A DNA stretch of 64,000 nucleotides from an uncultured Bacteroidota bacterium (GTDB lineage: Bacteria > Bacteroidota > Ignavibacteria > UBA10030 > UBA8401): positions 247,363 through 311,362 of the forward strand of contig CAVYWA010000014.1 of assembly GCA_963772165.1 (NCBI GenBank), written 5' to 3'. The position numbers and the translations under genes were made by a program. Below, piece by piece: positions 1 through 64,000 of this stretch (positions are counted from its first letter, which is position 1; every line of letters begins with the position of its first letter). The notes below the pieces were generated by a model that was given only the letters and a program-made list of their open reading frames with translations, searched no databases and was not told where the DNA came from.

Positions 1-340
1 CGAGTGTGACAAACCACCCTATGACCGGCCATTTTCTTACGTCACTTTTTGCAACAAACAATGTTGGGAATATCGTCCCGATGACGACGACGTCGAGATA
101 ACTCTGATGGTTTGCGACAAGGAGAAAATTGTCCGTCGAATGTCCCCTCGGATTGAAGTCGTGGATCACGTGAAGGCCGAGGATCATGGCCATGGTTTTT
201 GACCACCATCGGGTAGCACCTGCGAGGAAACGCCCCTCCGCTGCCGGGATCAAAAAAAGCCCTCCCCGCCCGATCACTGCAATGAAGCTAAAAAGCAGCG
301 TGGCCGCAAGCAAGGCAAGGAACTTACAGAGCCGCCTCAC
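1..340 (-). CDS. PlsC-family lysophospholipid acyltransferase (OlsA/GlsA-like), partial; it runs off the left edge
   Basis: The minus-strand translation reads ...NFLLVANHQSYLDVVVIG...FVAKSDVRKWPVIGW, which carries the HX4D and FxxK/R acyltransferase motifs. A putative GTG start at 340-338 overlaps the stop of the upstream olsB-like gene (GTGA). The N-terminal hydrophobic segment is present. This ORF is not in the ORF track because it has no stop inside the window. Confidence 0.5.
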   Translation of the reverse strand, partial: MRRLCKFLALLAATLLFSFIAVIGRGGLFLIPAAEGRFLAGATRWWSKTMAMILGLHVIHDFNPRGHSTDNFLLVANHQSYLDVVVIGTIFPTLFVAKSDVRKWPVIGWFVTL

Positions 341-1176
341 ACCGCCCTGGCCATTTTGCAATAATGATTTTTGTATCTCTCCGTGATCTTCTCCGTTTCC
401 AGCAGAGTAAAAAAATCAGTCGTTCCAAATTGGCGGTCGTATGCCGGTTCTCCGCAGACCATTCCTCCAGCGCGTAAATAACCCTTTAAAAGGGGAGAAA
501 ATTTTTGGAAAGTTGACTTCTCGTCGGCCTCATCTCCGGGTAAATTGGCCAAGGTCATTTCGCAGGGTTGTGAGGGAAAAACCCTGTATTCTTCCGGTGC
601 AAAATGGCGGTTTTTTAGGTATGCGAATGCTTGAGAAACTTCTTTCTCACTCCTACCGTGAAAGCTTGCGCAGCCAAACATCACGCGGATATTGTGGATC
701 TCGATGTATCGTGCGATGCCCGCCCACAATAAGTTTACGACTGCAAGCGACCGATATTCTTTGGCAACGCACGAGCGCCCCAATTCCAGAGCCTGGCCCC
801 GCAGCCGCAGCCTCTTAATGCGGCTAAGATCAAATTCATTTTCCGAGTAAAACCCGAAACTTTTTTCCGCCTTTTCCTGCCGCAACAAACGATATGTTCC
901 GACAACTTTATCCAATTGCCGGTCCTTTACGATCAAATGATCGCAAAATGTGTCATAAACGTCCGAATCGAAACCAGTCTCGTAGGAAGACTCCAGCCCT
1001 TCGTGCATCTCAAGATTAAACACTTTGAAACGCAGTTTAAGAGCCGATTCGATTTCATACAAATATTCAGCGATTTTTACATCAAAAAAAGGGGTTGACG
1101 CCAAAAGATGTTGATACATATCGAGAGTCTCCGTGTTAGTTGTCTTTTTTCCAAAGGTACAGCCGCTGTGTTTCAT
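337..1176 (-). CDS. OlsB/GlsB-family N-acyltransferase (hemolysin-like GNAT-fold aminolipid synthase)
   Basis: The 279 aa ORF has motifs resembling OlsB-type acyl-ACP:amino acid N-acyltransferases (..YSENEFDL.., ..RSCVAKEYR..). It is translationally coupled to a downstream PlsC-type O-acyltransferase, the classic olsB-olsA / glsB-glsA arrangement. Confidence 0.6.
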   Translation of the reverse strand: MKHSGCTFGKKTTNTETLDMYQHLLASTPFFDVKIAEYLYEIESALKLRFKVFNLEMHEGLESSYETGFDSDVYDTFCDHLIVKDRQLDKVVGTYRLLRQEKAEKSFGFYSENEFDLSRIKRLRLRGQALELGRSCVAKEYRSLAVVNLLWAGIARYIEIHNIRVMFGCASFHGRSEKEVSQAFAYLKNRHFAPEEYRVFPSQPCEMTLANLPGDEADEKSTFQKFSPLLKGYLRAGGMVCGEPAYDRQFGTTDFFTLLETEKITERYKNHYCKMARAV

Positions 1177-1343
1177 TATTATTACCCTCCTTTAACGGTC
1201 ATGTTATCAAAAGGGGAGCACATTGATGCGAACTCGTACGTGTCCCATGACCGATGTAAGAAAGATTGAACCCGTAACCCGGCGTAAAGATTTGTTAACT
1301 CTTCCGTTATCCTGCGGTAAAGGAGAGACACTACCTTTGCATA

Positions 1344-2402
1344 GTGAAAAATTATACAAAGCGAATGCAAATAGTTTTCCGGGCTGTGTCGGTCGCGGCA
1401 GGGGGGGCGATTCTGATTCTTGTGTTTCGAGATGTAGATTTTTCGGCGATGTACTCGCGAATTGTCAATGTAGGGTATTATTTCATTCCGATTTATGCCG
1501 TTTATGGCATTGGATGCCTTCTCGATACCGCTGCATGGAAGATCATTCTCACGACTCCCTATAAAACCATTTCCTTCTCTAAGCTTTTTCAGATCCACGT
1601 TGCCGGCGAATCGATGTATCGGTTTATTCCTGTTGGTGTTGTCGTCGGTGAGGCTGCAAAAATTTTTTTGTTGACAAAGCAGAGCCGATTTGAGGGTCCC
1701 GAGGCAGTATCAAGCCTGGTTATTCGAAAATTATTAATGGGGCTGAGTCAGGGGATGTATATTGGGTTAGGTGTTCTCCTGGGAATATTGCTTTCGCAAG
1801 GGAACGAAAGTGTTCAGCTTGTTTTCGCCGGCGTTTCTGTGGTAGTGCTCGGTGCATTTTTATTGATAGGGATCAAACTTTCACGGGGGTCGTTCTTCAC
1901 TTGGTTATTCTCCTTTTTGCGGAAGTTGCCTGTTGTTGGACCCAAGGCCGCAAATAATAAACCTTTTTTTGAGCGGACTGATATTCAATTAAAGGATTTT
2001 TTTATCCGAAAAAGACGGCAAGGTGTTCTTGCTTTTTTTCTTTTTTTCGGAGGATGGTTGACAGAGGCGTTCGAAACATATCTTATTATTGCGGTTCTCG
2101 GCATGACGGTTCTGCCGTACCAGGTTATGATTTTTGAACCTATTGTTTCTTTGACCCGTTCACTCGCATTCTTTATACCGGGAGGCCTCGGTGTGATGGA
2201 TTCCGGATATGTCTCGGCTTTTGGGTCGGCTGGAATTGCAAATGTCGCAACGGCAGGTGCAGCCTTTATCCTCATCAAACGAAGCAAAGAGTTGTTCTGG
2301 ATTGTCATCGGACTTCTCTCCATGTGGCTTCAGGGACGTAACATTGCTGAAGGTATGTTCGGCCAACAAATGCAGCCGGATATTGCTGCGGAAATAGTAT
2401 GA
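1344..2402 (+). CDS. Polytopic membrane protein of the lysylphosphatidylglycerol-synthase TM-domain (flippase-like, UPF0104) family
   Basis: The 352 aa ORF has multiple hydrophobic segments. It is divergent from the olsB-like gene, and its stop overlaps the next ORF (ATGA). Confidence 0.5.
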   Translation: MKNYTKRMQIVFRAVSVAAGGAILILVFRDVDFSAMYSRIVNVGYYFIPIYAVYGIGCLLDTAAWKIILTTPYKTISFSKLFQIHVAGESMYRFIPVGVVVGEAAKIFLLTKQSRFEGPEAVSSLVIRKLLMGLSQGMYIGLGVLLGILLSQGNESVQLVFAGVSVVVLGAFLLIGIKLSRGSFFTWLFSFLRKLPVVGPKAANNKPFFERTDIQLKDFFIRKRRQGVLAFFLFFGGWLTEAFETYLIIAVLGMTVLPYQVMIFEPIVSLTRSLAFFIPGGLGVMDSGYVSAFGSAGIANVATAGAAFILIKRSKELFWIVIGLLSMWLQGRNIAEGMFGQQMQPDIAAEIV

Positions 2403-3445
2403 AAAAGAAAATCCTTTTTATTTGCGGGTCCCGTAATCAAACGACGCAAATGCATAAGATCGCGCAGGAACTCGACCGTGAGTATGATTGCTGGTTTACT
2501 CCATATTATGCTACCGGCCTGGAGGAATTCCTTCGGAAGATGAACCTGACGGAGAGGACCATCATGGGGAGCAGGATGGTCGGGCGATGTTTGCAATACC
2601 TTCACGCCTGTCATTTAAAGGTCGATTTTCGCGGGGAAAGAAATGATTACGACTTGGTCTTCACTTGTGCGGATCTTGTCATTCAAAGAAATATCAGAGG
2701 GAAGAAGATCATCTTGGTCCAAGAAGGAATGACGGACCCTGAAAATCTCGGGTTTCATCTCGTAAGGCTATTTCCGTTTCTTCCTCGATGGGTAGGCAGC
2801 ACGTCAACATTCAGCCTTAGCAACGCATATGCAAAGTTATGCGTCGCCAGCGAGGGATACCGCGACCTGTTTATCAAAAAAGGGATCCCTCCCGAAAAGA
2901 TTGTTGTTACCGGCATCCCGAATTTCGACGATTGTAAAAAATTTCTCAATAATCGCTTTCCGCATAAAAATTTTGTTCTCGTCTGTACCTCCGACTCACG
3001 TGAAACTTTCAAATTTGAAAACCGGAAAAAAATCATTCTCGATGCAGTAAAGATAGCTCGCGGACGGAAGCTTATTTTCAAATTGCATCCCAACGAAAAT
3101 ATCGAACGGGCCACTCTTGAAATTGCGGCATGGGCGCCCGGTGCGTTGGTGTTTTCAATCGGAAGCGCTGAAGAGATGGTAGCCAACTGCGATGTGCTTA
3201 TAACGCAATATTCATCGACCGTTTACGTCGGATTAGCGTTGGGAAAAGAAGTGCATTCATATTTTTCCCTTGAAGAGTTACGAAGGCTCGCTCCTATCCA
3301 AAATGGAACGGCCGCAGGCAATATTGCGCAGGTTGCGCGTGAACTGCTGTCGGCAGAATCTCAGCAAGTCGTCCATACGAATCACCGTAAGCACGTCGTT
3401 GCGGAAATGTGGCAGCAGAAGTACAGAGAAAAGTTAGCGCGATAA
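2399..3445 (+). CDS. GT-B-fold surface-polysaccharide biosynthesis protein (PseG/SpsG/KpsS-like)
   Basis: The 348 aa ORF has a C-terminal Rossmann-like half (..KLHPNE..SAEEMVANCDVLITQYSST..). It lies immediately upstream of an SpsF-like cytidylyltransferase and a NeuB-like synthase. Confidence 0.4.
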   Translation: MKKKILFICGSRNQTTQMHKIAQELDREYDCWFTPYYATGLEEFLRKMNLTERTIMGSRMVGRCLQYLHACHLKVDFRGERNDYDLVFTCADLVIQRNIRGKKIILVQEGMTDPENLGFHLVRLFPFLPRWVGSTSTFSLSNAYAKLCVASEGYRDLFIKKGIPPEKIVVTGIPNFDDCKKFLNNRFPHKNFVLVCTSDSRETFKFENRKKIILDAVKIARGRKLIFKLHPNENIERATLEIAAWAPGALVFSIGSAEEMVANCDVLITQYSSTVYVGLALGKEVHSYFSLEELRRLAPIQNGTAAGNIAQVARELLSAESQQVVHTNHRKHVVAEMWQQKYREKLAR

Positions 3446-3459
3446 TCCTCAGAGGAGGC

Positions 3460-4269
3460 ATGAAAACTCTTATTGTCGTTCAGGCGCGTACTGGTTCGTC
3501 GCGGCTTCCTAATAAAGTCCTGTTGCCGCTTGCCGGAGCACCGTTGCTTCAGCGAATGATAGAACGTGTGCAGTCTGCGGAGGGCTCATACGATACCGTC
3601 GTTGCAACGACGACAGACCGGAATGATGACCCGATTCGTTCGCTCTGCAGAGCTATCGGCGTTCGGTGCTTCAGCGGACATCCTACAGACCTCCTCGACA
3701 GGCATCTTGAGGCTGCACTGCGGGAAAAGGCGGATGTTGTTGTGAAGATTCCTTCCGATTGTCCCCTGATCGATCCTATTGTTATCGATACCGTGATAAA
3801 GTTCTTTCTCGCGCAGACGAAGCCGTTTGATTATGTCAGCAACCTGCATCCGGCCACGTATCCTGACGGTAACGATGTTGAAGTAATGACAATAGAGGCG
3901 CTGGAAACAGCATGGCGCGAAGCGGCAAAGGACTATGAGCGCGAACATACGACTCCTTTTCTCTGGGAACGGCCCGGTCGTTTTGTCCTTGGGAGCGTTT
4001 TGTGCGAATCCGGCCTCGACTATTCCATGAAACACCGATGGACCATCGACTACCCCGAGGATTACGCAATGATCAAACGCGTCTACGACGAATTATGGAG
4101 CGCTGAGCAGCCGGACTTTACAATGTATGACATCCTGCAATTGATTGCGAAGAAGCCGGAGATTCGATCGATCAACGCACGCTATATCGGCGTGAATTGG
4201 TACAGGCATTACGTCGGGCAGCTGAAAACCGTATCGGCAGCGGAAACACAGCAAGAGGTGAATTCATGA
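3460..4269 (+). CDS. CMP-sugar cytidylyltransferase (SpsF / acylneuraminate cytidylyltransferase family)
   Basis: The N-terminus reads MKTLIVVQARTGSSRLPNKVLLPLAG. An AGGAGG RBS lies at 3453-3458 before ATG 3460. The stop overlaps the next start (ATGA). Confidence 0.7.
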   Translation: MKTLIVVQARTGSSRLPNKVLLPLAGAPLLQRMIERVQSAEGSYDTVVATTTDRNDDPIRSLCRAIGVRCFSGHPTDLLDRHLEAALREKADVVVKIPSDCPLIDPIVIDTVIKFFLAQTKPFDYVSNLHPATYPDGNDVEVMTIEALETAWREAAKDYEREHTTPFLWERPGRFVLGSVLCESGLDYSMKHRWTIDYPEDYAMIKRVYDELWSAEQPDFTMYDILQLIAKKPEIRSINARYIGVNWYRHYVGQLKTVSAAETQQEVNS

Positions 4270-5123
4270 CCGATCAAGAAAAAATCGAACTCGAACTTCT
4301 CGCTCTTCGCGTACGGGAACACATCATTACGATGGCGACCGACGGAGGCTGTTTTATCGGTGCGTCGCTTTCGTGCGCAGACCTGATCGTCTATCTTTAT
4401 TCTAAAGTTCTGCATATCTCCCCCGGGACGCTGAAAGACGAGAACCGTGATTATTTTTTTCTTTCGAAGGGGCATGACGTTCCGGCTTTGTACGGTACCT
4501 TAGCGGAACTCGGGTATATTGAAAAGAGCAGGCTGGCAAATCATCTCAGCACGAACGATTTCATGTACTGGCACCCGAACAGGTCGATCCCCGGAATTGA
4601 ATTTCACTCCGGCTCACTCGGCCACTTGCTTTCGGTTGCGATAGGCGTTGCTCTTGACATAAAAATATGCGGAGGCAAGAACCGCGTTTTTGTTATTCTG
4701 GGCGACGGGGAGCTCAATGAAGGTTCCATCTGGGAAGGGTGTCTGGTCGCCGCCGCGTATAAACTCGACAACCTTGTTGCGATCGTAGACAGGAATGAAT
4801 TCCAGGCGAACGTCCGGACCGAAGAATTGATCCCGCTGGAATCGGTAGATAAAAAATTTGCCGCATTCGGATGGTCTGTGAACAGGATCAATGGGCACAA
4901 TTTTGACAAGATGGAGGTCGCGTTTTCCCGAATTCCGATGGGTCCCGACCGCCCCACGGCAATCATTGCGGATACGATCCGGGGAAAAGGTCTGCCGAGC
5001 ATCGAACGGCGCGCTGACCGATGGTTCGCCAATTTCACTCACGAAGAAGTTGAAATGCTTCTCGATGAATTATACAGCGGACAGGAGAGTTCGTTATCGT
5101 CCGAACCGCTCATGGTCCGATAA
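4266..5123 (+). CDS. Transketolase, N-terminal (TPP-binding) subunit
   Basis: The sequence reads ..GGCFIGASLSCADLIVYLY..GHDVPALYG..GSLGHLLSVAIGVAL..ILGDGELNEG. The ATG at 4266 overlaps the upstream stop. Confidence 0.8.
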   Translation: MTDQEKIELELLALRVREHIITMATDGGCFIGASLSCADLIVYLYSKVLHISPGTLKDENRDYFFLSKGHDVPALYGTLAELGYIEKSRLANHLSTNDFMYWHPNRSIPGIEFHSGSLGHLLSVAIGVALDIKICGGKNRVFVILGDGELNEGSIWEGCLVAAAYKLDNLVAIVDRNEFQANVRTEELIPLESVDKKFAAFGWSVNRINGHNFDKMEVAFSRIPMGPDRPTAIIADTIRGKGLPSIERRADRWFANFTHEEVEMLLDELYSGQESSLSSEPLMVR

Positions 5124-5144
5124 AAGTACGGTTCACTGCCAATA

Positions 5145-6104
5145 ATGACATACGAAGAGAAATTAAAAGAATTAGCCGAACTCGATCGCACGATCGTGGT
5201 CATGACGTCTGAAAACCGGGCAGCGATCCGGAACCTTCCCCAGTCGTTGGGGAAAAGATTTATCGATGTCGGGATAGCGGAACAGACGATGATCGGCGCT
5301 GCGGCGGGGCTTGCGCTTCGGGGCAAGACGCCGGTTGTCCATGCGCTCGCGACGTTTCTCACGCTCCGGGCATTTGAATTCATACGCACGGACGTTGGGA
5401 TTGCAAACCTGCCCGTAAAACTTGTCGGGGGAGTGCCGGGATTTCTCTCCGATGCGAACGGTCCGACACATCAGGCGCTCGAAGATGTATCGCTCATGCG
5501 CGGCATTCCTAACATGAAAGTGTTTTGTCCTGCCGATCAGGACGAACTCGTTGCTGGGCTTCCGCATGTCCTCCGGGATAAATCGCCGTGGTACATCCGC
5601 TTTACGGCGATGGAGCCTGTGATGGAGCATTACGATCAGTTTGCTATCGGGAAAGCCGAGATTCTTGTGGAAGGGATGGACGTTGCCTTACTGACATACG
5701 GTTTTATGAATAGAGAATCGTGGTATGCTAAAGAAATTCTCGAATCGAAAGGGTTCTCCGTCCGGTTCATTAATTTCCGGACGCTGAAACCGATCGATGA
5801 AGTGACGATTCTCTCCGCCGCAAAAGAGTGTTCGCTGCTTGTGACGATAGAAGACCATTTCCTGATCGGAGGGCTCTATTCGATCGTGAGCGAAATTCTT
5901 GTACGGCATGAAAAAACAGCGAAAGTTCTACCCATTGCACTGGATGGCCGCTGGTTCAAGCCGGCATTGCTGAACGATGTTCTAGCATACGAGGGGTTTA
6001 CGGGGGGGCAACTTGCTTCACGTATCGTTGTTGCATTAGAGGAGAGAAAGGGAATGTTCTCCCCGGAGGGATTCGAAATCGCGATGGATGACCACAGATC
6101 TTAA
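5145..6104 (+). CDS. Transketolase, C-terminal (pyrimidine-binding) subunit
   Basis: The sequence reads ..FIDVGIAEQTMIGAAAGLALRGKTPVV.., the typical split-transketolase B subunit. Confidence 0.8.
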   Translation: MTYEEKLKELAELDRTIVVMTSENRAAIRNLPQSLGKRFIDVGIAEQTMIGAAAGLALRGKTPVVHALATFLTLRAFEFIRTDVGIANLPVKLVGGVPGFLSDANGPTHQALEDVSLMRGIPNMKVFCPADQDELVAGLPHVLRDKSPWYIRFTAMEPVMEHYDQFAIGKAEILVEGMDVALLTYGFMNRESWYAKEILESKGFSVRFINFRTLKPIDEVTILSAAKECSLLVTIEDHFLIGGLYSIVSEILVRHEKTAKVLPIALDGRWFKPALLNDVLAYEGFTGGQLASRIVVALEERKGMFSPEGFEIAMDDHRS

Positions 6105-6112
6105 AAAGGTGA

Positions 6113-7453
6113 ATGATGAATTCGATAAAAGAAAATGAGCATTACCCGAACATTACAAATTCGGATGAGTTGTACGCACGAGCTCTTGGCCTGATTCCCG
6201 CAGTAACGCAAACGCTCGCAAAAGGCCCGGGTCAATATGTGAAAGGTGTTGCGCCAAAATACCTGCGGCGCGGCAAAGGGGCGTACGTCTGGGATGCGGA
6301 CGGAAACCAATTTCTTGACTACACGATGGGTGTAGGCCCGCTCTCGCTCGGCTACTGCTATGACGCAGTGGATGCCGCAATAAGAAAACAGCTGGAGGAC
6401 GGCATTACATTTTCGATGATGCATCCCTTGGAAGTTGAAGTTGCAGAGCTGCTCCGGGAGGTGATTCCCAACGCTGAATCGGTGCGCTTCAGCAAAACCG
6501 GATGCGATGTAACCACCGCTGCGGTACGACTCGCTCGTGCATTCACCGGCCGGGACAAAGTTCTCTGCTGCGGCTACCATGGATGGCACGATTGGTACAT
6601 CGCAGTGACCGACCGTAACAAAGGGATCCCGCAGGTTTCCCGCGACCTTACCTACACGTTCAACTATAACGACATTCAATCGGTCATCGATTCCATTGAC
6701 GCGGAAACGGCCTGCGTTATTCTTGAGCCCGTCGTGTTCGAAGCCCCCAGAGAAAATTTCCTTCATAAACTGAAGGAAGTCTGTCAACGGAACGGGACAC
6801 TGCTCATTTTCGATGAAATGTGGAGCGGGTTTCGTCTCGCGCTCGGCGGCGCGCAGGAATATTTTGGAGTGAAGGCGGACCTTGCCTGTTTTTCGAAAGC
6901 GGTTGCAAACGGCATGCCGATATCCATTCTCACCGGGCGGCAGGATGTCATGCAATTGCTTGAAAAAGAAGTCTTCTTTTTCACGACCTTCGGCGGCGAG
7001 GCGCTTTCGCTTGCTGCAGCAAAAGCGACCATCGAAGAATTGCGTGATAAAAAAGTTCCGGAATATCTCGCCCGTATCGGCAATATGATCAAGGAAGCAT
7101 ACAACACGATTGCCACGCGGCTTGGGATGGACTATACAAAGTGTTCGGGTTTCGGCTGCCGCACCATTGTGACGTTCGATGCAAGTGCGGGGAATCCTCT
7201 TGAAATAAAATCATTCGTGCAGCAAGAGTTGATCAAGCGCGGAATTTTATGGAGCGGGTTTCACACGATCAGCTATTCGCATTCGGATGCGGATATCGAT
7301 TATACGATAGCCGCTTACACGGAAATCCTCCCGATGGTACAAAAAGCCGTAGCAGAAAAAACTGTGCGTCAGCAACTTCGAGGCGAACCCGTAGAGCCGG
7401 TGTTTCGTAAAACGAGCAACTTCAATATGAAGCCCAAAAAGGTTCTCACGTGA
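6113..7453 (+). CDS. Class III (PLP) aminotransferase, glutamate-1-semialdehyde aminomutase-like
   Basis: The 446 aa ORF reads ..KGKGAYVWDADGNQFLDYTMGVGPLSLGY.. and ..LIFDEMWSGFRLALGG.. (the DE...G class-III motif). Confidence 0.8.
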   Translation: MMNSIKENEHYPNITNSDELYARALGLIPAVTQTLAKGPGQYVKGVAPKYLRRGKGAYVWDADGNQFLDYTMGVGPLSLGYCYDAVDAAIRKQLEDGITFSMMHPLEVEVAELLREVIPNAESVRFSKTGCDVTTAAVRLARAFTGRDKVLCCGYHGWHDWYIAVTDRNKGIPQVSRDLTYTFNYNDIQSVIDSIDAETACVILEPVVFEAPRENFLHKLKEVCQRNGTLLIFDEMWSGFRLALGGAQEYFGVKADLACFSKAVANGMPISILTGRQDVMQLLEKEVFFFTTFGGEALSLAAAKATIEELRDKKVPEYLARIGNMIKEAYNTIATRLGMDYTKCSGFGCRTIVTFDASAGNPLEIKSFVQQELIKRGILWSGFHTISYSHSDADIDYTIAAYTEILPMVQKAVAEKTVRQQLRGEPVEPVFRKTSNFNMKPKKVLT

Positions 7454-8268
7454 GCGACCTTTTTTCTCTAAAAAACAAAGTTGCAATAGTTACCGGCGCT
7501 CTTGGGTTGCTCGGCAAACAGCATTGCATCGCTCTCGCTGAAGCCGGGGCGGATGTTGTCGTCACCGATGTGGACGGAAAAGGATGTGAAGCGTTTGCCG
7601 TGCAACTCGGATTGGCAACGTCGACGCAAACAATTGGGATCGGCGCCGACATTACTCAACGTGCTTCAATCGAAATGTTGAGGGACCGCGTTTACGAAAA
7701 GCACGGCGCTATAGACATTCTCGTCAATAATGCCGCTGTCAACGATGCATTCGAAAACCCAGCCGCCGCGGCTGAACAATCGAAGTTCGAAAATTATCCG
7801 TATGAACTTTGGCAAAAATCTCTCGACGTAAATGTCACCGGAACATTTCTTTGTTCACAAGTCATCGGTGGAATGATGGCGAACCGGGGTCGGGGGAGTA
7901 TCATCAACATTGCATCGACGTACGGGATTGTAGGTCCCGATCAATCGTTGTATGCAAAGCCGGACGGCACACAATCGTTCTATAAATCGCCTTCCTATCC
8001 GACAACGAAAGGTGCCGTTATCGCTTTCACAAGGTTTCTCGCAGCGTATTGGGCCAAAAATGGCGTCCGGGTCAATGCACTTTCCCCGGGGGGAGTCGAG
8101 AATGGGCAGGATAAAACCTTCATCGATAACTATTCAGCGCGAACCCCCCTTGGACGGATGGCACAGCCCACGGACTACAAAGGGGCCCTGGTTTTTCTAG
8201 CAAGCGACGCTTCAAGCTATATGACAGGAGCAAATCTCGTTGTCGACGGCGGATGGACGGCGTGGTGA
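7450..8268 (+). CDS. SDR-family oxidoreductase
   Basis: The sequence reads VAIVTGALGLLGKQ..NNAAV.., and a YxxxK-type active site is plausible. The GTG start overlaps the upstream stop. Confidence 0.8.
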   Translation: MSDLFSLKNKVAIVTGALGLLGKQHCIALAEAGADVVVTDVDGKGCEAFAVQLGLATSTQTIGIGADITQRASIEMLRDRVYEKHGAIDILVNNAAVNDAFENPAAAAEQSKFENYPYELWQKSLDVNVTGTFLCSQVIGGMMANRGRGSIINIASTYGIVGPDQSLYAKPDGTQSFYKSPSYPTTKGAVIAFTRFLAAYWAKNGVRVNALSPGGVENGQDKTFIDNYSARTPLGRMAQPTDYKGALVFLASDASSYMTGANLVVDGGWTAW

Positions 8269-8410
8269 TAATTCGTGGATCGAGATCATTGAAGAATTAT
8301 TTCTCGCTAAGCCTCGGAGGTGCTAGGAACTTGTTGGAAGACACTTGCGCCTTTGTTCGCGCAAGCCTCACTCATGGAAAATTCGGTAGTCTAAACTTAT
8401 TTTTCTCACC

Positions 8411-9325
8411 ATGATCGCGAAGGGAATGTTTATGCAGATACCAAGAGTGCAAATTGGCAAAAGGCTGGTCGGTGAAGGCCAACCGATTTTTATCATCGCT
8501 GAGATTGGTATCAACCACAACGGTTCGCTCGAAATAGCGAAAAAATTGATCGATGGCGCCGTGTTGGCAGGATGTGACGCGGTGAAATTTCAAAAACGAA
8601 CGCCTGAACTCTGCGTTCCAAAGGAGCAGCAAGATGTCATGAGAGATACTCCGTGGGGACGGATGACGTATCTCGAGTACCGCTATATGGTGGAGTTCGG
8701 CGAGAAAGAGTATGGCGAAATCGACCGGCATTGCAGGGAACGGGGAATTATCTGGTTCGCTTCATGCTGGGATGAAGAATCGGTGGATTTCATTGAAAAA
8801 TTTAACCCTGTATGCTTCAAAGTCTCATCGGCCTCGCTCACCAATAATGAACTGCTGCAGAAAAAACGCAATACCGGTAAACCTCTCATCGTTTCGACAG
8901 GGATGTCGACGGAGGGTGAGATTGATGCCGCCGTGTCCCTTCTTGGGCGAGAAAATGTTATGATTGCTCATTCGACGTCCACATATCCATGTCCCGCAGA
9001 GGAGTTGAACTTGCGGATGATTCAAACGCTGAAACAAAAATTTCCGGAATGTCCGATCGGTTATTCAGGACACGAGACCGGCCTTGCTCCAACATGGGCC
9101 GCGGTCGCGATGGGTGCAACGTTTGTCGAACGTCATATTACTTTGGATAGAGCCATGTGGGGAAGCGACCAGGCGGCATCCGTTGAGATCGGCGGGTTGA
9201 TACGGCTTGTTCAGAATATTCGTGATATCGAAAAAGCGGTGGGAGACGGCATTAAGAAAGTGTATGAAAGCGAGCTTGGGCCGCGTAAGAGGCTCCGTCA
9301 TACCCGGGAAAAAGTGATAGCGTGA
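8411..9325 (+). CDS. N-acetylneuraminate synthase family protein (NeuB/SpsE-like), short form lacking the SAF domain
   Basis: The sequence reads ..IFIIAEIGINHNGSLEIAKKLIDGAVLAGCDAVKFQKR... At 304 aa it ends before where a C-terminal SAF domain would lie. Confidence 0.7.
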   Translation: MIAKGMFMQIPRVQIGKRLVGEGQPIFIIAEIGINHNGSLEIAKKLIDGAVLAGCDAVKFQKRTPELCVPKEQQDVMRDTPWGRMTYLEYRYMVEFGEKEYGEIDRHCRERGIIWFASCWDEESVDFIEKFNPVCFKVSSASLTNNELLQKKRNTGKPLIVSTGMSTEGEIDAAVSLLGRENVMIAHSTSTYPCPAEELNLRMIQTLKQKFPECPIGYSGHETGLAPTWAAVAMGATFVERHITLDRAMWGSDQAASVEIGGLIRLVQNIRDIEKAVGDGIKKVYESELGPRKRLRHTREKVIA

Positions 9326-9444
9326 CAACAACAGTGCCGCTTTTACTGACAGGCCCCACCCGTTGTCCCTCCTCTAACAGGGGAGCGAAATGTTTTTGCG
9401 CCGAAAGTGAGGAGAAGAAATATAGTGCTCGATTTTAGGAACGG

Positions 9445-10255
9445 ATGAGTATGCAGTTGGAAATTCTTTCACCGGTCATCGTTTCGTTGTCGGCGCTGAT
9501 TCTGATTGTTCTTGAACGTGCATTCCCGTACACAGAAGGCCAGCCTCTCTTCCGCGAGGGATTTTGGACCGATCTCGGGATGTACACGATTTTTCAAAGC
9601 TATCTGTTGAGCTGGGTGATTTTCGGGTTCATTCACTGGCTGGACGGGCAGACCTCGGTTTCGCGGTGGCATATTATTTCCGGCTGGCCGGTGTGGATAC
9701 AGTTTCTGCTTTTTTTCATCACGCATGACCTGTATATCTACCTCTTCCATCGCTGGCAGCATCACAATAAATATCTGTACAGAATCCACGAGGCTCATCA
9801 TTCCGTCCGCGATGTCGACTGGCTGGCCGGCGCCCGTTCCCATTCACTTGAAATTCTTGTCAATCAAACCATCGAATTCTACCCCGATCATTCTTCTCGG
9901 TGCGGCCCCCGAAATCGTCCTGATAAAGGGGGTCGTTGATGCCGTGTGGGGAATGTACATCCATTCTAATATTGATGTCCGTTCCGGACCGTTGCAATAC
10001 GTGTTCAACGGCCCGGAAATGCATCGCTGGCATCACGCAAAAGGGAGGGGGAACGCCATCAACTACTCTACAAAGCTTGCAGTGTGGGATTGGATATTCG
10101 GAACGGCGTACCTTCCATCCGAAAAGAAGCCCGCCTCATTTGGACTCACCTATCCGCATTTTCCAAGAACATATTTCCCACAGCAGTGGTTTGCGTTTCG
10201 CTCTTTCCGGAAAACCAGTAACGACGCACGCGAGAGTGAAATAGCAATTCCATAA
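9445..10255 (+). pseudogene. Fatty acid hydroxylase / sterol desaturase family gene, frameshifted
   Basis: Two overlapping ORFs in different frames (9445-9939 and 9725-10255) carry consecutive His-box motifs: HRWQHH and HEAHH in frame 1, HRWHH in frame 2. The frame change maps to a CCCC run near 9882-9885. Confidence 0.55.
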
Positions 10256-10402
10256 TCATTTGATCTCATCCGGTTCACAGAGCAATAATATAAACATAAC
10301 AAGCCGGTCGTATATTTGCGCGCAGTAAGTGCGACGGAGCCGCTAAAGTCCACTTCGTGAATTCTCCTGCGACTGCCTTATTTCTCATTTGCAAACTATG
10401 AA

Positions 10403-13180
10403 ATGACAAAAATATTTTACGCCTTTCTTGCCATTTTTCTTTTCAGTTCAACGCAGGAAACGCTCGCAGGAACAATTAAGGGAAACGTAAGAGAACATAA
10501 GAGTAAAGCGGCAATTGTAGGCGCGGCTGTATTCATTGAGGGAACACGTTACGGGACTGTTAGCGACACGAGCGGGGATTACGTTCTTGAGAATCTCCCT
10601 CCTGGGGAGTACGAAGTAGTTGTCCATGCGCTCGGTTACGTAAGCGCGGATGAAGAGATTACGATAAAAGAAAAATCGGCCGTCATCGTCCAAAATTTTT
10701 CCTTGAAAGAAAAGCTGATTACGCTCAATGAATCAATTATTACGGCAAGAGCGAACAACGAACTGGAAACAACGGCAAGGGCGGTGGAAAAGAACGCGGC
10801 GAATCTGGTGAACGTTATTTCTGCTCAAGCGATCGACCAGTCTACCGACCGGACTGCTGCCGATGTCCTTCAGCGCGTTTCCGGTATGTCGCTCATACGG
10901 GATCAGGGGGAAGGACGCTACGTGGTGATGCGCGGCCTTGCCCAGCAATACAATAATACCCTCGTCGACGGCATCAAAATACCGAGCCCGGAGTCCAAGG
11001 ATCGTTTTGTTCCCATGGATATTTTCCCTTCGAGTTTGTTCGAGCGCATAGAAGTGACCAAATCCATGACGCCGGACATTGCGGGAGACGCCATCGGCGG
11101 TTCCACGGATCTTATGCTTCGCGAAGCACCGGATCGGTTTGTCTTTACGGCAAGCGCAGCCAGCGGGTCTACGTCCGGTGTTTTAGGCAGTGCCTTCAGC
11201 TCGTTCGATAGAAATGCAGTCCCCGATCTTGACCCGGAACGCCTTCATGGGACAGTCAGCGATGCCGATCCAACAACGCAGATTAAACCCCGGTATAATC
11301 CTTCGAGCAGCGACTTTACAACGGCTAATTTAATTTTCACAAATAAGACAGCGCCCCCCGACGGGCTCTTTTCAGCATTGCTTGGTGATCGCTTCTTTGA
11401 CAACAAGGTTGGTCTTATGGCTGCCGGCAGTTTTCAGAATACCTACAATGAAGTCCACACGGATATTTATTCTCTCGGTTCCGATATCAATACTGTCGAC
11501 AGCGAGGGACACCTTATCCCCTATGCATCCATCTACAACAATCAAAACTATTTTATCAACAAGACACGCGGCGGAGCAGTGGCAAAGGGGGATTTTATTG
11601 CCGATGAAGGGCAGGAACTCTCTGCAACGTATTTGTACGTCCGCCAGGAAGAAGCTCAAACACGTCACGCTCTGCAGATTGAAATTGACGGGTCGCGCGG
11701 CGGCAACGATCTGACGTATACAAACCGTTCAGCATTGCGCATCCAGGACATCTCGAGCATCTCGCTGGCCGGAAGCCACTTTACCAACACTCCTCTGTCA
11801 TTGAATTGGACGCTTAATTACACAGATGCCCTGCAAGACCGCCCGGACGAAGCGGAATACTCGGTACTTCAAAATTATAATGCGAACGGAAAACTTGAAC
11901 CATTCCAGGGGCTCGGCGATATCACTCATGATTGGAGAAAGAATGATGACCATCAGAATCTCGGAAAACTTGATGCCACATGGCACGTGACCCAGGACGG
12001 AATGAATACGGTTCAAGCAGGTGTAGTGGCACAAAAGCTGAGCCGGGCCAATTACGAAGACGATTATCAGTTGAATCCGTCGATCATTAACGGAAGCACT
12101 CAGCCCTTTACTTCAATTGACAGCGCGAAGGTCACTGTCTTTGGATACGGGAGTACTTCAGGAACAACGGTCTACGGTTATCAAAACTACAAGGCAAGCG
12201 AACTCCTTCTTGCATCATATTTACAGTACACGCTCATTTTTGAAAGACTGCAAATTCTGAGCGGTGTGAGATGGGAAGAAGCAAATGACAAATATTTTAC
12301 AAGTGCGTCAGGCTCTTTCGCCGAACAGCAGTCGAATGTGAAGATGGTCAATTTTCTTCCGGGGATTCATTTTCGCTATGAGTTCACCCCCGATCAGATA
12401 GGGCGCCTCTCGATCGCGCAGACGCTAAGCCGTCCGAGCTATTTTGACCTTGTTCCAGCTGTCGACCGTGCGGACGAAAGCGAGTCGCAGGGGAATCCGA
12501 ATCTTCGCCCCGCCCGTGCAACGAACATCGACCTTCGCTACGAGTATTATCCCGATGCGTCCGATGCATTTTCCGCGGGGGTCTATTATAAGAAAATCAT
12601 CGATCCGATTGAAGATCAATTTCAATCAGTCGGTGTCCTTGTAGTAACGACAAAAGGGAATGGAGATCCTGCGACGGTCTATGGGTTTGAAAGCGTAATT
12701 TCAAAACATTTCGGCGGGCTGGGCATTTCTGCAAATTACAGCTACGTCTTTTCTCAAATTACCAGTACAAAACAAGTTTCAACAGAGGATGTTTATGGGG
12801 ACCTAATACAATCATACTATCAGCAGAAGAGGCCGCTTCAATCCCAATCCCCTCAAATTATCAACGCCGCACTTTCATATGCCAGCGAAGCCTGGGGCAC
12901 GTTCGGAAATCTCTCCTATAACTATACTGGGAGGAGCCTTCTCGCTGTCAGCAGGCTGGATGGCTATGACACCTATCAGGATGGCGTCGGCGAGCTAGAT
13001 TTCTCCGCCGACCAGCAATTGTTCTCCAATCTGAAGCTGAGCGTGAAGCTGATCAATCTTACAAATTCGAAAGCAGTGACCGAAGTTGCATCGGGCCAAT
13101 ATATTCAGCACGCTCCGATTGTTATCGAGAGGGATTTAAACAAAATGCGAGGGACCATAGGAATTAGCTATAGACTTTAA
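10403..13180 (+). CDS. TonB-dependent outer-membrane receptor with N-terminal carboxypeptidase-regulatory-like domain
   Basis: The 925 aa ORF has a signal peptide and a CarbopepD_reg-like segment (GTIKGNV..GAAVFIEGT..). Plug and barrel regions follow, and the protein ends in an aromatic residue. Confidence 0.85.
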   Translation: MTKIFYAFLAIFLFSSTQETLAGTIKGNVREHKSKAAIVGAAVFIEGTRYGTVSDTSGDYVLENLPPGEYEVVVHALGYVSADEEITIKEKSAVIVQNFSLKEKLITLNESIITARANNELETTARAVEKNAANLVNVISAQAIDQSTDRTAADVLQRVSGMSLIRDQGEGRYVVMRGLAQQYNNTLVDGIKIPSPESKDRFVPMDIFPSSLFERIEVTKSMTPDIAGDAIGGSTDLMLREAPDRFVFTASAASGSTSGVLGSAFSSFDRNAVPDLDPERLHGTVSDADPTTQIKPRYNPSSSDFTTANLIFTNKTAPPDGLFSALLGDRFFDNKVGLMAAGSFQNTYNEVHTDIYSLGSDINTVDSEGHLIPYASIYNNQNYFINKTRGGAVAKGDFIADEGQELSATYLYVRQEEAQTRHALQIEIDGSRGGNDLTYTNRSALRIQDISSISLAGSHFTNTPLSLNWTLNYTDALQDRPDEAEYSVLQNYNANGKLEPFQGLGDITHDWRKNDDHQNLGKLDATWHVTQDGMNTVQAGVVAQKLSRANYEDDYQLNPSIINGSTQPFTSIDSAKVTVFGYGSTSGTTVYGYQNYKASELLLASYLQYTLIFERLQILSGVRWEEANDKYFTSASGSFAEQQSNVKMVNFLPGIHFRYEFTPDQIGRLSIAQTLSRPSYFDLVPAVDRADESESQGNPNLRPARATNIDLRYEYYPDASDAFSAGVYYKKIIDPIEDQFQSVGVLVVTTKGNGDPATVYGFESVISKHFGGLGISANYSYVFSQITSTKQVSTEDVYGDLIQSYYQQKRPLQSQSPQIINAALSYASEAWGTFGNLSYNYTGRSLLAVSRLDGYDTYQDGVGELDFSADQQLFSNLKLSVKLINLTNSKAVTEVASGQYIQHAPIVIERDLNKMRGTIGISYRL

Positions 13181-13240
13181 ATTGAAAAAAATAAAACAGT
13201 AAATCATACAAACCATCACAACACCAATAAGGAGAAAAAT

Positions 13241-14695
13241 ATGTTCAAGAAACTTACTGCGATGCTGCTTATTGTGATTGGAGCCTTTTCGTTTGCAGAG
13301 GCACAATTGCATTCAATTTTGTCGGGATCTGTTAAGGGGACGACGCTTCCGAATCATACTTACGTTATCGCCGACAGTATAGCGATAAATGCGGGGGACA
13401 CGTTGACGGTGAGTGCGGGAGATACATTGATCATGGCAAACCCGTTGGGATGGATTCATGTTTTGGGGACATTGATCTGCGACGGGACGAAGGCGAGTCC
13501 GAACCTGATCACGGTTCCGGTGGCGCATAGGACAGGTCCCGGGCAGTGGGGCGGGATCTATGGTGATTCGTGTAAATACTTTGAGATGAAGTGGACGACG
13601 ATTCTTTGGGCAGGCGGGAGTAACACCCAAGGTCATGCCTATCGAACGATCGATATCTATTCCGATTACGCAAACACGACGACGACGGTCTTTACGGACA
13701 ATACCGTCATCGGGACTGTCGACGATTGTATCGGTCTGCACGGTGGGAATGCGAGTATCCTACGCAATACGATCAAGTGGTGCGGTGCACCGGACGGCGA
13801 CAACATCAACGTAAAGTCCGGGACGATCGGTGAGATCGCCTATAATGTGATCTGGGGTTCGGGCGGAAACGGTGTTAAGCTCAACGCCGATGTGACCTTG
13901 CCGCGGCTGACCAATATGTGCGTTCATAACAACACGATCGTTGCAGGGGGATGGCGGCGGGTTGGTGAACTGGGCTATGCGATCCTCGTGGATAAGAGTG
14001 CCCGTGCGCAGATCTACAACAACATCATGGGGGATATGTATCAGGAACTCGAGATCACAACGAAAGCGGACACCGTGCGAACCGTTTACGACAACAATCT
14101 TTTCTTTTATTCTGTCGACAGTTTAGGAGGAACGGCGCGGTATTTTCCTTCGGACGGTGTGACCAGACAAGCTCCGCACGATATTATCGATGTCCAGGCG
14201 AGCGCTCTCTTTGCCAGCTATAACCCATACTTTACCACTGATTGGTTCGGTCTTGACGGAAGCAACGATTATCATCCGCTTGCTTCGTCGCAGGCCATAG
14301 GTCATGGATTTACGCCGCCGGCAGCATGGGTCAATCCTTACTTTACCGGGAATCTCCCCGGCGACCAGAACATGGGTGCCCTCGGCGTCTACGTGACAAC
14401 GAAGGTAAAGGCTCAAAATAACGCGGTTCCAGCAAACTTCGCATTGAATCAGAATTATCCGAACCCTTTCAACCCTTCGACGGTTATTAGTTATCAGGTG
14501 CCGACCGACAGCCGCGCAACTCTCAAAGTCTATGATATCTTGGGAAGGGAAGTGGCAACGCTCTTCGATGGTTACCAAACTGCCGGAGTGCATCAAGCTC
14601 AGTTTAACGCACAGAATCTTTCCAGCGGCGTCTACTTTTATCGCCTGAGCGCGCCGGGCCAGGACTTTGTTAAGAAAATGCTTCTACTGAAATAA
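13241..14695 (+). CDS. Secreted right-handed beta-helix protein with T9SS C-terminal sorting domain
   Basis: The ORF has a signal peptide and Gly/Asn-rich repeat turns. Its C-terminus reads ..NYPNPFNPSTVISYQVP..LKVYDILGREVATLFDG..SGVYFYRL, a Por_Secre_tail-type sequence. Confidence 0.7.
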   Translation: MFKKLTAMLLIVIGAFSFAEAQLHSILSGSVKGTTLPNHTYVIADSIAINAGDTLTVSAGDTLIMANPLGWIHVLGTLICDGTKASPNLITVPVAHRTGPGQWGGIYGDSCKYFEMKWTTILWAGGSNTQGHAYRTIDIYSDYANTTTTVFTDNTVIGTVDDCIGLHGGNASILRNTIKWCGAPDGDNINVKSGTIGEIAYNVIWGSGGNGVKLNADVTLPRLTNMCVHNNTIVAGGWRRVGELGYAILVDKSARAQIYNNIMGDMYQELEITTKADTVRTVYDNNLFFYSVDSLGGTARYFPSDGVTRQAPHDIIDVQASALFASYNPYFTTDWFGLDGSNDYHPLASSQAIGHGFTPPAAWVNPYFTGNLPGDQNMGALGVYVTTKVKAQNNAVPANFALNQNYPNPFNPSTVISYQVPTDSRATLKVYDILGREVATLFDGYQTAGVHQAQFNAQNLSSGVYFYRLSAPGQDFVKKMLLLK

Positions 14696-14724
14696 TTTGT
14701 TTGAGTGACAGTTCGGATCATTAC

Positions 14725-14763
14725 TCGATGCGACCCTTCATGGGGTTGCATCGAGGATTTATT
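14725..14763 (+). terminator. Rho-independent terminator candidate downstream of the T9SS-cargo gene
   Basis: A 12-bp stem (ctcgatgcgacc / ggttgcatcgag, one G-U position) with an 8-nt loop is followed by gatttatta. Confidence 0.45.
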
Positions 14764-14786
14764 AATCATATGGAGATTGCTTTCCT

Positions 14787-15713
14787 GTGAGATCAAAGAT
14801 TTTTTCTTTTCTCGTCATTATCTTCGCAGCTTTTGGCATTGCAGCTTCGTCGGCCGTAGAGCAGGGGATCGATTCCTCTTCGGCTCGTTTTCTGATCATT
14901 GGCGATTGGGGAGGGTTTGCTTCGCAAAATCAGAAAGCGGTTGCGGCAGCAATGGCAAACGAAGCGGAAAAGAACAAAATTCAATTTGTCGTTACCGTTG
15001 GAGATAATTATCACGGCGATGGAATCGCCAGCGCAACCGATCCGCGGTGGAAGACGGAATTCGAGGATATTTACATCGACACGTCACTTCAGGTGCCGTG
15101 GTATCCGACGTTTGGCAACCACGACTACCGCGGCAGTGCGGATGCGGAACTTGCATACTCACACTATTCGAAACGCTGGAAATTTTATTCACGCTACTAT
15201 GCACAGGAAGCAAGGATCGACGATTCGACAAAGATACTGATCGTTCACCTGGATACGCCTCCCTTCGTCAAAGAATACCAACAACAGGATGAGCAATACC
15301 ATGTGAAGGGCCAGGATGTCGCTGGGCAAACACGCTGGCTCGATTCACTCCTGTCCGCATCAAACGACCGATGGGTGATGGTCGTCGGGCATCATCCAAT
15401 TTACTCGGCGGCGCCAAAGCATGGGGATACGCCCGAATTGATATCGGACGTATTGCCGGTGCTCAAACGTCATCATGTTCCTGTGTATATTTGCGGGCAC
15501 GATCATGTGATGCAGCACCTTTCGCATGGTGACATGGATTTCTTTGTCTGCGGCGGTGGAGCAGAACATCGGGATGTGAACGAGCGCAGCGATGTTGTAT
15601 TCGGGAAAGGTTCTCTCGGCTTTCTGTCGATTGCGGCGTACCATGATTCGCTAGTGTTTAGAATGATCGATGAAAAGAACGTTCTCCTCCATCAGTCGAC
15701 GATAAAAAAATAG
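14787..15713 (+). CDS. Purple acid phosphatase-like metallophosphoesterase (ACP5-type), secreted
   Basis: The ORF has a signal peptide and the motifs GDWGG, GDNYH, GNHDY, GHHP and GHDH. Confidence 0.8.
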   Translation: MRSKIFSFLVIIFAAFGIAASSAVEQGIDSSSARFLIIGDWGGFASQNQKAVAAAMANEAEKNKIQFVVTVGDNYHGDGIASATDPRWKTEFEDIYIDTSLQVPWYPTFGNHDYRGSADAELAYSHYSKRWKFYSRYYAQEARIDDSTKILIVHLDTPPFVKEYQQQDEQYHVKGQDVAGQTRWLDSLLSASNDRWVMVVGHHPIYSAAPKHGDTPELISDVLPVLKRHHVPVYICGHDHVMQHLSHGDMDFFVCGGGAEHRDVNERSDVVFGKGSLGFLSIAAYHDSLVFRMIDEKNVLLHQSTIKK

Positions 15714-15993
15714 CAGCTGCTTATTACAGCGACGCTCCCGAATTCACGATGCCGAATTAATTCTACTAGAAGCTATCTCAAAAATGGTTTCGATGTAGAA
15801 TGCATTTGTAAATGTCATGCTGAGCGTAGCGAAGCATCCACGACACTGAAGCCTCGTAGATTCACGATGCATAATTGTCATGGATTCTTCTCCCGCTCGA
15901 AGAGTCGTCGCTTTCCGGCGACCAGAAAACGGCGGGATCAGAATGACATTGTTGGGGGTTTTTGAGATGGCTTCTAATTATACCGGAGCAACC

Positions 15994-16914
15994 ATGAGAT
16001 GGAAGATCCAGCGTAGGGCTTTTGTAGCATTCGCATTTTTTCTGCTTACTTGCGTCTTATTTCACTCAGCGCTTTTTGCACAGCAGAAGGTCAAGATAGC
16101 GCTCTGGGGTGACTCACGTGAAAACATGGATAATGCCTGCTCGGATATTGCCCATATCCTGCTCTATAATATTACCGATTGGGATTTCCAAATCCACTGC
16201 GGAGATTTCACTCACGACGGAACCGATGCTGCATGGCAGACGTCTCTTCATTACCCGGGAATTGATAGTATCTTTGTCCGTGGGAAATTTTATATGTGTA
16301 CGAGCAATCATGAATTCAAGGATAGTTCGGGGAAGATGAATTTCGACAAATACACAGCCGGCGTGCTTCCGACGAATTCTGCAGACGGATCGACGCATTT
16401 CTACTCGTATCATGTTTCGAATGTCAATGTCATTTTTTGCGACGGCTATGCAACGCAAAAAGACGTCATGCAGCATTGGCTCGATAGCCTCCTCTCCACG
16501 ATCCCGAAGAATGATTGGATTATTGGCGTTTGGCATAATCCGACCTATGGCGACTTATCGTATAAAGAAAGCTATGCTGAAACCTGTATGCCCTGGGTAG
16601 AGAGCCTGTACAAACACCACTGCAAATTAATCTTCAACGGACATGCACATATTTATCTCAGGACAAAACCGTTGCGGCCGGATGGGACGGTAGATGAACA
16701 AGATGGAATTGTTCATGTCATCAATGGAACCGGCGGGGCGAGCTTCAAAGACCCCGCACCGACCACCACGAAGACTGCGTTTACTCCTTCTGAAAAGTCA
16801 TTTCCATGTATTACCTTCCTTACGATTGAAGGAAATAAGGCAGAGTTGAAAACCGTCGATGCGCGTCCGGGACATAATCTTCAGGCCATCGATACGTACG
16901 AGCTGACACGATAA
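15994..16914 (+). CDS. Calcineurin-like metallophosphoesterase, secreted
   Basis: The ATG at 15994 precedes a signal peptide (MRWKIQRRAFVAFAFFLL..), with GD...GDF, NHEF and GHAHIY motifs. The ORF-track start at 15880 is probably too far upstream. Confidence 0.7.
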   Translation: MRWKIQRRAFVAFAFFLLTCVLFHSALFAQQKVKIALWGDSRENMDNACSDIAHILLYNITDWDFQIHCGDFTHDGTDAAWQTSLHYPGIDSIFVRGKFYMCTSNHEFKDSSGKMNFDKYTAGVLPTNSADGSTHFYSYHVSNVNVIFCDGYATQKDVMQHWLDSLLSTIPKNDWIIGVWHNPTYGDLSYKESYAETCMPWVESLYKHHCKLIFNGHAHIYLRTKPLRPDGTVDEQDGIVHVINGTGGASFKDPAPTTTKTAFTPSEKSFPCITFLTIEGNKAELKTVDARPGHNLQAIDTYELTR

Positions 16915-16923
16915 GGAATTATC

Positions 16924-17928
16924 ATGAATCGCATTTCTAAAAAAGTCTTCATTATCTTTTTGATCTCCTGCGCCGCAGTCCAATTTATTTCTGCTCAAAC
17001 GCCGCTTCCGACCGTGCTTGACACGATAGCCGTTGGCGGGACGGGGGGGATGGATTACATCACGTGCGATACAACATCTCACAGGCTGTATATTTCTCAC
17101 AGTACCCGCGTCGAGGTTGTTCAATACGACACGAAAATTCATGTGGGGACGATTGGAAACACATCGGGCGTTCATGGAATTGCCCTTGCCCATGAATTCA
17201 ACAGAGGCTTCACAAGTAACGGCAAGGATAATAGCGTTACAGTTTTTGACCTCTCGACGCTGGCAATTATCGGAAGCATCGATGTTCAAGGGACCAAACC
17301 CGACGGTATTCTTTATGAGCCGGTAACGAAGCGTGTCTTTACGTTCAACGGCGGGAGCGAGAACTGCACAGCCATCGATGTTGTAACGATGAAAGTCGTC
17401 GGCATTCTTCCGCTTGGCGGCGGTCCGGAAGCTCCAGTGGCAGACGGCAAAGGCGATATCTATGTAAACATCGAGAACACGAGCGAAGTCGTCCGGTTCG
17501 ACGCCGCAACACTCACCATTCGATCGCGATGGCCTCTCGCCCCGGCAAAGACGCCGACGGGTATTTCGATGGACCGGGCAAACCGCGTTCTTTTTATCGG
17601 CGGACGGAATCAGGTATTTGTTGCGTGCAACGCGGATGATGGGAAAATTCTTGCGAGCATGCCGATCGGCCAGGGAGTCGACGGAACCGCTTTCGATTCA
17701 GCAACTGGATTGATCTATGTTTCCAACAAGGACGGAAGCCTCGATCTGATTCGTGAAGAGGGACCGTCGGCATTCACCGGCGTTGGAAAAATTCAAACTT
17801 CACCCGGAGCAAAGACGCTTGCTCTCGATCCGGAATTACACCGTGTGTATATTCCGGCAGCCCGACAGGAGGATGCAATGCAGGGTATGAAAGGGGAAAT
17901 GATGGTCCTTGTTGTCGGAGTTCGATAA
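16924..17928 (+). CDS. YVTN-family beta-propeller repeat protein, secreted
   Basis: The ORF has a signal peptide and repeated ~40-residue YVTN-like units (..RLYISH..VVQYDT.., ..TVFDL..). Confidence 0.55.
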   Translation: MNRISKKVFIIFLISCAAVQFISAQTPLPTVLDTIAVGGTGGMDYITCDTTSHRLYISHSTRVEVVQYDTKIHVGTIGNTSGVHGIALAHEFNRGFTSNGKDNSVTVFDLSTLAIIGSIDVQGTKPDGILYEPVTKRVFTFNGGSENCTAIDVVTMKVVGILPLGGGPEAPVADGKGDIYVNIENTSEVVRFDAATLTIRSRWPLAPAKTPTGISMDRANRVLFIGGRNQVFVACNADDGKILASMPIGQGVDGTAFDSATGLIYVSNKDGSLDLIREEGPSAFTGVGKIQTSPGAKTLALDPELHRVYIPAARQEDAMQGMKGEMMVLVVGVR

Positions 17929-18124
17929 GGGCGGCGTCGAGGCGGCCTTGTCCTTCCATTATCATGGGGCTTTTCATGGGGGAAAAAACGTAGTATGCTT
18001 CAATTGAATAGAGGACAGAAAGCGTAGAAACCGTTGAAGGGCGCTGAATTGACAACAGACCAAATATTTTCTATTTTCATGATCGTACCTACTACGATTT
18101 CAAAATCATTCTGGAAGAGTTTGA

Positions 18125-18955
18125 GTGGAATTAACTTTGAAAGGAACTACCGTCGCCCGATTTTTGAGGACACTTCAAAAAGCAGTTAAAAAAAATACTA
18201 TCGCGGTTTCATCACTGCATTTTCTGTATCGTTTTTCTCTTTTCTTCCTCGTTGTTTTCATCATAGCTTCCCCCGCATACGGACAGGGCGGTCCGCCAAT
18301 GATTACCGATGATCCCTTTACACCCGAAAATGGGCACTGGGAAAACAATTTTGCAATTCAATTTACCGGAACATCGTTATCGAAAGAAATTGATATCCCA
18401 CAAGCTGATATCAACTACGGCTATGGCGATCATATCCAATTAAAAATCCAAATGCCGGTTATGGAGTATTTCCACAATGGCAGCGGTTCTCTCATTGGCA
18501 CTGGAGATGTCATGATAGGCATGAAAGCTAGATTTTTGGATGAAGAGCAGAGCGGTATAGCCGTATCAACATATCCGCAATTTGAATTTAACAATTCTTC
18601 AATTACCGGAGGAGGCGAATCTCCGCAATTTTTCCTTCCCCTTGAGGCAGCAAAAACATTTGGACGATTTCATTATGATGCCGAGGTTGGCTACTCTTTC
18701 TTTGCATCGGGACCGGATGGTCTCGCATTTGGCATCGTGACGGGGTTCGATCAGTCGGAGCAGTGTCAGTTTCTTGCGGAGCTTCACGGCGATAATCAAT
18801 TCCATGTTGGACTCAACGATATTATTTTAAATTTGGGTTTAACATACGAGATTAGTACGGCCCTTAGTTTCCTTGGCTCTGCGGGAACTAGTATATATTC
18901 GTTGGAGCCGGGCAGAACGTATATCGCCTACCTTGGAATCCGCTGGATGCTATAG
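18125..18955 (+). CDS. Outer-membrane beta-barrel protein (MetA-pathway/phenol-degradation-like OMP family); the true start may be in-frame TTG 18164
   Basis: A signal peptide ends ..ASPAYGQ and is followed by ..ITDDPFTPE.. and alternating amphipathic strands. The C-terminal residues are aromatic-rich. The listed GTG start is 27 codons upstream of the signal peptide. Confidence 0.4.
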   Translation: MELTLKGTTVARFLRTLQKAVKKNTIAVSSLHFLYRFSLFFLVVFIIASPAYGQGGPPMITDDPFTPENGHWENNFAIQFTGTSLSKEIDIPQADINYGYGDHIQLKIQMPVMEYFHNGSGSLIGTGDVMIGMKARFLDEEQSGIAVSTYPQFEFNNSSITGGGESPQFFLPLEAAKTFGRFHYDAEVGYSFFASGPDGLAFGIVTGFDQSEQCQFLAELHGDNQFHVGLNDIILNLGLTYEISTALSFLGSAGTSIYSLEPGRTYIAYLGIRWML

Positions 18956-19187
18956 TATTTTCTCCCATGATGAACGGCAACTCTTGCTGATTCGCTCGCG
19001 TTGGTAAAGAATTACGGCAGAAGATTTCGTCGCATTTGAACCTTCTTCCGCAGACTGACAGCCTAGCCAAAATAGATCCCGCCGTTTTTGAGTTTTTCCA
19101 TTTGCAATCCAAGGACGATTTAGGTATATTATCTTTTGTCAAATATACTTACCGCCTCTAAATAACTGGCGAAATTTGACTAAATAT

Positions 19188-19242
19188 AGAGAGATTTCAC
19201 ACGGGGTCGTAGCTCAGTTTGGTTAGAGCGCCTGCCTGTCAC
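19188..19242 (+). repeat. attL-like 55-bp direct repeat: 15 bp upstream plus the first 40 nt of tRNA-Asp
   Basis: Identical to 50356-50410 (agagagatttcacacggggtcgtagctcagtttggttagagcgcctgcctgtcac). The sequence diverges immediately afterwards. Confidence 0.85.
19203..19242 (+). pseudogene. 5' fragment of tRNA-Asp(GTC), a displaced partial copy
   Basis: It matches tRNA positions 1-40 of the intact copy at 50371. It ends in the anticodon loop and has no 3' half. Confidence 0.8.
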
Positions 19243-19373
19243 TCGACGGGTTTGGTAATCAAAAACATCGAATCTAACTCCCGTTCGATACTTTCAGTTT
19301 CGCCACCTAACAAATCACCTAACACTTTTTCCCCTGCAAGCATCCCTCAACGCAAACCCGCGAGGAGGGAATC

Positions 19374-20375
19374 ATGGCAAGTCTCATCAAAACAAAATCC
19401 GGCATCTACTACATCGTCTTCTCCCACAAGTCAAAACACATCTGGCGATCCTTACGCACGAAGGACAAGAGAGAAGCCTACCGAAAATTTCTTGAAGAAC
19501 AAAACTCTCAACCAGGAAAGAAAGTACTGACCCTTTTTCAAGCAGAAGAAGAATACCTTGCCTTCGTCAAAACCAATCTTTCACCAAAGACATACTTATC
19601 CTATACAATTACTTTTAAAAACTTGAAGAAACATTTTGGCAATCGACCGATAGAAGAAATTACAGCAAGAGACATGGAATTTTACAAATCAAATCGCGCA
19701 GCGACAGTCTCAGCAAACACAGTCAATCACGATCTTCGTATGGTGAGAGCATTTTTCAACAAGCTTGTGGACTGGAAGATCTTGCATGAAAGCCCTTGTG
19801 CAAAAGTGAAGGATATCAGGGTTGTCGACGAAACGAGGGCTTTTTTAAGCACAGAGGAACTTGATAAGCTTTTGAAATACCTCAAAGGGTCTTTTTTGCA
19901 TGATATAGTTCTTTTCGCTGCAATGACAGGTATGAGGAGAGGGGAGATCATCAACCTCTCATGGAACGATGTCGATATAGAACGAAAAGTTATTATAGTT
20001 CGAAGCTCGGGCTCGTATCAAACAAAGGCAGGGAAGATCAGAACAATCCCCATGAACTCGACAGTATTGCAATTATTAGCAGGAAGGCCGCACACCTCAC
20101 AATATGTCTTTACCGGAAAAAAAGGGGATAGGTTGAATGGGAATTTTCTGCGAGGGAGGCTTAAAGCTGCAACAAGGGCGCTGGGCTTAGATTCAAGGCT
20201 CCATTTTCACTCTTTGAGGCATACATTTGCAAGCCTCTTGGTCCAAAGAGGAATATCGCTCTATCACGTTCAGAAGCTCTTAGGACACTCCTCGCCAAGA
20301 GTGACCGAAATCTACGCTCATCTTGGGACCTCAGAACTGAGTGGATCAGTCGAAAAACTAGGCAATAGCGGGTAA
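19374..20375 (+). CDS. Tyrosine-type site-specific integrase
   Basis: The 333 aa ORF has a C-terminal catalytic region reading ..MTGMRRGE..HSLRHTFASLLVQRG..LLGHSSPRVTEIYAHL (R..HxxR..Y). Confidence 0.85.
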   Translation: MASLIKTKSGIYYIVFSHKSKHIWRSLRTKDKREAYRKFLEEQNSQPGKKVLTLFQAEEEYLAFVKTNLSPKTYLSYTITFKNLKKHFGNRPIEEITARDMEFYKSNRAATVSANTVNHDLRMVRAFFNKLVDWKILHESPCAKVKDIRVVDETRAFLSTEELDKLLKYLKGSFLHDIVLFAAMTGMRRGEIINLSWNDVDIERKVIIVRSSGSYQTKAGKIRTIPMNSTVLQLLAGRPHTSQYVFTGKKGDRLNGNFLRGRLKAATRALGLDSRLHFHSLRHTFASLLVQRGISLYHVQKLLGHSSPRVTEIYAHLGTSELSGSVEKLGNSG

Positions 20376-20497
20376 TTAGCAACTTTAAAGGCCTAAATCA
20401 TCAAGGTGAAACGATATGTAACATGAAATAACATATTGTTTGACGTTCATACATATTTTGCTATATTTGTTACATATCATTTTTTCAATCTTATCGC

Positions 20498-21581
20498 ATG
20501 CATATGAAATTCGATCCAGATCAGCCGTTTGATTTGCCCATTCTTCCACCGGCCATGAACTTCCGGCACGAGGAATTCTTTGATATTCTAATGAAGACGA
20601 GAACCGAACTGGGGGAGCTAAACGGATATTCGTATACACTGCCCAATCCAATATTGCTACTTTCTCCCACCGGTACTGAAGGAGTCAGTTGCAAGCTCGA
20701 ATATCGAGAATATCAACACCACGATGGAAGAGGCTTTACAGGCTCAACTTTTCCCAGATGCAGAGCAGAAGAAGCCTGATAAAGAAGTGCTCCGGTACAG
20801 AGACGCCATCCAATGGGGGTTTGAAAACCTCAAAAAAATCCCAATTTCAACTCGGTTGATTCTTGGGATTGAAAGAAAACTCATGCCGGATAGAACAGAA
20901 GGATACAGGAGAACTCAGAATAAAATTACAAACCTCTCAACAGGGAAAGTCCTTTACACACCGCCAAGTGCGAACGAACTTCCGAGATTGTTAGGCAACT
21001 GGGAGAACTTTGTCAACGCTGAAGACGACGGTATTGACCCGCTTGTTAAATGCGCGATCGCTCATTACCAATTTGAGGCAATTCACCCATTTGGCGATGG
21101 CAACGGCCGCACCGGGAGAATCCTTATGGTGTTGTTCCTCATACAGCGGAAGCTTCTCTCGTTGCCGATTCTCTACGTCAGCGAATACATCAACAAAAAT
21201 CGGAATGAGTACTACCGGCTTTTGCACGAAGTGAGCACGGAAGGAAAATGGCATGAATGGATTCTCTTCATGCTAAAAGGATACCACCTGCAAGCAAAAG
21301 AGACAAAGGGAGTTATTCTCCGTATTACAGAGATGCTTGAAGAGATGAAGGAGCTTCTCCGCACGAAGCACAGAAAAATCTATTCATCGGACTTAGCGGA
21401 GGCGTTGTTTGCATATCCGATTGTAACGCCTGTCAACCTTGGTAAGAGGCTGGACGTGAACTACAGAACGGCAAGCCGTTACCTTGTGGAGCTGGAAAAG
21501 GGGAAGGTCCTTACCGAAAGCTTCGTAGGGAAGTATCATCTCTATTCAAACAAGCGATTGTTGAAAATGCTCAGATCATAA
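20498..21581 (+). pseudogene. Fic/DOC family protein, frameshifted near 20668
   Basis: The N-terminal Fic segment (..FDLPILPP..ELNGYSYTLPNPILLLSP) is in one frame. The continuation (PVLKESVASSNIENINTTMEEAL...HPFGDGNGRTGR) is in another frame. The shift lies at tctcccaccggta. Confidence 0.7.
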
Positions 21582-22156
21582 AGTGTGATCTTGGTTGAAC
21601 GCATGACGTTGCGATATATTGGAATTACACAGACTTCTCTAATTGTTGTATAACTATGGCACATTAAATTATATCTGCCATATTTATACAAATAAATCTT
21701 CTTACGAAAAGAACCGCAAAATAAGGGTATATCCTTATTTATGTATTGCAATAATAAGGGAATACCCTTGCTTTAGGCGCAACAGAAAGGCATGAAGCTC
21801 AAGTGTCGAAAGATGCACATACCCAATAACGAGAGACATCCGCTTCTTTAAGATCTCAGCAGGGCAAGGCAAACCTGTCCGAAACAACAATGCCCGGTCA
21901 TCCAAACGATAGCCGGGCATTTCCATTTCTAAAACCTCAGCAGAGGTTAATCGATGAGCTAGTCTCTCTTTCGTCGTCAATTGACAATAGATGAGTAGAA
22001 AAATGCAAGACCGGTGTTCTGGATTCGCTCATCCGCCAAGTTGCAAGAAAACAGACTCTCCGCATATTAAAAATGCAATCAACGAATCAAAAAGCACTCC
22101 GAAGATAATTCAGCCTCGGAAGTGCGGAGAAAAAATAGCAGGAGGGCCATAGCGTT

Positions 22157-22651
22157 ATGAAAACACGAAACGGAATGTACAAGTTTTCGGCTTTATACAG
22201 CTCGGATTCAATCAAAGAAGTAGTTTTGAGGTTCAAGGATGCGGAAGATCTACCACCGGAAGTAATGCAGGCGAGAAAGAGGATAGGAAGCCCTGAAGAT
22301 GTGTTTACGACGTTTAAGCCCCTCTTCGACGGGCTTACAACCGAAAGATTTGTTGTATTCTCTCTTACAGCCGATCTCAAAATAAATGCATACAAAGCGA
22401 TTTCAGAGGGAATCTTAAATACATCACTCGTTCATCCCCGTGAAGTTTTTATCTTCGCTATAGCTTGCGCAAGTGCCTGTATAATACTAGCGCATAATCA
22501 CCCTTCAGGAAACACCGAACCATCGCAGGAAGACATAGCTATAACAAAGCAACTTGTAGAAGTCAGTAAAGTCATGGGTATCAAAATTCAAGACCACATA
22601 ATCTTTGCAGGTGACACATTTACGTCGATGTCCGAAAGGGGAATTCTTTAG
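22157..22651 (+). CDS. RadC-like JAB/MPN domain protein
   Basis: The 164 aa ORF carries the ..ILAHNHPSGNTEPSQEDIAITKQL.. JAMM motif. Confidence 0.85.
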   Translation: MKTRNGMYKFSALYSSDSIKEVVLRFKDAEDLPPEVMQARKRIGSPEDVFTTFKPLFDGLTTERFVVFSLTADLKINAYKAISEGILNTSLVHPREVFIFAIACASACIILAHNHPSGNTEPSQEDIAITKQLVEVSKVMGIKIQDHIIFAGDTFTSMSERGIL

Positions 22652-22855
22652 AAGCTACGAGAACCGAGGAGTGTATTGTGTACAGCCTGATGCATGGATA
22701 GAGGAAATTATCGTTTCAAGCAAAGACGCACAAATTTTCACCCACTAAACGTTCTTAGCCGACCCACTACACACTGGAAATACGCCAATTTTGACCCACG
22801 TCAACGCTGGAATATGTGACCCTGTAGTCAGTATTGTCAAGAAAAGCTGAGTAAT

Positions 22856-23427
22856 TTAATGACCCACACTGGACAAAACATTATACGCATATATAGAGCA
22901 GAAGGGTGGAAAAGACATAAAAGAACCCACACGTTCTTCTTTCTTTTGTGGGTCTTGTCTGTTTGCAAACCCACGAAATTGTTTTAGGGTATCACTACCG
23001 TTATAAGCATTCAAAGTCTGAATAGCTGAGTACCGGCATTTCAATGTCAAAATGACTTGCCGATTGATCTTTTCGTGTCTCTTCATCGCGTCATATTGAA
23101 TCTTATGTAAAGTTGAAAAAAAGCGTGATCGACAGTTTGTCATTGTACCTCCCCCCCCACCGAGAGGTATGTCTCTCCAATTGTTAACCAATACTGCCTA
23201 ACAGGATCCTCCGGAAGTAGCCAATCAAAAGCATCATCAAAGAGAGTAGAGACGAAAGCCCGTTGAAAAGGGGACCCAATCCGAGGAGGTAACAGAATCT
23301 CCGTCGAGGGACATACTTCTCTAAATACTGCGAAATTTTTTTTCGACCAAAGAACATATGTGGTGAATGAAAAAGAGGGCACTAAATCGACTAGTACGGA
23401 GGTGACGAATTTGGCATTAAAATCCAT
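22856..23427 (-). CDS. Hypothetical protein split into two frames at a poly-G (C8 on +) tract
   Basis: The minus-strand ORFs 23140-23427 and 22856-23191 overlap exactly at the C8 run at ~23150-23157. A single merged ~190 aa ORF would result from a +/-1 change in the tract. Confidence 0.3.
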
Positions 23428-23832
23428 TTTGAACTTAATAGACAGTCAAGAAACGGATACAAATTTAGTTTGTTATTAGGTGAACCCGCGATTTTTGAGG
23501 CAATTTATTGCTATGACGACAGCTTTTACAGATGCATTTCTATTTTCGTGCCCGAGGTTGTTCAATATTAGACAAATGAATTAAGGGTTAGATAGTCGAT
23601 TATTTTCTTGACAATTCCATGGTCTTATCCTAAATTTGACCTCACATGTGCTCGGGCTTGGGGGGTAGATTGTTTAAACCTCCTGATTCGTTCGATGATG
23701 GAGGTTTTCGCGTTTTGTTGGCGCAGTATTGAATTAAGCCAATGCGTATGAAAATTTTGTTAGACACGGAAGCAGTAATAGCATTTGTGTAAGAAATGTG
23801 ACCTTGCTTTTATTTTATTCAACTAATCAAGA

Positions 23833-25206
23833 GTGCGACCTATGGAACAATATAGCAAAGATCGGTCAAATATTGTTGCAAGACTTGAACGCCTTCCACT
23901 TTCTTGGGTACATAGGAGGTTGCTTTTGGTTCATGGATTCGGTTGGCTGTTTGATGCAATGGATGTCGGCATTATAACATTTATAATAGTCGTTTTAGCA
24001 AGAGATTGGAACTTGCCAACCAATCAACTTGGCCTAATCGCGAGTGCAAGTATGGCCGGCATGTTTATTGGCGGAATAGCTTCTGGAATTGTGGCTGACT
24101 ATTGGGGACGGAAAAAAGTATTCCAAATTACTTTGCTGATATTTGCGATTGCAACCTTGTTGTGTGCCACTGCCCAAAATGTCAGTTCAATGATTATTTT
24201 TAGATTTTTCGTGGGCATTGGGCTGGGCGGTGAGTTACCAGTTGTCTCATCTCTTCTCAGTGAATTCATGCCGAGTAAGTATCGTGGTCGATATATCGTT
24301 CTTTTGGAAAGTTTTTGGGCATATGGTTGGCTCATTGCTGCGATCGTTGCATTTCTTGTTATTCCAGCATATGGTTGGCGGAGTGCTTTTATCATCGGTG
24401 CGATCCCTGCTTTCTATGTCTGGATTGTTCGACGAAAATTACCCGAATCTCCGCGTTGGCTGTATAGTAAAGAACGCTATTCGGAGGCGGAAAATGTAAT
24501 TGTCGCAATGGAAAAAGAAACGGAAAAACGCAAAAAAATATCTTTACCAATTATTGAAAGAGGTGTTGAACCAGTCCACAAATACTCATCGAAGTTTCCT
24601 TTTACTGAGCTTTGGAATAAGACTCACCGAAAGAGCACAATAATGCTCTGGATATTATGGTTCGGAATATCCTTCGGCTACTATGGAATTTTTGTTTGGC
24701 TTCCAACATTGCTTGTTAAGGAAGGTTATTCGATGGTCAACTCCTTTTACTATATTATTTGGATTACTCTTGCTCAAATCCCCGGATATTTTAGTGCATC
24801 GTACCTCGTAGAACGTGCAGGACGAAAGCCGGTCATCACAGTCTATTTGTTACTGTCTGCGATCTCCGCCTACTTCTTCGGCGAGGCATCAACCAAGGAA
24901 GGGATACTGATCTGCGCAACACTAATGTCCTTCTTTAACTTGGGTGCTTGGGGAGCTGTTTATGCCTACACACCGGAGCAATATCCTACACGAGCTCGAG
25001 CAACAGGTGCTGGTGCCGCCGCTTCTTTTGGTCGAATCGGAGGATTTTTCGCGCCGATTGTAGTGGGCGTTCTCCTTCCATTAGTTGGCCGTGATGGCGT
25101 ATTCACTTTGAACGCGGCGTTGCTATGTATAGGTGCAGTGGCGGTTACTACTCTGGGGGTAGAAACTAAAGATAAATCTCTTGAAGAAGCATCGCAGGAG
25201 AGTTAA
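23833..25206 (+). CDS. MFS transporter (sugar-porter/NiaP-like niacin transporter family)
   Basis: The 457 aa ORF has 12 predicted TM segments and the motifs GRKKV and PESPRWL. Confidence 0.8.
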   Translation: MRPMEQYSKDRSNIVARLERLPLSWVHRRLLLVHGFGWLFDAMDVGIITFIIVVLARDWNLPTNQLGLIASASMAGMFIGGIASGIVADYWGRKKVFQITLLIFAIATLLCATAQNVSSMIIFRFFVGIGLGGELPVVSSLLSEFMPSKYRGRYIVLLESFWAYGWLIAAIVAFLVIPAYGWRSAFIIGAIPAFYVWIVRRKLPESPRWLYSKERYSEAENVIVAMEKETEKRKKISLPIIERGVEPVHKYSSKFPFTELWNKTHRKSTIMLWILWFGISFGYYGIFVWLPTLLVKEGYSMVNSFYYIIWITLAQIPGYFSASYLVERAGRKPVITVYLLLSAISAYFFGEASTKEGILICATLMSFFNLGAWGAVYAYTPEQYPTRARATGAGAAASFGRIGGFFAPIVVGVLLPLVGRDGVFTLNAALLCIGAVAVTTLGVETKDKSLEEASQES

Positions 25207-25210
25207 AAAC

Positions 25211-26485
25211 ATGAAAGAAAAACAGCGGTCTTACGGTACAGTGAAAAAGAGTTACCCAGTAACTACTATCCCTAAATTTCATTGGTTGGGGGTGGAGTTC
25301 ACTGCCCATTCCAAGCCGATGATAGTTTTATTTTGGTTTATTACAATTTCCCTCACTCTTTTCTTTGTTGGGAGCTTTGCAACAAAGGTATACTCATCTA
25401 TTCGAACACCGCCATTACCGCCTCCTTCCATATGTGTTCTCTTACCTGATCCTGCCAGCTTTTCTGACGGTGCATTTTATCAGGATGGCGTCGTCCAAAA
25501 AAGAGGGTTCACCAAAGCCGAAGATGATGCGGATAAGCTGTCCAACCGTCTCCGTGTTCAATATATATATATGAGACGAGAAGTCTCAGCTGACACACTT
25601 CTCAATCAAATGAAAATGGAGTATGCCCAATCCGGCGCAACTTATTTTGTAATGACCATGAGTAGTAAGATCGAAGCAATTCGTTCTCATTTCATAAACT
25701 GGCATAACGATTGTGTCCAAATGGGTGTGCGAGAGCCAATATTGATTGCGACAGTAGCAAGTGCTCCTGATTTGGCTGACGGATCTGGAGGAATACTGCG
25801 TTGGTATGTTAGATCGCAGGAGGAAAGTGCTGCACTCGCTGAATACCTGAGTTGGAAGGAAGGTATAATGAACGCGGGTGTATTTTTCATTACTCGCCAC
25901 GTTGGGCAAACGGATGACGAATATGGCAAAGGAGGAATGGAGACATTTCGAGAGCGATTCATCAATGGTCTTGGCGGTAAAATGGTCGATCCTTATTGTA
26001 CTACTGCTGGAACAGCTAAATCCAATGTTTCAGAGTTTCTCGCAAAAGTCAAGAGAGCTCGACTGAATTCAAACAATACCGGAGTGTTCATTGTTGGTTA
26101 TGGAGATATGGTCAGAGAAGTTTTAAATGAACTTTTAAAGCAAGGATTTACAGGCCCGATAGCTTGTGCTTCAACGCTGACTGAACCGGATTGGCAGCCT
26201 AAAGAACGATCTGCGGACAATAGGATAGTGACGGTTTTGCCAAGATTGGCAAACCCACAAACAAGACTTGAAGTAGACGACCGAAATGTTGTATTCTTTT
26301 TCGCGAAGGAAGCATTATTTCGCGTGTTGGAGCTAACAGCGACCGATGCTAATTCCAAAACCTTCGTGGAACGCTGGAAAACTGAATCAAAGAAATATCT
26401 TAATCAAGAATTTTTGGCGAATGGCGATTGTGCTGTGCAATTAGACGTAGTCGGTTCGGAGGAATGGAGATGGATCGAGCACTAA
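25211..26485 (+). CDS. Membrane-anchored hypothetical protein with a periplasmic-binding-protein-like domain
   Basis: The ATG at 25211 follows the upstream stop. A single N-terminal TM helix is followed by an alpha/beta region loosely resembling type-1 PBP folds. The 3' end overlaps the pncA-like gene. Confidence 0.35.
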   Translation: MKEKQRSYGTVKKSYPVTTIPKFHWLGVEFTAHSKPMIVLFWFITISLTLFFVGSFATKVYSSIRTPPLPPPSICVLLPDPASFSDGAFYQDGVVQKRGFTKAEDDADKLSNRLRVQYIYMRREVSADTLLNQMKMEYAQSGATYFVMTMSSKIEAIRSHFINWHNDCVQMGVREPILIATVASAPDLADGSGGILRWYVRSQEESAALAEYLSWKEGIMNAGVFFITRHVGQTDDEYGKGGMETFRERFINGLGGKMVDPYCTTAGTAKSNVSEFLAKVKRARLNSNNTGVFIVGYGDMVREVLNELLKQGFTGPIACASTLTEPDWQPKERSADNRIVTVLPRLANPQTRLEVDDRNVVFFFAKEALFRVLELTATDANSKTFVERWKTESKKYLNQEFLANGDCAVQLDVVGSEEWRWIEH

Positions 26486-27048
26486 TTATCATAGACGTTC
26501 AGAGAGACTTCTGTAATGGTGGAGTTCTGGCCGCGAGAGATTCTCTTAGTTTAATTAAGCCGCTTAATGAATGCATCGCATGGTGTATTGCGCATGACGT
26601 TCTGTGCGTTTTTACACGAGACTGGCATCCCCCGGATCATTGCTCCTTTATTCCTCAGGGCGGTCCTTGGCCACCCCACTGCATCCAAGGAACACCAGGC
26701 GCAGAGTTTGCAGAAGGTCTAATAGTCCCAGACTCTGCTTTGGTCATTGACATAGAAAAGGATTCGAGCAAATCGAATATGAGTTATTCGGCTTTTGAAA
26801 ACACCAATTTATCTGATGATTTGCATCAATTGCAAGTTAGTCAAATTGCTGCTGTGGGGATTGCAACAGATTATTGTGTTCGAGCCACTGTTTTGGATGC
26901 TCTAAACATTAATCTGAGAGTCCAAGTGTTAATCGATCTTATTAGGCCAATTGACGCAAAACCTGGCGACTCCAGTAAAGCAATTGCAGAAATGCGAAGT
27001 GAGGGTGCAATTCTTTCTACAAGTAGCGATTGGATGAAATCTTCTTAG
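26464..27048 (+). CDS. pncA: Nicotinamidase/pyrazinamidase (isochorismatase-family cysteine hydrolase)
   Basis: The N-terminus reads ALIIIDVQRDFCNGG. The sequence carries ..TRDWHPPDHCSF.. and ..IATDYCVRATVLDA.., giving the catalytic D-K-C arrangement typical of PncA. Confidence 0.7.
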   Translation: MEMDRALIIIDVQRDFCNGGVLAARDSLSLIKPLNECIAWCIAHDVLCVFTRDWHPPDHCSFIPQGGPWPPHCIQGTPGAEFAEGLIVPDSALVIDIEKDSSKSNMSYSAFENTNLSDDLHQLQVSQIAAVGIATDYCVRATVLDALNINLRVQVLIDLIRPIDAKPGDSSKAIAEMRSEGAILSTSSDWMKSS

Positions 27049-27488
27049 CGGAAGGCTCGCCTAAGCCGTTCTTGATAGCAAAATTCGCTACTGCATTTGT
27101 GTGCGAGCTAGCATGATGTGAGAAGAAATATGGAGCATGCTCAAGAGTCGCTTATTAACAGATCTTTGAACTTTATCTAACATGAGATGAGAACCTAGAA
27201 GTTGACTTTGCAAGCCAGAATCTTTGAAGTGTAACATCCGTCCAAACAGGCATTCCCCGTGAACACAACCGATACTTTATTATCTCATAAATTGACGCTG
27301 GATATCGCGAGAAACTTATAAAAGGAACTATTTAAGTTATCTAAAGATGCATGTAAAATCATCGTGATTATGCTGATTTAGCGTTTAAGGCCAAGAATTA
27401 AAGGGCAGATTGGCCTAACCTCTCCCTTGCGACAATAATAGCTTTCCAGAATAAATAGAAAATATAGTTTTTTTACTTGTGTTTAATT

Positions 27489-27510
27489 TTGCGAATACAC
27501 AAATTCGCAA
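27489..27510. promoter_or_regulatory. Perfect 8-bp inverted repeat (TTGCGAAT-N6-ATTCGCAA) upstream of the lipoprotein gene
   Basis: It lies 160 bp upstream of ATG 27673 in an AT-rich intergenic region and is an operator-like palindrome. Confidence 0.3.
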
Positions 27511-27672
27511 CATGCCGGTGGGAAAATCATCTGTAGCCCCCACCCTCATTGCCAATTTTAGTGAAAATTTCTTGTCGCCACTATATAGTGATACGATTAA
27601 TTGATTCGTAGAGGTCCGTAGATTTCAAAAATAATCGCATTACAAACAGTTCTGGAAGGAGGAAGGTATCTA

Positions 27673-29343
27673 ATGAATATTTTTTACCGTTTCAAATGCT
27701 TTACAGTTTTGGTAGGCCTTGGGGCATGCATGATTTTTCCTGGATGCAGCTCTTCTAACAATCTGCTCAACTATGACCAAGAGCTTGTTAAATTTCTAGG
27801 TCTCGACCAAGACGGCTACGAAGCGACGGCTCATCCATTCACGCGCGATATCATAGGTCTTATTCCCCCAGACATGCTGGATTCATCTAATGTTAGATTT
27901 CGGTATGTCGATTCAGATGATGGCCCGCAAAACGTTAAATTTAGTGATTCAACATTCAGTAATACAAATTTTGGTTTAAGTTTTTTGTCCATTCTAGGCG
28001 TGCACTTAAATAGCAAAAGTGTAATCAATGTTCAATTCAGCTTTGGAAAAGCATACTTTTTTTCTGGATTTCAGCCATCTAATTTTTCACCGAAATTCTG
28101 CTTAAACAATACTGTTCGAAGTGCTCTGTGGATAGATCGATGGAAGCTTTCGGTCACTGCAAAAAGCGGGCACTCGGATTCCCTTAAATTAAGCCTAGAT
28201 TCTCTGAAAAAGAATTTACCTTCCCTTACAGCTAGCTTTACGAACGGAGACAGCAGTCAATTTACAGTTACATTCCCGCCAGGTTTTTATGCTTTTAAAA
28301 GGCCTGATCCTAGAACCAAGCCTACGTTCACAAGCTTGCCATTCACAACAAAGGATATACCAGATTATGATGAGTTCGATTACCAGTCGGGACCATTGCA
28401 TAATTCGCAGGGTGATACAATTCTAACAGGCAAGAATTTCACAATACGTTGTCAGATCGGGAGTAAATTCGATCCGTCACTTGACTCACTTTCTATATCT
28501 CTTAATTCGATGCCAATAAATAATTCAGATGGGGTAATGCAAGCAAAAACCCTTAACTTAGACACCTGCGGTTGCAGCACTGTGACCTTGTGTGAATTGG
28601 ATATTCAGGGTTTTACCCCGATGCGGCGGTCGATCAATAATGCGCTTAGATCCCATTTGTACCTGAAACTTCTAGATCCTACGTTACCCCGCGCAGAAAT
28701 AACCAGCCCCACTAAACAGACAGAATATATCGCTAAAGATTCTCTGCTTCTTCAATCTCTTGGATTTAAAATTCAGAGTAATAGCTATAACATCGTTTCT
28801 ATTACCATCACAGCAAATGAGATTGGAAAGAATGGTAGTGGAAAGAAATTCGTAATTGCCAGCAAGCTTGTAAACTTACCACCCTCTATCAGTGCTACCC
28901 AAGACTCAATTCAATTTAATAATGTCGATCAGTTTGTGGAGGGACATGAGTATCAAATATCAGGTGAGGTTCAGGACCAGGATCACAATAGTTACCCAAT
29001 TGTTAATTCAAAATTTTTAGTTGTCAAAAAAGAATTTCCGATTATTGTGCCCAGCTTTGATCTGAGCACAATCATCATCAAATCAGATTCAGATGAACTT
29101 GCACTTGATGGGATTGTAATACCAGATCCTGCTCGCATAACCGCTGTTGTACTGAGAGCTGGAGATGCAACCGTCGATTCTTCAAGCTATGATCTCCCGG
29201 ATACGGATAAAATAAATTTGATGACGATGTTTCCCCGGTTAAAGTTGTCACAGGATGTCTTTTTAAAAAATAGAAGTTTACAAATGACATTCTATGCATA
29301 TACACCTTGGCACAGTAAGGTATTAGTCAACCCCACACGATAA
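27673..29343 (+). CDS. Hypothetical lipoprotein (lipobox ..IFPGC)
   Basis: The 556 aa ORF has a signal peptide with Cys after ..MIFPG. It is AT-rich and Ser/Asn/Thr-rich. Confidence 0.5.
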   Translation: MNIFYRFKCFTVLVGLGACMIFPGCSSSNNLLNYDQELVKFLGLDQDGYEATAHPFTRDIIGLIPPDMLDSSNVRFRYVDSDDGPQNVKFSDSTFSNTNFGLSFLSILGVHLNSKSVINVQFSFGKAYFFSGFQPSNFSPKFCLNNTVRSALWIDRWKLSVTAKSGHSDSLKLSLDSLKKNLPSLTASFTNGDSSQFTVTFPPGFYAFKRPDPRTKPTFTSLPFTTKDIPDYDEFDYQSGPLHNSQGDTILTGKNFTIRCQIGSKFDPSLDSLSISLNSMPINNSDGVMQAKTLNLDTCGCSTVTLCELDIQGFTPMRRSINNALRSHLYLKLLDPTLPRAEITSPTKQTEYIAKDSLLLQSLGFKIQSNSYNIVSITITANEIGKNGSGKKFVIASKLVNLPPSISATQDSIQFNNVDQFVEGHEYQISGEVQDQDHNSYPIVNSKFLVVKKEFPIIVPSFDLSTIIIKSDSDELALDGIVIPDPARITAVVLRAGDATVDSSSYDLPDTDKINLMTMFPRLKLSQDVFLKNRSLQMTFYAYTPWHSKVLVNPTR

Positions 29344-29896
29344 CGATACTAGATCAACGACCGGTTCACCTTATAGCGCAAGGCCTTAACACGATGTTCA
29401 TGAAAGACTCTTCAATTTCCATAAAGGTTCAAAGCGATAGCGTAAAAACAATTGACGCAGTCCTTGTCGATTCACACGGGAATACAACTCTTCTTACGCG
29501 GACGCCAGTAGATTCTCAAAAAGTGGTTAAGATTGCCATTCCGGACTCCCTGAGTTTGAATACGGCCACATCGTTATTACACAATTCGATATCTTGGTCG
29601 CTAAGGACAATCTTGGGGATACGTTAAAGACCTATGAACTGAGCCGCAGTGCCGCCACCAGCTCTATTAATTTTCAAGCTAAGAACCCTTAACCTAAGAG
29701 ACGTTACGCCGCTCATTCAGAATATTGATAACTAACTCCATTATAAATTTTTAGCTATGAGCAAGGTCAGTAAGATATAGTCCCACAATCTAATTAAGTA
29801 GAAATTGGCTTAGATTGCTCTCCTCTAGGAGTGTCGTGATGTCTCATAGGTAATTTTAGAACTCTTGACAGTTGTTTAATTAAACAATATTATAGA

Positions 29897-31192
29897 ATGA
29901 AAAACGCCTTAGCTTTGTTCATAAACATTTTTCTAATGTCCCTCTGTCTTAATGCTCAAGCACAATTTCAACGTCTTTCGATTTTGCCCCAAGCCAACAT
30001 AATAATAACTGGTAGTCAACCAGCCAAGGTTAAAGTACTCAGCATTGATTATTACAGAGACGCGCCCAAAAGCACGGATACTGTTTCTGGAGTGAAATAT
30101 AATCAAGTGTATTCTACTGGTGAAATAATTATTAAAATCAATGGAAAAGTCACAGCCAGGACGTTTCAGTCATTGGTTGAGCCCGATGATTCTCTGATCC
30201 TCATAGAGCCAGCGTTTGCAGGTGAAGCTTGCATAAAACTAAACAAATCTAATCCCGAAACTAAGACTATTAAAAACATTGAACTTGAAGTAAAGACACA
30301 TACTGAAATTGGAAACATACCTGATGATAGGTGTGTTCAACAAACATCAATAATATTTCATAATTGGGGTCAAAATATATCGCAAGAAGAGTATTGGAAT
30401 AGAGCAAAGTGTTTAGATATTCTCCAAAAGAGTGGGCAATTGTCTACAGATAATAATGGCATCCTGTCACACGCATCAATGAACATTATGAATCTAGTTT
30501 ACAATAGATATGATTCCATTCCGCGTAATAACAAGACTTTTAAAGTTTTAATTGATAGGGGCTTCATTCTTGTCGATGAAAAGGGAGAACTTACAAAAGA
30601 GAGCAGGGAACGATTAAAGCAGTTTTATTATTATAAGTATGCTCTTTCTGATGCAAAGCGATTGGATACATTATGGCGTGAATATTCGGCAATAGGAACT
30701 AACCATAGAGCTGACTCCTTGACAGTCTCAAATAATGCAGAAGCCGCTTATTATAACAATGACTCTGTCTTAACAACTCTAGATTCGCGGAATAAAGAAC
30801 TCAGAGATACTTTGATACGCGATGCTAGATATGTTTTAATGGTAGCCTGGAAGCCGGTTGATTTCAATAAATATGTGCAGTGCGGTTCGTATCAATCAAA
30901 TAAGGGACTATTTACCTCTCATCCTCTGTTCCTAACCTCGGACTATGATATGGAGCAAATAGGAAAGAAGATTCATTTCGACACGTTATCTGATTCAGAA
31001 CGCAAAACAAGACTTGAACAATTATTAGGGTTACCTCCTACTGCAGACAACGACCTTTTTTGTGAGTTTTGGGTTAGAGAAGGAGATGTATTTCGGCCTA
31101 CGATTGATTCGACTCTCAATTTTAGCTACGCGGCCTCTAGGGTAAGTGAAGCATACCTAGAAGAGTTCGCTACTTTTTCAGATAATTCGTAG
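29897..31192 (+). CDS. Hypothetical secreted protein
   Basis: The 431 aa ORF has a signal peptide reading MKNALALFINIFLMSLCLNAQA. It is AT-rich. Confidence 0.45.
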   Translation: MKNALALFINIFLMSLCLNAQAQFQRLSILPQANIIITGSQPAKVKVLSIDYYRDAPKSTDTVSGVKYNQVYSTGEIIIKINGKVTARTFQSLVEPDDSLILIEPAFAGEACIKLNKSNPETKTIKNIELEVKTHTEIGNIPDDRCVQQTSIIFHNWGQNISQEEYWNRAKCLDILQKSGQLSTDNNGILSHASMNIMNLVYNRYDSIPRNNKTFKVLIDRGFILVDEKGELTKESRERLKQFYYYKYALSDAKRLDTLWREYSAIGTNHRADSLTVSNNAEAAYYNNDSVLTTLDSRNKELRDTLIRDARYVLMVAWKPVDFNKYVQCGSYQSNKGLFTSHPLFLTSDYDMEQIGKKIHFDTLSDSERKTRLEQLLGLPPTADNDLFCEFWVREGDVFRPTIDSTLNFSYAASRVSEAYLEEFATFSDNS

Positions 31193-32162
31193 AAAACGAA
31201 GTGATTTTGAATCAATTTCCATTCACTGGATTGGGGTACACCTGGGATTACAATCCTAAAAACACTAGTCATATCGGAGTTACTGAATTCGTGTTAAACG
31301 AGAAAAGGAAAGTCTATGTCAGACAAACATTGAGTACTTAATGACTATTTAAATGCTCTTGCCAAAAGGCTGTCAAGCGATAGAAGATGACGAGAAAAAC
31401 GGTAGGGTATAAGATCGCCGAATGACACAATGTTTCCGTTGCTTACGGATGCAGCCTAACAAGAAGGGAAATCTATTCATATTATCTGTTTTCTTTGTCA
31501 GTCAATACTGCTGCCTTTCTAACGATATTAAAGCCACCGAGCCCCCCATCTTTTCTCTAAATTTTCCCTTGAATGAGTGGTGGATGTCTCCTAATTGGTG
31601 ATTGCAGCAGCCCTATTAAATCAGGACTCGCAGCGGTAAATGCGAATTATTACGCGACTTTGTTACAATTTGGTTACATGAGCGTTCATTTCATGCAAAA
31701 GCCGGTGTAATTACAGGGGCTTTATGTTGATCCGACGGTCTTAGAAGGCGAGTGCTCTATTCTGCTGAGTCAATTAAGCGAAATAGCTCTTCTGGAAATC
31801 TCGTTGGCATTTATGATCGGACCTTATTAGTAAACAGATTTCGTAGCTCAAAATCTAACCAGAATTCCCCCAGTGCAATGCAAAGAAACTTTACCGGCCA
31901 TTCATTCTAAGTTCTATTCCCGACTGAAGGACATTCTAATAACCTCATGCAATGTCTGTTTTCCTTCCAAAAAATACCTGATTTATGCTATTGCATGTTT
32001 CTGGCCAAAAGAATATGATTTGGACATTCAATTAACCTTTTGAATTTGTCGTTGACAGCATTAGGTCGAGAATAAAGTGCATAGGGCCTCAGTTTGTGCG
32101 GTTGCAACCATCCTTCCAATTTCCTACATTTGTGCATTATTTCAGGCGGAAAAAGCGGTCTT

Positions 32163-34953
32163 ATGAACACCCACTCCCCGGGGCAATCCAAAACGAATAA
32201 TTCATATCGAGTTACCGAAGCTCAAACGCGGTTTAGCCTTATTGATCCCGAGCTTCAAAAAGCTGGATGGAATCTCTCTGATCGAACGCAAGTTAAATTC
32301 GAGATTCCGGTTGACGGGTATGACGGCTCGGGCGGTGGCGGATTCACCGATTACACTTTGTATAGAACAAATGGCGAAATCCTCGCGGTGGTAGAAGCAA
32401 AGCGAACAAGCCGTGACCCGCGAGAAGGGGAGAAACAGGTTCTTGAATACGTTACTGCGATAGAGAAGAAGCAGAGCTTCCGTCCATTCGCATTCATGGC
32501 GAATGGTGAGGATGTATTCTTCTGGGAGAGTGATACCACAGCCCAACGCCACGTTGCGGGATTCTTCTCGCGTGAGAATCTTGAGCGCCTTCTTTTCTTA
32601 AAGCAAAATAAAAAGCCGCTCAACTCAGTCCTTCCGAATAAAACGATCATCGACCGGAGCTACCAGGTCGAAGCGATTCGTAGAATCTCCGAAGCAGTTG
32701 AAAAGAAAAAACGAAAAGCTCTCCTCGTGATGGCGACGGGGACCGGCAAGACCCGCACGATCATGGCGTTGATCGATGTCTTCCTGCGGGCTCACGCCGC
32801 GCAGAAGGTTCTCTTTCTTGCCGACAGGGACGCTCTTGTCGACCAGGCGCTCAGCGACGGCATCAAGGCCCATCTCCCTCACGAATCGCGGACGAGGATA
32901 CGAACCTATTCGATCGACACAACCGCACGACTCTACGTCTCCACGCTTCAAACCCTCGAGATGTGTTACGATAAATTCACTCCAGCAGATTTCGATCTCG
33001 TCATAACTGACGAATGCCACCGTTCGATTTACAATAAATTCACCGACGTGCTGGCTTATTTCGATGCTGTGCACATCGGACTGACCGCGACGCCTGCGGA
33101 ATTCATCGACCGAGATACGTTCAAGTTTTTTGATTGCGAGGGGAGAGTGCCGACATTTCTCTATCCGTTTGATAAGGCAGTGGAGGAGAAGTATCTGGTA
33201 GACAAAAATGTTTATGCTGCACAGACAAAGTTTCAAAGGGAAGGAATAAAAGGGGCGAATCTCAGCGAAGTAGATAAAGAGACCCTTCGCAGCCGCGGGA
33301 TCGATCCCGATGATCTCGACTACGAAGGGACCGATCTTGAACGCAAGGTGACAAACAAGGACACATTGCGGAGTCAGTGGGAAGAGTTTATGGATGTCTG
33401 CTACAAAGACTCCACAGGCCAGCTTCCAGGGAAATCGATTATTTTTGCCATCACACACAATCATGCGATGCGTTTGTCTGAAACTTTCGACGAGATGTAT
33501 CCCGAGTATGAAGGGAAGCTCGTTCAGGTAATTGACTCAAAGATGGAACGTGCCAAGACGCTTCTTGACGATTTCAAGAAGCAGAATTTTCCTCGCATTG
33601 CAATTTCTGTAGACATGCTCGATACAGGCGTGGACGTTCCCGAAGTGGTCAACCTTGCCTTCATGAAGCCGGTCAATTCGCAGATCAAATTCTGGCAGAT
33701 GATTGGACGTGGCACGAGGAACCAGGAGGCCTGCAGGCACTATGAGTGGCTGCCGAACAGAAATAAAGAAGAATTCCTAATCGTTGATTATTGGGAGAAC
33801 TTCGAGCACTTCAATATGATGCCGGCTCAGGAGGAGGGAGTTTCGCAAATCCCGGTTCTGGTGACAATTTTCAACACGCGATTAGATAAGCTTCGCATCT
33901 TTCAGGGAAATCAGACATTCCCCGATGCGCTGCGGGTCATTCGCGACCTGAGAAGTGACATCGCGCGGATCCCGCTACAATCCTTTTCGGTGAAGAAAGT
34001 ATTCAACGAAGTGCGTGAAGCGTGGGAAGACGAGTTCTGGAAGTACTCTCACCGAGCAAAAGATAGAATTTCTGCGGATGAAAGTTGGACCGCTTCTGCG
34101 GTATGTTCCCAACGTGCGTCCGGTTGAGGCATCTTTATAAGTAAGATGGAGCGCTGTGGACTTGCACACCTCCAGCACAAAGATCTCGCTTCTTATATAA
34201 CCTCAATTCGCGAAGATGTAGGGTTACTTCCGACGACATTGGGCGAAGTGCAATCGAGGCAGAAATACGTCGATCAGCTTATGTCGAACGATTTCTGGGT
34301 GAACCACACGCTTGCAACAATTGACGAAGCGAAAGAGGCGCTCTCCCCAGTAATGAAGTTCAAACGCGAGCGACCGTCGTTCGTTTTCGAACTGGGGCTT
34401 GACGATGTGATTGCAATGCGCAAGTGGGTCGTGGTAAGAAAAGATTCTCAAAAGATGTATATCGAAGAGTACCGAAAACTAGTAGAAGCGAAGATCGAGA
34501 AGATCGCTGCCGAGCATCCGACAGTAAAGAAGATTAAGAATAAGGTTGAGATTGACAATGAGGATATGATACGATTGGAGGAGACGCTCGAAGCGGAGCT
34601 TGGAACGGACGAGATTAGCCTCGACGATGAGAATATGCTGAAGGCGTTTGGTGTGCGCGTTGGAAGCTTGGTGGACTTCCTTAAACATGTGCTCGGACTT
34701 GAAGCGCTCCCCTCGTACGAAACTGTTGTGAGGAAGGCATTCGATGCCTTCATCCTTGAGCACAACTACAATTCAGATCAGTCAAGGTTCCTGCGTGTAA
34801 TGCAGAGTGTGTTTTTGCAGCGGAGAAAAGCTGCAGCTTGCGGATCTGTATGAAGAGCCGTTTACGAACTTCGGTGCGAATGCGGTAGAGAAACTGTTTG
34901 CGGGAAATGAAATTACTGAACTAATTGAGTTGGCAAAGAGATTGGCGCCGTAA
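32163..34953 (+). pseudogene. hsdR: Type I restriction enzyme R subunit (HsdR), disrupted by an in-frame TGA at 34125-34127 and a frameshift near 34801-34853
   Basis: The N-terminal region has the HsdR_N motif (TEAQTRFSLIDPELQKAGW). The helicase region reads MATGTGKT..VITDECHRS. After the in-frame stop the same frame continues into the EcoEI_R_C-like domain (34146-34853). The final ~30 codons (..EEPFTNFGANAVEKLFAGNEITELIELAKRLAP) lie in a third frame. Confidence 0.7.
34862..34884 (+). repeat. Left copy of the 23-bp imperfect direct repeat (tttacgaacttcggtgcgaatg) at the hsdR 3' end
   Basis: It matches 38082-38104 (tttacgaactttggtgcgaatg) at 22 of 23 positions. Both copies encode ..PFTNFGAN.. 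Confidence 0.7.
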
Positions 34954-34999
34954 AATCCTGCATGACACAATTTGAATTAACATTAAGGAGGAAACTAAT

Positions 35000-35371
35000 A
35001 TGGGAAGTTCTGGAACAGGTAAGCTAAGTGATTATTCGGAAAAGACTGAAAAGAAAGGGGGCGGGAAGGCTTCTGGTGCCAGCGGCAAAGATCCTTGTGA
35101 TAACGCATTTGCAACTACACTGGAAGATGTTGATCGATGTGAGTACTTTAAAAATCACAAGTCGGTTCCGCCTATTGGCACAGAAGTCATCGTCTCTCTT
35201 AAAGGCCGCCTTTTGGTTGATACATTGGCCGGCGAGACTATTGGCTACTTACCCACGGAGTATAACTATTTGGCTGGATGTATGAAGAAAAAACGTTCAT
35301 ATGGAGGTCAGGTCTCTTCAGCTACCACGAAACCTGTAATTAGAGTTAGGGTTGACATCGGACCACAATGA
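35000..35371 (+). CDS. Small hypothetical protein with Gly/Lys-rich N-terminus (first gene of the 4-gene cassette)
   Basis: The 123 aa ORF has a strong AAGGAGG RBS 7 nt upstream. Its N-terminus reads MGSSGTGKLSDYSEKTEKKGGGKASGASGK.., and it has a ~80-aa C-terminal domain. Confidence 0.45.
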   Translation: MGSSGTGKLSDYSEKTEKKGGGKASGASGKDPCDNAFATTLEDVDRCEYFKNHKSVPPIGTEVIVSLKGRLLVDTLAGETIGYLPTEYNYLAGCMKKKRSYGGQVSSATTKPVIRVRVDIGPQ

Positions 35372-35372
35372 C

Positions 35373-36740
35373 ATGACGGAAAAGTCTTCGGCAATCTTGC
35401 TCATCGGAGAGACCTGCCTTGATGTGACCCTTTTTCCTGCAGGCACATTGGAAAGGAAGCTTAGGCTCGGCGGAGTGGTACATGCTGCTCGATGTCTTTG
35501 GGGACTTGGGGCTTCATATCAACTGGCATACTTGGCACCAAGTTACTTGTTTCGCCAAATCGAAGACTACGCCCTAGCCCACGGCTGTTCCAACGTCTCA
35601 CAGATCGCGACAATTGAGGGTGCACCCTGCGTTATGCTTATTGAAGAAGCCACTGAAGCGGGTAGTCAGGGATATGACTATCTACTACGAGACGAATTGA
35701 AGTGTGATATCGATACACCAAGATTGGAAAGCATAGTCACAAAAACGGAAATATCTGACATCTTGGTGTTTCCGGGCAACTATGATCTCGCCAAGGTGCT
35801 CGTTGCATGTTCTAAATCAAAGGCTCGGATACATATTGATATCGCAAACGGTGTCAGTAATCTCAGTGTCCTGAAAAAGTTTGTGAGAAAATTTGACACG
35901 GTCATTACTTCCACATCATCAGAAATCTTCTTGGACAAATTTAAGGGGAGTCCCGAGCGCCTTTGCCAAGAAGTTCTTGATATCTATGGTGAGTCTTTCT
36001 TATTGAAAGAGAATCGTGGAGGCTCAAGATTTTACTCGAGCAGAGCACAGAAGAAGCCCATCGAAATCGGGGCTCAGTTGAGACCCATTGTCCACTCTGT
36101 TGGAGTGGGAGATGCGTTCGACGCAGCATTTGTTAATCTTAGGCAGACGCGCGATGACGAATCTGCCCTTACTTGTGCTTCATGGATTGCTGCAGAATAC
36201 GCGGCAACTACGTTCATGGACGACTTTACAGATGGCTGTAGTCGTGTTTTGGCATTGGAACGAGACGAGATCTTATCTCTTCCAGGTGTTTCTCTTCCAT
36301 GGGAAGTCCGTAGCCAATTCAATATTTATATTGCTGCTCCTGATTTTGACTATCTGGATAGAACACACATCGATCGATTAGTCAGTTGTCTCAAGTATCA
36401 CAATTTCAATCCGAGGCTTCCTGTTCGAGAACATGGACAAAGCAGGCCAAACACAGCGAGTCATGAGAAATACGAAATGTGTGGCGCTGATTTGTCATTG
36501 CTCGATGAATGCGATATGTTAGTTGCGCTAAACTTGGGGAATGATCCAGGTACATTGATTGAAATTGGCTTAGCCAAAGGGGCTGGTAAGCCAGTAGTGG
36601 TTTATGATCCATTTGAGAAAGCTAAGAATCTAATGTTAACTCATCTGCCAGACTTCGTGTCATCGAGTCTTGACGGAATAGTGACTAAAGTGTTTGAGAT
36701 AATATCAACGATCAGGCATGCCGCATCACAGAAAAAATAG
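35373..36740 (+). CDS. PfkB-family kinase fused to a nucleoside 2-deoxyribosyltransferase-like (NDT/Rossmann) C-terminal domain
   Basis: The N-terminal half reads ..LLIGETCLD..GGVVHAARCLWGLG.. and ..VGVGDAFDAAFV.. (the PfkB GAGD-type signature). The C-terminal half reads ..NIYIAAPDF..CDMLVALNLGNDPGTLIEIGLAKGAGKPVVVYDP.., an NDT-like DxGTxxExG..GKP pattern. The ATG at 35373 lies 2 nt after the upstream stop. Confidence 0.55.
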   Translation: MTEKSSAILLIGETCLDVTLFPAGTLERKLRLGGVVHAARCLWGLGASYQLAYLAPSYLFRQIEDYALAHGCSNVSQIATIEGAPCVMLIEEATEAGSQGYDYLLRDELKCDIDTPRLESIVTKTEISDILVFPGNYDLAKVLVACSKSKARIHIDIANGVSNLSVLKKFVRKFDTVITSTSSEIFLDKFKGSPERLCQEVLDIYGESFLLKENRGGSRFYSSRAQKKPIEIGAQLRPIVHSVGVGDAFDAAFVNLRQTRDDESALTCASWIAAEYAATTFMDDFTDGCSRVLALERDEILSLPGVSLPWEVRSQFNIYIAAPDFDYLDRTHIDRLVSCLKYHNFNPRLPVREHGQSRPNTASHEKYEMCGADLSLLDECDMLVALNLGNDPGTLIEIGLAKGAGKPVVVYDPFEKAKNLMLTHLPDFVSSSLDGIVTKVFEIISTIRHAASQKK

Positions 36741-37347
36741 ATCCGTTCTTTTAGCCTCCGGGGGCCTTGACTCGACTACATTGGCATATTGGTTATGTCG
36801 AAAAAAAATTGAATTCCTCCCTGTGTTTGTAAACTATGGACAACATTGTGCAAAGACGGAGTACGAAACACTCAGAGAAGTGCTTCCGAAACATTACTCA
36901 AGACACATCCATGTCGTTGATATCTCTGATGTCTACAAGCGCTCGAAATCGCTTTTGATTCGTGAGCCAAACCTGTGGAAAGATCGAGTGAGCTACCGCG
37001 AATTGTATCTTCCTTATCGCAACTTGCTCATTCTGTCCACGGGCGCGGCATTTGCACAGTCCGTAGGTTGCAAGTGTCTCTATGCGGCATTTATCAACAG
37101 CAACCATGCGATTGAAATTGATTGTTCTGTCGAGTTCTTTGGCAGATTGGATTCCATGCTATCGAGCTATGGGTCTGTCAAACTGTTCATGCCATTTCGC
37201 ACAAAATCGAAATATCAGGTAGCAAAGATGGGTATCTCGCTTCGTGCGCCTATTGGGAAAACGTTCTCATGTCAAGTTTCATCGGTCACTCCGTGCGGCG
37301 CCTGTCCAAATTGTGTTGATCGGTTACAGGCACTTCGTCAACTTTGA
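36718..37347 (+). CDS. QueC-like PP-loop ATPase (7-cyano-7-deazaguanine synthase family)
   Basis: The sequence has VLLASGGLDSTT (the SGGxDS PP-loop). A C-terminal Cys cluster reads C-x8-C-x2-C-x2-C (FSCQVSSVTPCGACPNC), matching the QueC Zn site. It overlaps the upstream gene by 23 nt. Confidence 0.7.
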   Translation: MPHHRKNRSVLLASGGLDSTTLAYWLCRKKIEFLPVFVNYGQHCAKTEYETLREVLPKHYSRHIHVVDISDVYKRSKSLLIREPNLWKDRVSYRELYLPYRNLLILSTGAAFAQSVGCKCLYAAFINSNHAIEIDCSVEFFGRLDSMLSSYGSVKLFMPFRTKSKYQVAKMGISLRAPIGKTFSCQVSSVTPCGACPNCVDRLQALRQL

Positions 37348-37376
37348 TATCATGTAGCATCATTTTGAGAATAGTC

Positions 37377-38069
37377 ATGAACCTAATCGTTTTCGCGCGT
37401 AAACTTGCTGATTACCTTAACAAGCTTCCAGATTTTGTAATTTCTAAGCACAACGGTTACGACAAAGAGAGTATGGGTGCGATAATAGCAGATGCGGTAT
37501 TGCAGGCAGGCCTTAATTACCGGACCGTTGTTGCTCCGAGAGTCAAGAGAATTCTCAACGATTATCCAGATGCTGCGACAACTTCAGGTTTCCTAGTAAC
37601 AATCGACAGGTTCGGATGCGATGTAATCCTTCGATGGAATCACCCGGAAAAGCCGAGAAGAGTTCAATCTCTGGCTTTATTGCTTGAAAACGAACAAGTT
37701 GAGACCAAGGATCAATTGCGCGATTGGCTTAAAAATGACGTTAACAGTGAAAAGTTGAGAGCTATCCCGGGAATTGGACCGAAGACCATCGATTATCTGA
37801 AGAACTTATCCGGACTTTCAGCAATTGCCATAGACCGACACATACGTAGGTTAGCCTTCGAAGCAGGTATAATCATTACTGATTACCGTACGTTGCGAAA
37901 GGTGGTCGAGTTTACTGCGGATCTTCTTGATGTTCCGCAAAATGATCCTGACCATTCAATATGGCTCTACATGTCCAAGCCTTCACGATCATATTGTAAG
38001 AAGACCTCAGAATTTTCAGAGCAACCAGCATTCTCTCGCGAAAGAAATGGCAAAGCTTGTTTAATTTGA
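37377..38069 (+). CDS. HhH-GPD superfamily DNA-glycosylase-like protein (OGG/EndoIII-like); an alternative TTG start at 37344 overlaps the queC-like stop
   Basis: The sequence reads ..LRAIPGIGPKTIDYLKNLSGLSAIAIDRHIRRLAFEAG.., a helix-hairpin-helix followed by a Gly/Pro-rich loop and a conserved Asp. Confidence 0.55.
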   Translation: MNLIVFARKLADYLNKLPDFVISKHNGYDKESMGAIIADAVLQAGLNYRTVVAPRVKRILNDYPDAATTSGFLVTIDRFGCDVILRWNHPEKPRRVQSLALLLENEQVETKDQLRDWLKNDVNSEKLRAIPGIGPKTIDYLKNLSGLSAIAIDRHIRRLAFEAGIIITDYRTLRKVVEFTADLLDVPQNDPDHSIWLYMSKPSRSYCKKTSEFSEQPAFSRERNGKACLI

Positions 38070-38081
38070 AGCGAGGACCAT

Positions 38082-38104
38082 TTACGAACTTTGGTGCGAA
38101 TGTT
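38082..38104 (+). repeat. Right copy of the 23-bp imperfect direct repeat flanking the cassette
   Basis: See 34862-34884. It lies 13 bp after the glycosylase-like stop. Confidence 0.7.
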
Positions 38105-38253
38105 GCCGATGAGCTGTGTGGTGAACATGAGATATAAGATTTTATTGCGTTGGAGAAGTTGTTAACTTTGCCGGCGTTTTTTTGTATATTCAGGATGGAT
38201 TCTATCTAGACAACGTGATGAGTCTTCCCTATTAATAGTTTACGCATTTATCC

Positions 38254-39400
38254 ATGGAACCATTGGTATTCATACATCTGTCAGACATCCACTTTTCCAA
38301 GCCGGGGAAACTGTTTGATTTGGACAGTGAACTCAGAAATCAATTGGAATTGGATGTACAACGGATGACGAAAAACTTTGAGGGAGGAGCCAACGGCATC
38401 TTAGTTTGCGGTGATATCGCTTTCTCTGGAGGTACCGAAAAGTACCAGGAAGCAAGTCGTTGGATTAAGAAGCTACTCGGAATGGCAAAGGTTGAGAACG
38501 GCGGCGTTTGGGTGGTGCCTGGGAATCACGATATAAACTGGACGACTATTCGGAGCAGCAAATCCCTGAGAGAGGCACACACAACACTCCGTGGCACACC
38601 GCTTAGCTCAATCGACCAATGTTTCAAAGAATATCTTGATGACAATATTCTCAGACTCTTTGAACCATTGAAGGAATTCAACTTATTTGCATCTTCTTTT
38701 GATTGCGACTCAACCCCTGATCGCCTATTTTGGCAAGATGATCTTGAACTTAATGATGGCTCAATACTGAAAATAAGAGGGATGAATTCGAGTATAATTT
38801 CGAACGAGTATGATAATGATGAGGGAAAGAGTCTGATACTGACTTCATTTCAGTCAGGCTTTATTGAGGAGCCAAACATTACTTACGTTTCCATGTGTCA
38901 CCACCCACCACAAAGGATTCGTGAAGAAGATGACCTCGAAGATTGCTTGAATTCGAGAGTTGCGATCCAGCTATTTGGACACAAACATCGGCAACGATTG
39001 CGTCGGAACGGTGAAGGTCTCAGAATTTCCGCAGGAGCCAGTACACCCTGCTCGGGATGAGAGTCCATGGGAGCCATGTTATAATTGGATCTCAATTTGT
39101 GTCGATATTACCGAAAGCAATCGGAATCTCGTGGTCGATGTTTGGCCGCGCGTATGGAGACCTGCAAGTAGGACTTTCGAGCCTGAATTTCACGATAGCA
39201 AAGAATTCAGACGATTCACCCTGCCTCTAAAACCGTGGAAAGGCAGTAAGGTAAAGAAAATTCAAGCTCAGGTTGGAGACCAGACCAAAGGCCCCCTGGC
39301 TGTTATTAAGGCGAAGTACCATGGATCCCAAAAGACAATTGGTTTATCGCTTTTTAAGTCTCCCATATACCCAGATTATAGAAATCGCAGTGGGCCTTAG
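38254..39400 (+). pseudogene. Calcineurin-like metallophosphoesterase gene with a probable frameshift near 38990-39060
   Basis: The N-terminal part reads IHLSDIHF..GDIAFSG..GNHD..GHKH in frame 1 (38254-39060). Coding-like sequence continues in frame 2 (38960-39400). Confidence 0.45.
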
Positions 39401-39498
39401 GTTGCTAACGGACCAAGACAAAGGTGTCGAGGATTTGGAACTTTTCAAGCGATTCATTGCGAGAGTGAAAAGAGAGGAAGAGAAACGATGGCTCAGCT

Positions 39499-40215
39499 TT
39501 GGGATTGGGTGGAGGACAAGTACGGGAGCGAAAGAAGCACCACAAACCCCTTCAAGACAAACTGATCGGAGAAAAAACAAATGGAAATGAACCCTCTTTT
39601 TTGGAAGGGTACGGAATGGTTTACCCCAACCCATCAGTTGAGATTCTCCAAAGGCGATGGGTCATCGTGGAATCGATTGCTGATGCCCTAAGTACTCCAC
39701 ACACAGCGAGCCTCGTGGCCCTCTGCGTATGCGGCCTGAAGGAAGATTCCATAATCAACCTATTGAACGAGAAGTTCAAGGCTGAAGACGATTCATTCAA
39801 CATCCGATCTAACATAGAAGGGTTGAGATCCCTCGGAACCGCGATCTTGGCTAGGATCATAGAATATGAGAAATCACAAAACTGCACATTCACCGCTCTT
39901 GCTGTCCATTGTGCTAGTTTTGGGAAATCGAAAGGGGACGCATTCACCGCAGATATCATTGAAATTGCTGGAAAATTTCTTGCAAAAAAAACGCTGCAGA
40001 TTCGATCGCGCACTTCAACCGAATCAAGCTTGATGAAAAACAAAGACCTTGAAGGGAACGATGTAGGGACACAAGCGCTCAATCTCGCCAAAGGGCTGCA
40101 AAAGAGCACTATGGAACTTGTGAAGAAATTGAGCACTAATTTTGAATTGCTAGCTGAAGAAAGCAATATGTTCTGGTGGTTAGTCGGGGAATCAGAACAT
40201 TGGGCGAGTCTCTAA
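39499..40215 (+). CDS. Hypothetical protein, probably a fragment of a larger frameshifted gene
   Basis: This 238 aa ORF is too long to arise by chance at this GC content. It overlaps neighbouring ORFs in other frames (39273-39590 and 40176-40601). Confidence 0.35.
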   Translation: MGLGGGQVRERKKHHKPLQDKLIGEKTNGNEPSFLEGYGMVYPNPSVEILQRRWVIVESIADALSTPHTASLVALCVCGLKEDSIINLLNEKFKAEDDSFNIRSNIEGLRSLGTAILARIIEYEKSQNCTFTALAVHCASFGKSKGDAFTADIIEIAGKFLAKKTLQIRSRTSTESSLMKNKDLEGNDVGTQALNLAKGLQKSTMELVKKLSTNFELLAEESNMFWWLVGESEHWASL

Positions 40216-40601
40216 TCGACCTTCCTCATCCTGCCCGTTTGCTATTAGCGGCCAAAGAGTTGGCTGCCCTGACCACTCTTAGACCAGGACCACCATCAGC
40301 CAAGGCGATTCTTTTAAAATGTGCGAAACTGACTAAGGATAAGTCAAGCGGATCATCTTCGCTGAAGCATGCCATAAATTCGATTCCGCAGGAATGGCTT
40401 TCTGCGACTCTCAATCCGAATAGCCAAGTTCTAGAACTTGCTAACACCTCTGATGTTTGCAGGACACAGACGAATGGAAAGCGGAAGCAAAACGGCATGG
40501 TCGAGCAGCTTTTGAAAAAGAATAGGGATACCTACAGACAAGCAGATATCAGATGCAGATCTGGCATTCCAGTATTATCAAGAATGTCTGCTCGAAGCTG
40601 A
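40176..40601 (+). CDS. Hypothetical protein fragment (continuation of the preceding reading frame chain)
   Basis: The 141 aa ORF has a GTG start and overlaps the end of 39499-40215 by 40 nt in a different frame. Confidence 0.3.
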   Translation: MVSRGIRTLGESLIDLPHPARLLLAAKELAALTTLRPGPPSAKAILLKCAKLTKDKSSGSSSLKHAINSIPQEWLSATLNPNSQVLELANTSDVCRTQTNGKRKQNGMVEQLLKKNRDTYRQADIRCRSGIPVLSRMSARS

Positions 40602-40692
40602 ATTCAAAACATTGACAGAGGAGTAAAATTGGGAGACGAAGAAATCGTGAATAAAGATCAACCAACAGGTACTTGGAGAAATTAGAGAATCG

Positions 40693-42333
40693 ATGTCGGT
40701 CGCTTCAAAGGGAAAGGGAGAGGCAGATCAGGGAGAAATGCGAGAGCTGTTTTCAGGTGAAGACTTGAAGGCTGCAGACGTTGAGCGGATAATGGATTCA
40801 TCAGGAACCAGGTTGATCGTTCTTGCTGGCGCTGTGGATGCTGGCAAAACAACATTATTGCTGACGATAGTTCATCAATTCTACAAGGGCGGATTTGGGG
40901 ACTTCAACTTTGCGGGGTCAAGAACACTACTTGCGTTTGATAGAAGAGCTTTTGATTCAAATATTATATCAGGAAGAACTGTACCGACCACTCAACATAC
41001 AATTTCGAGTCTTGATAACATCAAGTTTCTGCATCTGGCAGTTAGAAATAAAGATATGAGTGGGCCAATAACCAACTTGCTATTTACAGATATCTCTGGG
41101 GAGAATTTTCGGGATGCGAGCGACTCTGTTGAGGAATGCCGCAAACTTTGGGTTCTCCGTCGAGCCGACAGATTGGTTCTTTTATTCGACGGGAACAAGA
41201 TAGCCGATCCGGCTAACGCCAGAAAGCGAAAGTAGAGGGAATGATGTTGCTGAGAAGATGCGTCGAAGCGGAAATGATTGGCGGACAATCCAAAATCGAT
41301 ATCATCTTCACAAAAAAGGATATCTTAGAAACCTCTCCAGATAAAGGAAGAGCACTTCCGTTTGTGGATGAGATAAAGGCCGAAATTCTGAGTAAGTTCA
41401 TGGGCTCTTTGGGAACTATTAGTTTCTTCTCTGTCGCGGCTCGTCCAACGATGAAGCCAATACTTGGCGAGACTTATGGCTTCAAGGAATTCCTACCAGC
41501 TTGGATTGATGAGAGTCCATTTATTCGGACGATAAAAAGAGACGTTCCGAACACGTTATCCGAAAATTCCCGAATGTTTTTATCTTCGAAGCTTGAGGAG
41601 GAATATGTGATAACTGATGTAGCAATTCATCGGTGCAGTCAACTTCTGGTCGGATTACCAGACACAGGGAAGTCGACCTTCCTTGCTGCTTTGTATCACC
41701 AGGTTGAAGGCGGTGACATCAAAGGTTCTTTGGTATTGGAGAGGTTAGGGTCTGATATCGAGTATCTAAACAGAATCAGGGAAGATTGGTTGAAATGCGA
41801 AAAGATTAGTAGAGCTACTGGTGTCAAAAGCAAAAAAGTACAATGCTTCTACGGGATCCCAACACATCATTACTTTCAGGGTCACGATTCCTGATTTACT
41901 TGGTGAGATTTTTGACCATCAATTCGAGGAGAGAAGATGGACTGATGAATTCGAAGAAATGGTTATTTATGTAATGGTCTCGTGGTTTTTATTCATCCCG
42001 ATAAAGTCACTCCGGTGAGATCTATTATGGAGGCAAACGTTGTAGTGGAAATGGTTGAAGAAAAGGACTCTCTAATGCCCCCCTTGTAACATGGACGGCA
42101 AAGGGTCCGCGACTCAGATAAAGTTGGTAGATATTCTCCAATGCATACTCGATGGTACGGCTGAGGATAAAGTTACTCCCGTTGCGATTGTAATATCGGC
42201 GTGGGATCGGGTGCTTTCATTACCTAAAGAGTGCGGCGGAAATCCCAAAAGATTCGGTCAAAAAGAGACTGCCTTTGTTGAACCAGTTCTTGGATTGAAT
42301 TACGAGAGGTTATTACAAGATATTCGGAATTAG
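40693..42333 (+). pseudogene. Double-GTPase-like (two tandem P-loop GTPase domains) gene with three or more frameshifts
   Basis: Domain 1 reads GAVDAGKTT (G1), DISGE (G3) and, after the first frame break, ..KIDIIFTKKDIL (G4). Domain 2 reads GLPDTGKST (G1), ..PDLLGE.. (G3) and ..VAIVISAWD... Frame changes occur at ~41217-41235, ~41821-41894 and 42018-42091. Confidence 0.5.
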
Positions 42334-42497
42334 TGTCAAGGAGGCGATTATACAAAGGACAAAGCAAATATTGGGTGAGGCATCGAAAAGGGTTCTTGTT
42401 TATTCAGATACCGGAGCATATGACAAGGATATTTCCGCTCCTATAATAAACAATGGGCAATGTCACTTGTTCCTTTAGAAGAACGTGGTAAATATTA

Positions 42498-43095
42498 TTG
42501 ATGGTACTACATCAAACATTACACGGTTATTGGGACTGTCATAGATTGCTTCAGTCATCATTGGATCTGGACTCTTCAGAAAAAAGAACTTTGTTGTCGA
42601 TGTCAGACATGTCAGGTCCTAGAATGGTCAATGGCTTCGAGGAAGATCTCCTCAGGGTACCCGATTCCTTAATTGAGAGTACTTTGCATTTGCCAAACCA
42701 TGGTACGCTAACGAAATGCCTCGTCCAGGTTGTGTTTGGACTCACTGGGTTATCGACCGAGAAGACGAATCTTGCCATACTTGTTAGAAATACTATTATC
42801 GCTTTTCACTCGTCCGGGTGCCGTTTCTTCCATATTATCGTATGGTCGAGATGTTGTTATTGATGAAAGCCTGACAGTAAATAGAAATGTCAAACTCGTA
42901 AGACTTGACCTTGGAAGGATCAGTCTGAATGCGAGGAACAAAACAGCCTTGTTTGCCTTACCCTACAAGCCTATATTTTTGATTTCTTCTAATGCAAGAG
43001 ATTTCGAATATGTTCCGCTAGGGATCTGGAAAGGAATCTGGCCAGGATTAAGAGTCTGTATATGTGTTTTTTGCAGTTGCTTTTTACATTCTTAA
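42498..43095 (+). pseudogene. Hypothetical gene split across two frames near 42820
   Basis: The ORFs 42498-42863 and 42730-43095 overlap, and a +/-1 shift would join them. Confidence 0.3.
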
Positions 43096-43391
43096 ACAGA
43101 GTCATTGACAATACACCTTTGGATCTTCAGATAATTCCTCGCTCAAGCCTATCTACAATAAGACGAAGCCAATAATGCTCTGTTCCTCGACGAGGAATCA
43201 AAAGGTATCGACGAACTAGGCGATGTGCGTGAAATGGCGGAACTTCAGAAATGATTACAAAAACCTAAGTTTTTCAATTTCGCCACTCAATATACCTCAG
43301 ATATGTCAGGCGGAAGAGAATTAATGATGCTCTAAGCTCGATCTTTAAACTCATAGAAGACACCAAAAATGACACTAAATCAATAAGTGAG

Positions 43392-44600
43392 TTGACCCGA
43401 GGTATAGCACTTGCGTTTCCAAGTCCAACTGAGGCAGCGAGATTGAAGAAATCCCTATATACACCATTCTCGGACACTTTATTGGATCCTATGTTGATAG
43501 ACAAGAAAGAAGCCGAATTGCTATTGGAACTGATCACAACGCCATTTATCGGTTGTATGAACACACAAGAGTTATCTATTACATATAGGACCAGGTCCTT
43601 TTGGTTGCAATCAAGGCCTGAAGCAAAGAGACTTCTTCTGGATACTCTGGAGCTTGACCACAATTCGCTGTTTGATGAGTTTCTTTCAGCTACAGCGTCA
43701 GTTCTATCACCTGAAGATATTTTAGAAATAAGTCATTCGAAACCCAAACTCTTACCTTTCTTTATTCTCAGCAATCCCAAGTTGGCAACCTCGCCTCAGT
43801 TATGGAAAACTTCAGTAGATGTGCAACGTGAGATTTTTGATGTCCTAAAAGAGTCCAAGGACAGCAGTTCTATTGATTGGAATGCAGTGGTGACAGCTAT
43901 TTTTGCTGCAGGTGCGGAACATCTGAGTGTGGTCATTGTAGAGAGAATTGGTTTGCTTCCATTTCTAGGTATTCTCGACAAAATTAAATTTTCTCCAGCG
44001 GATTTTTCACAACAATGGAAGAGGGCCACTGCTTCGAAAGATTCTCTTGTATGTAAATGGCTTGAGATCAGCAATTCTCCTTCTCAGAATATCCTTACTC
44101 TGTTTGCTCTGTCAAGTGAGCCACGTTCATGTATTTTTGACGCGTCAAACCTCGCTCCTTGGGTACGTTTAGCAGATTCCTTGGAATCCTTCAATTCAAG
44201 CATCAGAATCAGAATAGCGGCATTCTTGTTGGCATTGGGCCTCTACAATCAGGATCAAGAAACATATAAACTCGTAACACGCAGCTTCCAAATTGTCCAT
44301 GATGCAGCTGAGAAGGATAACCTCCCTTACGACTCATGGCGCCTTTTGGAAGGGTTGGTTCCTGAGTTGTCTTGGACAAAGAACTGGGACAAGTGCGAAC
44401 GCCTTATACGCGGGGTGGTGGAACGTTACTCGAACTGGAAGTGGCCCATATCTTCGTTTGTTCAAGTTACAAATCGAGAGGATACTCTTAAACGAATTCT
44501 CAAACGGTGTATGAAGAACCCCGATGGAGTCCAATTTGTGCAGCTACTCAAAAAAGAACAGTCCGGTGGACTTAAGCGAGTTATCAAAGAGGTAGAATAA
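43392..44600 (+). CDS. Hypothetical alpha-helical protein
   Basis: The 402 aa ORF has no recognisable motif. It lies between the decayed GTPase region and hsdM. Confidence 0.4.
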   Translation: MTRGIALAFPSPTEAARLKKSLYTPFSDTLLDPMLIDKKEAELLLELITTPFIGCMNTQELSITYRTRSFWLQSRPEAKRLLLDTLELDHNSLFDEFLSATASVLSPEDILEISHSKPKLLPFFILSNPKLATSPQLWKTSVDVQREIFDVLKESKDSSSIDWNAVVTAIFAAGAEHLSVVIVERIGLLPFLGILDKIKFSPADFSQQWKRATASKDSLVCKWLEISNSPSQNILTLFALSSEPRSCIFDASNLAPWVRLADSLESFNSSIRIRIAAFLLALGLYNQDQETYKLVTRSFQIVHDAAEKDNLPYDSWRLLEGLVPELSWTKNWDKCERLIRGVVERYSNWKWPISSFVQVTNREDTLKRILKRCMKNPDGVQFVQLLKKEQSGGLKRVIKEVE

Positions 44601-44785
44601 GCATCAGTCGGTTCATCACTTTCCACATTTTTTCCTCCGCAGCACTCTACTAGAAATCCAATTTTGAGAGAGTAATCTGCTTTCGCGTTAGGTAGGTGGA
44701 AGGTGGCGAACATAGTTTAACATGTAGCATCCCGACCCGAAGGTTCCTCAGTGGGGGAACGTTACTCATAACATCGTCAATACGA

Positions 44786-46286
44786 ATGCTCACCGACCCA
44801 CAACTTAAATCTAAAGTCGACGCTCTCTGGGACCGCTTCTGGTCCGGCGGCATCGCCAATCCTATTACTGCCATCGAGCAGATGTCCTATCTCATATTTC
44901 TCAAGCGGCTGGAGGATATGGACAATGCCCGTGCTGCGGGCGCGAAGAGAAAGAACGAATTATATCGTTCTATTTTCCACGGGAGCAAAGACTGTCGGTG
45001 GTCTGTACTGGAGTCAATTGCCTGGCGATCAGATGCTAAAGCATGTACGTGACAAGGTCTTCGACTTCCTGCGCGAACTTGGGAGCAACACAAGCTCGTT
45101 TACCCAGCACATGCAGGATGCCGTCTTCATCATCCCGAAGGCATCGCTGCTGCAGGAGGGGGTGAAGATCATCGACGATATGCACATTGCCGAGCAAAAC
45201 ATCGATGTGCAGGGAGATCTCTACGAATATCTGCTAATGCAGCTCACCACTGCGGGGAAGAACGGACAGTTCCGGACGCCAAGGCACATCATCCGGATGA
45301 TGGTGAAGCTGGTAAACCCGAAAGTGGGCGACCGTATCTGCGACCCGGCTGCGGGCACGGGCGGGTTTCTAGTGAACGCGTACGAGCACATACTCGAATC
45401 GAACACATCCCCCGACGTTCTTGAATACGACGACGAAGGGAAACCGCATCACTTAATCGGCGACAAGATCGCGGATAAGAAGCTGCTGAAGTTTCTGAAG
45501 AGCCAGGCGTTGACAGGTTACGACTTCGACGCGACGATGACGCGCATCGGCGCAATGAATCTGATGCTGCACGGGATCGACAATCCGAATTTTCGGTATA
45601 CAGATACACTCTCAAAGTCGTTTACCGAGAAGGGACAATACGACGTAATCCTCGCCAACCCGCCATTCAAGGGATCGATCGACAAGAGCGACATCAACGA
45701 ACGCTTCTCAACGAAGACGACGAAAACGGAATTGCTTTTTATTGAATTGATGTACGACCTCTTGGTGACCGGCGGACGTTGCGGCGTGATCGTGCCCGAC
45801 GGTGTATTGTTCGGGACGAGCAACGCACACATTGCAACGCGGCGGATTCTTGCTGACAAGTGCAAGCTCGAAGGCGTTGTCTCGATGCCATCTGGAGTAT
45901 TCAAGCCCTACGCCGGAGTCTCGACTGCGGTGCTCGTGTTCCAGAAAGGCGGCACCACGGACAATGTCTGGTTTTATGACATGAAGGCGGATGGTTTCTC
46001 GCTGGATGATAGGCGACAGAAGATAGCCGAGAACGATATTCCCGACATCGTTAAGCATTGGGGAGATCGAGGCAAATCGAAAATCGGCAATCGTAAATCG
46101 AAAATGTTTGCCGTTCCCGCCGACGAAATCCGTTCCAACAAATACGACCTATCCATTTCACGATACAAGCTAATCGAGCACAAGAAAATTGAATACGAGA
46201 AGCCGGAGGCGACGATGAAGAAGTTACTGGAGTTGGAGAGAAAAATCGGAAACGATATTGAATCAATTCAAAGAATGCTTAAATGA
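44786..46286 (+). pseudogene. hsdM: Type I R-M methyltransferase subunit HsdM, frameshifted near 44990-45020
   Basis: The HsdM_N segment (MLTDPQLKSKVDALWDRFWSGGIANPITAIEQMSYLIFLKRLED..RWS) is in one frame. The methylase core (..DPAAGTGGFL..ANPPFKG..) is in another frame (44925-46286). Confidence 0.7.
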
Positions 46287-47413
46287 CCCAGCGCAAGTTG
46301 CAACTTGGGAGCCTTGTATCAATCGTAAAAGGTAAAAAACACGATGAGGTTTCTAACATTCCGTCGCTTGGGTCCAAGAGGTATATTCAAATCGATGATC
46401 TCAGGAACAATTCCAATTTGAAGTATACGACCAATTCTGGAGTGGAAGTCGGCATTGACGACGTGATTATTGCCTGGGATGGTGCAAATGCTGGTACAAT
46501 CGGATTTGGATTGAATGGATATATTGGAAGTACTCTTGCTCGACTAAGGATTATTGATGCTCAAGTTTATTCAAAATTCTTGGGATGGTGCCTGCGCGGT
46601 CAATCAGTTTCAATAAGGGAGAAATGTACCGGCGCAACAATTCCTCATGTCAACAAGTCTTTTCTCCAATCTATCGATGTACGCCTTCCCCCTCTTCCCA
46701 TCCAAAAACAAATCGCCGAAATATTAGAGAAAGCCGATACAACTCGTGAGATGCGTCTGGAGGCTAATGAACTCACCCAACAGTTTTTACATTCGGCCTT
46801 TTTGGAGATGTTCGGCGATGGGACGCACAAGCGTGTAAAGTTGAGAGATGTTTGTCGAATCATTACGGATGGCACGCACATCACTCCAAAGTATCTAAAT
46901 CAGGGAGTACCTTTTGTCTCGGTGAAGGATGTAAGGAGTAAGAAAATTGATTTCAATAATGTAAAGTATATCTCTCGTGATGAGCATCTTTTCATTACAA
47001 AAAGGTGTAGACCAGAAAAGGGGGATATCCTTTATACAAAAGTTGGTGCGACATTTGGTAACGCTGTACTGGTTGATCTAGATACTGAATTTAGTATCTT
47101 CGTGAGTCTTGCATTACTGAAACCTAAGTTTGATATAATTGAGCCACACTTTTTGCATTACATGATGAACACTGATTTTGTGAAGAGCCAGGCACGGCAA
47201 CGGATAAAAGGAATTGCTGTTCCTGACTTACATTTGATCGAGATCAAAGACTTTGATATCTACCTGCCTGAGATGGCTGAACAGCGAAAATTTCTCGGCT
47301 TAGTCGAGAAGGTTGAATTGCTCCGTGTTAAACAGCGAGAATCGGAGAAAGAGCTAAACAATCTCTTCAACAGCCTTATGCAGAGAGCGTTTCGAGGGGA
47401 GTTGGTGGAGTGA
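46283..47413 (+). CDS. hsdS: Type I R-M specificity subunit HsdS
   Basis: The 376 aa ORF has a start overlapping the hsdM stop (ATGA). It has two TRD-like halves and the conserved central and C-terminal coiled regions. Confidence 0.7.
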   Translation: MTQRKLQLGSLVSIVKGKKHDEVSNIPSLGSKRYIQIDDLRNNSNLKYTTNSGVEVGIDDVIIAWDGANAGTIGFGLNGYIGSTLARLRIIDAQVYSKFLGWCLRGQSVSIREKCTGATIPHVNKSFLQSIDVRLPPLPIQKQIAEILEKADTTREMRLEANELTQQFLHSAFLEMFGDGTHKRVKLRDVCRIITDGTHITPKYLNQGVPFVSVKDVRSKKIDFNNVKYISRDEHLFITKRCRPEKGDILYTKVGATFGNAVLVDLDTEFSIFVSLALLKPKFDIIEPHFLHYMMNTDFVKSQARQRIKGIAVPDLHLIEIKDFDIYLPEMAEQRKFLGLVEKVELLRVKQRESEKELNNLFNSLMQRAFRGELVE

Positions 47414-47420
47414 ACCAACG

Positions 47421-48777
47421 ATGTCAACTGCAATGAACAAGCTTCTCATTCTTCTTATGTTGCTCACTTCAAACCTATACGGGCAAGTGAACGTGAGCGA
47501 GGCATTTCAGAACACACTTAAAAAAGTCGCCAAGGAACGTGTGAAGGAGGACGTTATCTCATGGATAACTGAGCAGGACGTTATCGGCGGCATTGTGGGT
47601 CGCGACCTTATCGCGCAACTGCTTGACGGAAAAGACGAAGCAACTCTCCTGCGGAGCACCACCAACGTTGTCTCCACAATGCTATTTCTAGGGGGTATCA
47701 AAGTGTACGTACAAAAAATTGGTCCAAGAAAACCCTGATGTCATTGAACAGGCAAGATCTGCTGGTTGGACGAAAGAACAACTCATCGGTTATTCATGCT
47801 TGTATTATTACTTTTCCGAAAGAATAAAGTACAAGCTTTATGTTTCTCCGGAAATACTGAAAATGTCCCAAGAAAAGTCTCGGATAGAGTCATTCAAAAC
47901 CTCAAGTGGTCGAAAATGGACGGTTGTGGTATCAGGACGATTAATTAGGGCGAGACGCGAGGACAAGAACCTTTCTGTGGATGTCAGAATTTTGGAATAT
48001 GTTGATGCGAGTCTATGGTCCCTTATTTCCGACAGGGAGAAATATTTCTCAAATTTTGAAAAAAATTTCAATTCTTTACTGCAGATGTTTGAGACCGACC
48101 AGAGGTCCCGGCAACTCATACTTGATTTGGTAGACACTTCGTCGGGTCACAGGAGCATCGAAAAACTTTTTAAACTCTACCAACAATACTTCGATTCGTC
48201 TTACACAATGGACAAGGTCTTCGTGACAACAAGCAACGAATCACGGACAGATAAAGATGTCGGTCAAAATACTGATTCCACCGACCAGGGCAGCACGACA
48301 AACCTTCTCATAGAAGCTTACTCGGGGATGGTCTCAACAGCTCAGTATGCCTTTGTCAATCAAGAACAGTATAAGACAGTCATTTTAGGGACGATCAGAG
48401 ACATTCTCGAAACCTGGATTCATCAGGCTAGGCAAAATGGCTGGAGATTTGATTATGCCGTATCTCTTTCGGCGACAGCGATTGAGCGGAACCAGAATGC
48501 TAACCTGGACTTCACTGTTCTGGATCAAATCCGATTTGTCAACTACTACGAATCCACGCGGATATTTGTGTATCTGGGAGGTTTCCTCGATCCACTTTTG
48601 AAGAGCACGGTCAATAAGGGAGGCGATAAGGTCTACTTGGGCGGAATTGGAGTTGGGTGGAATGCAGTCTTTCTTGCCGTTTCGGCTGGTGTAGAGTATC
48701 CTAATGTCGTTTTGAAAAATACACGGCTTGCGCTTTCTTTTGGTTACGAGATTCCGGTTACCGAAATATGGGAGTGA
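47421..48777 (+). pseudogene. Secreted hypothetical protein split by a frameshift at an A6 run (~47713-47718)
   Basis: ORF 47421-47738 carries the signal peptide. ORF 47719-48777 has only a TTG start. Deleting one A joins them into a ~451 aa protein. Confidence 0.4.
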
Positions 48778-48906
48778 CCTATTGACATTCACGAACGAAA
48801 TATTTATTTTTGCGAGTGAAGTTGAGCATATGCTGCCACACTACCACTACTCTACTACTACGACAGGCGCTAACCACTAACAGAGACTTTAACTACGTCT
48901 AATAAG

Positions 48907-48946
48907 AATGCTCAATTCTCAATTTAAGAATTGAGCATTTTTGTTT
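48907..48946 (+). terminator. Rho-independent terminator
   Basis: A perfect 12-bp stem (aatgctcaattc / gaattgagcatt) with a 9-nt loop is followed by tttgttt. Confidence 0.6.
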
Positions 48947-49040
48947 CTGTTAGTAAGGCCATTGTTAAGGTCTCAGGACTGAATCAGAGACTTCGACAAT
49001 GTCTCTAAACCACACTTGATGTAATAGTAGGGAAGAAACA

Positions 49041-50234
49041 ATGTATCCTTCAGAAATGCTTCCGGAAATGATCTTTGATGATCCCAGCCTCGCGCTTATC
49101 TATACTTTTTGTCTTAGTCGGATAGGAAAACCATTCGAAAGAACTCGCATCGACGGGCATATAGTCTCATTGCGGACTAATGAAACCGCTATCCGCAAAA
49201 GTGACTTCCATAGACTTCCTATAGAGGAGGACAGAATCAATGAAATTCTGTCAGAGTTACAGAATCTTCGGCTTATGGAAGTTTCACACCGTGAATCATT
49301 TGTTCTCACCTACTTTCCTAACCTTTCGCTCCCACCAGAACCAAGGAGTTCACTGTCCGAGAACGGCCCGGGTCAACTTCCCCTAATTTCATTTAACGAC
49401 TTTTCACAGCGATACCTAGCTCATTTAGATAGCAATAACTATGCTCCGAAGACAATAGAAAACGCAGAAAGAGTATGTAAGATGTTTGGCAAATGGAAGG
49501 GGACATCTATGTTGAGCCAGTTGCATTCCTCTGATCTGGAGAATTATAAGGAAGAAAGAGGATCGGTCGTGAAACCTGTGACGGTCAATATTGATTGTCG
49601 AACGCTCAAAGCTATGTTGGAACAGGCGATCCGCTGGGGCTATCTCAAAGAGAATCCCTTTAGAATAGTTCTTGAGATCCGGATTGACAGTAAATTGCCA
49701 CGGTTTCTTACAAGAGACGAATTCAAAGCAATAATTTCTCTTATTGATGATGATATGCTAATAAATGTTTGTAAATTTGGCGTCCTGACTGGTGCCCGAA
49801 GAGGAGAAATTTTGAATTTGCAGTTGAAAGACATCGACTTTGAGAATCACTTGATAACAATACAATCATCAGAAAACTATCGAGTGAAACATGGAAAAAG
49901 TAGAATCATACCATTGCCGAAAGCTGTTATGCCAATTTTGAAATCAATAGAACCTTCCGATATATTTGTTTTTGACATCGAGGGCAATTGGAAGGCCAAA
50001 GAAGAGTTTGTCACGAAAGGATTCAAGAAATTCTCGAGGGCTGCCGGGCTCGACGAGGAAGTTAAGTTTCACACGCTTCGAGCTACCGCTGCCTCATGGT
50101 GGGCACAAGCGGGGGCAACCGCTCTTCAGATCAAAGAACTACTAGGTCATAAGTACGTAAAAACAACTGAGCATTATACTCGAATTCCACCGACCGAGTT
50201 GCGCAATGTTGTGGACTCTCTTGCACCATTCTGA
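49041..50234 (+). CDS. Tyrosine-type site-specific integrase (second copy, attR-proximal)
   Basis: The 397 aa ORF reads ..TGARRGEIL..HTLRATAASWWAQAG..LLGHKYVKTTEHYTRI. It ends 120 bp before the right direct repeat. Confidence 0.85.
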   Translation: MYPSEMLPEMIFDDPSLALIYTFCLSRIGKPFERTRIDGHIVSLRTNETAIRKSDFHRLPIEEDRINEILSELQNLRLMEVSHRESFVLTYFPNLSLPPEPRSSLSENGPGQLPLISFNDFSQRYLAHLDSNNYAPKTIENAERVCKMFGKWKGTSMLSQLHSSDLENYKEERGSVVKPVTVNIDCRTLKAMLEQAIRWGYLKENPFRIVLEIRIDSKLPRFLTRDEFKAIISLIDDDMLINVCKFGVLTGARRGEILNLQLKDIDFENHLITIQSSENYRVKHGKSRIIPLPKAVMPILKSIEPSDIFVFDIEGNWKAKEEFVTKGFKKFSRAAGLDEEVKFHTLRATAASWWAQAGATALQIKELLGHKYVKTTEHYTRIPPTELRNVVDSLAPF

Positions 50235-50355
50235 AAATGTGCTTGCGATGAGTAAACAATTTTCGTATATTTTCAACAGTCAACGACACCTAACAGTCCA
50301 CCTAACAGTTTTGAGTGGATATTACAGGGTAGATAAGGTGAAAATTGGCGAAAAC

Positions 50356-50410
50356 AGAGAGATTTCACACGGGGTCGTAGCTCAGTTTGGTTAGAGCGCC
50401 TGCCTGTCAC
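50356..50410 (+). repeat. attR-like 55-bp direct repeat
   Basis: Identical to 19188-19242. Confidence 0.85.
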
Positions 50411-50445
50411 GCAGGAAGTCGAGGGTTCGAGTCCCTTCGGCCCCG
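50371..50445 (+). tRNA. tRNA-Asp (anticodon GTC)
   Basis: A cloverleaf can be drawn with acceptor GGGGTCG/CGGCCCC, D-arm GCTC..GAGC, anticodon stem CCTGC/GCAGG with loop CTGTCAC, and T-arm GAGGG-TTCGAGT-CCCTT. CCA is not encoded. Confidence 0.85.
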
Positions 50446-50806
50446 CTTGTATTCCTCAGTAAATTTGAGGACTTGTAACCTGCCTGTAAGAAAACCTCCT
50501 TGTATTTACCTCAGTAGTTACCTAAATGGTTACCGGAGTGGTTACCTGACGCCTCCAACAACGGGATCTCGAACGAGGCTTCTCTCACTTCAATTTCTCA
50601 ACCTCGTCTTCCCCGGACTCGGTCAATATGATGGTGCACTATTACCCGAAAAAGACTTCAGAGGCAACTGATAGTGAGCCTCAACCCCAAGACTCCCTGT
50701 GGAACGATCCACAAACGATGCTTCTACATGAGAGACGACGGGGATCCAACGATGCAGGTGGGGAGGAGTAAATCCTAAATTTTTATTCTGGGTTCTTAGA
50801 CAGGGC

Positions 50807-50960
50807 CTGTAAGGACTTCGCCATTTGCCAACTCCTCTATAAAGTGTGTGGCAATGGCGAAGCATAGTTCGCCATTAGGCGAATTTGTTGCCGAAGTGGC
50901 AAAATGGCAAAGTGGCTTTGCCATCACTGCAGTTCTATGAGGGAGTTGGCGAAGCGGCAA
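50807..50960. repeat. Cluster of short GGCAA(A)TGGC / GCCATTTGCC repeats and hairpins
   Basis: The copies are gccatttgcc (50811), ggcaatggc (50841), gccattaggc (50864), ggcaaaatggc (50890) and tttgccatc (50909). Local hairpins include atggcgaa-gcatag-ttcgccat. Confidence 0.4.
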
Positions 50961-51058
50961 AATTGCATACCAATCATTCAAGAAAATAGTTATCTTAACC
51001 TAACGGTCACAACTCAACTTGGCGTTCCGAATAGGTCGCCGTTAATAAGGAAATTTGA

Positions 51059-51223
51059 ATGATGAAAAAGTCTGGCAAAATGAAATATTTTTTACGAGGT
51101 GATGCAACCGACAAACAAATAGAACAGTTCGTTGACTTTATTATTGAAGATGCCGCCGTAAGAAAGCAAAACAAGAAGAAACCTGTTTCACGGAAAAAGC
51201 CAGCTAAGAAGAAGCACCAGTGA
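51059..51223 (+). CDS. Small Lys-rich ORF (54 aa) upstream of the receiver gene; uncertain
   Basis: The ATG at 51059 reads through to a TGA at 51221-51223, 8 nt before the response-regulator ATG. The C-terminus is KKKPVSRKKPAKKKHQ. It is not in the ORF track because it is under 60 aa. Confidence 0.25.
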   Translation: MMKKSGKMKYFLRGDATDKQIEQFVDFIIEDAAVRKQNKKKPVSRKKPAKKKHQ

Positions 51224-51230
51224 GATCCGA

Positions 51231-51593
51231 ATGCCAACGATTGCAATCTTAGACGACGAAGAAATGACTCGACAATTATTATCCGAGGAATTGATGAATG
51301 CGGGATATGATGTGGTAGCCCACGAAAACAAAGATGAATTCTACGACCTTATCCCTGTCCTCAAACCAGATCTCATTATTAGTGATTTGATTTCTCCAAG
51401 GATGGACGGCTTCCAGTTCCTTGGGTTGATGCGGCCAAAAGGAATCCCTATCATAATTATAAGCGGAAATATTGGTCGAACTCCAGGTTACGAAGAGGAG
51501 GCCAAAAGACTTGGCGCTGTTTCATGTTTCAAGAAGCCTTTTGAATTTGGCGAAGTCCTGGCAGAAATAAAAAGAGCACTTTCAAAAGGGTGA
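51231..51593 (+). CDS. Single-domain response regulator (CheY-like receiver)
   Basis: The sequence has ILDDEE, ..DLIISDLISPRMDG.. and ..CFKKP.. conserved positions. Confidence 0.8.
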   Translation: MPTIAILDDEEMTRQLLSEELMNAGYDVVAHENKDEFYDLIPVLKPDLIISDLISPRMDGFQFLGLMRPKGIPIIIISGNIGRTPGYEEEAKRLGAVSCFKKPFEFGEVLAEIKRALSKG

Positions 51594-51850
51594 ATGATGC
51601 ACCTTTCAGAAGAATAACTCGCCCTTTACGTCGACGCCCTGGCATCGGGCACGCAGGAGCAGCTGCCCGAGGAAATCTTGGAGCATGTCAGTAGCTCGGG
51701 TCTTTGGAGGGTCTAACCATTCGGAATTGATTTGCATTCGGGGAAAGTCCGGGATTCTCAGCCGGCATAAAAAAAGTGCCCGTCCAAAGAGTTTGAACGG
51801 GCTTTCCGTTTTCTCCCCGAGGTGTCTTTCGGAAGTCACTCCTCTGATTG

Positions 51851-52387
51851 TCAACGCGTCGCTAACGCTTCAACCTGGGTTTGTGAATACGTCTGCAAGA
51901 CTTTTCCCTGCGCATCGAGCAAGGTCATCCCGCCGTCATCGCCGGCGATGCAGCGAACAAGAATATTGTCATCGTTGTCTTTCACGACCGTTTGACCGTT
52001 TTCTTTCAACAGACGATAGGTCGTTTCTCCTTTACCGGGAATCATTCTGGCGATATCTATCTCCTGCTTCGACGAGTTAAATGTAACGCTGGTGCCGTCT
52101 TCCCCCGTAAGTTTTCCCGGAGTCGCATTTTGTGCACTCACCGGATTGCTCCCTGTCCAAAACTCAATCGAATTGAGAATAACAGCATCGACAAAGGCCG
52201 ATACGCCATACACCGGTACGATGTTCATCACAAGAAATACGACTTCGTTCGTCCATTTGCCGCCTACTTCGCCGTTAAACTTGTATACTTTCTTCACAAG
52301 ATTGAACGAACCGTAACAGCCAAACGACATGGCGAGCATTACACCAATAATAAGAACACACACGACATTTTTCAATGAGTGTCTCAT
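51851..52387 (-). CDS. Lipoprotein (DUF3332-like)
   Basis: The ORF has a signal peptide with lipobox ..AMSFGC and a conserved ..NIVPVYGVSAFVDAVILNSIEFWTG.. segment. Confidence 0.4.
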   Translation of the reverse strand: MRHSLKNVVCVLIIGVMLAMSFGCYGSFNLVKKVYKFNGEVGGKWTNEVVFLVMNIVPVYGVSAFVDAVILNSIEFWTGSNPVSAQNATPGKLTGEDGTSVTFNSSKQEIDIARMIPGKGETTYRLLKENGQTVVKDNDDNILVRCIAGDDGGMTLLDAQGKVLQTYSQTQVEALATR

Positions 52388-52712
52388 TGGAACCTCCAGA
52401 AAATGTGATTGGATTGGTCAGCATCTAACGAGCTGATTAGGGCTGACGCCGAAACTTATGGGAAAAAATCCTCTATGTCCAGTTGAGATTTTACCTCTTT
52501 CGATGATGTTGAAGCAGAACCTTGGGGGCGAAAACGAGTATGCGGATTTCCTCGACCTATTTTTCTTGGCTGTACAGGACAAGGCAATTTAAGAACTGGG
52601 TATTGGCGTCGCGTTGGAGTTCACTGCGTATCGTCTTTGCAAAATTGCATGATGGCTTAAATACTCCTATATTCAAACGCGTTTTTTCCTACCACATGTG
52701 AGGAGCAACCCA

Positions 52713-53135
52713 ATGAAAATCATCAAAGAGTTCAAAGATTTTGCTATGCGAGGAAGTGTCCTCGATTTGGCGATTGGCATAATTATCGGCGGCGCCTTCG
52801 GCAAGGTCGTTAGTTCAATGGTGAATGATATGCTGATGCCACCCCTGGGAGTGATTATGGGGGGCGTCGACTTTAGTTTTCTCGGGATTACGCTTCGGGA
52901 AGCCACGGCGGCACATCCAGCAGCTGTCTTCCGTTACGGAATCTTTATTAATAACTTAATTGATTTTACAATAGTCACCTTCGCGATTTTTCTTCTTATC
53001 AAAGGGGTGAATCACATGAAGCGGGATGTTAAAACCGTACCGGTTGCGGCAACAACGAAGGTCTGTCCGGAATGTTGCATGAGCATTCCCGTCGAAGCGC
53101 ATCGCTGTGGTTATTGTACAAGCGTTCTGAAATAA
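52713..53135 (+). CDS. mscL: Large-conductance mechanosensitive channel MscL with a C-terminal Cys4 zinc-ribbon-like tail
   Basis: The sequence reads MKIIKEFKDFAMRGSVLDLAIGIIIGGAFGKVVSSMVNDMLMPPLG. An AGGAG RBS lies at 52701-52705. The C-terminus reads CPECC..CGYC. Confidence 0.85.
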   Translation: MKIIKEFKDFAMRGSVLDLAIGIIIGGAFGKVVSSMVNDMLMPPLGVIMGGVDFSFLGITLREATAAHPAAVFRYGIFINNLIDFTIVTFAIFLLIKGVNHMKRDVKTVPVAATTKVCPECCMSIPVEAHRCGYCTSVLK

Positions 53136-53170
53136 TCCTTTAAACATTGACAACCTGAAAGCAAATAAAC

Positions 53171-54031
53171 ATGAAAATGCTCGGATGGATGCTTATGTCA
53201 TTGACCGTTGTGGCGAATGCCCAACACATCGCTGACACTTCAAAAACAGTTGCGGCTAATGCTCAACACATCGCAGACACCTCAAACTGGAAACATACTT
53301 TGGTTGCCGGTTTTACGGCGACGCAGGTAGCGTATACTGACTGGGTGCAGGGAGGCAATAACGCGCTTGCTTGGGATGCGACTTTAGATGGAAAATCTGT
53401 GTATGAACTCCCGACATACGTCTGGACCACCACGTACGACTTTGGCTATGGTGATACAAGGTTGGGAACCCAGGGCACCAGAAACACTGACGACAAAATC
53501 GATATCGCCTCTGAATTTAAGTATAAAGTTGGTGCGTATGTCAACCCCTATGCCTCGGTAACCTTTAAGTCACAGTTCGCGACCGGTTATACCTATGATG
53601 CGCTTGGGAATGGGACTGCGAACTCGGATTTCCTTGATCCGGCATTCCTCATACAAAGCGCGGGAGCAGGATATCAGCCTATTCAACAGGTGAAAACAAG
53701 GATCGGGTTAGCACTCCGTGAAATTTTTGCAAATACATACACACAATATGCCAGCGGTGAAAAAACTGAAACCGACGGAGGTCTGGAATCGGTGACTGAG
53801 GTCGAAGCGCATATCCAGGAGAATCTTCTTATCCATGCCAAGGTCGAACTCTTTTCAGCTTTTAAAAAGATGGACGAGGTCGTTGTACGAAGTGACAATA
53901 CTCTCACGGCCAAAATTACGAAGTATTTTTCTACTAATATCAATCTGCAATTAATTCAGGAAAGACCAATTTCGCCTCGTACTCAGATCAAGCAGGGCAT
54001 CGCGCTTGGATTCAGCTATGACCTTTTCTAA
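53171..54031 (+). CDS. Putative outer-membrane beta-barrel protein (DUF3078-like)
   Basis: The ORF has a signal peptide, alternating aromatic strands and a C-terminal ..GFSYDLF. An internal 14-aa tandem duplication is ANAQHIADTS(K/N). Confidence 0.4.
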   Translation: MKMLGWMLMSLTVVANAQHIADTSKTVAANAQHIADTSNWKHTLVAGFTATQVAYTDWVQGGNNALAWDATLDGKSVYELPTYVWTTTYDFGYGDTRLGTQGTRNTDDKIDIASEFKYKVGAYVNPYASVTFKSQFATGYTYDALGNGTANSDFLDPAFLIQSAGAGYQPIQQVKTRIGLALREIFANTYTQYASGEKTETDGGLESVTEVEAHIQENLLIHAKVELFSAFKKMDEVVVRSDNTLTAKITKYFSTNINLQLIQERPISPRTQIKQGIALGFSYDLF

Positions 54032-55291
54032 TCCCAATAATCTTTGTAATACTGCTTTCACATAATGCGTGAGCACGGTAAAGACGACAAATCCAAATAA
54101 AATAATCACTCCACCAACGCAGTAATAAAAAATACTGCAAGCGAATGACGGAGGTTACTATAATGTATCCTGAAAGCAGTACCGGCTTCGTAATCCTTTT
54201 GCTGATTCGAATGCATTTGTTCCTCCCTTACAATATTGGTGGTTGCGGATTAATTGTTATTCCAAAGAAATTTGAACCGGAGCAGTAATTGCCGGTACCG
54301 ATTTTAATCCATTGCATCCTTTCGTGAAATAATGCAATGGATTTTCAATACTAATCGATAAGTAACGAATGTGTTCTCACTCAACGAACAAAATAAAAAA
54401 TTCGCTGTAAGAAAATTTGAATGCCGTAGTTTGCGTGGAACGTTTTCGCCCACAAAAACCTTGGTCCGCTTGGGACAAAAAGGGATTCACGGAGTTTGTT
54501 TCCGTAAATCTTAATAACTATTTGCTAAATTTTATGGCGAGCTAATTCGGGAGGGATATACGGCGCTGTGGCGATCGCCGGCCCCGCAAAAAAAATCAAT
54601 TGTGCGAGATGATATTCCCTTCTCAATCGGCACCTCAGAAAAGGTTGTTGCTCTCCTCGGTTACAGTCATTTGCGCAAGTTTGTTTCCTCCTTTTTATCC
54701 TTTTACCGACTCCCTCAAAGGTATATTAACGACCGAATAAGAAAAATAGATCGCTTTTTTGTTTGAGATTAGACCAATGAAAATTTATATGTAAAATGGT
54801 TTGCACACAGCATTGCACAAAGGTTTCGGTGCTTTTCTAAGGGGAATGGGCCTGAGATAGCGCAGCTGATAACCGCGAAATGGAAGATCACTCACGTTTC
54901 CACTAGTCTAAAAGCATTCCTGCTCAATAGCATTAATCAATTTACTATTGTACATTCTTCCCGGGAAGTTCCCTCTATGTTCTCTATGAATGGATGTTTG
55001 TTGTGAAATATTCTCAAACCGTCGGAAAACACTGGATCATACAAGGGGAAAAAAGCAGCCCCTCCTCGGCACTGCCCGAACTTATCGGCGATGTCACTGG
55101 TCAATCTTAGGGGCTCAGTTTTATGATTATTGCTGGTTGGGGAAAAAAACGTGAAATAGATGAAAGCGCGATGTACATTATTCAATTATGAACTTGCACG
55201 GGTCAACGTGAGTATCCTTAAGCTGGTCGATGGAATAGCTGATGTTTTTATGGAGCGTAAATCTCCATTATCAGGACAATAGCCGACAAGG

Positions 55292-56635
55292 TTGATTTCC
55301 GGGATGTCCAGATCTCTAGATGACGTTATGACGATTGATGATATAGAAAAAATGGGAGTTATCGGCGCAGGAGGGGCAGGGTTTCCTAGTCACGTCAAAC
55401 TGAATTCAACTCCCGGGACCGTTATTATGAACGCGGCAGAGTGCGAGCCGTTGCTTCATAAGGATATGGAATTAATCCGTCACTACAGCGATGAAATTTT
55501 GCGCGGGTTTGAAATCGTTATGGCAATCACCGGTGCAAAAGAAGGCATTATCGGCATCAAGGAAAAACATAAGGACGAAATTGAATTACTCAAAGCTAAA
55601 ATCAAGAGTCATGGGAATATTAATATCATAGCCGTTGATGATGTGTACCCGGCCGGCGATGAGGTAACGCTAATTTACATGACGACGAAAAGAATTGTGC
55701 CTCCCGGGGCATTGCCGATTTCGGTCGGGTGTGTTGTTCAAAATGTTGAAACACTATATAATATCGGGTTGAATAAACCCGTCGCTGACAAATTTATTTC
55801 GGTGGTTGGTTCTATTGAAAACCCCGCGACAGTGCAGGTGCCGGTTGGAATGAGTTTTGCCGAGGTGCTCTCTCATTTTACAATAACTGCACCGCAGTAT
55901 GTCGTTCGATCGGGCGGTTTGATGATGGGTACGATGGAAGACGACCTTAACAACGTTGTCTCGAAACGAACCGGCGCGTTGATCGTGTTGCCGTCCGACC
56001 ACCATTGCGTAACAATGTACCGACGGTTTTCTACCGACCATGCTGTTGACGTGATCGCAAAAGCCGGATGCGATCAATGTTCTTTTTGCACTGAGCTTTG
56101 TCCTCGATATTTATTGGGGCAGCCCGTCAGGCCTGAGAGTGCAATGCGCAACCGCATGTTTACCCGCGAAGAATCTCCCATGCTCGACCCCGGTAATCTT
56201 TCCTGCTGCGAATGCAATCTCTGCACGATGTATGCCTGCCCCGAAGGTTTAGACCCGCGGGGTGCGACAGTGATGGAGAAACGTCTGTCGCGGGAACAAA
56301 ATATACAATGGACTGGGGAAGAGATGCCCGTTCATCCGATGTTCGATTATCGGAAAGTGCCTACGAAAAAACTTATGCAAAGGCTCGATGTGATGATGTT
56401 TCGGGACGAGGCTCCGTTGAGAGATTTGAACTTCAACCCGCAGACAGTTCGGATACCCTTAGATCAGCATGTCGGATCTCCGGCGAAAGCAGTGGTCATT
56501 GAAGGAGCTCCCGTTAAGAAATATGATTTAATCGCCAAAGCATCAGGCAAAATATCATGCAATGTGCATGCTTCAATCAACGGAATCGTGAAGTCAATGA
56601 CGCCGGATCATATTACTATTCAGAGAAGCCGATGA
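55292..56635 (+). CDS. RnfC-like Fe-S flavoprotein, PduS-type (BMC-associated cobalamin reductase family)
   Basis: The 447 aa ORF has a GAGGAGFP nucleotide-binding motif and two CxxCxxCxxxCP clusters (CDQCSFCTELCP and CCECNLCTMYACP). Confidence 0.65.
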   Translation: MISGMSRSLDDVMTIDDIEKMGVIGAGGAGFPSHVKLNSTPGTVIMNAAECEPLLHKDMELIRHYSDEILRGFEIVMAITGAKEGIIGIKEKHKDEIELLKAKIKSHGNINIIAVDDVYPAGDEVTLIYMTTKRIVPPGALPISVGCVVQNVETLYNIGLNKPVADKFISVVGSIENPATVQVPVGMSFAEVLSHFTITAPQYVVRSGGLMMGTMEDDLNNVVSKRTGALIVLPSDHHCVTMYRRFSTDHAVDVIAKAGCDQCSFCTELCPRYLLGQPVRPESAMRNRMFTREESPMLDPGNLSCCECNLCTMYACPEGLDPRGATVMEKRLSREQNIQWTGEEMPVHPMFDYRKVPTKKLMQRLDVMMFRDEAPLRDLNFNPQTVRIPLDQHVGSPAKAVVIEGAPVKKYDLIAKASGKISCNVHASINGIVKSMTPDHITIQRSR

Positions 56636-57201
56636 ATAACGGAAATGCAATCGGGATTATTGAATTAGGAAGTATCTATAAGGGATTTGCCGTTCAGGAT
56701 GCGGTCTTGAAGTCTGCGAATGTTGAGAAGCTTATCGCGCGCACCATTTGTTCCGGAAAATATCTGATGATTGTTCGGGGAAACGTTTCCGATGTTGAGA
56801 CTGCGATCAGCATCGCCGCGGAAGTCGGCGGATTTTCAGTTGTGAATCTCACGACGATCCCTAACATAGACCCGCGGGTTTTTCCGGCAATCACCGGGTC
56901 GACAACACTGCAGATCAATACCAATAAGAACGTTGGGGCGATGCTGGTTATTGAAACCTTTTCTGTCGCGTCTGCCATCAAAGCCGCGGACTTTGCCGTG
57001 AAGGAAGCAAAGTTGGATCTGGTAAGAGTTCATGTTGCCATGGCCGTCGGCGGTAAAGGATTTGTTGTCATGACCGGAGATGTTGCTGCACTGGAAGCCG
57101 CTGTGAAGCCTGCTCTTGAATACATCAAGCAAGACGGCATGCTCGCAGGCTATGTGATCATTAAGAATCCGCATGAAGAACTATTACGAGAACTCATTTA
57201 A
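56632..57201 (+). CDS. Tandem-BMC-domain shell protein (PduT-like)
   Basis: Two BMC repeats are present (..AIGIIELGS..GFSVVNL.. and ..GAMLVIETFSVASAIKAADFAVKEAKLDLV..). A conserved Cys (..RTICSG..) sits at the position of the PduT Fe-S ligand. The start overlaps the upstream stop. Confidence 0.6.
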   Translation: MNNGNAIGIIELGSIYKGFAVQDAVLKSANVEKLIARTICSGKYLMIVRGNVSDVETAISIAAEVGGFSVVNLTTIPNIDPRVFPAITGSTTLQINTNKNVGAMLVIETFSVASAIKAADFAVKEAKLDLVRVHVAMAVGGKGFVVMTGDVAALEAAVKPALEYIKQDGMLAGYVIIKNPHEELLRELI

Positions 57202-57212
57202 TTGAGGATAGT

Positions 57213-58019
57213 ATGATGAGCAACGAGTGGGAATTAAAGAATCTCATTATTGAAATGGGAAGACGAATTTGGATCAGAGGTTATGTCGCCTCTAATGACG
57301 GGAATATCTCCGTTAAAATGAGTGATAACGAAATTCTTACCACGCCGCACGGTGTTAGCAAAGGATTTATGACGGCGGAGATGATCATACGCGTCGATAA
57401 AACCGGAAAAGTGCTTTCGGGAAATTCAAAGTATCATCCGTCGAGCGAACTCAAGATGCATCTCGAGGCCTACAAAGAAAGACCGGATATAAAGTCCGTT
57501 ATTCATGCCCATCCTCCGTATGCCACAAGTTTCGCTGTTGCCGGTATACCGTTGAATAAATGCGTACTGCCCGAAGCGGTCATTAGCATCGGCGCTGTGC
57601 CGCTAGCGAAATACGGGCTCCCTTCAACAATGGAGCTTGTGGATACACTAAGAGAACATTTGAAGACCTCAGACGCAATTTTGATGGCAAATCATGGAGC
57701 GGTCACACTTGGAGCCGATTTATTAAGCGCGTACCATAACATGGAAACACTTGAACATACGGCGAGCATAGTTTGGAAGGCGATACAACTCGGGAATGTG
57801 AATGTGTTGCCCGAGAATGAAAGAGATCGCTTAATGGACCTACGAATGAAATTCAACCTGCAGGGTCCGATAGTACCATGCGACTCATCCCCGATGTCGA
57901 TCGGCAGGTCACCATCGGGTGCAAATAAGGAATCAAAGAACTCCGCGAACAATGAAATTACAGAACAAGATATCAGGGAGATTACTGAAAAAGTAATTGC
58001 CAAACTCAAACAAGGTTGA
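57213..58019 (+). CDS. Class II aldolase/adducin-family aldolase (fuculose/rhamnulose-1-phosphate aldolase-like)
   Basis: The sequence reads ..GNISVK..TPHGVSKG..HLEAYKERPDIKSVIHAHPPYATSFAV.. (a His metal-ligand pattern). Confidence 0.75.
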   Translation: MMSNEWELKNLIIEMGRRIWIRGYVASNDGNISVKMSDNEILTTPHGVSKGFMTAEMIIRVDKTGKVLSGNSKYHPSSELKMHLEAYKERPDIKSVIHAHPPYATSFAVAGIPLNKCVLPEAVISIGAVPLAKYGLPSTMELVDTLREHLKTSDAILMANHGAVTLGADLLSAYHNMETLEHTASIVWKAIQLGNVNVLPENERDRLMDLRMKFNLQGPIVPCDSSPMSIGRSPSGANKESKNSANNEITEQDIREITEKVIAKLKQG

Positions 58020-58230
58020 TTAGCAGTGTTTGAGTTTGGTGAAATGGAACTCGGGAATGTGTGTAATGCCCGCTAATGAAAATCCTCATCGCAGATCCTA
58101 AAGAAAATCTAATTTCTCATAAGAGTGTAAAGAGTAGGGCGGCGGTTATCCGTACGGGCAGAAAATATATCATTGTAAAGAAGTAAAGAATTCCCTGGAC
58201 ACAAATAAATACTCTACGGCTTTCAATATC

Positions 58231-59706
58231 ATGGAACATAGGTTTATCGGTTTCGATCTTGGTGCGGAAAGCGGACGTTGTATTGTGGCAACACTTCATG
58301 ATCAAAAAATTACCCTCCAGGAAGTTTATCGATTTGTGACCCCCAATGTAAAGTATGAGGAAGGATTCCATTGGGATATTTTAGCGATCTATCAAGAAAT
58401 AATCAAAGGCCTGATAAATGCCCGCAAGGCTTTTGGTGAATCATTTGACGGCATTGGGATCGACACGTGGGGAGTTGATTATGTTCTTGTGGATAAAAAA
58501 GGAAGAGTCCTCGGTTACCCGTACCATTACCGCGATGACCGCACAGATCAGATGATGGAACATGCATTCAAGATCGTACCCAAAGAGAAAATTTACGGCA
58601 AGGTTGGGATTCAGTTCGCACAGTATAATACGCTTTTCCAATTATTAGCTGAAAGTAAAAATAGTCCTAATTTTTTGGATTTTACGGGCACCATGCTGAT
58701 GATTCCGGATTTTCTGAATTTTATGCTGTCGGGAAATAAAAGAGCAGAATTCACGATCGCTTCAACGACAAGCCTTGTCAGTCCGCATACGAGAGATTGG
58801 TGCTGGGAACTCATCGATGCGTTTGGACTGCCAAGGAAAATTTTTCCAAAGATCTTGGAACCGGGAACTTCGTTGGGGGCGCTTCTCCCTTCAATTGCGG
58901 CAAAGTCGGGACTCGGTCCAACGATTCCTGTTTTTGCTACCGCCGGTCATGATACTGCATCAGCAGTGGGTTCTGTCCCTGCATTGGGCGGGAAATGGGC
59001 GTTTCTCAGTTCAGGCACGTGGTCATGTATGGGCATTGAAATTAATAAACCCCTGCTTACCCGTGAAGCAATGGCACATAACTTTACGAACGAGGGGGGA
59101 ATTCAAGGGACAACCCGTTTTCTTAAGAACATCATAGGATTGTGGCCGGTGCAGGAATGCAAACGGTATTGGCATGAACAATCCAAAGAATATGCTTATT
59201 CGGAATTAGCTGTCGCGGCAAAAGAAAACGGCTTTGCAAATGCCTGGATAAATTTAAACGACCCAAGATTCCTTAAGCCCGGCGAAATGCCGGAAAAAGT
59301 GATCGCGTATTTAGAAGAAACTAAGCAACCGGTCAAACTGGGCGTAGGGTTCATTATCAGGGTCATTCTTGAGAGCCTCGCTTTTCAATATAGAAATACA
59401 ATTAAAGAGATCGAAACCGTCTCCGGCGACACGATAGAATTAATTCATGCTGTTGGGGGCGGCATTCAAAACGAACTGCTGACAGAATTAACTGCCGATG
59501 CAACGGGCTGTACTGTCCTTGCAGGACCGGTCGAGGGAGCGATCATTGGGAATATTGGAGTGCAGGCAATCGCGTCCGGAGCTGTCCCCGACCTTCACGC
59601 CTGGAGGGAAATCGTGTGCAACTCCTTCGAGTTAAGAAAATTTGATCCGGTAAACGCCGAGTACTTTAATAAGAATGAAAAAACCTTCAACCGCATTCTT
59701 GATTGA
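58231..59706 (+). CDS. rhaB: Rhamnulokinase (FGGY carbohydrate kinase)
   Basis: The 491 aa ORF reads FIGFDLGAESGRCIVA.. and shares FGGY N- and C-domain motifs with RhaB. Confidence 0.7.
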   Translation: MEHRFIGFDLGAESGRCIVATLHDQKITLQEVYRFVTPNVKYEEGFHWDILAIYQEIIKGLINARKAFGESFDGIGIDTWGVDYVLVDKKGRVLGYPYHYRDDRTDQMMEHAFKIVPKEKIYGKVGIQFAQYNTLFQLLAESKNSPNFLDFTGTMLMIPDFLNFMLSGNKRAEFTIASTTSLVSPHTRDWCWELIDAFGLPRKIFPKILEPGTSLGALLPSIAAKSGLGPTIPVFATAGHDTASAVGSVPALGGKWAFLSSGTWSCMGIEINKPLLTREAMAHNFTNEGGIQGTTRFLKNIIGLWPVQECKRYWHEQSKEYAYSELAVAAKENGFANAWINLNDPRFLKPGEMPEKVIAYLEETKQPVKLGVGFIIRVILESLAFQYRNTIKEIETVSGDTIELIHAVGGGIQNELLTELTADATGCTVLAGPVEGAIIGNIGVQAIASGAVPDLHAWREIVCNSFELRKFDPVNAEYFNKNEKTFNRILD

Positions 59707-60013
59707 TTCGACAAATATACACGGACCAATAAATCTGTCCGCCTGGAAATACAATCCCATTCTTCACCCCATTGAGTTCCTTCAACAGGCATTGTAGTAA
59801 AAAAGCTTCTCGCCTCCATATCTACATTCCAGAATCTCTATTTTCCATCGGTTAACCATCAAAGAATATTGGACAGCCGTACGAAAAAATTTGCTTTTAA
59901 AATGAAAATGAAATTAAAGAACGGCTTCAAGGAAGGGACTTCCCACGACTGCAACTCAAACTCGGATAGAGAACGAGTCGGTTGGCAGTAAAAGTGAAAA
60001 GGGGAATATTTTG

Positions 60014-60032
60014 AAAAAAAAAAAAAAAAAAA
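60014..60032. repeat. 19-nt poly(A) homopolymer
   Basis: The run is A19 (ttg-A19-cttgtcgcg) in the intergenic region upstream of the TetR-efflux operon. Confidence 0.8.
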
Positions 60033-60346
60033 CTTGTCGCGACATCATGATAATTCGGGAGTTTAGTCGGTCGACTTATTTCCGTTATTGGTAATGATAT
60101 TTTTTAGACAATTCATCTCAGTTTTATTGAAATAGCGAAAGAATAGGCAAACCAAATGCGAAGAATGAGGAAATGTTAGCCCTGATAATACAACAATCTT
60201 GCAATTTTATCATCACAGTATCGTCATAATTTGGTAAGCGAAATATAAAGAGATATTAATGTGAAATATGCAACAAAACTACAATTTTTTCCGTATAATA
60301 TCGTCATAATAAATGACCGATAGTATAATTTATATGCGGAGAGTTT

Positions 60347-61054
60347 ATGGGTATCCCTGAACGGAAGGAAAGAGAAAAAGAGCGCAGGAAAGAGGAAATT
60401 CTCGATGCTGCCCAGCGCGTTTTCGTCGAAAAGGGGCTCATGACCGCAACAGTCGATGACATAGCTGCGGCTGCTGAATTGAGCAAAGGAACTCTCTATC
60501 TCTACTTCGAGAGTAAAGAAGATATTTACATTGCGCTAATGATGCGCGGTCTTCGTTTACTCTATACAACGTTTAACGAAATAATTTCCGGCGAGACGTC
60601 TACTGTCAGGATCCTCCACGAGATGGGTGAAGCATATACAGAGTTTTTCAACACTCAGAGGAATTACTTTCGCATGCTGGACTCTGCTTATCGTCCCAAT
60701 GTCCACAAAGAGGTCTCGGAGGAAATGAGGAAAATCTACTCCACTGAGAGTCAAAAAAATTGGGAACAGATTATCGACCTGTTCAATCGAGGTGTCCAGG
60801 AAAAGAAAATCAGGAACGACATCAACCCCGTTGACATGGCAATAATCATCTGGTCGAACACCACATCGCTCATGACTCGAATTGACCGCGAAGGAGAGAC
60901 ATGGAGGAAGGAAAGAAATATTGATCTCATGAAAACGTTGGATGTCTCATTCCATCTTCTTATGGATGCAATTCTTACTCCGGAAGGGCAGTCCGAATAT
61001 GCCGCTCTTGTAGAAGAGCAAAGTCGTTCATACCATTATACAAGGAACCGATGA
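60347..61054 (+). CDS. TetR-family transcriptional regulator
   Basis: The N-terminal HTH reads ..ILDAAQRVFVEKGLMTATVDDIAAAAELSKGTLYLYF.. Confidence 0.8.
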   Translation: MGIPERKEREKERRKEEILDAAQRVFVEKGLMTATVDDIAAAAELSKGTLYLYFESKEDIYIALMMRGLRLLYTTFNEIISGETSTVRILHEMGEAYTEFFNTQRNYFRMLDSAYRPNVHKEVSEEMRKIYSTESQKNWEQIIDLFNRGVQEKKIRNDINPVDMAIIIWSNTTSLMTRIDREGETWRKERNIDLMKTLDVSFHLLMDAILTPEGQSEYAALVEEQSRSYHYTRNR

Positions 61055-62397
61055 TGCGCAGATCATTACCAGCCATTGCGTTTTGTTTTCTTTTTTCATT
61101 CAGCGCCCAGGCCCAACAAAAGCTTACGCTGACAATCGAGGAGGCAACTCGTCTCGGGCTTGAGAACAGCAAAGCACTCCATACATCACAGTTCAAGCTT
61201 GACGCCGCTACCGCCAGAGCGGCAGCGACTAATACCCTTGCGCTGCCGTCGCTGAAATTTAACGGCGCCTATACGAGGCTGAGCGAAGTGCCGCCCGAGG
61301 CCGTGAACCTTCCGGCAAACTCATTCGGACTGGGATTCCCTCCTTCCGACCTTTCGCTGACGTTGTCACCGACGATTCTTGATAACTATTCATTGCAGGC
61401 GACCGTCCAACAACCGCTCTTTACCGGCCAAAAAATCTCCGGCGCCATCGAGGCGGCAGACTATACTGCCCGGGCGACGGAGCAGGACTTCAGGAGAGAC
61501 AAAGCAGAAATCATCTATAACATCGAGGCGGCATACTGGACGCTGTATCAGGCAATTGAAGCAAAGCGCTTCGTCGACGAGAATGTCTCACAGGTACAGG
61601 TCCATGCAACCGACGCAGAGAATCTTATGAAGCAAGGATTCCTGACGAAGAACGATCTCATGAAAGTCCAGGTTCAGCTTTCGGATGCACTCGTCCGTCA
61701 GATTGATGCGGAGAACGGCGTTCAGCTTGCAATGTACGCGCTCAACAACACCCTCGGCCTTCCTTTGCGCACAGAGATTGTGCTTGCATCTACAATCCAG
61801 GTCAACGACAGATCATGGAACACTGCCGATTCGTTGATCAAACGCGCATTGGAAAAACGTCCGGAGGTTCTCGGCATGAACGCTCGTGTAAAAGCGGGGG
61901 AGGCTGGTCTTGCGTCAGCTCGCGGGAGCTGGTGGCCGCAAATCTACCTGGTTGGTAATTACAGTTATCTTAATCCGAACCAACGCTACTTTCCGGTCAC
62001 AGACGAATTCAAAGGGACGTGGGATGTCTCGGTGTCCCTGTCATACGATATTTGGAACTGGTGGCAAACTGGGTATCAAACCGCGGAGGCACAAGCCCAA
62101 CTCGCACAGGCGCAAGAAGGTCTCTCGATCGTCCAGGATGGCGTCACTCTTGAAGTAACACAGTGCTTTCTTGCAATAGAGAAGGCAAAGGAACGCAAAG
62201 CGGTTTCTGAGCAAGGAGTGGCTCAGGCAGAAGAGAACTACCGGATCATCACCGGCAAATTTAAGCAGGGACTTGCCGCGAACTCCGACCTTCGTGACGC
62301 CGAGGTTGAGCTCCTGCAGGCAAAGTTGAATTTAACTCAATCACTGGTCAACTATGAACTCGCCATCGCTCAACTCTCCAAGGCAATCGGCGAATAG
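61051..62397 (+). CDS. TolC-family outer-membrane efflux protein
   Basis: The 448 aa ORF has a signal peptide and two repeated coiled/beta-barrel halves typical of OEP family proteins. Confidence 0.75.
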   Translation: MMRRSLPAIAFCFLFSFSAQAQQKLTLTIEEATRLGLENSKALHTSQFKLDAATARAAATNTLALPSLKFNGAYTRLSEVPPEAVNLPANSFGLGFPPSDLSLTLSPTILDNYSLQATVQQPLFTGQKISGAIEAADYTARATEQDFRRDKAEIIYNIEAAYWTLYQAIEAKRFVDENVSQVQVHATDAENLMKQGFLTKNDLMKVQVQLSDALVRQIDAENGVQLAMYALNNTLGLPLRTEIVLASTIQVNDRSWNTADSLIKRALEKRPEVLGMNARVKAGEAGLASARGSWWPQIYLVGNYSYLNPNQRYFPVTDEFKGTWDVSVSLSYDIWNWWQTGYQTAEAQAQLAQAQEGLSIVQDGVTLEVTQCFLAIEKAKERKAVSEQGVAQAEENYRIITGKFKQGLAANSDLRDAEVELLQAKLNLTQSLVNYELAIAQLSKAIGE

Positions 62398-62427
62398 GAA
62401 CGAACACTACGGAAAAGGTTATTACTC

Positions 62428-63492
62428 ATGAGCACAAGAAATCGACTATTACTCATCGGTGGCATTATCGCGGCTGTTCTCATCGCGCTGATTGCCAGGA
62501 GCAAGGCTGTGCTGAATTCCGAGACGGGCACAGGCTCAATAGCAACGGCGTATTCAGTTTCGGTCGTCACCGTCCAAAAACAACCGGTTGAAGAAAAAAT
62601 CTCGGCTGTGGGAACCCTGAACGCGATCAACGATGTCGTCGTTCTGTCGGAAACGCAGGGACGCATTCTTAAGGTGGATTGCGAGGTAGGGGATTTCAAG
62701 AAAGCCGGTTCGGTCCTCGTTGAAGTGGACAGCGAACTCAAAGAGGCCGCATACAAGACCGCGGAAGTAACCTACGAGCGGGCAAAAAAAGACCTGGAGC
62801 GGTATGAGACCCTCTCGGCCGAACATTCGATTTCCGATACGCAGATCGAACAAGCCCGGTGGTCGTGTCAGTCGGCGGAAGCACAGTTTATCACGGCGCG
62901 GCGGCAACTCACCGACACGAAGATCACGACCCCGATTTCTGGAATTGTTACTGCACGTTACGTGAACGAAGGGACGATGGTCATGGGCGCGCCTCAGGCG
63001 ACACAAATAGCAAACGTCGTTGATATTTCAAAAATGAAAGCGAAAATCTTCGTCGCTGAAAAAGACGTTTTTCGCATTCACGTCGGGGATCCTGCCGAAA
63101 TCACGACGGACGTGTATCCCGGGACTTTGTTCGAGGGGAAAGTGTTCACGATTGGCTCGAAGGGGGATGAAGGGCACACATATCCCGTGGAAGTTATTCT
63201 CAACAATGCCAAACAGCAATTGCGGGCTGGCATGTTCATCACGATCACGATCAATGCGCATTTGGACGGAGAATCGCTCGTCATCCCCCGCGCGGCAATC
63301 GTCGGAAGTATCCAGAATGCAAAAGTGTTTGTCGTGAAAAACAAGATTGCCTCTTTGCGTTCTGTTGTAGCGGACAAAGAAATCGGAATAAACGTGGAAA
63401 TCTCGAGCGGCCTTCAAGCCGGCGAGGCAGTGGTAGTCGACGGCATGGATAATTTGAGCGATAACACTCCGGTCATCGTTCGCAACGAATGA
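62428..63492 (+). CDS. Efflux RND periplasmic adaptor subunit (HlyD/MFP family)
   Basis: The ORF has an N-terminal TM anchor followed by coiled-coil, lipoyl-like and beta-barrel segments. Confidence 0.75.
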   Translation: MSTRNRLLLIGGIIAAVLIALIARSKAVLNSETGTGSIATAYSVSVVTVQKQPVEEKISAVGTLNAINDVVVLSETQGRILKVDCEVGDFKKAGSVLVEVDSELKEAAYKTAEVTYERAKKDLERYETLSAEHSISDTQIEQARWSCQSAEAQFITARRQLTDTKITTPISGIVTARYVNEGTMVMGAPQATQIANVVDISKMKAKIFVAEKDVFRIHVGDPAEITTDVYPGTLFEGKVFTIGSKGDEGHTYPVEVILNNAKQQLRAGMFITITINAHLDGESLVIPRAAIVGSIQNAKVFVVKNKIASLRSVVADKEIGINVEISSGLQAGEAVVVDGMDNLSDNTPVIVRNE

Positions 63493-63511
63493 CCTCTGAA
63501 GGGAAAATGAA

Positions 63512-64000
63512 ATGACCATTACTGAATTATCAATAAAGCGGCCGACGCTCGTCGTTGTCGTTTTCACCGTACTGGGAGTGCTCGGTCTCTTCAGCTACTT
63601 CCAACTCAACTATGAACTGTTGCCGAAATTGTCCATTCCCGTCGTGACGATTACGACCGTCTATCCGGGCGCATCACCGTATGAAGTGGAGAACAATGTC
63701 AGCAAAATCATCGAGGACGCGATCTCGGGCATTGACAAAATAGACGATGTGCGCACGACGTCGATGGAGGGTCTGTCGCTCGTCATTATCGAGTTCAAGC
63801 AGGATGCCAATATCGATTTCGTGGTGCAAGATGCATCGCGCAAAGTCAACGCCATCCTTGCAAACCTTCCGACCGACGCAAAGCTGCCGACGGTTTCTAA
63901 GATTGCGTTTGACGAAATCCCCGTGTTGCGTATGGGCGTGACGAGCCGGATGGATGCGCGCCAATTCCATCAATTTATGACCGACCAGGTCCAGCCGCGG
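63512..64000 (+). CDS. RND efflux permease (AcrB/HAE1 family), N-terminal part; it runs off the right edge
   Basis: The sequence reads MTITELSIKRPTLVVVVFTVLGVLGLFSYFQLNYELLPKLSIPVVTITTVYPGASPYEVENNV... It is not in the ORF track because it has no stop in the window. Confidence 0.8.
   Translation, partial: MTITELSIKRPTLVVVVFTVLGVLGLFSYFQLNYELLPKLSIPVVTITTVYPGASPYEVENNVSKIIEDAISGIDKIDDVRTTSMEGLSLVIIEFKQDANIDFVVQDASRKVNAILANLPTDAKLPTVSKIAFDEIPVLRMGVTSRMDARQFHQFMTDQVQPR

What the first reader, a model, noticed from the sequence alone, without database searches (positions are those of the whole stretch)
35373..36740. Fusion of a PfkB-family kinase with a nucleoside 2-deoxyribosyltransferase-like domain
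The N-terminal 300 aa carry PfkB hallmarks (a Gly-rich N-terminal motif and the GxGD anion-hole signature VGVGDAFDAAF). The C-terminal 150 aa carry the NDT-family nucleoside-binding pattern (D-x-G-T-x-x-E-x-G...G-K-P). The architecture suggests coupled base exchange and phosphorylation of a nucleoside (or the reverse order). This is an unusual combination and could generate a modified nucleotide in the cassette pathway.
Basis: partly seen in the sequence, partly recalled or inferred. Interest (0 to 1): 0.7.

Follow-up and report, generated by a model that had tools for sequence, protein, structure and literature searches.

The report
Kinase–deoxyribosyltransferase enzyme of a QueC-type defence cassette
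The two-domain enzyme is real, and it is the hallmark gene of a conserved four-gene cassette that looks like a so far undescribed relative of the bacterial anti-phage systems that attach a 7-deazaguanine base to the tip of a protein.

Summary
The ORF at 35373-36740 (+) encodes a 455-aa protein. Residues 1-305 form a ribokinase/PfkB fold and residues 314-455 form a nucleoside 2-deoxyribosyltransferase (NDT) domain. Both catalytic centres are invariant across homologues (kinase G244-x-G246-D247; NDT Y319, D373, D391, E397). The fusion is not rare. It is a full-length family found in more than ten phyla, and Libby et al. 2026 already noted it as the neighbour of QueC "cluster 4".

The context appears to be new. 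In 81/86 genomic loci, and in every small-protein-seeded metagenomic locus with enough sequence (63/63, 55/55, 54/54), the fusion sits in a fixed operon of four genes:
- a small protein with a disordered tail starting M-G-S-[ST]-G-[ST]-G, followed by a HIRAN-fold domain;
- the fusion;
- a QueC-family protein whose closest solved relative is Cap9;
- an Ogg2/Cap11-like glycosylase.

Divergent versions replace or supplement the fourth gene with a dGTPase, a restriction endonuclease or a membrane protein. One Bacillus version fuses all three enzyme domains. Loci lie in defence islands, plasmids and prophages.

My best reading is inferred, not shown. The QueC-like enzyme loads a deazaguanine-type base on Gly2 of the HIRAN protein. 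The NDT and kinase domains, standing where type IV CBASS has TGT-like Cap10, then convert the tethered base into a nucleoside or nucleotide.

The parts
34985..34991 (+). Ribosome-binding site AAGGAGG, 8 nt upstream of the ATG of the first cassette gene
   Evidence: Read directly from the sequence. It fixes the start codon, and so the N-terminus MGSSG, of the small protein.
35000..35371 (+). Small protein (123 aa). It has an N-terminal M-G-S-S-G-T-G motif, a roughly 30-residue disordered Gly/Ser/Lys tail and a HIRAN-fold beta domain (residues 31-123). Putative substrate of the QueC-like ligase.
35373..36290 (+). Fusion protein, N-terminal ribokinase/PfkB-fold domain (residues ~1-305). Invariant residues: G12, D17, R31, G33, G34, H37, R40, E95, Q99, Y101, D156, S180-T181-S182, K212-E-N-R-G-G217, H241-S, G244, G246, D247.
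   Evidence: Foldseek against PDB, hhalign against RbsK, column counts, alignment with the sister subfamily that keeps NXXE.
36312..36740 (+). Fusion protein, C-terminal nucleoside 2-deoxyribosyltransferase domain (residues ~314-455). Invariant residues: Y319, D324, F325, Y342-H-N-F345, P350, E353, G355, D373, D391-P-G393, E397 (predicted nucleophile), G399.
   Evidence: PF05014 E=3.9e-14. Profile alignments to NDT structures 6evs, 7m5h and 2a0k. Column counts.
36718..37347 (+). QueC-family (Cap9-like) ATP-dependent ligase, 209 aa. It overlaps the fusion gene by 23 nt.
   Evidence: PF06508 8.6e-31. It is below the NCBIfam QueC cut-off (86.4 vs 150.3 bits). It hits the PADLOC QueC model PDLC00911 at 8.5e-26. 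The family profile's best PDB hit is Cap9 9nto_B at 1e-18, ahead of canonical QueC at 9.6e-15. SGGxDS, YGQ..E, RN, DC, PF(x)4K and CQ(x)6CxxCxxCxD are kept. The Tyr of YPDC is replaced by an invariant Glu.
37344..38069 (+). Ogg2/Cap11-like HhH-GPD DNA glycosylase/lyase. The likely true start is the ATG at 37377.
   Evidence: The family profile hits Ogg2-type 8-oxoG glycosylase/AP lyases (9o00 1.4e-6, 3fhg, 3fhf). The catalytic Lys (GIGPK) and Asp (DRHI) are aligned and invariant. The PADLOC OGG model PDLC00910 is hit by 18/28 members, best 1.8e-6.

Best explanation
The ORF encodes a bifunctional enzyme, a ribokinase-fold kinase joined to a nucleoside 2-deoxyribosyltransferase. It is the signature component of a mobile, self-contained conflict (probably anti-phage) cassette. 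The core of the cassette is (i) a HIRAN-fold protein with a disordered tail starting Met-Gly-Ser-(Ser/Thr)-Gly, (ii) this fusion and (iii) a Cap9-like QueC-family ligase. A fourth gene is exchangeable; here it is an Ogg2/Cap11-like glycosylase.

Proposed mechanism. After removal of Met1, the QueC-like enzyme uses ATP to ligate a carboxylated 7-deazaguanine-type base to the alpha-amine of Gly2 of the HIRAN protein, as Cap9 does to the CD-NTase and as proposed for QatC on QatB. The NDT domain occupies the functional slot that the TGT-like transglycosylase Cap10 holds in type IV CBASS. Through its Glu397 deoxyribosyl-enzyme intermediate, it transfers a (deoxy)ribosyl group from a donor nucleoside onto N9 of the tethered base. 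The kinase domain (Asp247) then phosphorylates the sugar. The result is a nucleoside or nucleotide handle on a protein with a HIRAN-type fold, a fold that in HLTF binds DNA ends. The fourth-gene product (glycosylase/lyase, dGTPase, restriction endonuclease or membrane protein) acts as effector or as a reset function.

Shown here: the architecture, the conservation of both catalytic centres, the obligate gene linkage, the N-terminal motif, the folds and the mobile/defence context.

Inferred: every chemical step, the identity of the base, the order of the NDT and kinase steps, and the anti-phage role.
For: Domains and catalytic residues. D247, Y319, D373, D391 and E397 stay invariant down to about 20% identity in the sister subfamily.

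Obligate linkage: 81/86 loci seeded with the fusion carry all four genes in the same order and strand. Of the metagenomic loci seeded independently with the small protein, 63/63 with room carry the fusion, 55/55 the QueC-like gene and 54/54 the OGG-like gene.

Rosetta-stone fusion: a 658-aa PfkB-NDT-QueC protein in Bacillus mycoides p509, and a 655-aa representative.

Substrate signature: the N-terminus is M-G-S-[ST]-G-[ST]-G. Variants read MSGSGGG, MSGSG and MGGGGS. The tail is disordered. This matches the NDG acceptor motif M(G/S)G(G/S)GG of type IV CBASS CD-NTases (bioRxiv 10.1101/2025.04.06.647259) and MGTS of QatB (PMC13279940).

Ligase: the QueC-like family is closest to Cap9.

Fourth gene: it is Ogg2/Cap11-like. 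In variants a dGTPase, a restriction endonuclease or a TM protein takes or joins that place.

Context: in the window the cassette lies between hsdR and hsdM/hsdS, alongside metallophosphoesterase and DO-GTPase fragments. Neighbours elsewhere include PD-Lambda-1, SRA-HNH and integrases. A dGTPase is adjacent in 11/80 loci. Some loci sit next to phage terminase-like and tape-measure-like ORFs (my reading of the ORF sequences). Plasmid copies sit beside an AAA ATPase plus helicase and a nuclease, or beside a retron-type HNH.

Cap10 analogy: Wassarman et al. describe Cap10 as holding the tethered base with its catalytic Asp poised to transfer onto N9. NDT chemistry is the deoxynucleoside equivalent; this last point is established enzymology and my own knowledge.
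Against: - No experiment exists on any member.
- The canonical PfkB NXXE motif is replaced by S-T-S-S-x in this subfamily, and only 24/61 members have an acidic residue at the Glu position. The kinase may be altered or inactive.
- In the QueC-like protein, the Tyr of the canonical YPDC motif (my reading: base recognition; mentions canonical Tyr/Asp base-recognising residues) is replaced by an invariant Glu. The ligated acid may therefore not be 7-carboxy-7-deazaguanine.
- The HIRAN-fold domain lacks an obvious counterpart of the NxYDxNAI 3'-end-binding motif of HLTF. This is my reading of the alignment, compared with the motif from memory.
- PADLOC (2023) and NCBIfam (2026) hold no model for the fusion, and no defence phenotype is on record.
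- The only paper that mentions the pair interprets it as purine salvage (PMC13329287).
- NDT-superfamily enzymes that act on 5'-phosphates (DNPH1, MilB) would fit the reverse order: kinase first, then glycosidase.
Confidence: 0.4

Rival explanations
1. Substrate-supply or salvage enzyme for the QueC-like ligase. The kinase domain first phosphorylates a nucleoside. The NDT-superfamily domain then acts as a nucleoside-5'-monophosphate N-glycosidase, like DNPH1, MilB or BlsM, and releases the free base that the QueC-like enzyme ligates to the tail of the HIRAN protein. The cassette would still be a protein-conjugation conflict system, but the fusion would work upstream of the ligase rather than on the tethered base.
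For: The motif DPGTLIEIG resembles SPGTHIEIG of the CMP N-glycosidase 4jen. A portable cassette that crosses many phyla would gain from making its own substrate. The divergent base pocket of the QueC-like protein suggests a non-standard acid. Libby et al. read the fusion as salvage. The Rosetta-stone fusion with QueC fits metabolic channelling equally well.
Against: Profile hits rank true NDTs above the NMP glycosidases (6evs 6.4e-7 vs 4jen 2.1e-3). The N-terminal YIAAPDF motif is NDT-like and lacks the Ser-x-Arg-Gly-Gly phosphate loop of DNPH1 (my own knowledge of that family). Asp391, equivalent to the residue that binds the sugar 3'-OH in NDTs, is invariant. No obvious carboxylated-base nucleoside substrate is known.
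Confidence: 0.25
2. Housekeeping or biosynthetic role, as read by the first-stage reader and by Libby et al. The fusion and the QueC-like enzyme salvage purines or 7-deazapurines, or make a modified free nucleoside/nucleotide for tRNA or DNA modification. No role in conflict and no protein substrate.
For: Both domains belong to nucleoside-metabolism families. QueC is a queuosine-pathway family. PMC13329287 proposes purine salvage.
Against: This reading leaves the obligate HIRAN-fold protein with its invariant M-G-S-x-G tail, and the Ogg2-like glycosylase, unexplained. The distribution is patchy across bacteria and archaea, on plasmids, among phage-like genes and in defence islands, with a swappable dGTPase or REase. 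No TGT/DpdA-type inserting enzyme is in the cassette. The QueC-like protein scores below the NCBIfam QueC cut-off and is closer to Cap9. The fusion is absent from 50,697 phage records, which argues against phage DNA hypermodification.
Confidence: 0.15
3. The NDT domain is the toxic effector: an N-glycosidase that depletes NAD+, ATP or dNMPs on infection, as NDT-like effectors do in some retrons. The kinase-like domain is a regulatory or ligand-sensing module. The QueC-like and HIRAN proteins form the sensor.
For: NDT-like N-glycosidases serve as defence effectors in other systems (my own knowledge of retron Eco1/Sen2 effectors, not tested here). The catalytic Glu and Asp residues are invariant.
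Against: The cassettes already carry typical exchangeable effector-type genes in fourth position. The fusion is the invariant core, not the swappable part. The kinase catalytic Asp and anion hole are also invariant, which argues for catalysis rather than mere sensing.
Confidence: 0.1

Closest known systems
Type IV CBASS accessory module Cap9 (QueC-like) / Cap10 (TGT-like) / Cap11 (OGG-like) acting on the CD-NTase N-terminus (Wassarman et al. 2025, bioRxiv 10.1101/2025.04.06.647259)
   Same: A QueC-family ligase whose closest solved relative is Cap9. An OGG-type HhH glycosylase that matches the PADLOC OGG model PDLC00910 (I take PDLC00910/00911 to be the type IV CBASS accessory models, from memory). 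A partner protein with a disordered tail beginning M-G-S-x-G, like the NDG acceptor motif M(G/S)G(G/S)GG. A base-exchange enzyme encoded between them.
   Different: There is no CD-NTase and no cyclic-nucleotide effector. The tailed protein is a small HIRAN-fold protein. The TGT-fold transglycosylase is replaced by an NDT-fold transglycosylase fused to a ribokinase-fold kinase. The Tyr that canonical QueC (and Cap9, by alignment) has just before the Asp-Cys pair is replaced in this QueC-like family.
QatABCD (QatC QueC-family protein with QatB substrate; PMC13279940, PMC13376578, PMC13639016)
   Same: [quoted passage not shown]
   Different: No QatA ATPase and no QatD TatD nuclease. The QatC models barely register (NCBIfam E=0.014, PADLOC E=0.025). 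QatC is about 400 aa with extensions, whereas this protein is 209 aa and QueC/Cap9-like. The partner is a HIRAN beta fold, not the helical QatB.
QueC SSN 'Cluster 4' with a PF00294-PF05014 neighbour (Libby et al. 2026, Biochem J, PMC13329287)
   Same: Probably the same gene pair. They report a QueC-like protein about 10 residues shorter than QueC, with SGGxDS, YGQ(x)6E and a C-terminal Cys motif, and the PfkB-NDT protein in ~89% of neighbourhoods.
   Different: That paper interprets the pair as purine salvage. As far as the sections read show, it does not describe the small tailed HIRAN protein, the OGG-like gene, the variable fourth gene or the defence context. Their Cys motif (CH(x)5CxxCxGCxK) resembles the sister subfamily (CHVAEYPCGRCRGCEK) more than the window's CQ(x)6CGACPNCVDR. 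Their cluster may therefore centre on the variant subfamily.
Classical nucleoside 2-deoxyribosyltransferases (PF05014; e.g. PDB 6evs, 7m5h, 2a0k, 1f8x)
   Same: Pfam score above threshold. The N-terminal Tyr, two Asp residues and the Glu nucleophile in D-x-G-T-x-x-E are all aligned and invariant.
   Different: Fused to a kinase. Carries a family-specific invariant block, Y342-H-N-F..P..E353-x-G-Q. Embedded in a conflict-type operon rather than a salvage context.
Ribokinase/PfkB family kinases (PF00294; ribokinase, ketohexokinase, nucleoside kinases)
   Same: The same fold over ~320 residues. The GG dipeptide, the GxGD anion hole and the catalytic Asp are kept.
   Different: Only 13-18% identity and below the Pfam threshold. 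NXXE is replaced by the invariant STS(S/A). The usual TxGxxG strand is replaced by the invariant KENRGG. The sister subfamily keeps the canonical NXXE and KxGxxG.

Membership tests
Nucleoside 2-deoxyribosyltransferase family (PF05014) | Pfam model score above the gathering threshold | tested here: met
   53.2 bits vs a 28.8 cut-off, E=3.9e-14, residues 318-413. The related PF15891 is sub-threshold (20.5 vs 30).
Nucleoside 2-deoxyribosyltransferase family (PF05014) | Catalytic Glu nucleophile in D-x-G-T-x-x-E, plus the N-terminal Tyr and two Asp residues | tested here: met
   E397, D391, D373 and Y319 are invariant in 61/61 sequences and across the ~20%-identity sister subfamily. They align to NDT structures 6evs and 7m5h.
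Nucleoside 2-deoxyribosyltransferase family (PF05014) | Transfers deoxyribose between bases (transferase rather than hydrolase activity) | not testable with these tools
   Needs an enzyme assay.
PfkB/ribokinase carbohydrate and nucleoside kinase family (PF00294) | Pfam model score above the gathering threshold | tested here: not met
   Window protein: 12.2 bits vs 25.8, E=0.11. Of 34 members, 16 hit at E<=1, best 5e-6.
PfkB/ribokinase carbohydrate and nucleoside kinase family (PF00294) | Ribokinase alpha/beta fold | tested here: met
   The AF2 model has pLDDT 95.2. Foldseek to ketohexokinase and ribokinases gives E=7e-15 and TM 0.65-0.71 on target length over ~320 columns.
PfkB/ribokinase carbohydrate and nucleoside kinase family (PF00294) | GxGD anion hole with the catalytic Asp base | tested here: met
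   G244, G246 and D247 are invariant. hhalign aligns them to RbsK A252-A-G-D255 (probability only 39%; the same register is seen with Arabidopsis ribokinase).
PfkB/ribokinase carbohydrate and nucleoside kinase family (PF00294) | NXXE motif (Mg2+/phosphate site) | tested here: not met
   The equivalent positions are S180-T181-S182-(S/A)183-x184. The Asn position is an invariant Thr, and the Glu position is acidic in only 24/61. The sister subfamily has LNAHE, LNGWE or LNRHE at the aligned columns.
PfkB/ribokinase carbohydrate and nucleoside kinase family (PF00294) | ATP-dependent phosphorylation of a sugar hydroxyl | not testable with these tools
   Needs an enzyme assay.
Type IV CBASS | [quoted passage not shown] | tested here: not met
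   None of the four cassette proteins has a CD-NTase domain. The tailed protein has a HIRAN fold.
Type IV CBASS | Cap9: a short QueC-family ligase | tested here: met
   The best PDB match of the family profile is Cap9 9nto_B, E=1e-18. PADLOC QueC model PDLC00911 scores 8.5e-26.
Type IV CBASS | Cap10: a TGT-fold transglycosylase | tested here: not met
   No TGT domain is in the cassette. An NDT-kinase fusion is encoded there instead.
Type IV CBASS | Substrate protein with an N-terminal M(G/S)G(G/S)GG motif on a flexible extension | tested here: met
   M-G-S-[ST]-G-[ST]-G is nearly invariant. MSGSGGG and MGGGGS occur in variants. The tail is disordered in the model. Whether it is modified is untested.
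QatABCD | QatC-type extended QueC protein with the QatA ATPase and QatD TatD nuclease | tested here: not met
   QatC models score E=0.014 (NCBIfam) and 0.025 (PADLOC). There are no QatA or QatD homologues in the cassette.
[quoted passage not shown] | Equivalog model above cut-off and an intact YPDC base-binding motif | tested here: not met
   TIGR00364 scores 86.4 bits vs a 150.3 cut-off. The Tyr of YPDC aligns to the invariant E133.
HIRAN domain (small protein) | HIRAN beta-barrel fold | tested here: met
HIRAN domain (small protein) | Binding of a free DNA 3'-OH end | not testable with these tools
   The HLTF end-binding motif is not evident in the alignment. A binding assay is needed.
Ogg2/HhH-GPD glycosylase (fourth gene) | HhH hairpin with the catalytic Lys, and the downstream catalytic Asp | tested here: met
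   G132-I-G134-P-K136 and D153-R-H155 are invariant. They align to Ogg2 structures 9o00, 3fhg and 3fhf at E~1e-6.

The most novel reading that the evidence does not exclude
This would be a third, previously unrecognised class of QueC-family protein-nucleobase conjugation immune system. A HIRAN-fold protein is N-terminally loaded with a 7-deazapurine-type base. The base is then built up on the protein into a deoxynucleoside and a nucleotide by an NDT transglycosylase fused to a ribokinase-type kinase. The product is a protein-tethered nucleotide. It could be joined to, or compete at, DNA 3' ends during phage replication, with glycosylase, dGTPase, REase or membrane proteins as exchangeable outputs. 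If so, it would also answer by analogy what Cap10 does in type IV CBASS: glycosyl transfer onto N9 of the tethered base.
Probability: 0.3. Interest if true: 0.9.

Novelty: new variant of a known kind. Interest (0 to 1): 0.72.

Why it matters
Protein deazaguanylation was discovered only in 2025. In both known systems (type IV CBASS and Qat), the step after conjugation is unknown; this is the target of Cap10 transfer and the fate of QatB.

This cassette offers a natural experiment. It keeps the ligase, the Gly-tailed substrate and the OGG-like partner. The enigmatic TGT-like enzyme is replaced by two enzymes whose chemistry is well understood: deoxyribosyl transfer to purine N9, and sugar phosphorylation. 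That makes the next step directly testable by mass spectrometry. The expected increments on the tail are +176 Da (the NDG mass reported by Wassarman et al.), then about +116 Da for a deoxyribosyl group, then about +80 Da for a phosphate; the last two are my own calculations.

It would also correct a published 'purine salvage' annotation. It would add a widespread four-gene system to defence-system catalogues; the system occurs across more than ten bacterial phyla, with a divergent sister version on a haloarchaeal plasmid. Finally, it would give a possible HIRAN-based sensor of DNA ends in prokaryotic immunity.

Tried and rejected
- Sequence-only assignment of the N-domain. Pfam, NCBIfam and PDB phmmer/hmmsearch gave only marginal PfkB hits. 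The structure prediction settled the fold.
- hhalign of the family against E. coli RbsK aligned only the C-terminal 75 residues, with probability 39%. The NXXE equivalence therefore rests on the alignment with the sister subfamily and on spacing.
- PADLOC and NCBIfam have no model for the fusion or the small protein.
- Literature searches for QueC with PfkB, NDT, HIRAN or defence found only Libby et al. 2026. The Burroughs/Aravind 2015 paper on nucleotide-centric conflict systems is not held, so I could not check whether it predicted this operon.
- Phage origin or phage DNA hypermodification: rejected. There is no full-length homologue in 50,697 phage records.
- SLOG/LOG or TIR identity for the C-domain: rejected (SLOG E=0.055 against NDT 3.9e-14).
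- A search for cassettes in which the tailed HIRAN protein pairs with a TGT-like gene instead of the fusion found none. All 63 small-protein-seeded loci with room carry the fusion.
It was redone with database homologues.
- Exact look-up of the window protein's contig failed. The source was inferred from L006, an Anaerolineales MAG with a 100% match.
- The census of flanking genes gives only the top families. It is not a statistical defence-island enrichment test.
Full report
**1. The observation**

An ORF runs from 35352 (TTG) or 35373 (ATG) to 36740 on the + strand. The ATG at 35373 lies one base after the TGA of the upstream gene. The quoted motifs are present.

The C-terminal ~140 residues match Pfam PF05014 (nucleoside 2-deoxyribosyltransferase) at E=3.9e-14 and 53.2 bits, against a 28.8-bit cut-off. 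A profile of 61 family members hits solved NDTs (6evs 6.4e-7, 7m5h 6.8e-4), then the CMP N-glycosidase 4jen (2.1e-3).

The N-terminal 305 residues are a weaker case by sequence. PF00294 scores E=0.11 for the window protein, and 16 of 34 members hit at E<=1 (best 5e-6). There is also a marginal iolC-kinase hit. The AlphaFold2 model built on the family alignment is very confident (pLDDT 95.2, pTM 0.93). Foldseek places the N-domain in the ribokinase fold: ketohexokinase and ribokinases at E about 1e-14, TM 0.65-0.71 on target length, ~320 columns, 13-18% identity.

**2. Catalytic residues**

In 61 full-length homologues at 43-53% identity, the invariant positions include the following:
- the kinase anion hole and base, G244, G246 and D247;
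- the GG dipeptide, G33 and G34;
- D17 (conserved in 60 of 61, the remaining row being a gap);
- an unusual invariant K212-E-N-R-G-G217;
- in the NDT domain, Y319, D373, D391-P-G393 and E397.

hhalign puts GVGD on RbsK A252-A-G-D255 (low probability). HMMER gives the same register with Arabidopsis ribokinase. The NDT residues align with the Tyr, Asp, Asp and Glu nucleophile of solved NDTs.

One defining PfkB feature is missing. The NXXE motif is replaced by the invariant S180-T181-S182-(S/A)183, and only 24/61 sequences have an acidic residue at the Glu position. A sister subfamily at ~20% identity, found on plasmids, keeps canonical LN(A/G/R)(H/W)E and K(L/C)GxxG at the aligned columns. It shares D247, Y319, D373, D391 and E397.

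Both active sites are thus under selection. The kinase of the window's subfamily is non-canonical.

**3. The fusion is not rare**

The word-indexed search gave 1,442 hits at E<=1e-3, and the best 120 are nearly all ~445-aa proteins of the same architecture. The exhaustive search of 1.84 billion representatives gave 166 clusters at E<=1e-30. Genome hits span Bacteroidota, Acidobacteriota, Alpha-, Beta-, Gamma- and Deltaproteobacteria, Planctomycetota, Chloroflexota, Verrucomicrobiota, Actinomycetes and TM6. The family is also on plasmids, including the sister subfamily on a haloarchaeal one. A contig with a 100% match is from an Anaerolineales MAG (L006).

The pairing with a QueC-family protein is already in print. 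Libby et al. 2026 (PMC13329287) report that QueC 'cluster 4' has a PF00294-PF05014 neighbour in ~89% of cases and suggest purine salvage.

**4. The cassette**

In loci seeded with the fusion, 81 of 86 carry four genes in fixed order on one strand, abutting or overlapping. Most of the exceptions are at contig ends (L001-L005 came). The genes are:
- a ~122-aa protein;
- the fusion;
- a ~209-aa QueC-family protein;
- a ~215-aa helix-hairpin-helix protein.

As a control for seeding bias, I seeded metagenome contigs with the small protein. Among those loci with enough sequence downstream, 63/63 carry the fusion, 55/55 the QueC-like gene and 54/54 the fourth gene.

In the window the genes are at 35000-35371, 35373-36740, 36718-37347 and 37344/37377-38069. 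A strong AAGGAGG sits 8 nt before the first ATG.

**5. The partners**

(a) The QueC-like protein keeps SGGxDS, YGQ..E, RN, DC, PF(x)4K and CQ(x)6CxxCxxCxD. This matches the Cap9 signature listed by Libby et al. closely. Its family profile hits Cap9 (9nto_B, E=1e-18) ahead of canonical QueC (9.6e-15). It is below NCBI's QueC cut-off. The Tyr of the canonical YPDC motif is replaced by an invariant Glu.

(b) The fourth protein is an Ogg2-type HhH-GPD glycosylase/lyase. Its catalytic Lys (GIGPK) and Asp (DRHI) are conserved. Of 28 members, 18 hit the PADLOC OGG model PDLC00910. From memory, PDLC00910 and PDLC00911 are the type IV CBASS accessory models. Wassarman et al. name the OGG-related protein Cap11.

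**6. Why this points to protein-nucleobase conjugation**

In type IV CBASS, Cap9 ligates 7-carboxy-7-deazaguanine to Gly2 of the CD-NTase, whose flexible N-terminal extension begins M(G/S)G(G/S)GG. The TGT-like Cap10 then holds the tethered base with its catalytic Asp poised at N9. Cap11 (OGG-like) is present in a third of operons. In Qat, QatB has an unstructured N-terminus with an essential MGTS motif.

The present cassette has the same ligase type, the same kind of Gly-tailed partner and the same OGG-type partner. It has no CD-NTase and no TGT. In their place stand a HIRAN-fold protein and the NDT-kinase fusion.

Variants strengthen the parallel:
- Their tails read MSGSGGG (Moraxella), MSGSG (Agrobacterium) and MGGGGS (Haloarcula, with two HIRAN-like repeats by my reading of the sequence).
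- In Bacillus mycoides p509, the kinase, NDT and QueC-like domains are fused into one 658-aa protein, downstream of an MGSTGTG small protein.

**7. Conflict context**

In the window the cassette lies inside a type I R-M operon. The hsdR gene is split (32094-34127 plus 34146-34853), and hsdM (44925-46286) and hsdS (46283-47413) follow. Also between them are a metallophosphoesterase resembling anti-phage proteins and Double-GTPase fragments.

Neighbours elsewhere include PD-Lambda-1, SRA-HNH, integrases and resolvases. One plasmid copy sits between an AAA ATPase plus helicase pair and a dsDNA nuclease. Another is near a retron-type HNH plus AAA ATPase. Some Rhodobacterales loci sit next to what I read as terminase and tape-measure genes. 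An HD-domain dGTPase (PADLOC dGTPase, E=4.9e-141) is adjacent in 11/80 loci, on either side and either strand.

In the sister subfamily the fourth position is taken by an in-operon anti-phage dGTPase (Moraxella), a restriction endonuclease (Agrobacterium, with the OGG-like gene moved upstream) or a small membrane protein (Haloarcula). A constant core with an exchangeable last gene is the usual anatomy of defence systems. No full-length homologue exists in 50,697 phage records.

This is circumstantial. I could not run a formal enrichment test.

**8. Mechanism**

My best-supported reading (confidence about 0.4 for the chemistry, higher for the claim that the fusion works with the QueC-like ligase and the tailed protein in a conflict system) is this:
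- The ligase loads a deazaguanine-type carboxylated base on Gly2 of the HIRAN protein.
- The NDT domain does for this system what Cap10 is thought to do in CBASS. It makes a glycosidic bond at N9 of the tethered base, using a deoxynucleoside donor through the Glu397 covalent intermediate.
- The kinase phosphorylates the sugar.

The frequent dGTPase neighbour would be a ready source of deoxyguanosine, but that link is speculative. All chemical steps are inferred.

The main rival keeps the conjugation system but reverses the order. The kinase acts first and the NDT-fold domain then acts as an NMP N-glycosidase, to supply the base for the ligase. Further rivals are pure salvage or biosynthesis, and an NDT effector that depletes nucleotides. 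Evidence for and against each is given in the Rival explanations section.

**9. Comparison and novelty**

In the literature I could search, I found no description of the four-gene unit, the tailed HIRAN substrate, the Cap9/Cap11 parallels, the exchangeable fourth gene or a defence interpretation.

I therefore class it as a new variant of a known kind: QueC-family protein-conjugation immune systems. Its interest is high because it replaces the least understood enzyme of those systems with two enzymes of predictable chemistry.

Noticed in passing
window 32094-34853 and 44925-47413: A type I R-M operon appears to be split open. The hsdR gene is broken into two ORFs (32094-34127 and 34146-34853, the latter carrying the EcoEI_R_C domain). 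The hsdM (44925-46286) and hsdS (46283-47413) genes lie ~10 kb downstream. The cassette and other defence-like genes sit in between.
   Followed up: partly
window 38254-40601: A calcineurin-like metallophosphoesterase (268 aa) matches only the first ~230 positions of the 994-position NCBIfam 'DS8 anti-phage protein' profile and of PADLOC PDC-S60. It is followed by short overlapping ORFs with no family hits. It looks like a longer gene fragmented by frameshifts, or possibly assembly indels.
   Followed up: partly
window 40693-41894: Two short adjacent ORFs (180 and 217 aa) each carry partial Double-GTPase (DO-GTPase1/2) domains. They look like fragments of one larger conflict-system GTPase gene.
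   Followed up: no
window 18001-32000: A block of lower G+C (0.38-0.44, against 0.46-0.51 on either side) contains several large ORFs without Pfam or NCBIfam hits (25181-26485, 27673-29343, 29897-31192). It is possibly horizontally acquired.
   Followed up: no
L087 7147-8637; 11 of 80 genome loci (e.g. L075 10719-12140): An anti-phage-type HD dGTPase is in-operon with the sister cassette in Moraxella. It is the most frequent immediate neighbour of the main cassette (11/80 loci, either side and strand). It could be a functional partner that supplies deoxyguanosine, or just a defence-island neighbour.
   Followed up: partly
L090 5998-7974 (Bacillus mycoides plasmid p509); P0197 (655 aa): A triple fusion PfkB-NDT-QueC-like occurs in one polypeptide, with a NUDIX gene upstream and no OGG-like ORF downstream. 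RefSeq names it '7-cyano-7-deazaguanine synthase'.
   Followed up: partly
L088 4997-5392 (Agrobacterium larrymoorei plasmid): The small tailed protein (MSGSGRRKSRGSS..., 131 aa) is not listed in the plasmid gene table used here (which is incomplete). The same holds for some other loci, so annotation-based neighbourhood surveys may miss it.
   Followed up: no
L089 3751-4386 (Haloarcula sinaiiensis pHsi55): The archaeal version of the tailed protein starts MGGGGSS. By my reading of the sequence, it carries two tandem HIRAN-like repeats. It is followed, after the fusion and the QueC-like gene, by a 96-aa protein that looks like a predicted membrane protein.
   Followed up: no
window 37344-37377: The mechanical ORF for the OGG-like gene starts at TTG 37344. 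Homologues align from the Met at 37377 (MNLIVFARKL...). The window copy also has a ~20-residue C-terminal extension that is absent from relatives.
   Followed up: partly
L015, L017, L019, L020, L026, L046 (Bacteroidota loci), 10-35 nt upstream of the cassette: A recurrent pair of genes lies directly upstream in six loci: a ~430-aa protein that looks like an ATPase from its N-terminal sequence, and a ~170-aa protein. It is possibly another two-gene defence system or an accessory module.
   Followed up: no

What the first reader, a model, noticed from the sequence alone, without database searches (positions are those of the whole stretch)
38254..43095. Heavily frameshifted metallophosphoesterase plus double-GTPase-like region: remnant of an NTPase-based conflict system
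At least 6 frame changes occur within 5 kb. They link coding-quality ORFs for a calcineurin-like phosphoesterase, a ~380-aa unknown region, and two tandem P-loop GTPase domains. G1, G3 and G4 motifs are recoverable across the breaks (GAVDAGKTT/DISGE/TKKD and GLPDTGKST/DLLGE). Tandem 'double-GTPase' proteins are associated with NTP-dependent conflict systems, so this looks like a decayed defence operon next to the intact cassette.
Basis: partly seen in the sequence, partly recalled or inferred. Interest (0 to 1): 0.6.

Follow-up and report, generated by a model that had tools for sequence, protein, structure and literature searches.

The report
Double-GTPase defence operon garbled by sequencing
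This stretch is a five-gene 'double-GTPase' anti-invader operon of a kind already described by comparative genomics, and its many broken reading frames are most likely sequencing or assembly errors, not real gene decay.

Summary
The broken frames and the domains are really in the window. Pfam finds Metallophos, GAAD, GASH, DO-GTPase2, DO-GTPase1 and GAP1-N1, in that order.

The locus is the GAP1-N1 type "GTPase-centric" conflict system of Kaur et al. 2020. It has five genes and spans 38254-44600, not 38254-43095:
- phosphoesterase-GAAD effector
- GASH
- DO-GTPase2
- DO-GTPase1
- GAP1

The two GTPases are separate genes, not tandem domains. The "402-aa helical protein" is the C-terminal 60% of GAP1. 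Intact collinear operons exist in at least three other phyla.

The "decay" is probably not biological:
- Near-identical copies in other assemblies read through the window's breaks and carry different breaks of their own.
- Two short Logan contigs encode an intact effector (436 aa), DO-GTPase2 (327 aa) and DO-GTPase1 (298 aa).
- About 30 indels are private to the window. Only 1 lies in a homopolymer. They outnumber or rival substitutions.
- They cluster at GTAC/CTAG, where every long assembly errs differently. That matches long-read consensus noise at modified motifs.

The flanking hsdR and hsdM "lesions" are repaired by single-base corrections at the same motifs.

This is an ordinary member of a known, still untested system, on a 31-kb tRNA-Asp island. 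Real pseudogenisation in this strain is not excluded (about 15-20%).

The parts
38254..39565 (+). Gene 1: calcineurin-like phosphoesterase effector fused to the C-terminal GAAD adaptor (true length about 436-437 aa). In the window the frame runs 1 -> 2 -> 0 -> 2, caused by private indels at 39040 (+1, at GTAC), 39318 (-2, at GTAC) and 39465 (-1).
   Evidence: Pfam Metallophos and GAAD. 41% identity over 270 aa to the L006 effector. An intact 436-aa version, P0028, sits on Logan contig L007. The catalytic motifs DIH, GDIAF, GNHD, CHH and GHKH are all present (translation).
39581..40626 (+). Gene 2: GASH (GTPase-associated system helical) protein, about 348 aa. Window indels at 39602 (-1), 40193 (all assemblies differ here) and 40435 (+1, at CTAG), plus a private nonsense change TCA->TGA at 40513-40515.
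   Evidence: Pfam GASH at 3e-15 on the reconstruction. tblastn to the L005 and L006 GASH proteins. Logan contigs L007 and L008 meet exactly at 40193/40194.
40693..41610 (+). Gene 3: DO-GTPase2. It is 327 aa if the upstream start near 40629 is used. Walker A is GAVDAGKTT, Walker B is DISGE, G4 is TKKD. It has no N-terminal zinc ribbon. Window indels at 40668 (+1, at GTAC), 41214 (-1) and 41587 (-2). The last one fuses it in frame to gene 4.
   Evidence: Pfam DO-GTPase2 at 5.3e-29 on the fragment and 1.1e-37 over positions 2-226 of 226 on the reconstruction. An identical intact 327-aa product, P0009, occurs in L008, L009 and L010.
41607..42498 (+). Gene 4: DO-GTPase1, about 298 aa. Walker A is GLPDTGKST, Walker B is DLLGE, and SAWD stands in place of NKxD. 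The window has at least 12 private indels from 41837 to 42447, and the stop codon is changed from TAG to TAT.
   Evidence: Pfam DO-GTPase1 at 4.7e-57 over positions 1-271 of 271 on the reconstruction. An intact 298-aa product, P0020, sits on Logan contig L008. Multi-way alignment.
42501..44600 (+). Gene 5: GAP1 (GTPase-associated protein 1, N1 type), about 696-700 aa. The N-terminal third (42501-43332) is the noisiest part of the window. The C-terminal part (43332-44600) is the intact '402-aa ORF'.
   Evidence: Pfam GAP1-N1 at 2.8e-08 on the fragment and 3e-22 on the reconstruction. tblastn places L5_GAP1 residues 12-196 on 42507-43053 in three frames, and residues 290-706 on 43332-44567 at E 2.7e-60.
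32094..34853 (+). hsdR of the surrounding type I restriction-modification system. The apparent in-frame TGA at 34125-34127 comes from a compensating pair of window-private indels: +1 at 34048 (at GTAC) and -1 at 34131.
   Evidence: Pfam ResIII, HSDR_N and EcoEI_R_C. Three-way comparison. Undoing the two indels gives a single 919-aa ORF.
35000..38069 (+). Neighbouring intact four-gene cassette, which is not part of the GTPase system. It comprises a 123-aa ORF, a 462-aa protein with a C-terminal nucleoside 2-deoxyribosyltransferase domain (and a faint sugar-kinase-like match upstream), a divergent QueC, and an HhH/OGG-like protein.
   Evidence: Pfam. PADLOC hits to QueC (8.5e-26) and OGG (2e-4). 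NCBIfam scores QueC at 86.4 bits against a cut-off of 150.3. No indel differences occur between assemblies in 34715-38013.
44696..47413 (+). hsdM (44696-46286) and hsdS (46283-47413). The hsdM 'frameshift' sits one base 5' of the GTAC at 45005.
   Evidence: Pfam HsdM_N, N6_Mtase and Methylase_S. At that position the window has T, L010 has G and L009 has nothing. Removing the base gives one ORF.
19183..50446 (+). The roughly 31.2-kb genomic island that carries all of the above. It is bounded by 60-nt direct repeats at 19183-19242 and 50351-50410, made of the 5' part of tRNA-Asp (gene at 50371-50446). Integrases lie at 19374-20375 and 49041-50234.
   Evidence: the repeat finder family D1, ARAGORN and Pfam Phage_integrase. 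A 31,126-nt ENA contig joins window position 50349 to 19242.

Best explanation
The locus at 38254-44600 is a complete five-gene GAP1-N1 type DO-GTPase ('GTPase-centric') conflict system. It sits on a tRNA-Asp genomic island, between hsdR and hsdMS of a type I restriction-modification system.

Inferred mechanism, following Kaur et al. 2020 and not shown experimentally:
- The two paralogous TRAFAC GTPases, DO-GTPase2 and DO-GTPase1, each have a Walker-B glutamate and form a heterodimeric GTP switch.
- GAP1, together with the helical GASH protein, senses the invader and couples that sensing to the switch.
- The calcineurin-like phosphoesterase effector is docked to GAP1 through its C-terminal GAAD adaptor.
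- On activation the effector is released or switched on to hydrolyse a nucleotide or nucleic-acid substrate, causing growth arrest or immunity.

The roughly 30 frameshifts seen in this window are most likely not biological. They look like consensus errors of a long-read (nanopore-type) metagenome assembly, in a stretch that was poorly supported in this sample. They are concentrated at GTAC and CTAG palindromes, which are probably base-modified. The underlying operon, and the flanking hsdR and hsdM, are probably intact and functional.
For: Identity of the system:
- Pfam hits in the canonical order on the fragments.
- Full-length hits on the reconstructions: DO-GTPase1 4.7e-57 over 1-271/271, DO-GTPase2 1.1e-37 over 2-226/226, GAP1-N1 3e-22, GASH 3e-15, GAAD 2.3e-09.
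- Collinear tblastn to intact five-gene operons in L005 (Pyrinomonadaceae MAG), L006 (Logan) and L012 (Anaerolineaceae MAG), and to a partial operon in L011 (Planctomycetaceae MAG).
- The published description fits: two DO-GTPase genes, GAP1, GASH and an effector-GAAD fusion, with the calcineurin phosphoesterase as the commonest effector.
- Catalytic and G motifs are intact.

Frameshifts as artefact:
1. L001/L010 is 98.8% identical to the window but differs by 85 indel events, and the breaks are not shared.
2. In the five-way alignment the window alone deviates at about 21 indel sites in 38013-42450. L010, L009 and the Logan contigs L007/L008 agree there on an in-frame state.
3. Intact genes exist: P0028 (436 aa), P0009 (327 aa, identical in three contigs) and P0020 (298 aa).
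4. Choosing between the states of the window and L001 at each difference gives stop-free ORFs of 437, 306, 292 and 696 aa, plus 348 aa for GASH, which also needs one base added at 40193 where neither assembly is in frame. Homologues are 438-450, 364-366, 340-356, 289-297 and 690-718 aa.
5. The spectrum is unlike natural mutation. Of the 30 private indels only 1 is in a homopolymer of 3 or more, and 8 are within 3 nt of GTAC/CTAG. In 38-42 kb there are 10 private indels against 7 private substitutions, while the flanks at 44-50 kb have 1 private indel and 0 private substitutions. Substitutions show no codon-position bias (20 synonymous, 60 non-synonymous).
6. GTAC occurs in 16 of 85 indel contexts against 0.9 expected. 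The same GTAC sites are miscalled differently in each assembly: indels in the window, deletions in L010, C->A substitutions in L009. L009 also errs at GATC.
7. At the hsdM break the window inserts T, L010 inserts G and L009 inserts nothing, 5' of the same GTAC.
8. At 40193 three assemblies have three different states, and the Logan contigs break exactly there.
9. Five of ten short-contig ends lie within 10 nt of GTAC/CTAG.
10. Base modification is documented to induce nanopore read errors (PMC11610603 and bioRxiv 10.64898/2026.01.14.699587, abstracts).
Against: - No reads were available, so coverage and platform are inferred. I do not know that the window's 351-kb contig, or the run ERR11630400, is nanopore.
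- L009, L010 and probably L007/L008 come from one metagenome (ERZ25039529 / ERR11630400). They are not independent of each other and can share systematic errors. At 34471 they share a +1 while the window's state is the in-frame one.
- Window-private indels are strikingly local: 26 of 30 fall in 38-43.4 kb, and the window's other GTAC sites are clean. This needs an extra assumption, such as low or heterogeneous read support for this segment. Local neutral decay of a dead operon would also predict it.
- The window carries a private nonsense substitution (40514) and changes at conserved GAP1-N1 positions, as a real pseudogene would.
- The mechanism of the system itself is prediction only. No experimental study was found and no solved structure matches by sequence.
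Confidence: 0.75

Rival explanations
1. Real pseudogenisation. In the strain that gave this window the DO-GTPase operon is genuinely dead and decaying, while sister strains (L009, L010 and the Logan contigs) keep it intact.
For: - Window-private indels and substitutions are confined to the operon. The neighbouring QueC cassette, hsdM/hsdS and the integrase have almost none.
- There is a private nonsense codon at 40514, a lost stop codon, and substitutions at conserved GAP1-N1 residues.
- Defence genes on mobile islands are often lost.
Against: - The indel-to-substitution ratio is 1 or more.
- 29 of the 30 indels lie outside homopolymers.
- Density jumps about tenfold, from roughly 0.4% in 38-42 kb to roughly 3.5% in 42-43.4 kb. 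The flanks show almost no neutral divergence, which is incompatible with one neutral clock.
- The same GTAC/CTAG sites are hit in other assemblies in different ways.
- The hsdR and hsdM 'lesions' are of the same kind and are trivially repaired.
Confidence: 0.17
2. Real hypervariability centred on motifs. GTAC/CTAG sites would be true mutational hot spots, for example cleavage-and-repair scars or heavy base hypermodification. The neighbouring QueC/OGG-like/deoxyribosyltransferase cassette might make that modification. The population would then carry many indel alleles of the operon.
For: - GTAC and CTAG are strongly enriched at discrepancies.
- Short contigs from several samples, including an NCBI MAG contig, end at or near these motifs.
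- Three different alleles occur at 38431-38445, at 40193 and at 45004.
Against: - GTAC is not depleted in core or island (observed/expected 0.81-0.84).
- GTAC sites in the window's other genes are clean.
- Different bases inserted at one position in different assemblies are more typical of basecalling than of mutation.
- There is no evidence linking the cassette to DNA modification.
Confidence: 0.05
3. Programmed recoding. The frame changes would be read through by ribosomal frameshifting to make functional proteins.
For: None beyond the high number of frame changes within good coding sequence.
Against: - About 30 shifts of +1, -1, -2 and +5, with no slippery heptamers or conserved context.
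- Homologues and sister assemblies encode uninterrupted ORFs.
Confidence: 0.01

Closest known systems
GTPase-centric conflict system, subsystem 1 (GAP1-N1 type) of Kaur, Burroughs, Iyer and Aravind, eLife 2020 (PMC7159879)
   Same: - Two paralogous DO-GTPase genes with a Walker-B glutamate.
- A downstream GAP1 with the N1 domain.
- An all-helical GASH protein.
- An effector fused to the GAAD adaptor.
- The calcineurin-like phosphoesterase, which is the commonest effector in the paper.
- A likely Bacteroidota/FCB-group host, one of the phyla named there.
   Different: - Neither GTPase has the N-terminal zinc ribbon that the paper says one of them carries. 7 of the 8 aligned homologues have it on DO-GTPase2. 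Many zinc-ribbon-less forms of about 300-320 aa exist among 1,363 representative relatives.
- No SLATT or EAD1 partner was noted; this was not specifically searched.
- The operon is embedded inside a type I restriction-modification operon.
Intact phosphoesterase-GAAD operons in L006 (Logan SRR21397094) and L012 (Anaerolineaceae MAG CAZGRL010000097.1), and the PNP-GAAD operon in L005 (Pyrinomonadaceae MAG)
   Same: Same five genes in the same order, with matching lengths. Collinear tblastn gives 26-48% identity.
   Different: - Only 30-48% identical.
- Their DO-GTPase2 carries a zinc ribbon.
- They have different neighbours and no flanking type I restriction-modification genes.
MoxR-vWA ternary conflict systems (same paper)
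   Same: The logic is the same: a constant NTPase switch plus a coordinating 'third' component, with interchangeable effectors. The effector repertoire overlaps.
   Different: The switch is an AAA+ MoxR ATPase with vWA, not GTPases with GAP1. There is no sequence relationship.
Defence genes embedded in type I restriction-modification operons, such as the PrrC anticodon nuclease between hsd genes (from my own knowledge, not tested here)
   Same: Accessory immunity cassettes sit between hsdR and hsdM/S.
   Different: The proteins are unrelated. No functional coupling to the restriction-modification system is shown here.
Modification-induced nanopore consensus errors (PMC11610603; bioRxiv 10.64898/2026.01.14.699587)
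   Same: Discrepancies are concentrated at short palindromic motifs (GTAC, CTAG, GATC) and differ between assemblies of the same sequence.
   Different: - Published descriptions emphasise substitutions, whereas indels dominate here.
- The platform of these assemblies is not known to me.

Membership tests
GAP1-N1 type DO-GTPase (GTPase-centric) conflict system | Two paralogous DO-GTPase genes, one of each Pfam type | tested here: met
   PF19993 at 1.1e-37 and PF19975 at 4.7e-57 on the reconstructed proteins. Separate intact genes of 327 and 298 aa sit on L008.
GAP1-N1 type DO-GTPase (GTPase-centric) conflict system | TRAFAC-type GTPase with a conserved glutamate in Walker B (DxxGE) | tested here: met
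   DISGE and DLLGE are in the window. D154, S156, G157 and E158 are invariant in the alignment of nine DO-GTPase2 proteins.
GAP1-N1 type DO-GTPase (GTPase-centric) conflict system | A GAP1 protein with the N1 domain, encoded downstream of the GTPases | tested here: met
   PF20012 at 3e-22 over positions 2-100 of 101. Collinear with GAP1 proteins of 690-718 aa over about 700 aa.
GAP1-N1 type DO-GTPase (GTPase-centric) conflict system | A GASH helical protein in the operon | tested here: met
   PF19994 at 3e-15. tblastn to the L005 and L006 GASH proteins gives E 1.5e-27.
GAP1-N1 type DO-GTPase (GTPase-centric) conflict system | A variable effector coupled through GAAD, EAD1 or fusion to GAP1 | tested here: met
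   Metallophos plus a C-terminal GAAD (PF19976, 2.3e-09) in one 436-437-aa protein.
GAP1-N1 type DO-GTPase (GTPase-centric) conflict system | One DO-GTPase carries an N-terminal zinc ribbon | tested here: not met
   There are no Cys residues in the N-terminus of P0009 or P0020. Only 66 nt separate GASH from the DO-GTPase2 ATG. Seven of the 8 aligned homologues have the zinc ribbon and P0004 also lacks it. Many shorter relatives begin at the GTPase core. This is a common variation, not an exclusion.
GAP1-N1 type DO-GTPase (GTPase-centric) conflict system | Acts in defence or conflict against invading elements | not testable with these tools
   This is a prediction only. The context fits: a mobile island, a type I restriction-modification system and a QueC/OGG-like cassette.
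Genuine pseudogene / decayed operon | Disabling lesions reproducible in independent sequencing of the same lineage | tested here: inconclusive
   No second assembly of the window's own strain was found. Exact-product look-ups failed. Sister assemblies do not share the lesions.
Genuine pseudogene / decayed operon | A mutation spectrum typical of natural decay: substitutions far outnumber indels, indels fall in homopolymers or repeats, and flanking synonymous divergence is comparable | tested here: not met
   Only 1 of 30 indels is in a homopolymer. The indel-to-substitution ratio is 1 or more, and the flanks have almost no private changes.
Type IV CBASS-like accessory set (QueC / OGG), for the neighbouring cassette | A CD-NTase cyclase together with QueC, TGT and OGG genes | tested here: not met
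   Only the PADLOC QueC and OGG models hit. Pfam and NCBIfam detect no cyclase or TGT in 35000-38069.

The most novel reading that the evidence does not exclude
The indels would be real, not errors. GTAC/CTAG palindromes in this organism would be sites of genuine hypervariability or of a bulky base hypermodification. That modification might be made by the adjacent QueC/OGG-like/nucleoside-deoxyribosyltransferase cassette. It would both garble sequencing and create a population of frameshifted and restored alleles of a defence operon, amounting to a motif-targeted on/off diversification of immunity genes.
Probability: 0.05. Interest if true: 0.7.

Novelty: new member of a known kind. Interest (0 to 1): 0.15.

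Why it matters
For the scan, this is a caution. A dramatic 'heavily frameshifted' locus in a long-read metagenome contig can be an intact operon, and comparing sister assemblies shows this without reads.

Biologically it adds one more example of the GAP1-N1 DO-GTPase system. This example lacks the zinc ribbon, carries the phosphoesterase-GAAD effector, and sits on an excisable tRNA-Asp island inside a type I restriction-modification operon. The system is still experimentally uncharacterised. The corrected sequences (P0028, P0009, P0020, plus the GASH and GAP1 reconstructions) could be used for a first functional test.

The discrepancies at GTAC, CTAG and GATC also hint at which motifs are modified in this uncultured bacterium.

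Tried and rejected
- **Exact-product look-ups.** Five window ORFs (the 402, 268, 180, 453 and 241 aa products) were not on record. No second assembly of the window's own strain was obtained.
- **Genome-collection scans.** The scan with a single chimeric GTPase protein found nothing. The nine-sequence alignment was too divergent for pattern design. A four-sequence alignment gave only two loci.
- **Minimum-stop reconstruction.** This approach alone is not reliable. It chose a wrong local frame for 41841-41880 ('VNASTGSQHIITFR'), whereas the intact Logan protein reads 'GTMLLRDPNTSLLSE' (versus 51). The GAP1 N-terminal reconstruction had 1,260 stop-free paths. The reconstructed sequences are therefore approximate.
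- **Synonymous versus non-synonymous test.** I meant it to show purifying selection between alleles. It gave a random-like 1:3 ratio everywhere, including in intact genes. That fits noise but says nothing about selection.
- **Restriction avoidance of GTAC.** Not seen (observed/expected 0.81-0.84).
- **'Agreement of L009 and L010 means truth'.** Rejected as a rule, because they share an out-of-frame +1 at 34471.
- **PDB sequence search.** It gave only a marginal GpdQ-like hit for the effector (E 0.04) and nothing for the GTPases. NCBIfam has no model for the GTPases.
- **Structure prediction.** Not run, because it would not bear on the main question.
- **The idea that the QueC cassette belongs to the GTPase system.** Rejected, because relatives L005, L006 and L012 lack it.

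Full report

Yes. On the + strand between 38254 and about 43332, coding-quality stop-free segments alternate between all three frames. The fragments hit these Pfam families in order:
- Metallophos (38254-39060, 3.9e-10)
- GAAD (3.8e-07)
- GASH (weak, 0.026)
- DO-GTPase2 (40693-41235, 5.3e-29)
- DO-GTPase1 (three fragments: 7e-14, 1.3e-05, 2e-06)
- GAP1-N1 (42498-42863, 2.8e-08)

The family E-values exclude coincidence, and there are far more than six frame changes.

**2. What is it?**

Word-indexed homology search found only about 340-aa single-GTPase relatives at 32-42% identity. Their contigs show an intact five-gene operon:

| Gene | Length in relatives (aa) |
|---|---|
| effector-GAAD | 438-450 |
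| GASH | 364-366 |
| DO-GTPase2 | 340-356 |
| DO-GTPase1 | 289-297 |
| GAP1 | 690-718 |

L005 comes from a Pyrinomonadaceae MAG and has a PNP effector. L006 is a Logan contig and has a Metallophos effector. An Anaerolineaceae MAG (L012) has the same five genes with a Metallophos-GAAD effector. A Planctomycetaceae MAG (L011) has the last three genes.

tblastn maps all five proteins collinearly onto window 38248-44570. This leads to three corrections:
- The feature ends at 44600, not 43095.
- The '402-aa helical protein' (43392-44600) is the C-terminal 60% of GAP1 (L5_GAP1 residues 290-706, E 2.7e-60).
- The GTPases are two genes, not tandem domains.

The locus matches 'GTPase-centric subsystem 1, GAP1-N1-containing systems' of Kaur et al. 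2020 (PMC7159879). That description has two DO-GTPase genes with a Walker-B glutamate, GAP1, GASH and an effector often fused to GAAD. The calcineurin-type phosphoesterase is the commonest effector, and Bacteroidetes are among the main hosts.

The window's other genes suggest a Bacteroidota/FCB-group host: a T9SS sorting domain, a SusC-like TonB receptor and DUF3078.

The one departure from the description is that neither GTPase has the N-terminal zinc ribbon. Seven of the 8 aligned homologues have it. Short forms without it are nevertheless frequent among the 1,363 representative relatives. I found no experimental paper, and no solved structure matches by sequence.

**3. Are the frameshifts real?**

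A look-up of the neighbouring QueC protein brought in L001, which is ENA ERZ25039529 contig_67432. It is 98.8% identical to window 26729-47348 but has 85 indel events. The breaks are not shared. L001 reads through the window's breaks at 39040, 39318, 39465 and 41214. The window reads through L001's breaks in the GAP1 C-terminus.

Cluster look-ups of L001's gene products revealed more copies:
- the window's own source contig (351,315 nt, NCBI and ENA)
- a 452-kb contig from the same metagenome (L009)
- a further 30,970-nt ENA contig
- two Logan contigs from run ERR11630400

The Logan contigs encode intact genes. L007 carries the effector-GAAD (436 aa, P0028). L008 carries DO-GTPase2 (327 aa, P0009, identical in three contigs) and DO-GTPase1 (298 aa, P0020).

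In a five-way alignment the window alone deviates at about 21 indel sites between 38013 and 42450. L010, L009 and the Logan contigs agree on the in-frame state there. A strict count gives 30 window-private indel events from 38013 to 43329, of which 17 are deletions and 13 insertions.

Choosing between the states of the window and L001 at each difference yields stop-free ORFs of 437, 306, 292 and 696 aa. GASH (348 aa) also needs one base added at 40193, where neither assembly is in frame. These reconstructions give full-length Pfam matches.

**4. Why I read them as errors**

- **Spectrum.** Only 1 of the 30 private indels lies in a homopolymer of 3 or more. In 38-42 kb there are 10 private indels against 7 private substitutions. 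In 42-43.4 kb the combined density reaches about 3.5%. The window's flanks at 44-50 kb have 1 private indel and 0 private substitutions. One neutral clock cannot produce this.
- **No selection signal.** Substitutions between assemblies show no codon-position bias anywhere (20 synonymous, 60 non-synonymous).
- **Motif association.** GTAC occurs in 16 of 85 indel contexts against 0.9 expected, and CTAG in 6 against 0.8.
- **Each assembly errs differently.** The same GTAC sites are wrong in different ways: indels in the window, deletions in L010, C->A substitutions in L009. L009 also errs at GATC.
- **Multiple states at single sites.** At 38431-38445 (two GTACC sites), at 40193 and at 45004, three or four assemblies show three or four different states. 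At the hsdM break the window has an extra T, L010 has an extra G and L009 has nothing, just 5' of the same GTAC. Different inserted bases at one position point to basecalling, not mutation.
- **Contig ends.** The Logan contigs start or end exactly at these motifs: 36866 after GTACG, 40193/40194, and 42505 inside GTAC. Five of ten short-contig ends lie within 10 nt of GTAC/CTAG.
- **Flanking genes.** The hsdR 'in-frame stop' disappears when a window-private +1/-1 pair (34048, 34131) is undone, giving a 919-aa ORF. The hsdM frameshift disappears on removing one base.

Base modification is known to induce nanopore read errors (PMC11610603 and bioRxiv 10.64898/2026.01.14.699587).

**5. What remains uncertain**

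- I had no reads and do not know the platforms.
- L009, L010 and probably L007/L008 come from one sample, so they can share errors. At 34471 they share a +1 where the window is the in-frame one.
- The window's errors are very local. 26 of the 30 private indels fall in 38-43.4 kb, and its other GTAC sites are clean. The artefact reading needs this segment to be poorly supported in the source sample. One way that could happen is a minority island variant, or a mixture of variants. The island occurs both integrated and as a separate 31-kb contig in one metagenome, so heterogeneity is plausible.
- A real, strain-specific pseudogene would also give local damage, and the window has a private nonsense codon at 40514.

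I put about 75% on artefact, about 17% on real decay in this strain, and about 5% on genuine motif-centred hypervariability or hypermodification.

**6. How it most likely works**

All of this is inferred from Kaur et al. 2020 together with the intact motifs seen here.
- DO-GTPase2 and DO-GTPase1 form a heterodimeric GTP switch. Their motifs are Walker A GxxxxGK[ST], Walker B DxxGE, and TKKD or SAWD at G4.
- GAP1 (N1, M and C domains) and GASH coordinate sensing of the invader with that switch.
- The phosphoesterase has all five metallophosphoesterase motifs. Its C-terminal GAAD helix bundle is predicted to tether it to GAP1.
- On activation it would hydrolyse a nucleotide or nucleic-acid substrate.

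None of these steps has been shown experimentally.

**7. Context**

The operon lies on a roughly 31.2-kb island bounded by 60-nt direct repeats made from the 5' part of tRNA-Asp. The island has two integrases. The operon sits between hsdR and hsdM/hsdS of a type I restriction-modification system, next to a four-gene QueC/OGG-like/deoxyribosyltransferase cassette. Relatives of the operon lack that cassette, so the two are independent modules.

**8. Verdict**

This is an ordinary member of a known but untested system, and its striking appearance is most likely a sequencing artefact. Interest is low.

Noticed in passing
window 19183-19242 and 50351-50410; tRNA-Asp at 50371-50446; L010 19660-19800: A roughly 31.2-kb genomic island is bounded by 60-nt direct repeats, made of 20 nt upstream plus the first 40 nt of tRNA-Asp(GTC). 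Integrases lie at 19374-20375 and 49041-50234. In metagenome ERZ25039529 the island is also a separate 31,126-nt contig, in which window position 50349 is joined directly to 19242 without a copy of the repeat. That suggests an excised, circular or tandem form alongside the integrated copy (L009).
   Followed up: partly
window 35000-38069: An intact four-gene cassette sits between hsdR and the GTPase operon. It comprises a 123-aa ORF, a 462-aa protein with a C-terminal nucleoside 2-deoxyribosyltransferase domain (and only a faint sugar-kinase-like match upstream), a divergent QueC (below the NCBIfam cut-off), and an HhH/OGG-like protein. PADLOC's QueC and OGG models hit it. By my own recollection these are type IV CBASS accessory genes, but no cyclase or TGT is present. 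It shows no indel differences between assemblies.
   Followed up: partly
window 34048, 34131, 34125-34127 (hsdR); 45004-45008 (hsdM): The type I restriction-modification genes look disrupted but are probably intact. The hsdR stop codon comes from a +1/-1 pair of window-private indels. The hsdM frameshift is one spurious base 5' of a GTAC, where the window has T, L010 has G and L009 has nothing. After correction hsdR is a single 919-aa ORF and hsdM is a single ORF (530 codons from 44696).
   Followed up: yes
GTAC/CTAG sites throughout window 27995-47348; GATC sites in L009: Discrepancies between assemblies cluster at GTAC, CTAG and (in L009) GATC. Short contigs from other samples end at or near these motifs. 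This suggests that these palindromes carry base modifications in this organism. GTAC is not depleted (observed/expected 0.81-0.84).
   Followed up: partly
window 9445-10255: A fatty-acid hydroxylase family gene outside the island is split into two overlapping ORFs (9445-9939 and 9725-10255) by a frameshift near 9866-9871. Pfam profile positions 1-57 fall in one ORF and 56-132 in the other. There is no GTAC or CTAG at the site.
   Followed up: partly
window 25181-26485, 27673-29343, 29897-31192, 47719-48777: Four sizeable island ORFs (434, 556, 431 and 352 aa) have no hit in Pfam, PADLOC or NCBIfam. The 556-aa and 431-aa pair lies just upstream of hsdR and could be another defence module.
   Followed up: no
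window 55292-58019: An RnfC/Nuo51-like flavoprotein, a tandem-BMC shell protein and a class II aldolase lie downstream of the island. They look like part of a bacterial microcompartment locus for sugar or aldehyde metabolism.
   Followed up: no
window 20724-21581: A Fic/DOC family protein with a SoFic-like C-terminal domain lies near the left end of the island.
   Followed up: no
L011 875-1743: The Planctomycetaceae MAG relative also shows one frame change inside its DO-GTPase1 (tblastn frames 2 then 1). That is a reminder that MAG copies of this operon are often imperfect.
   Followed up: no
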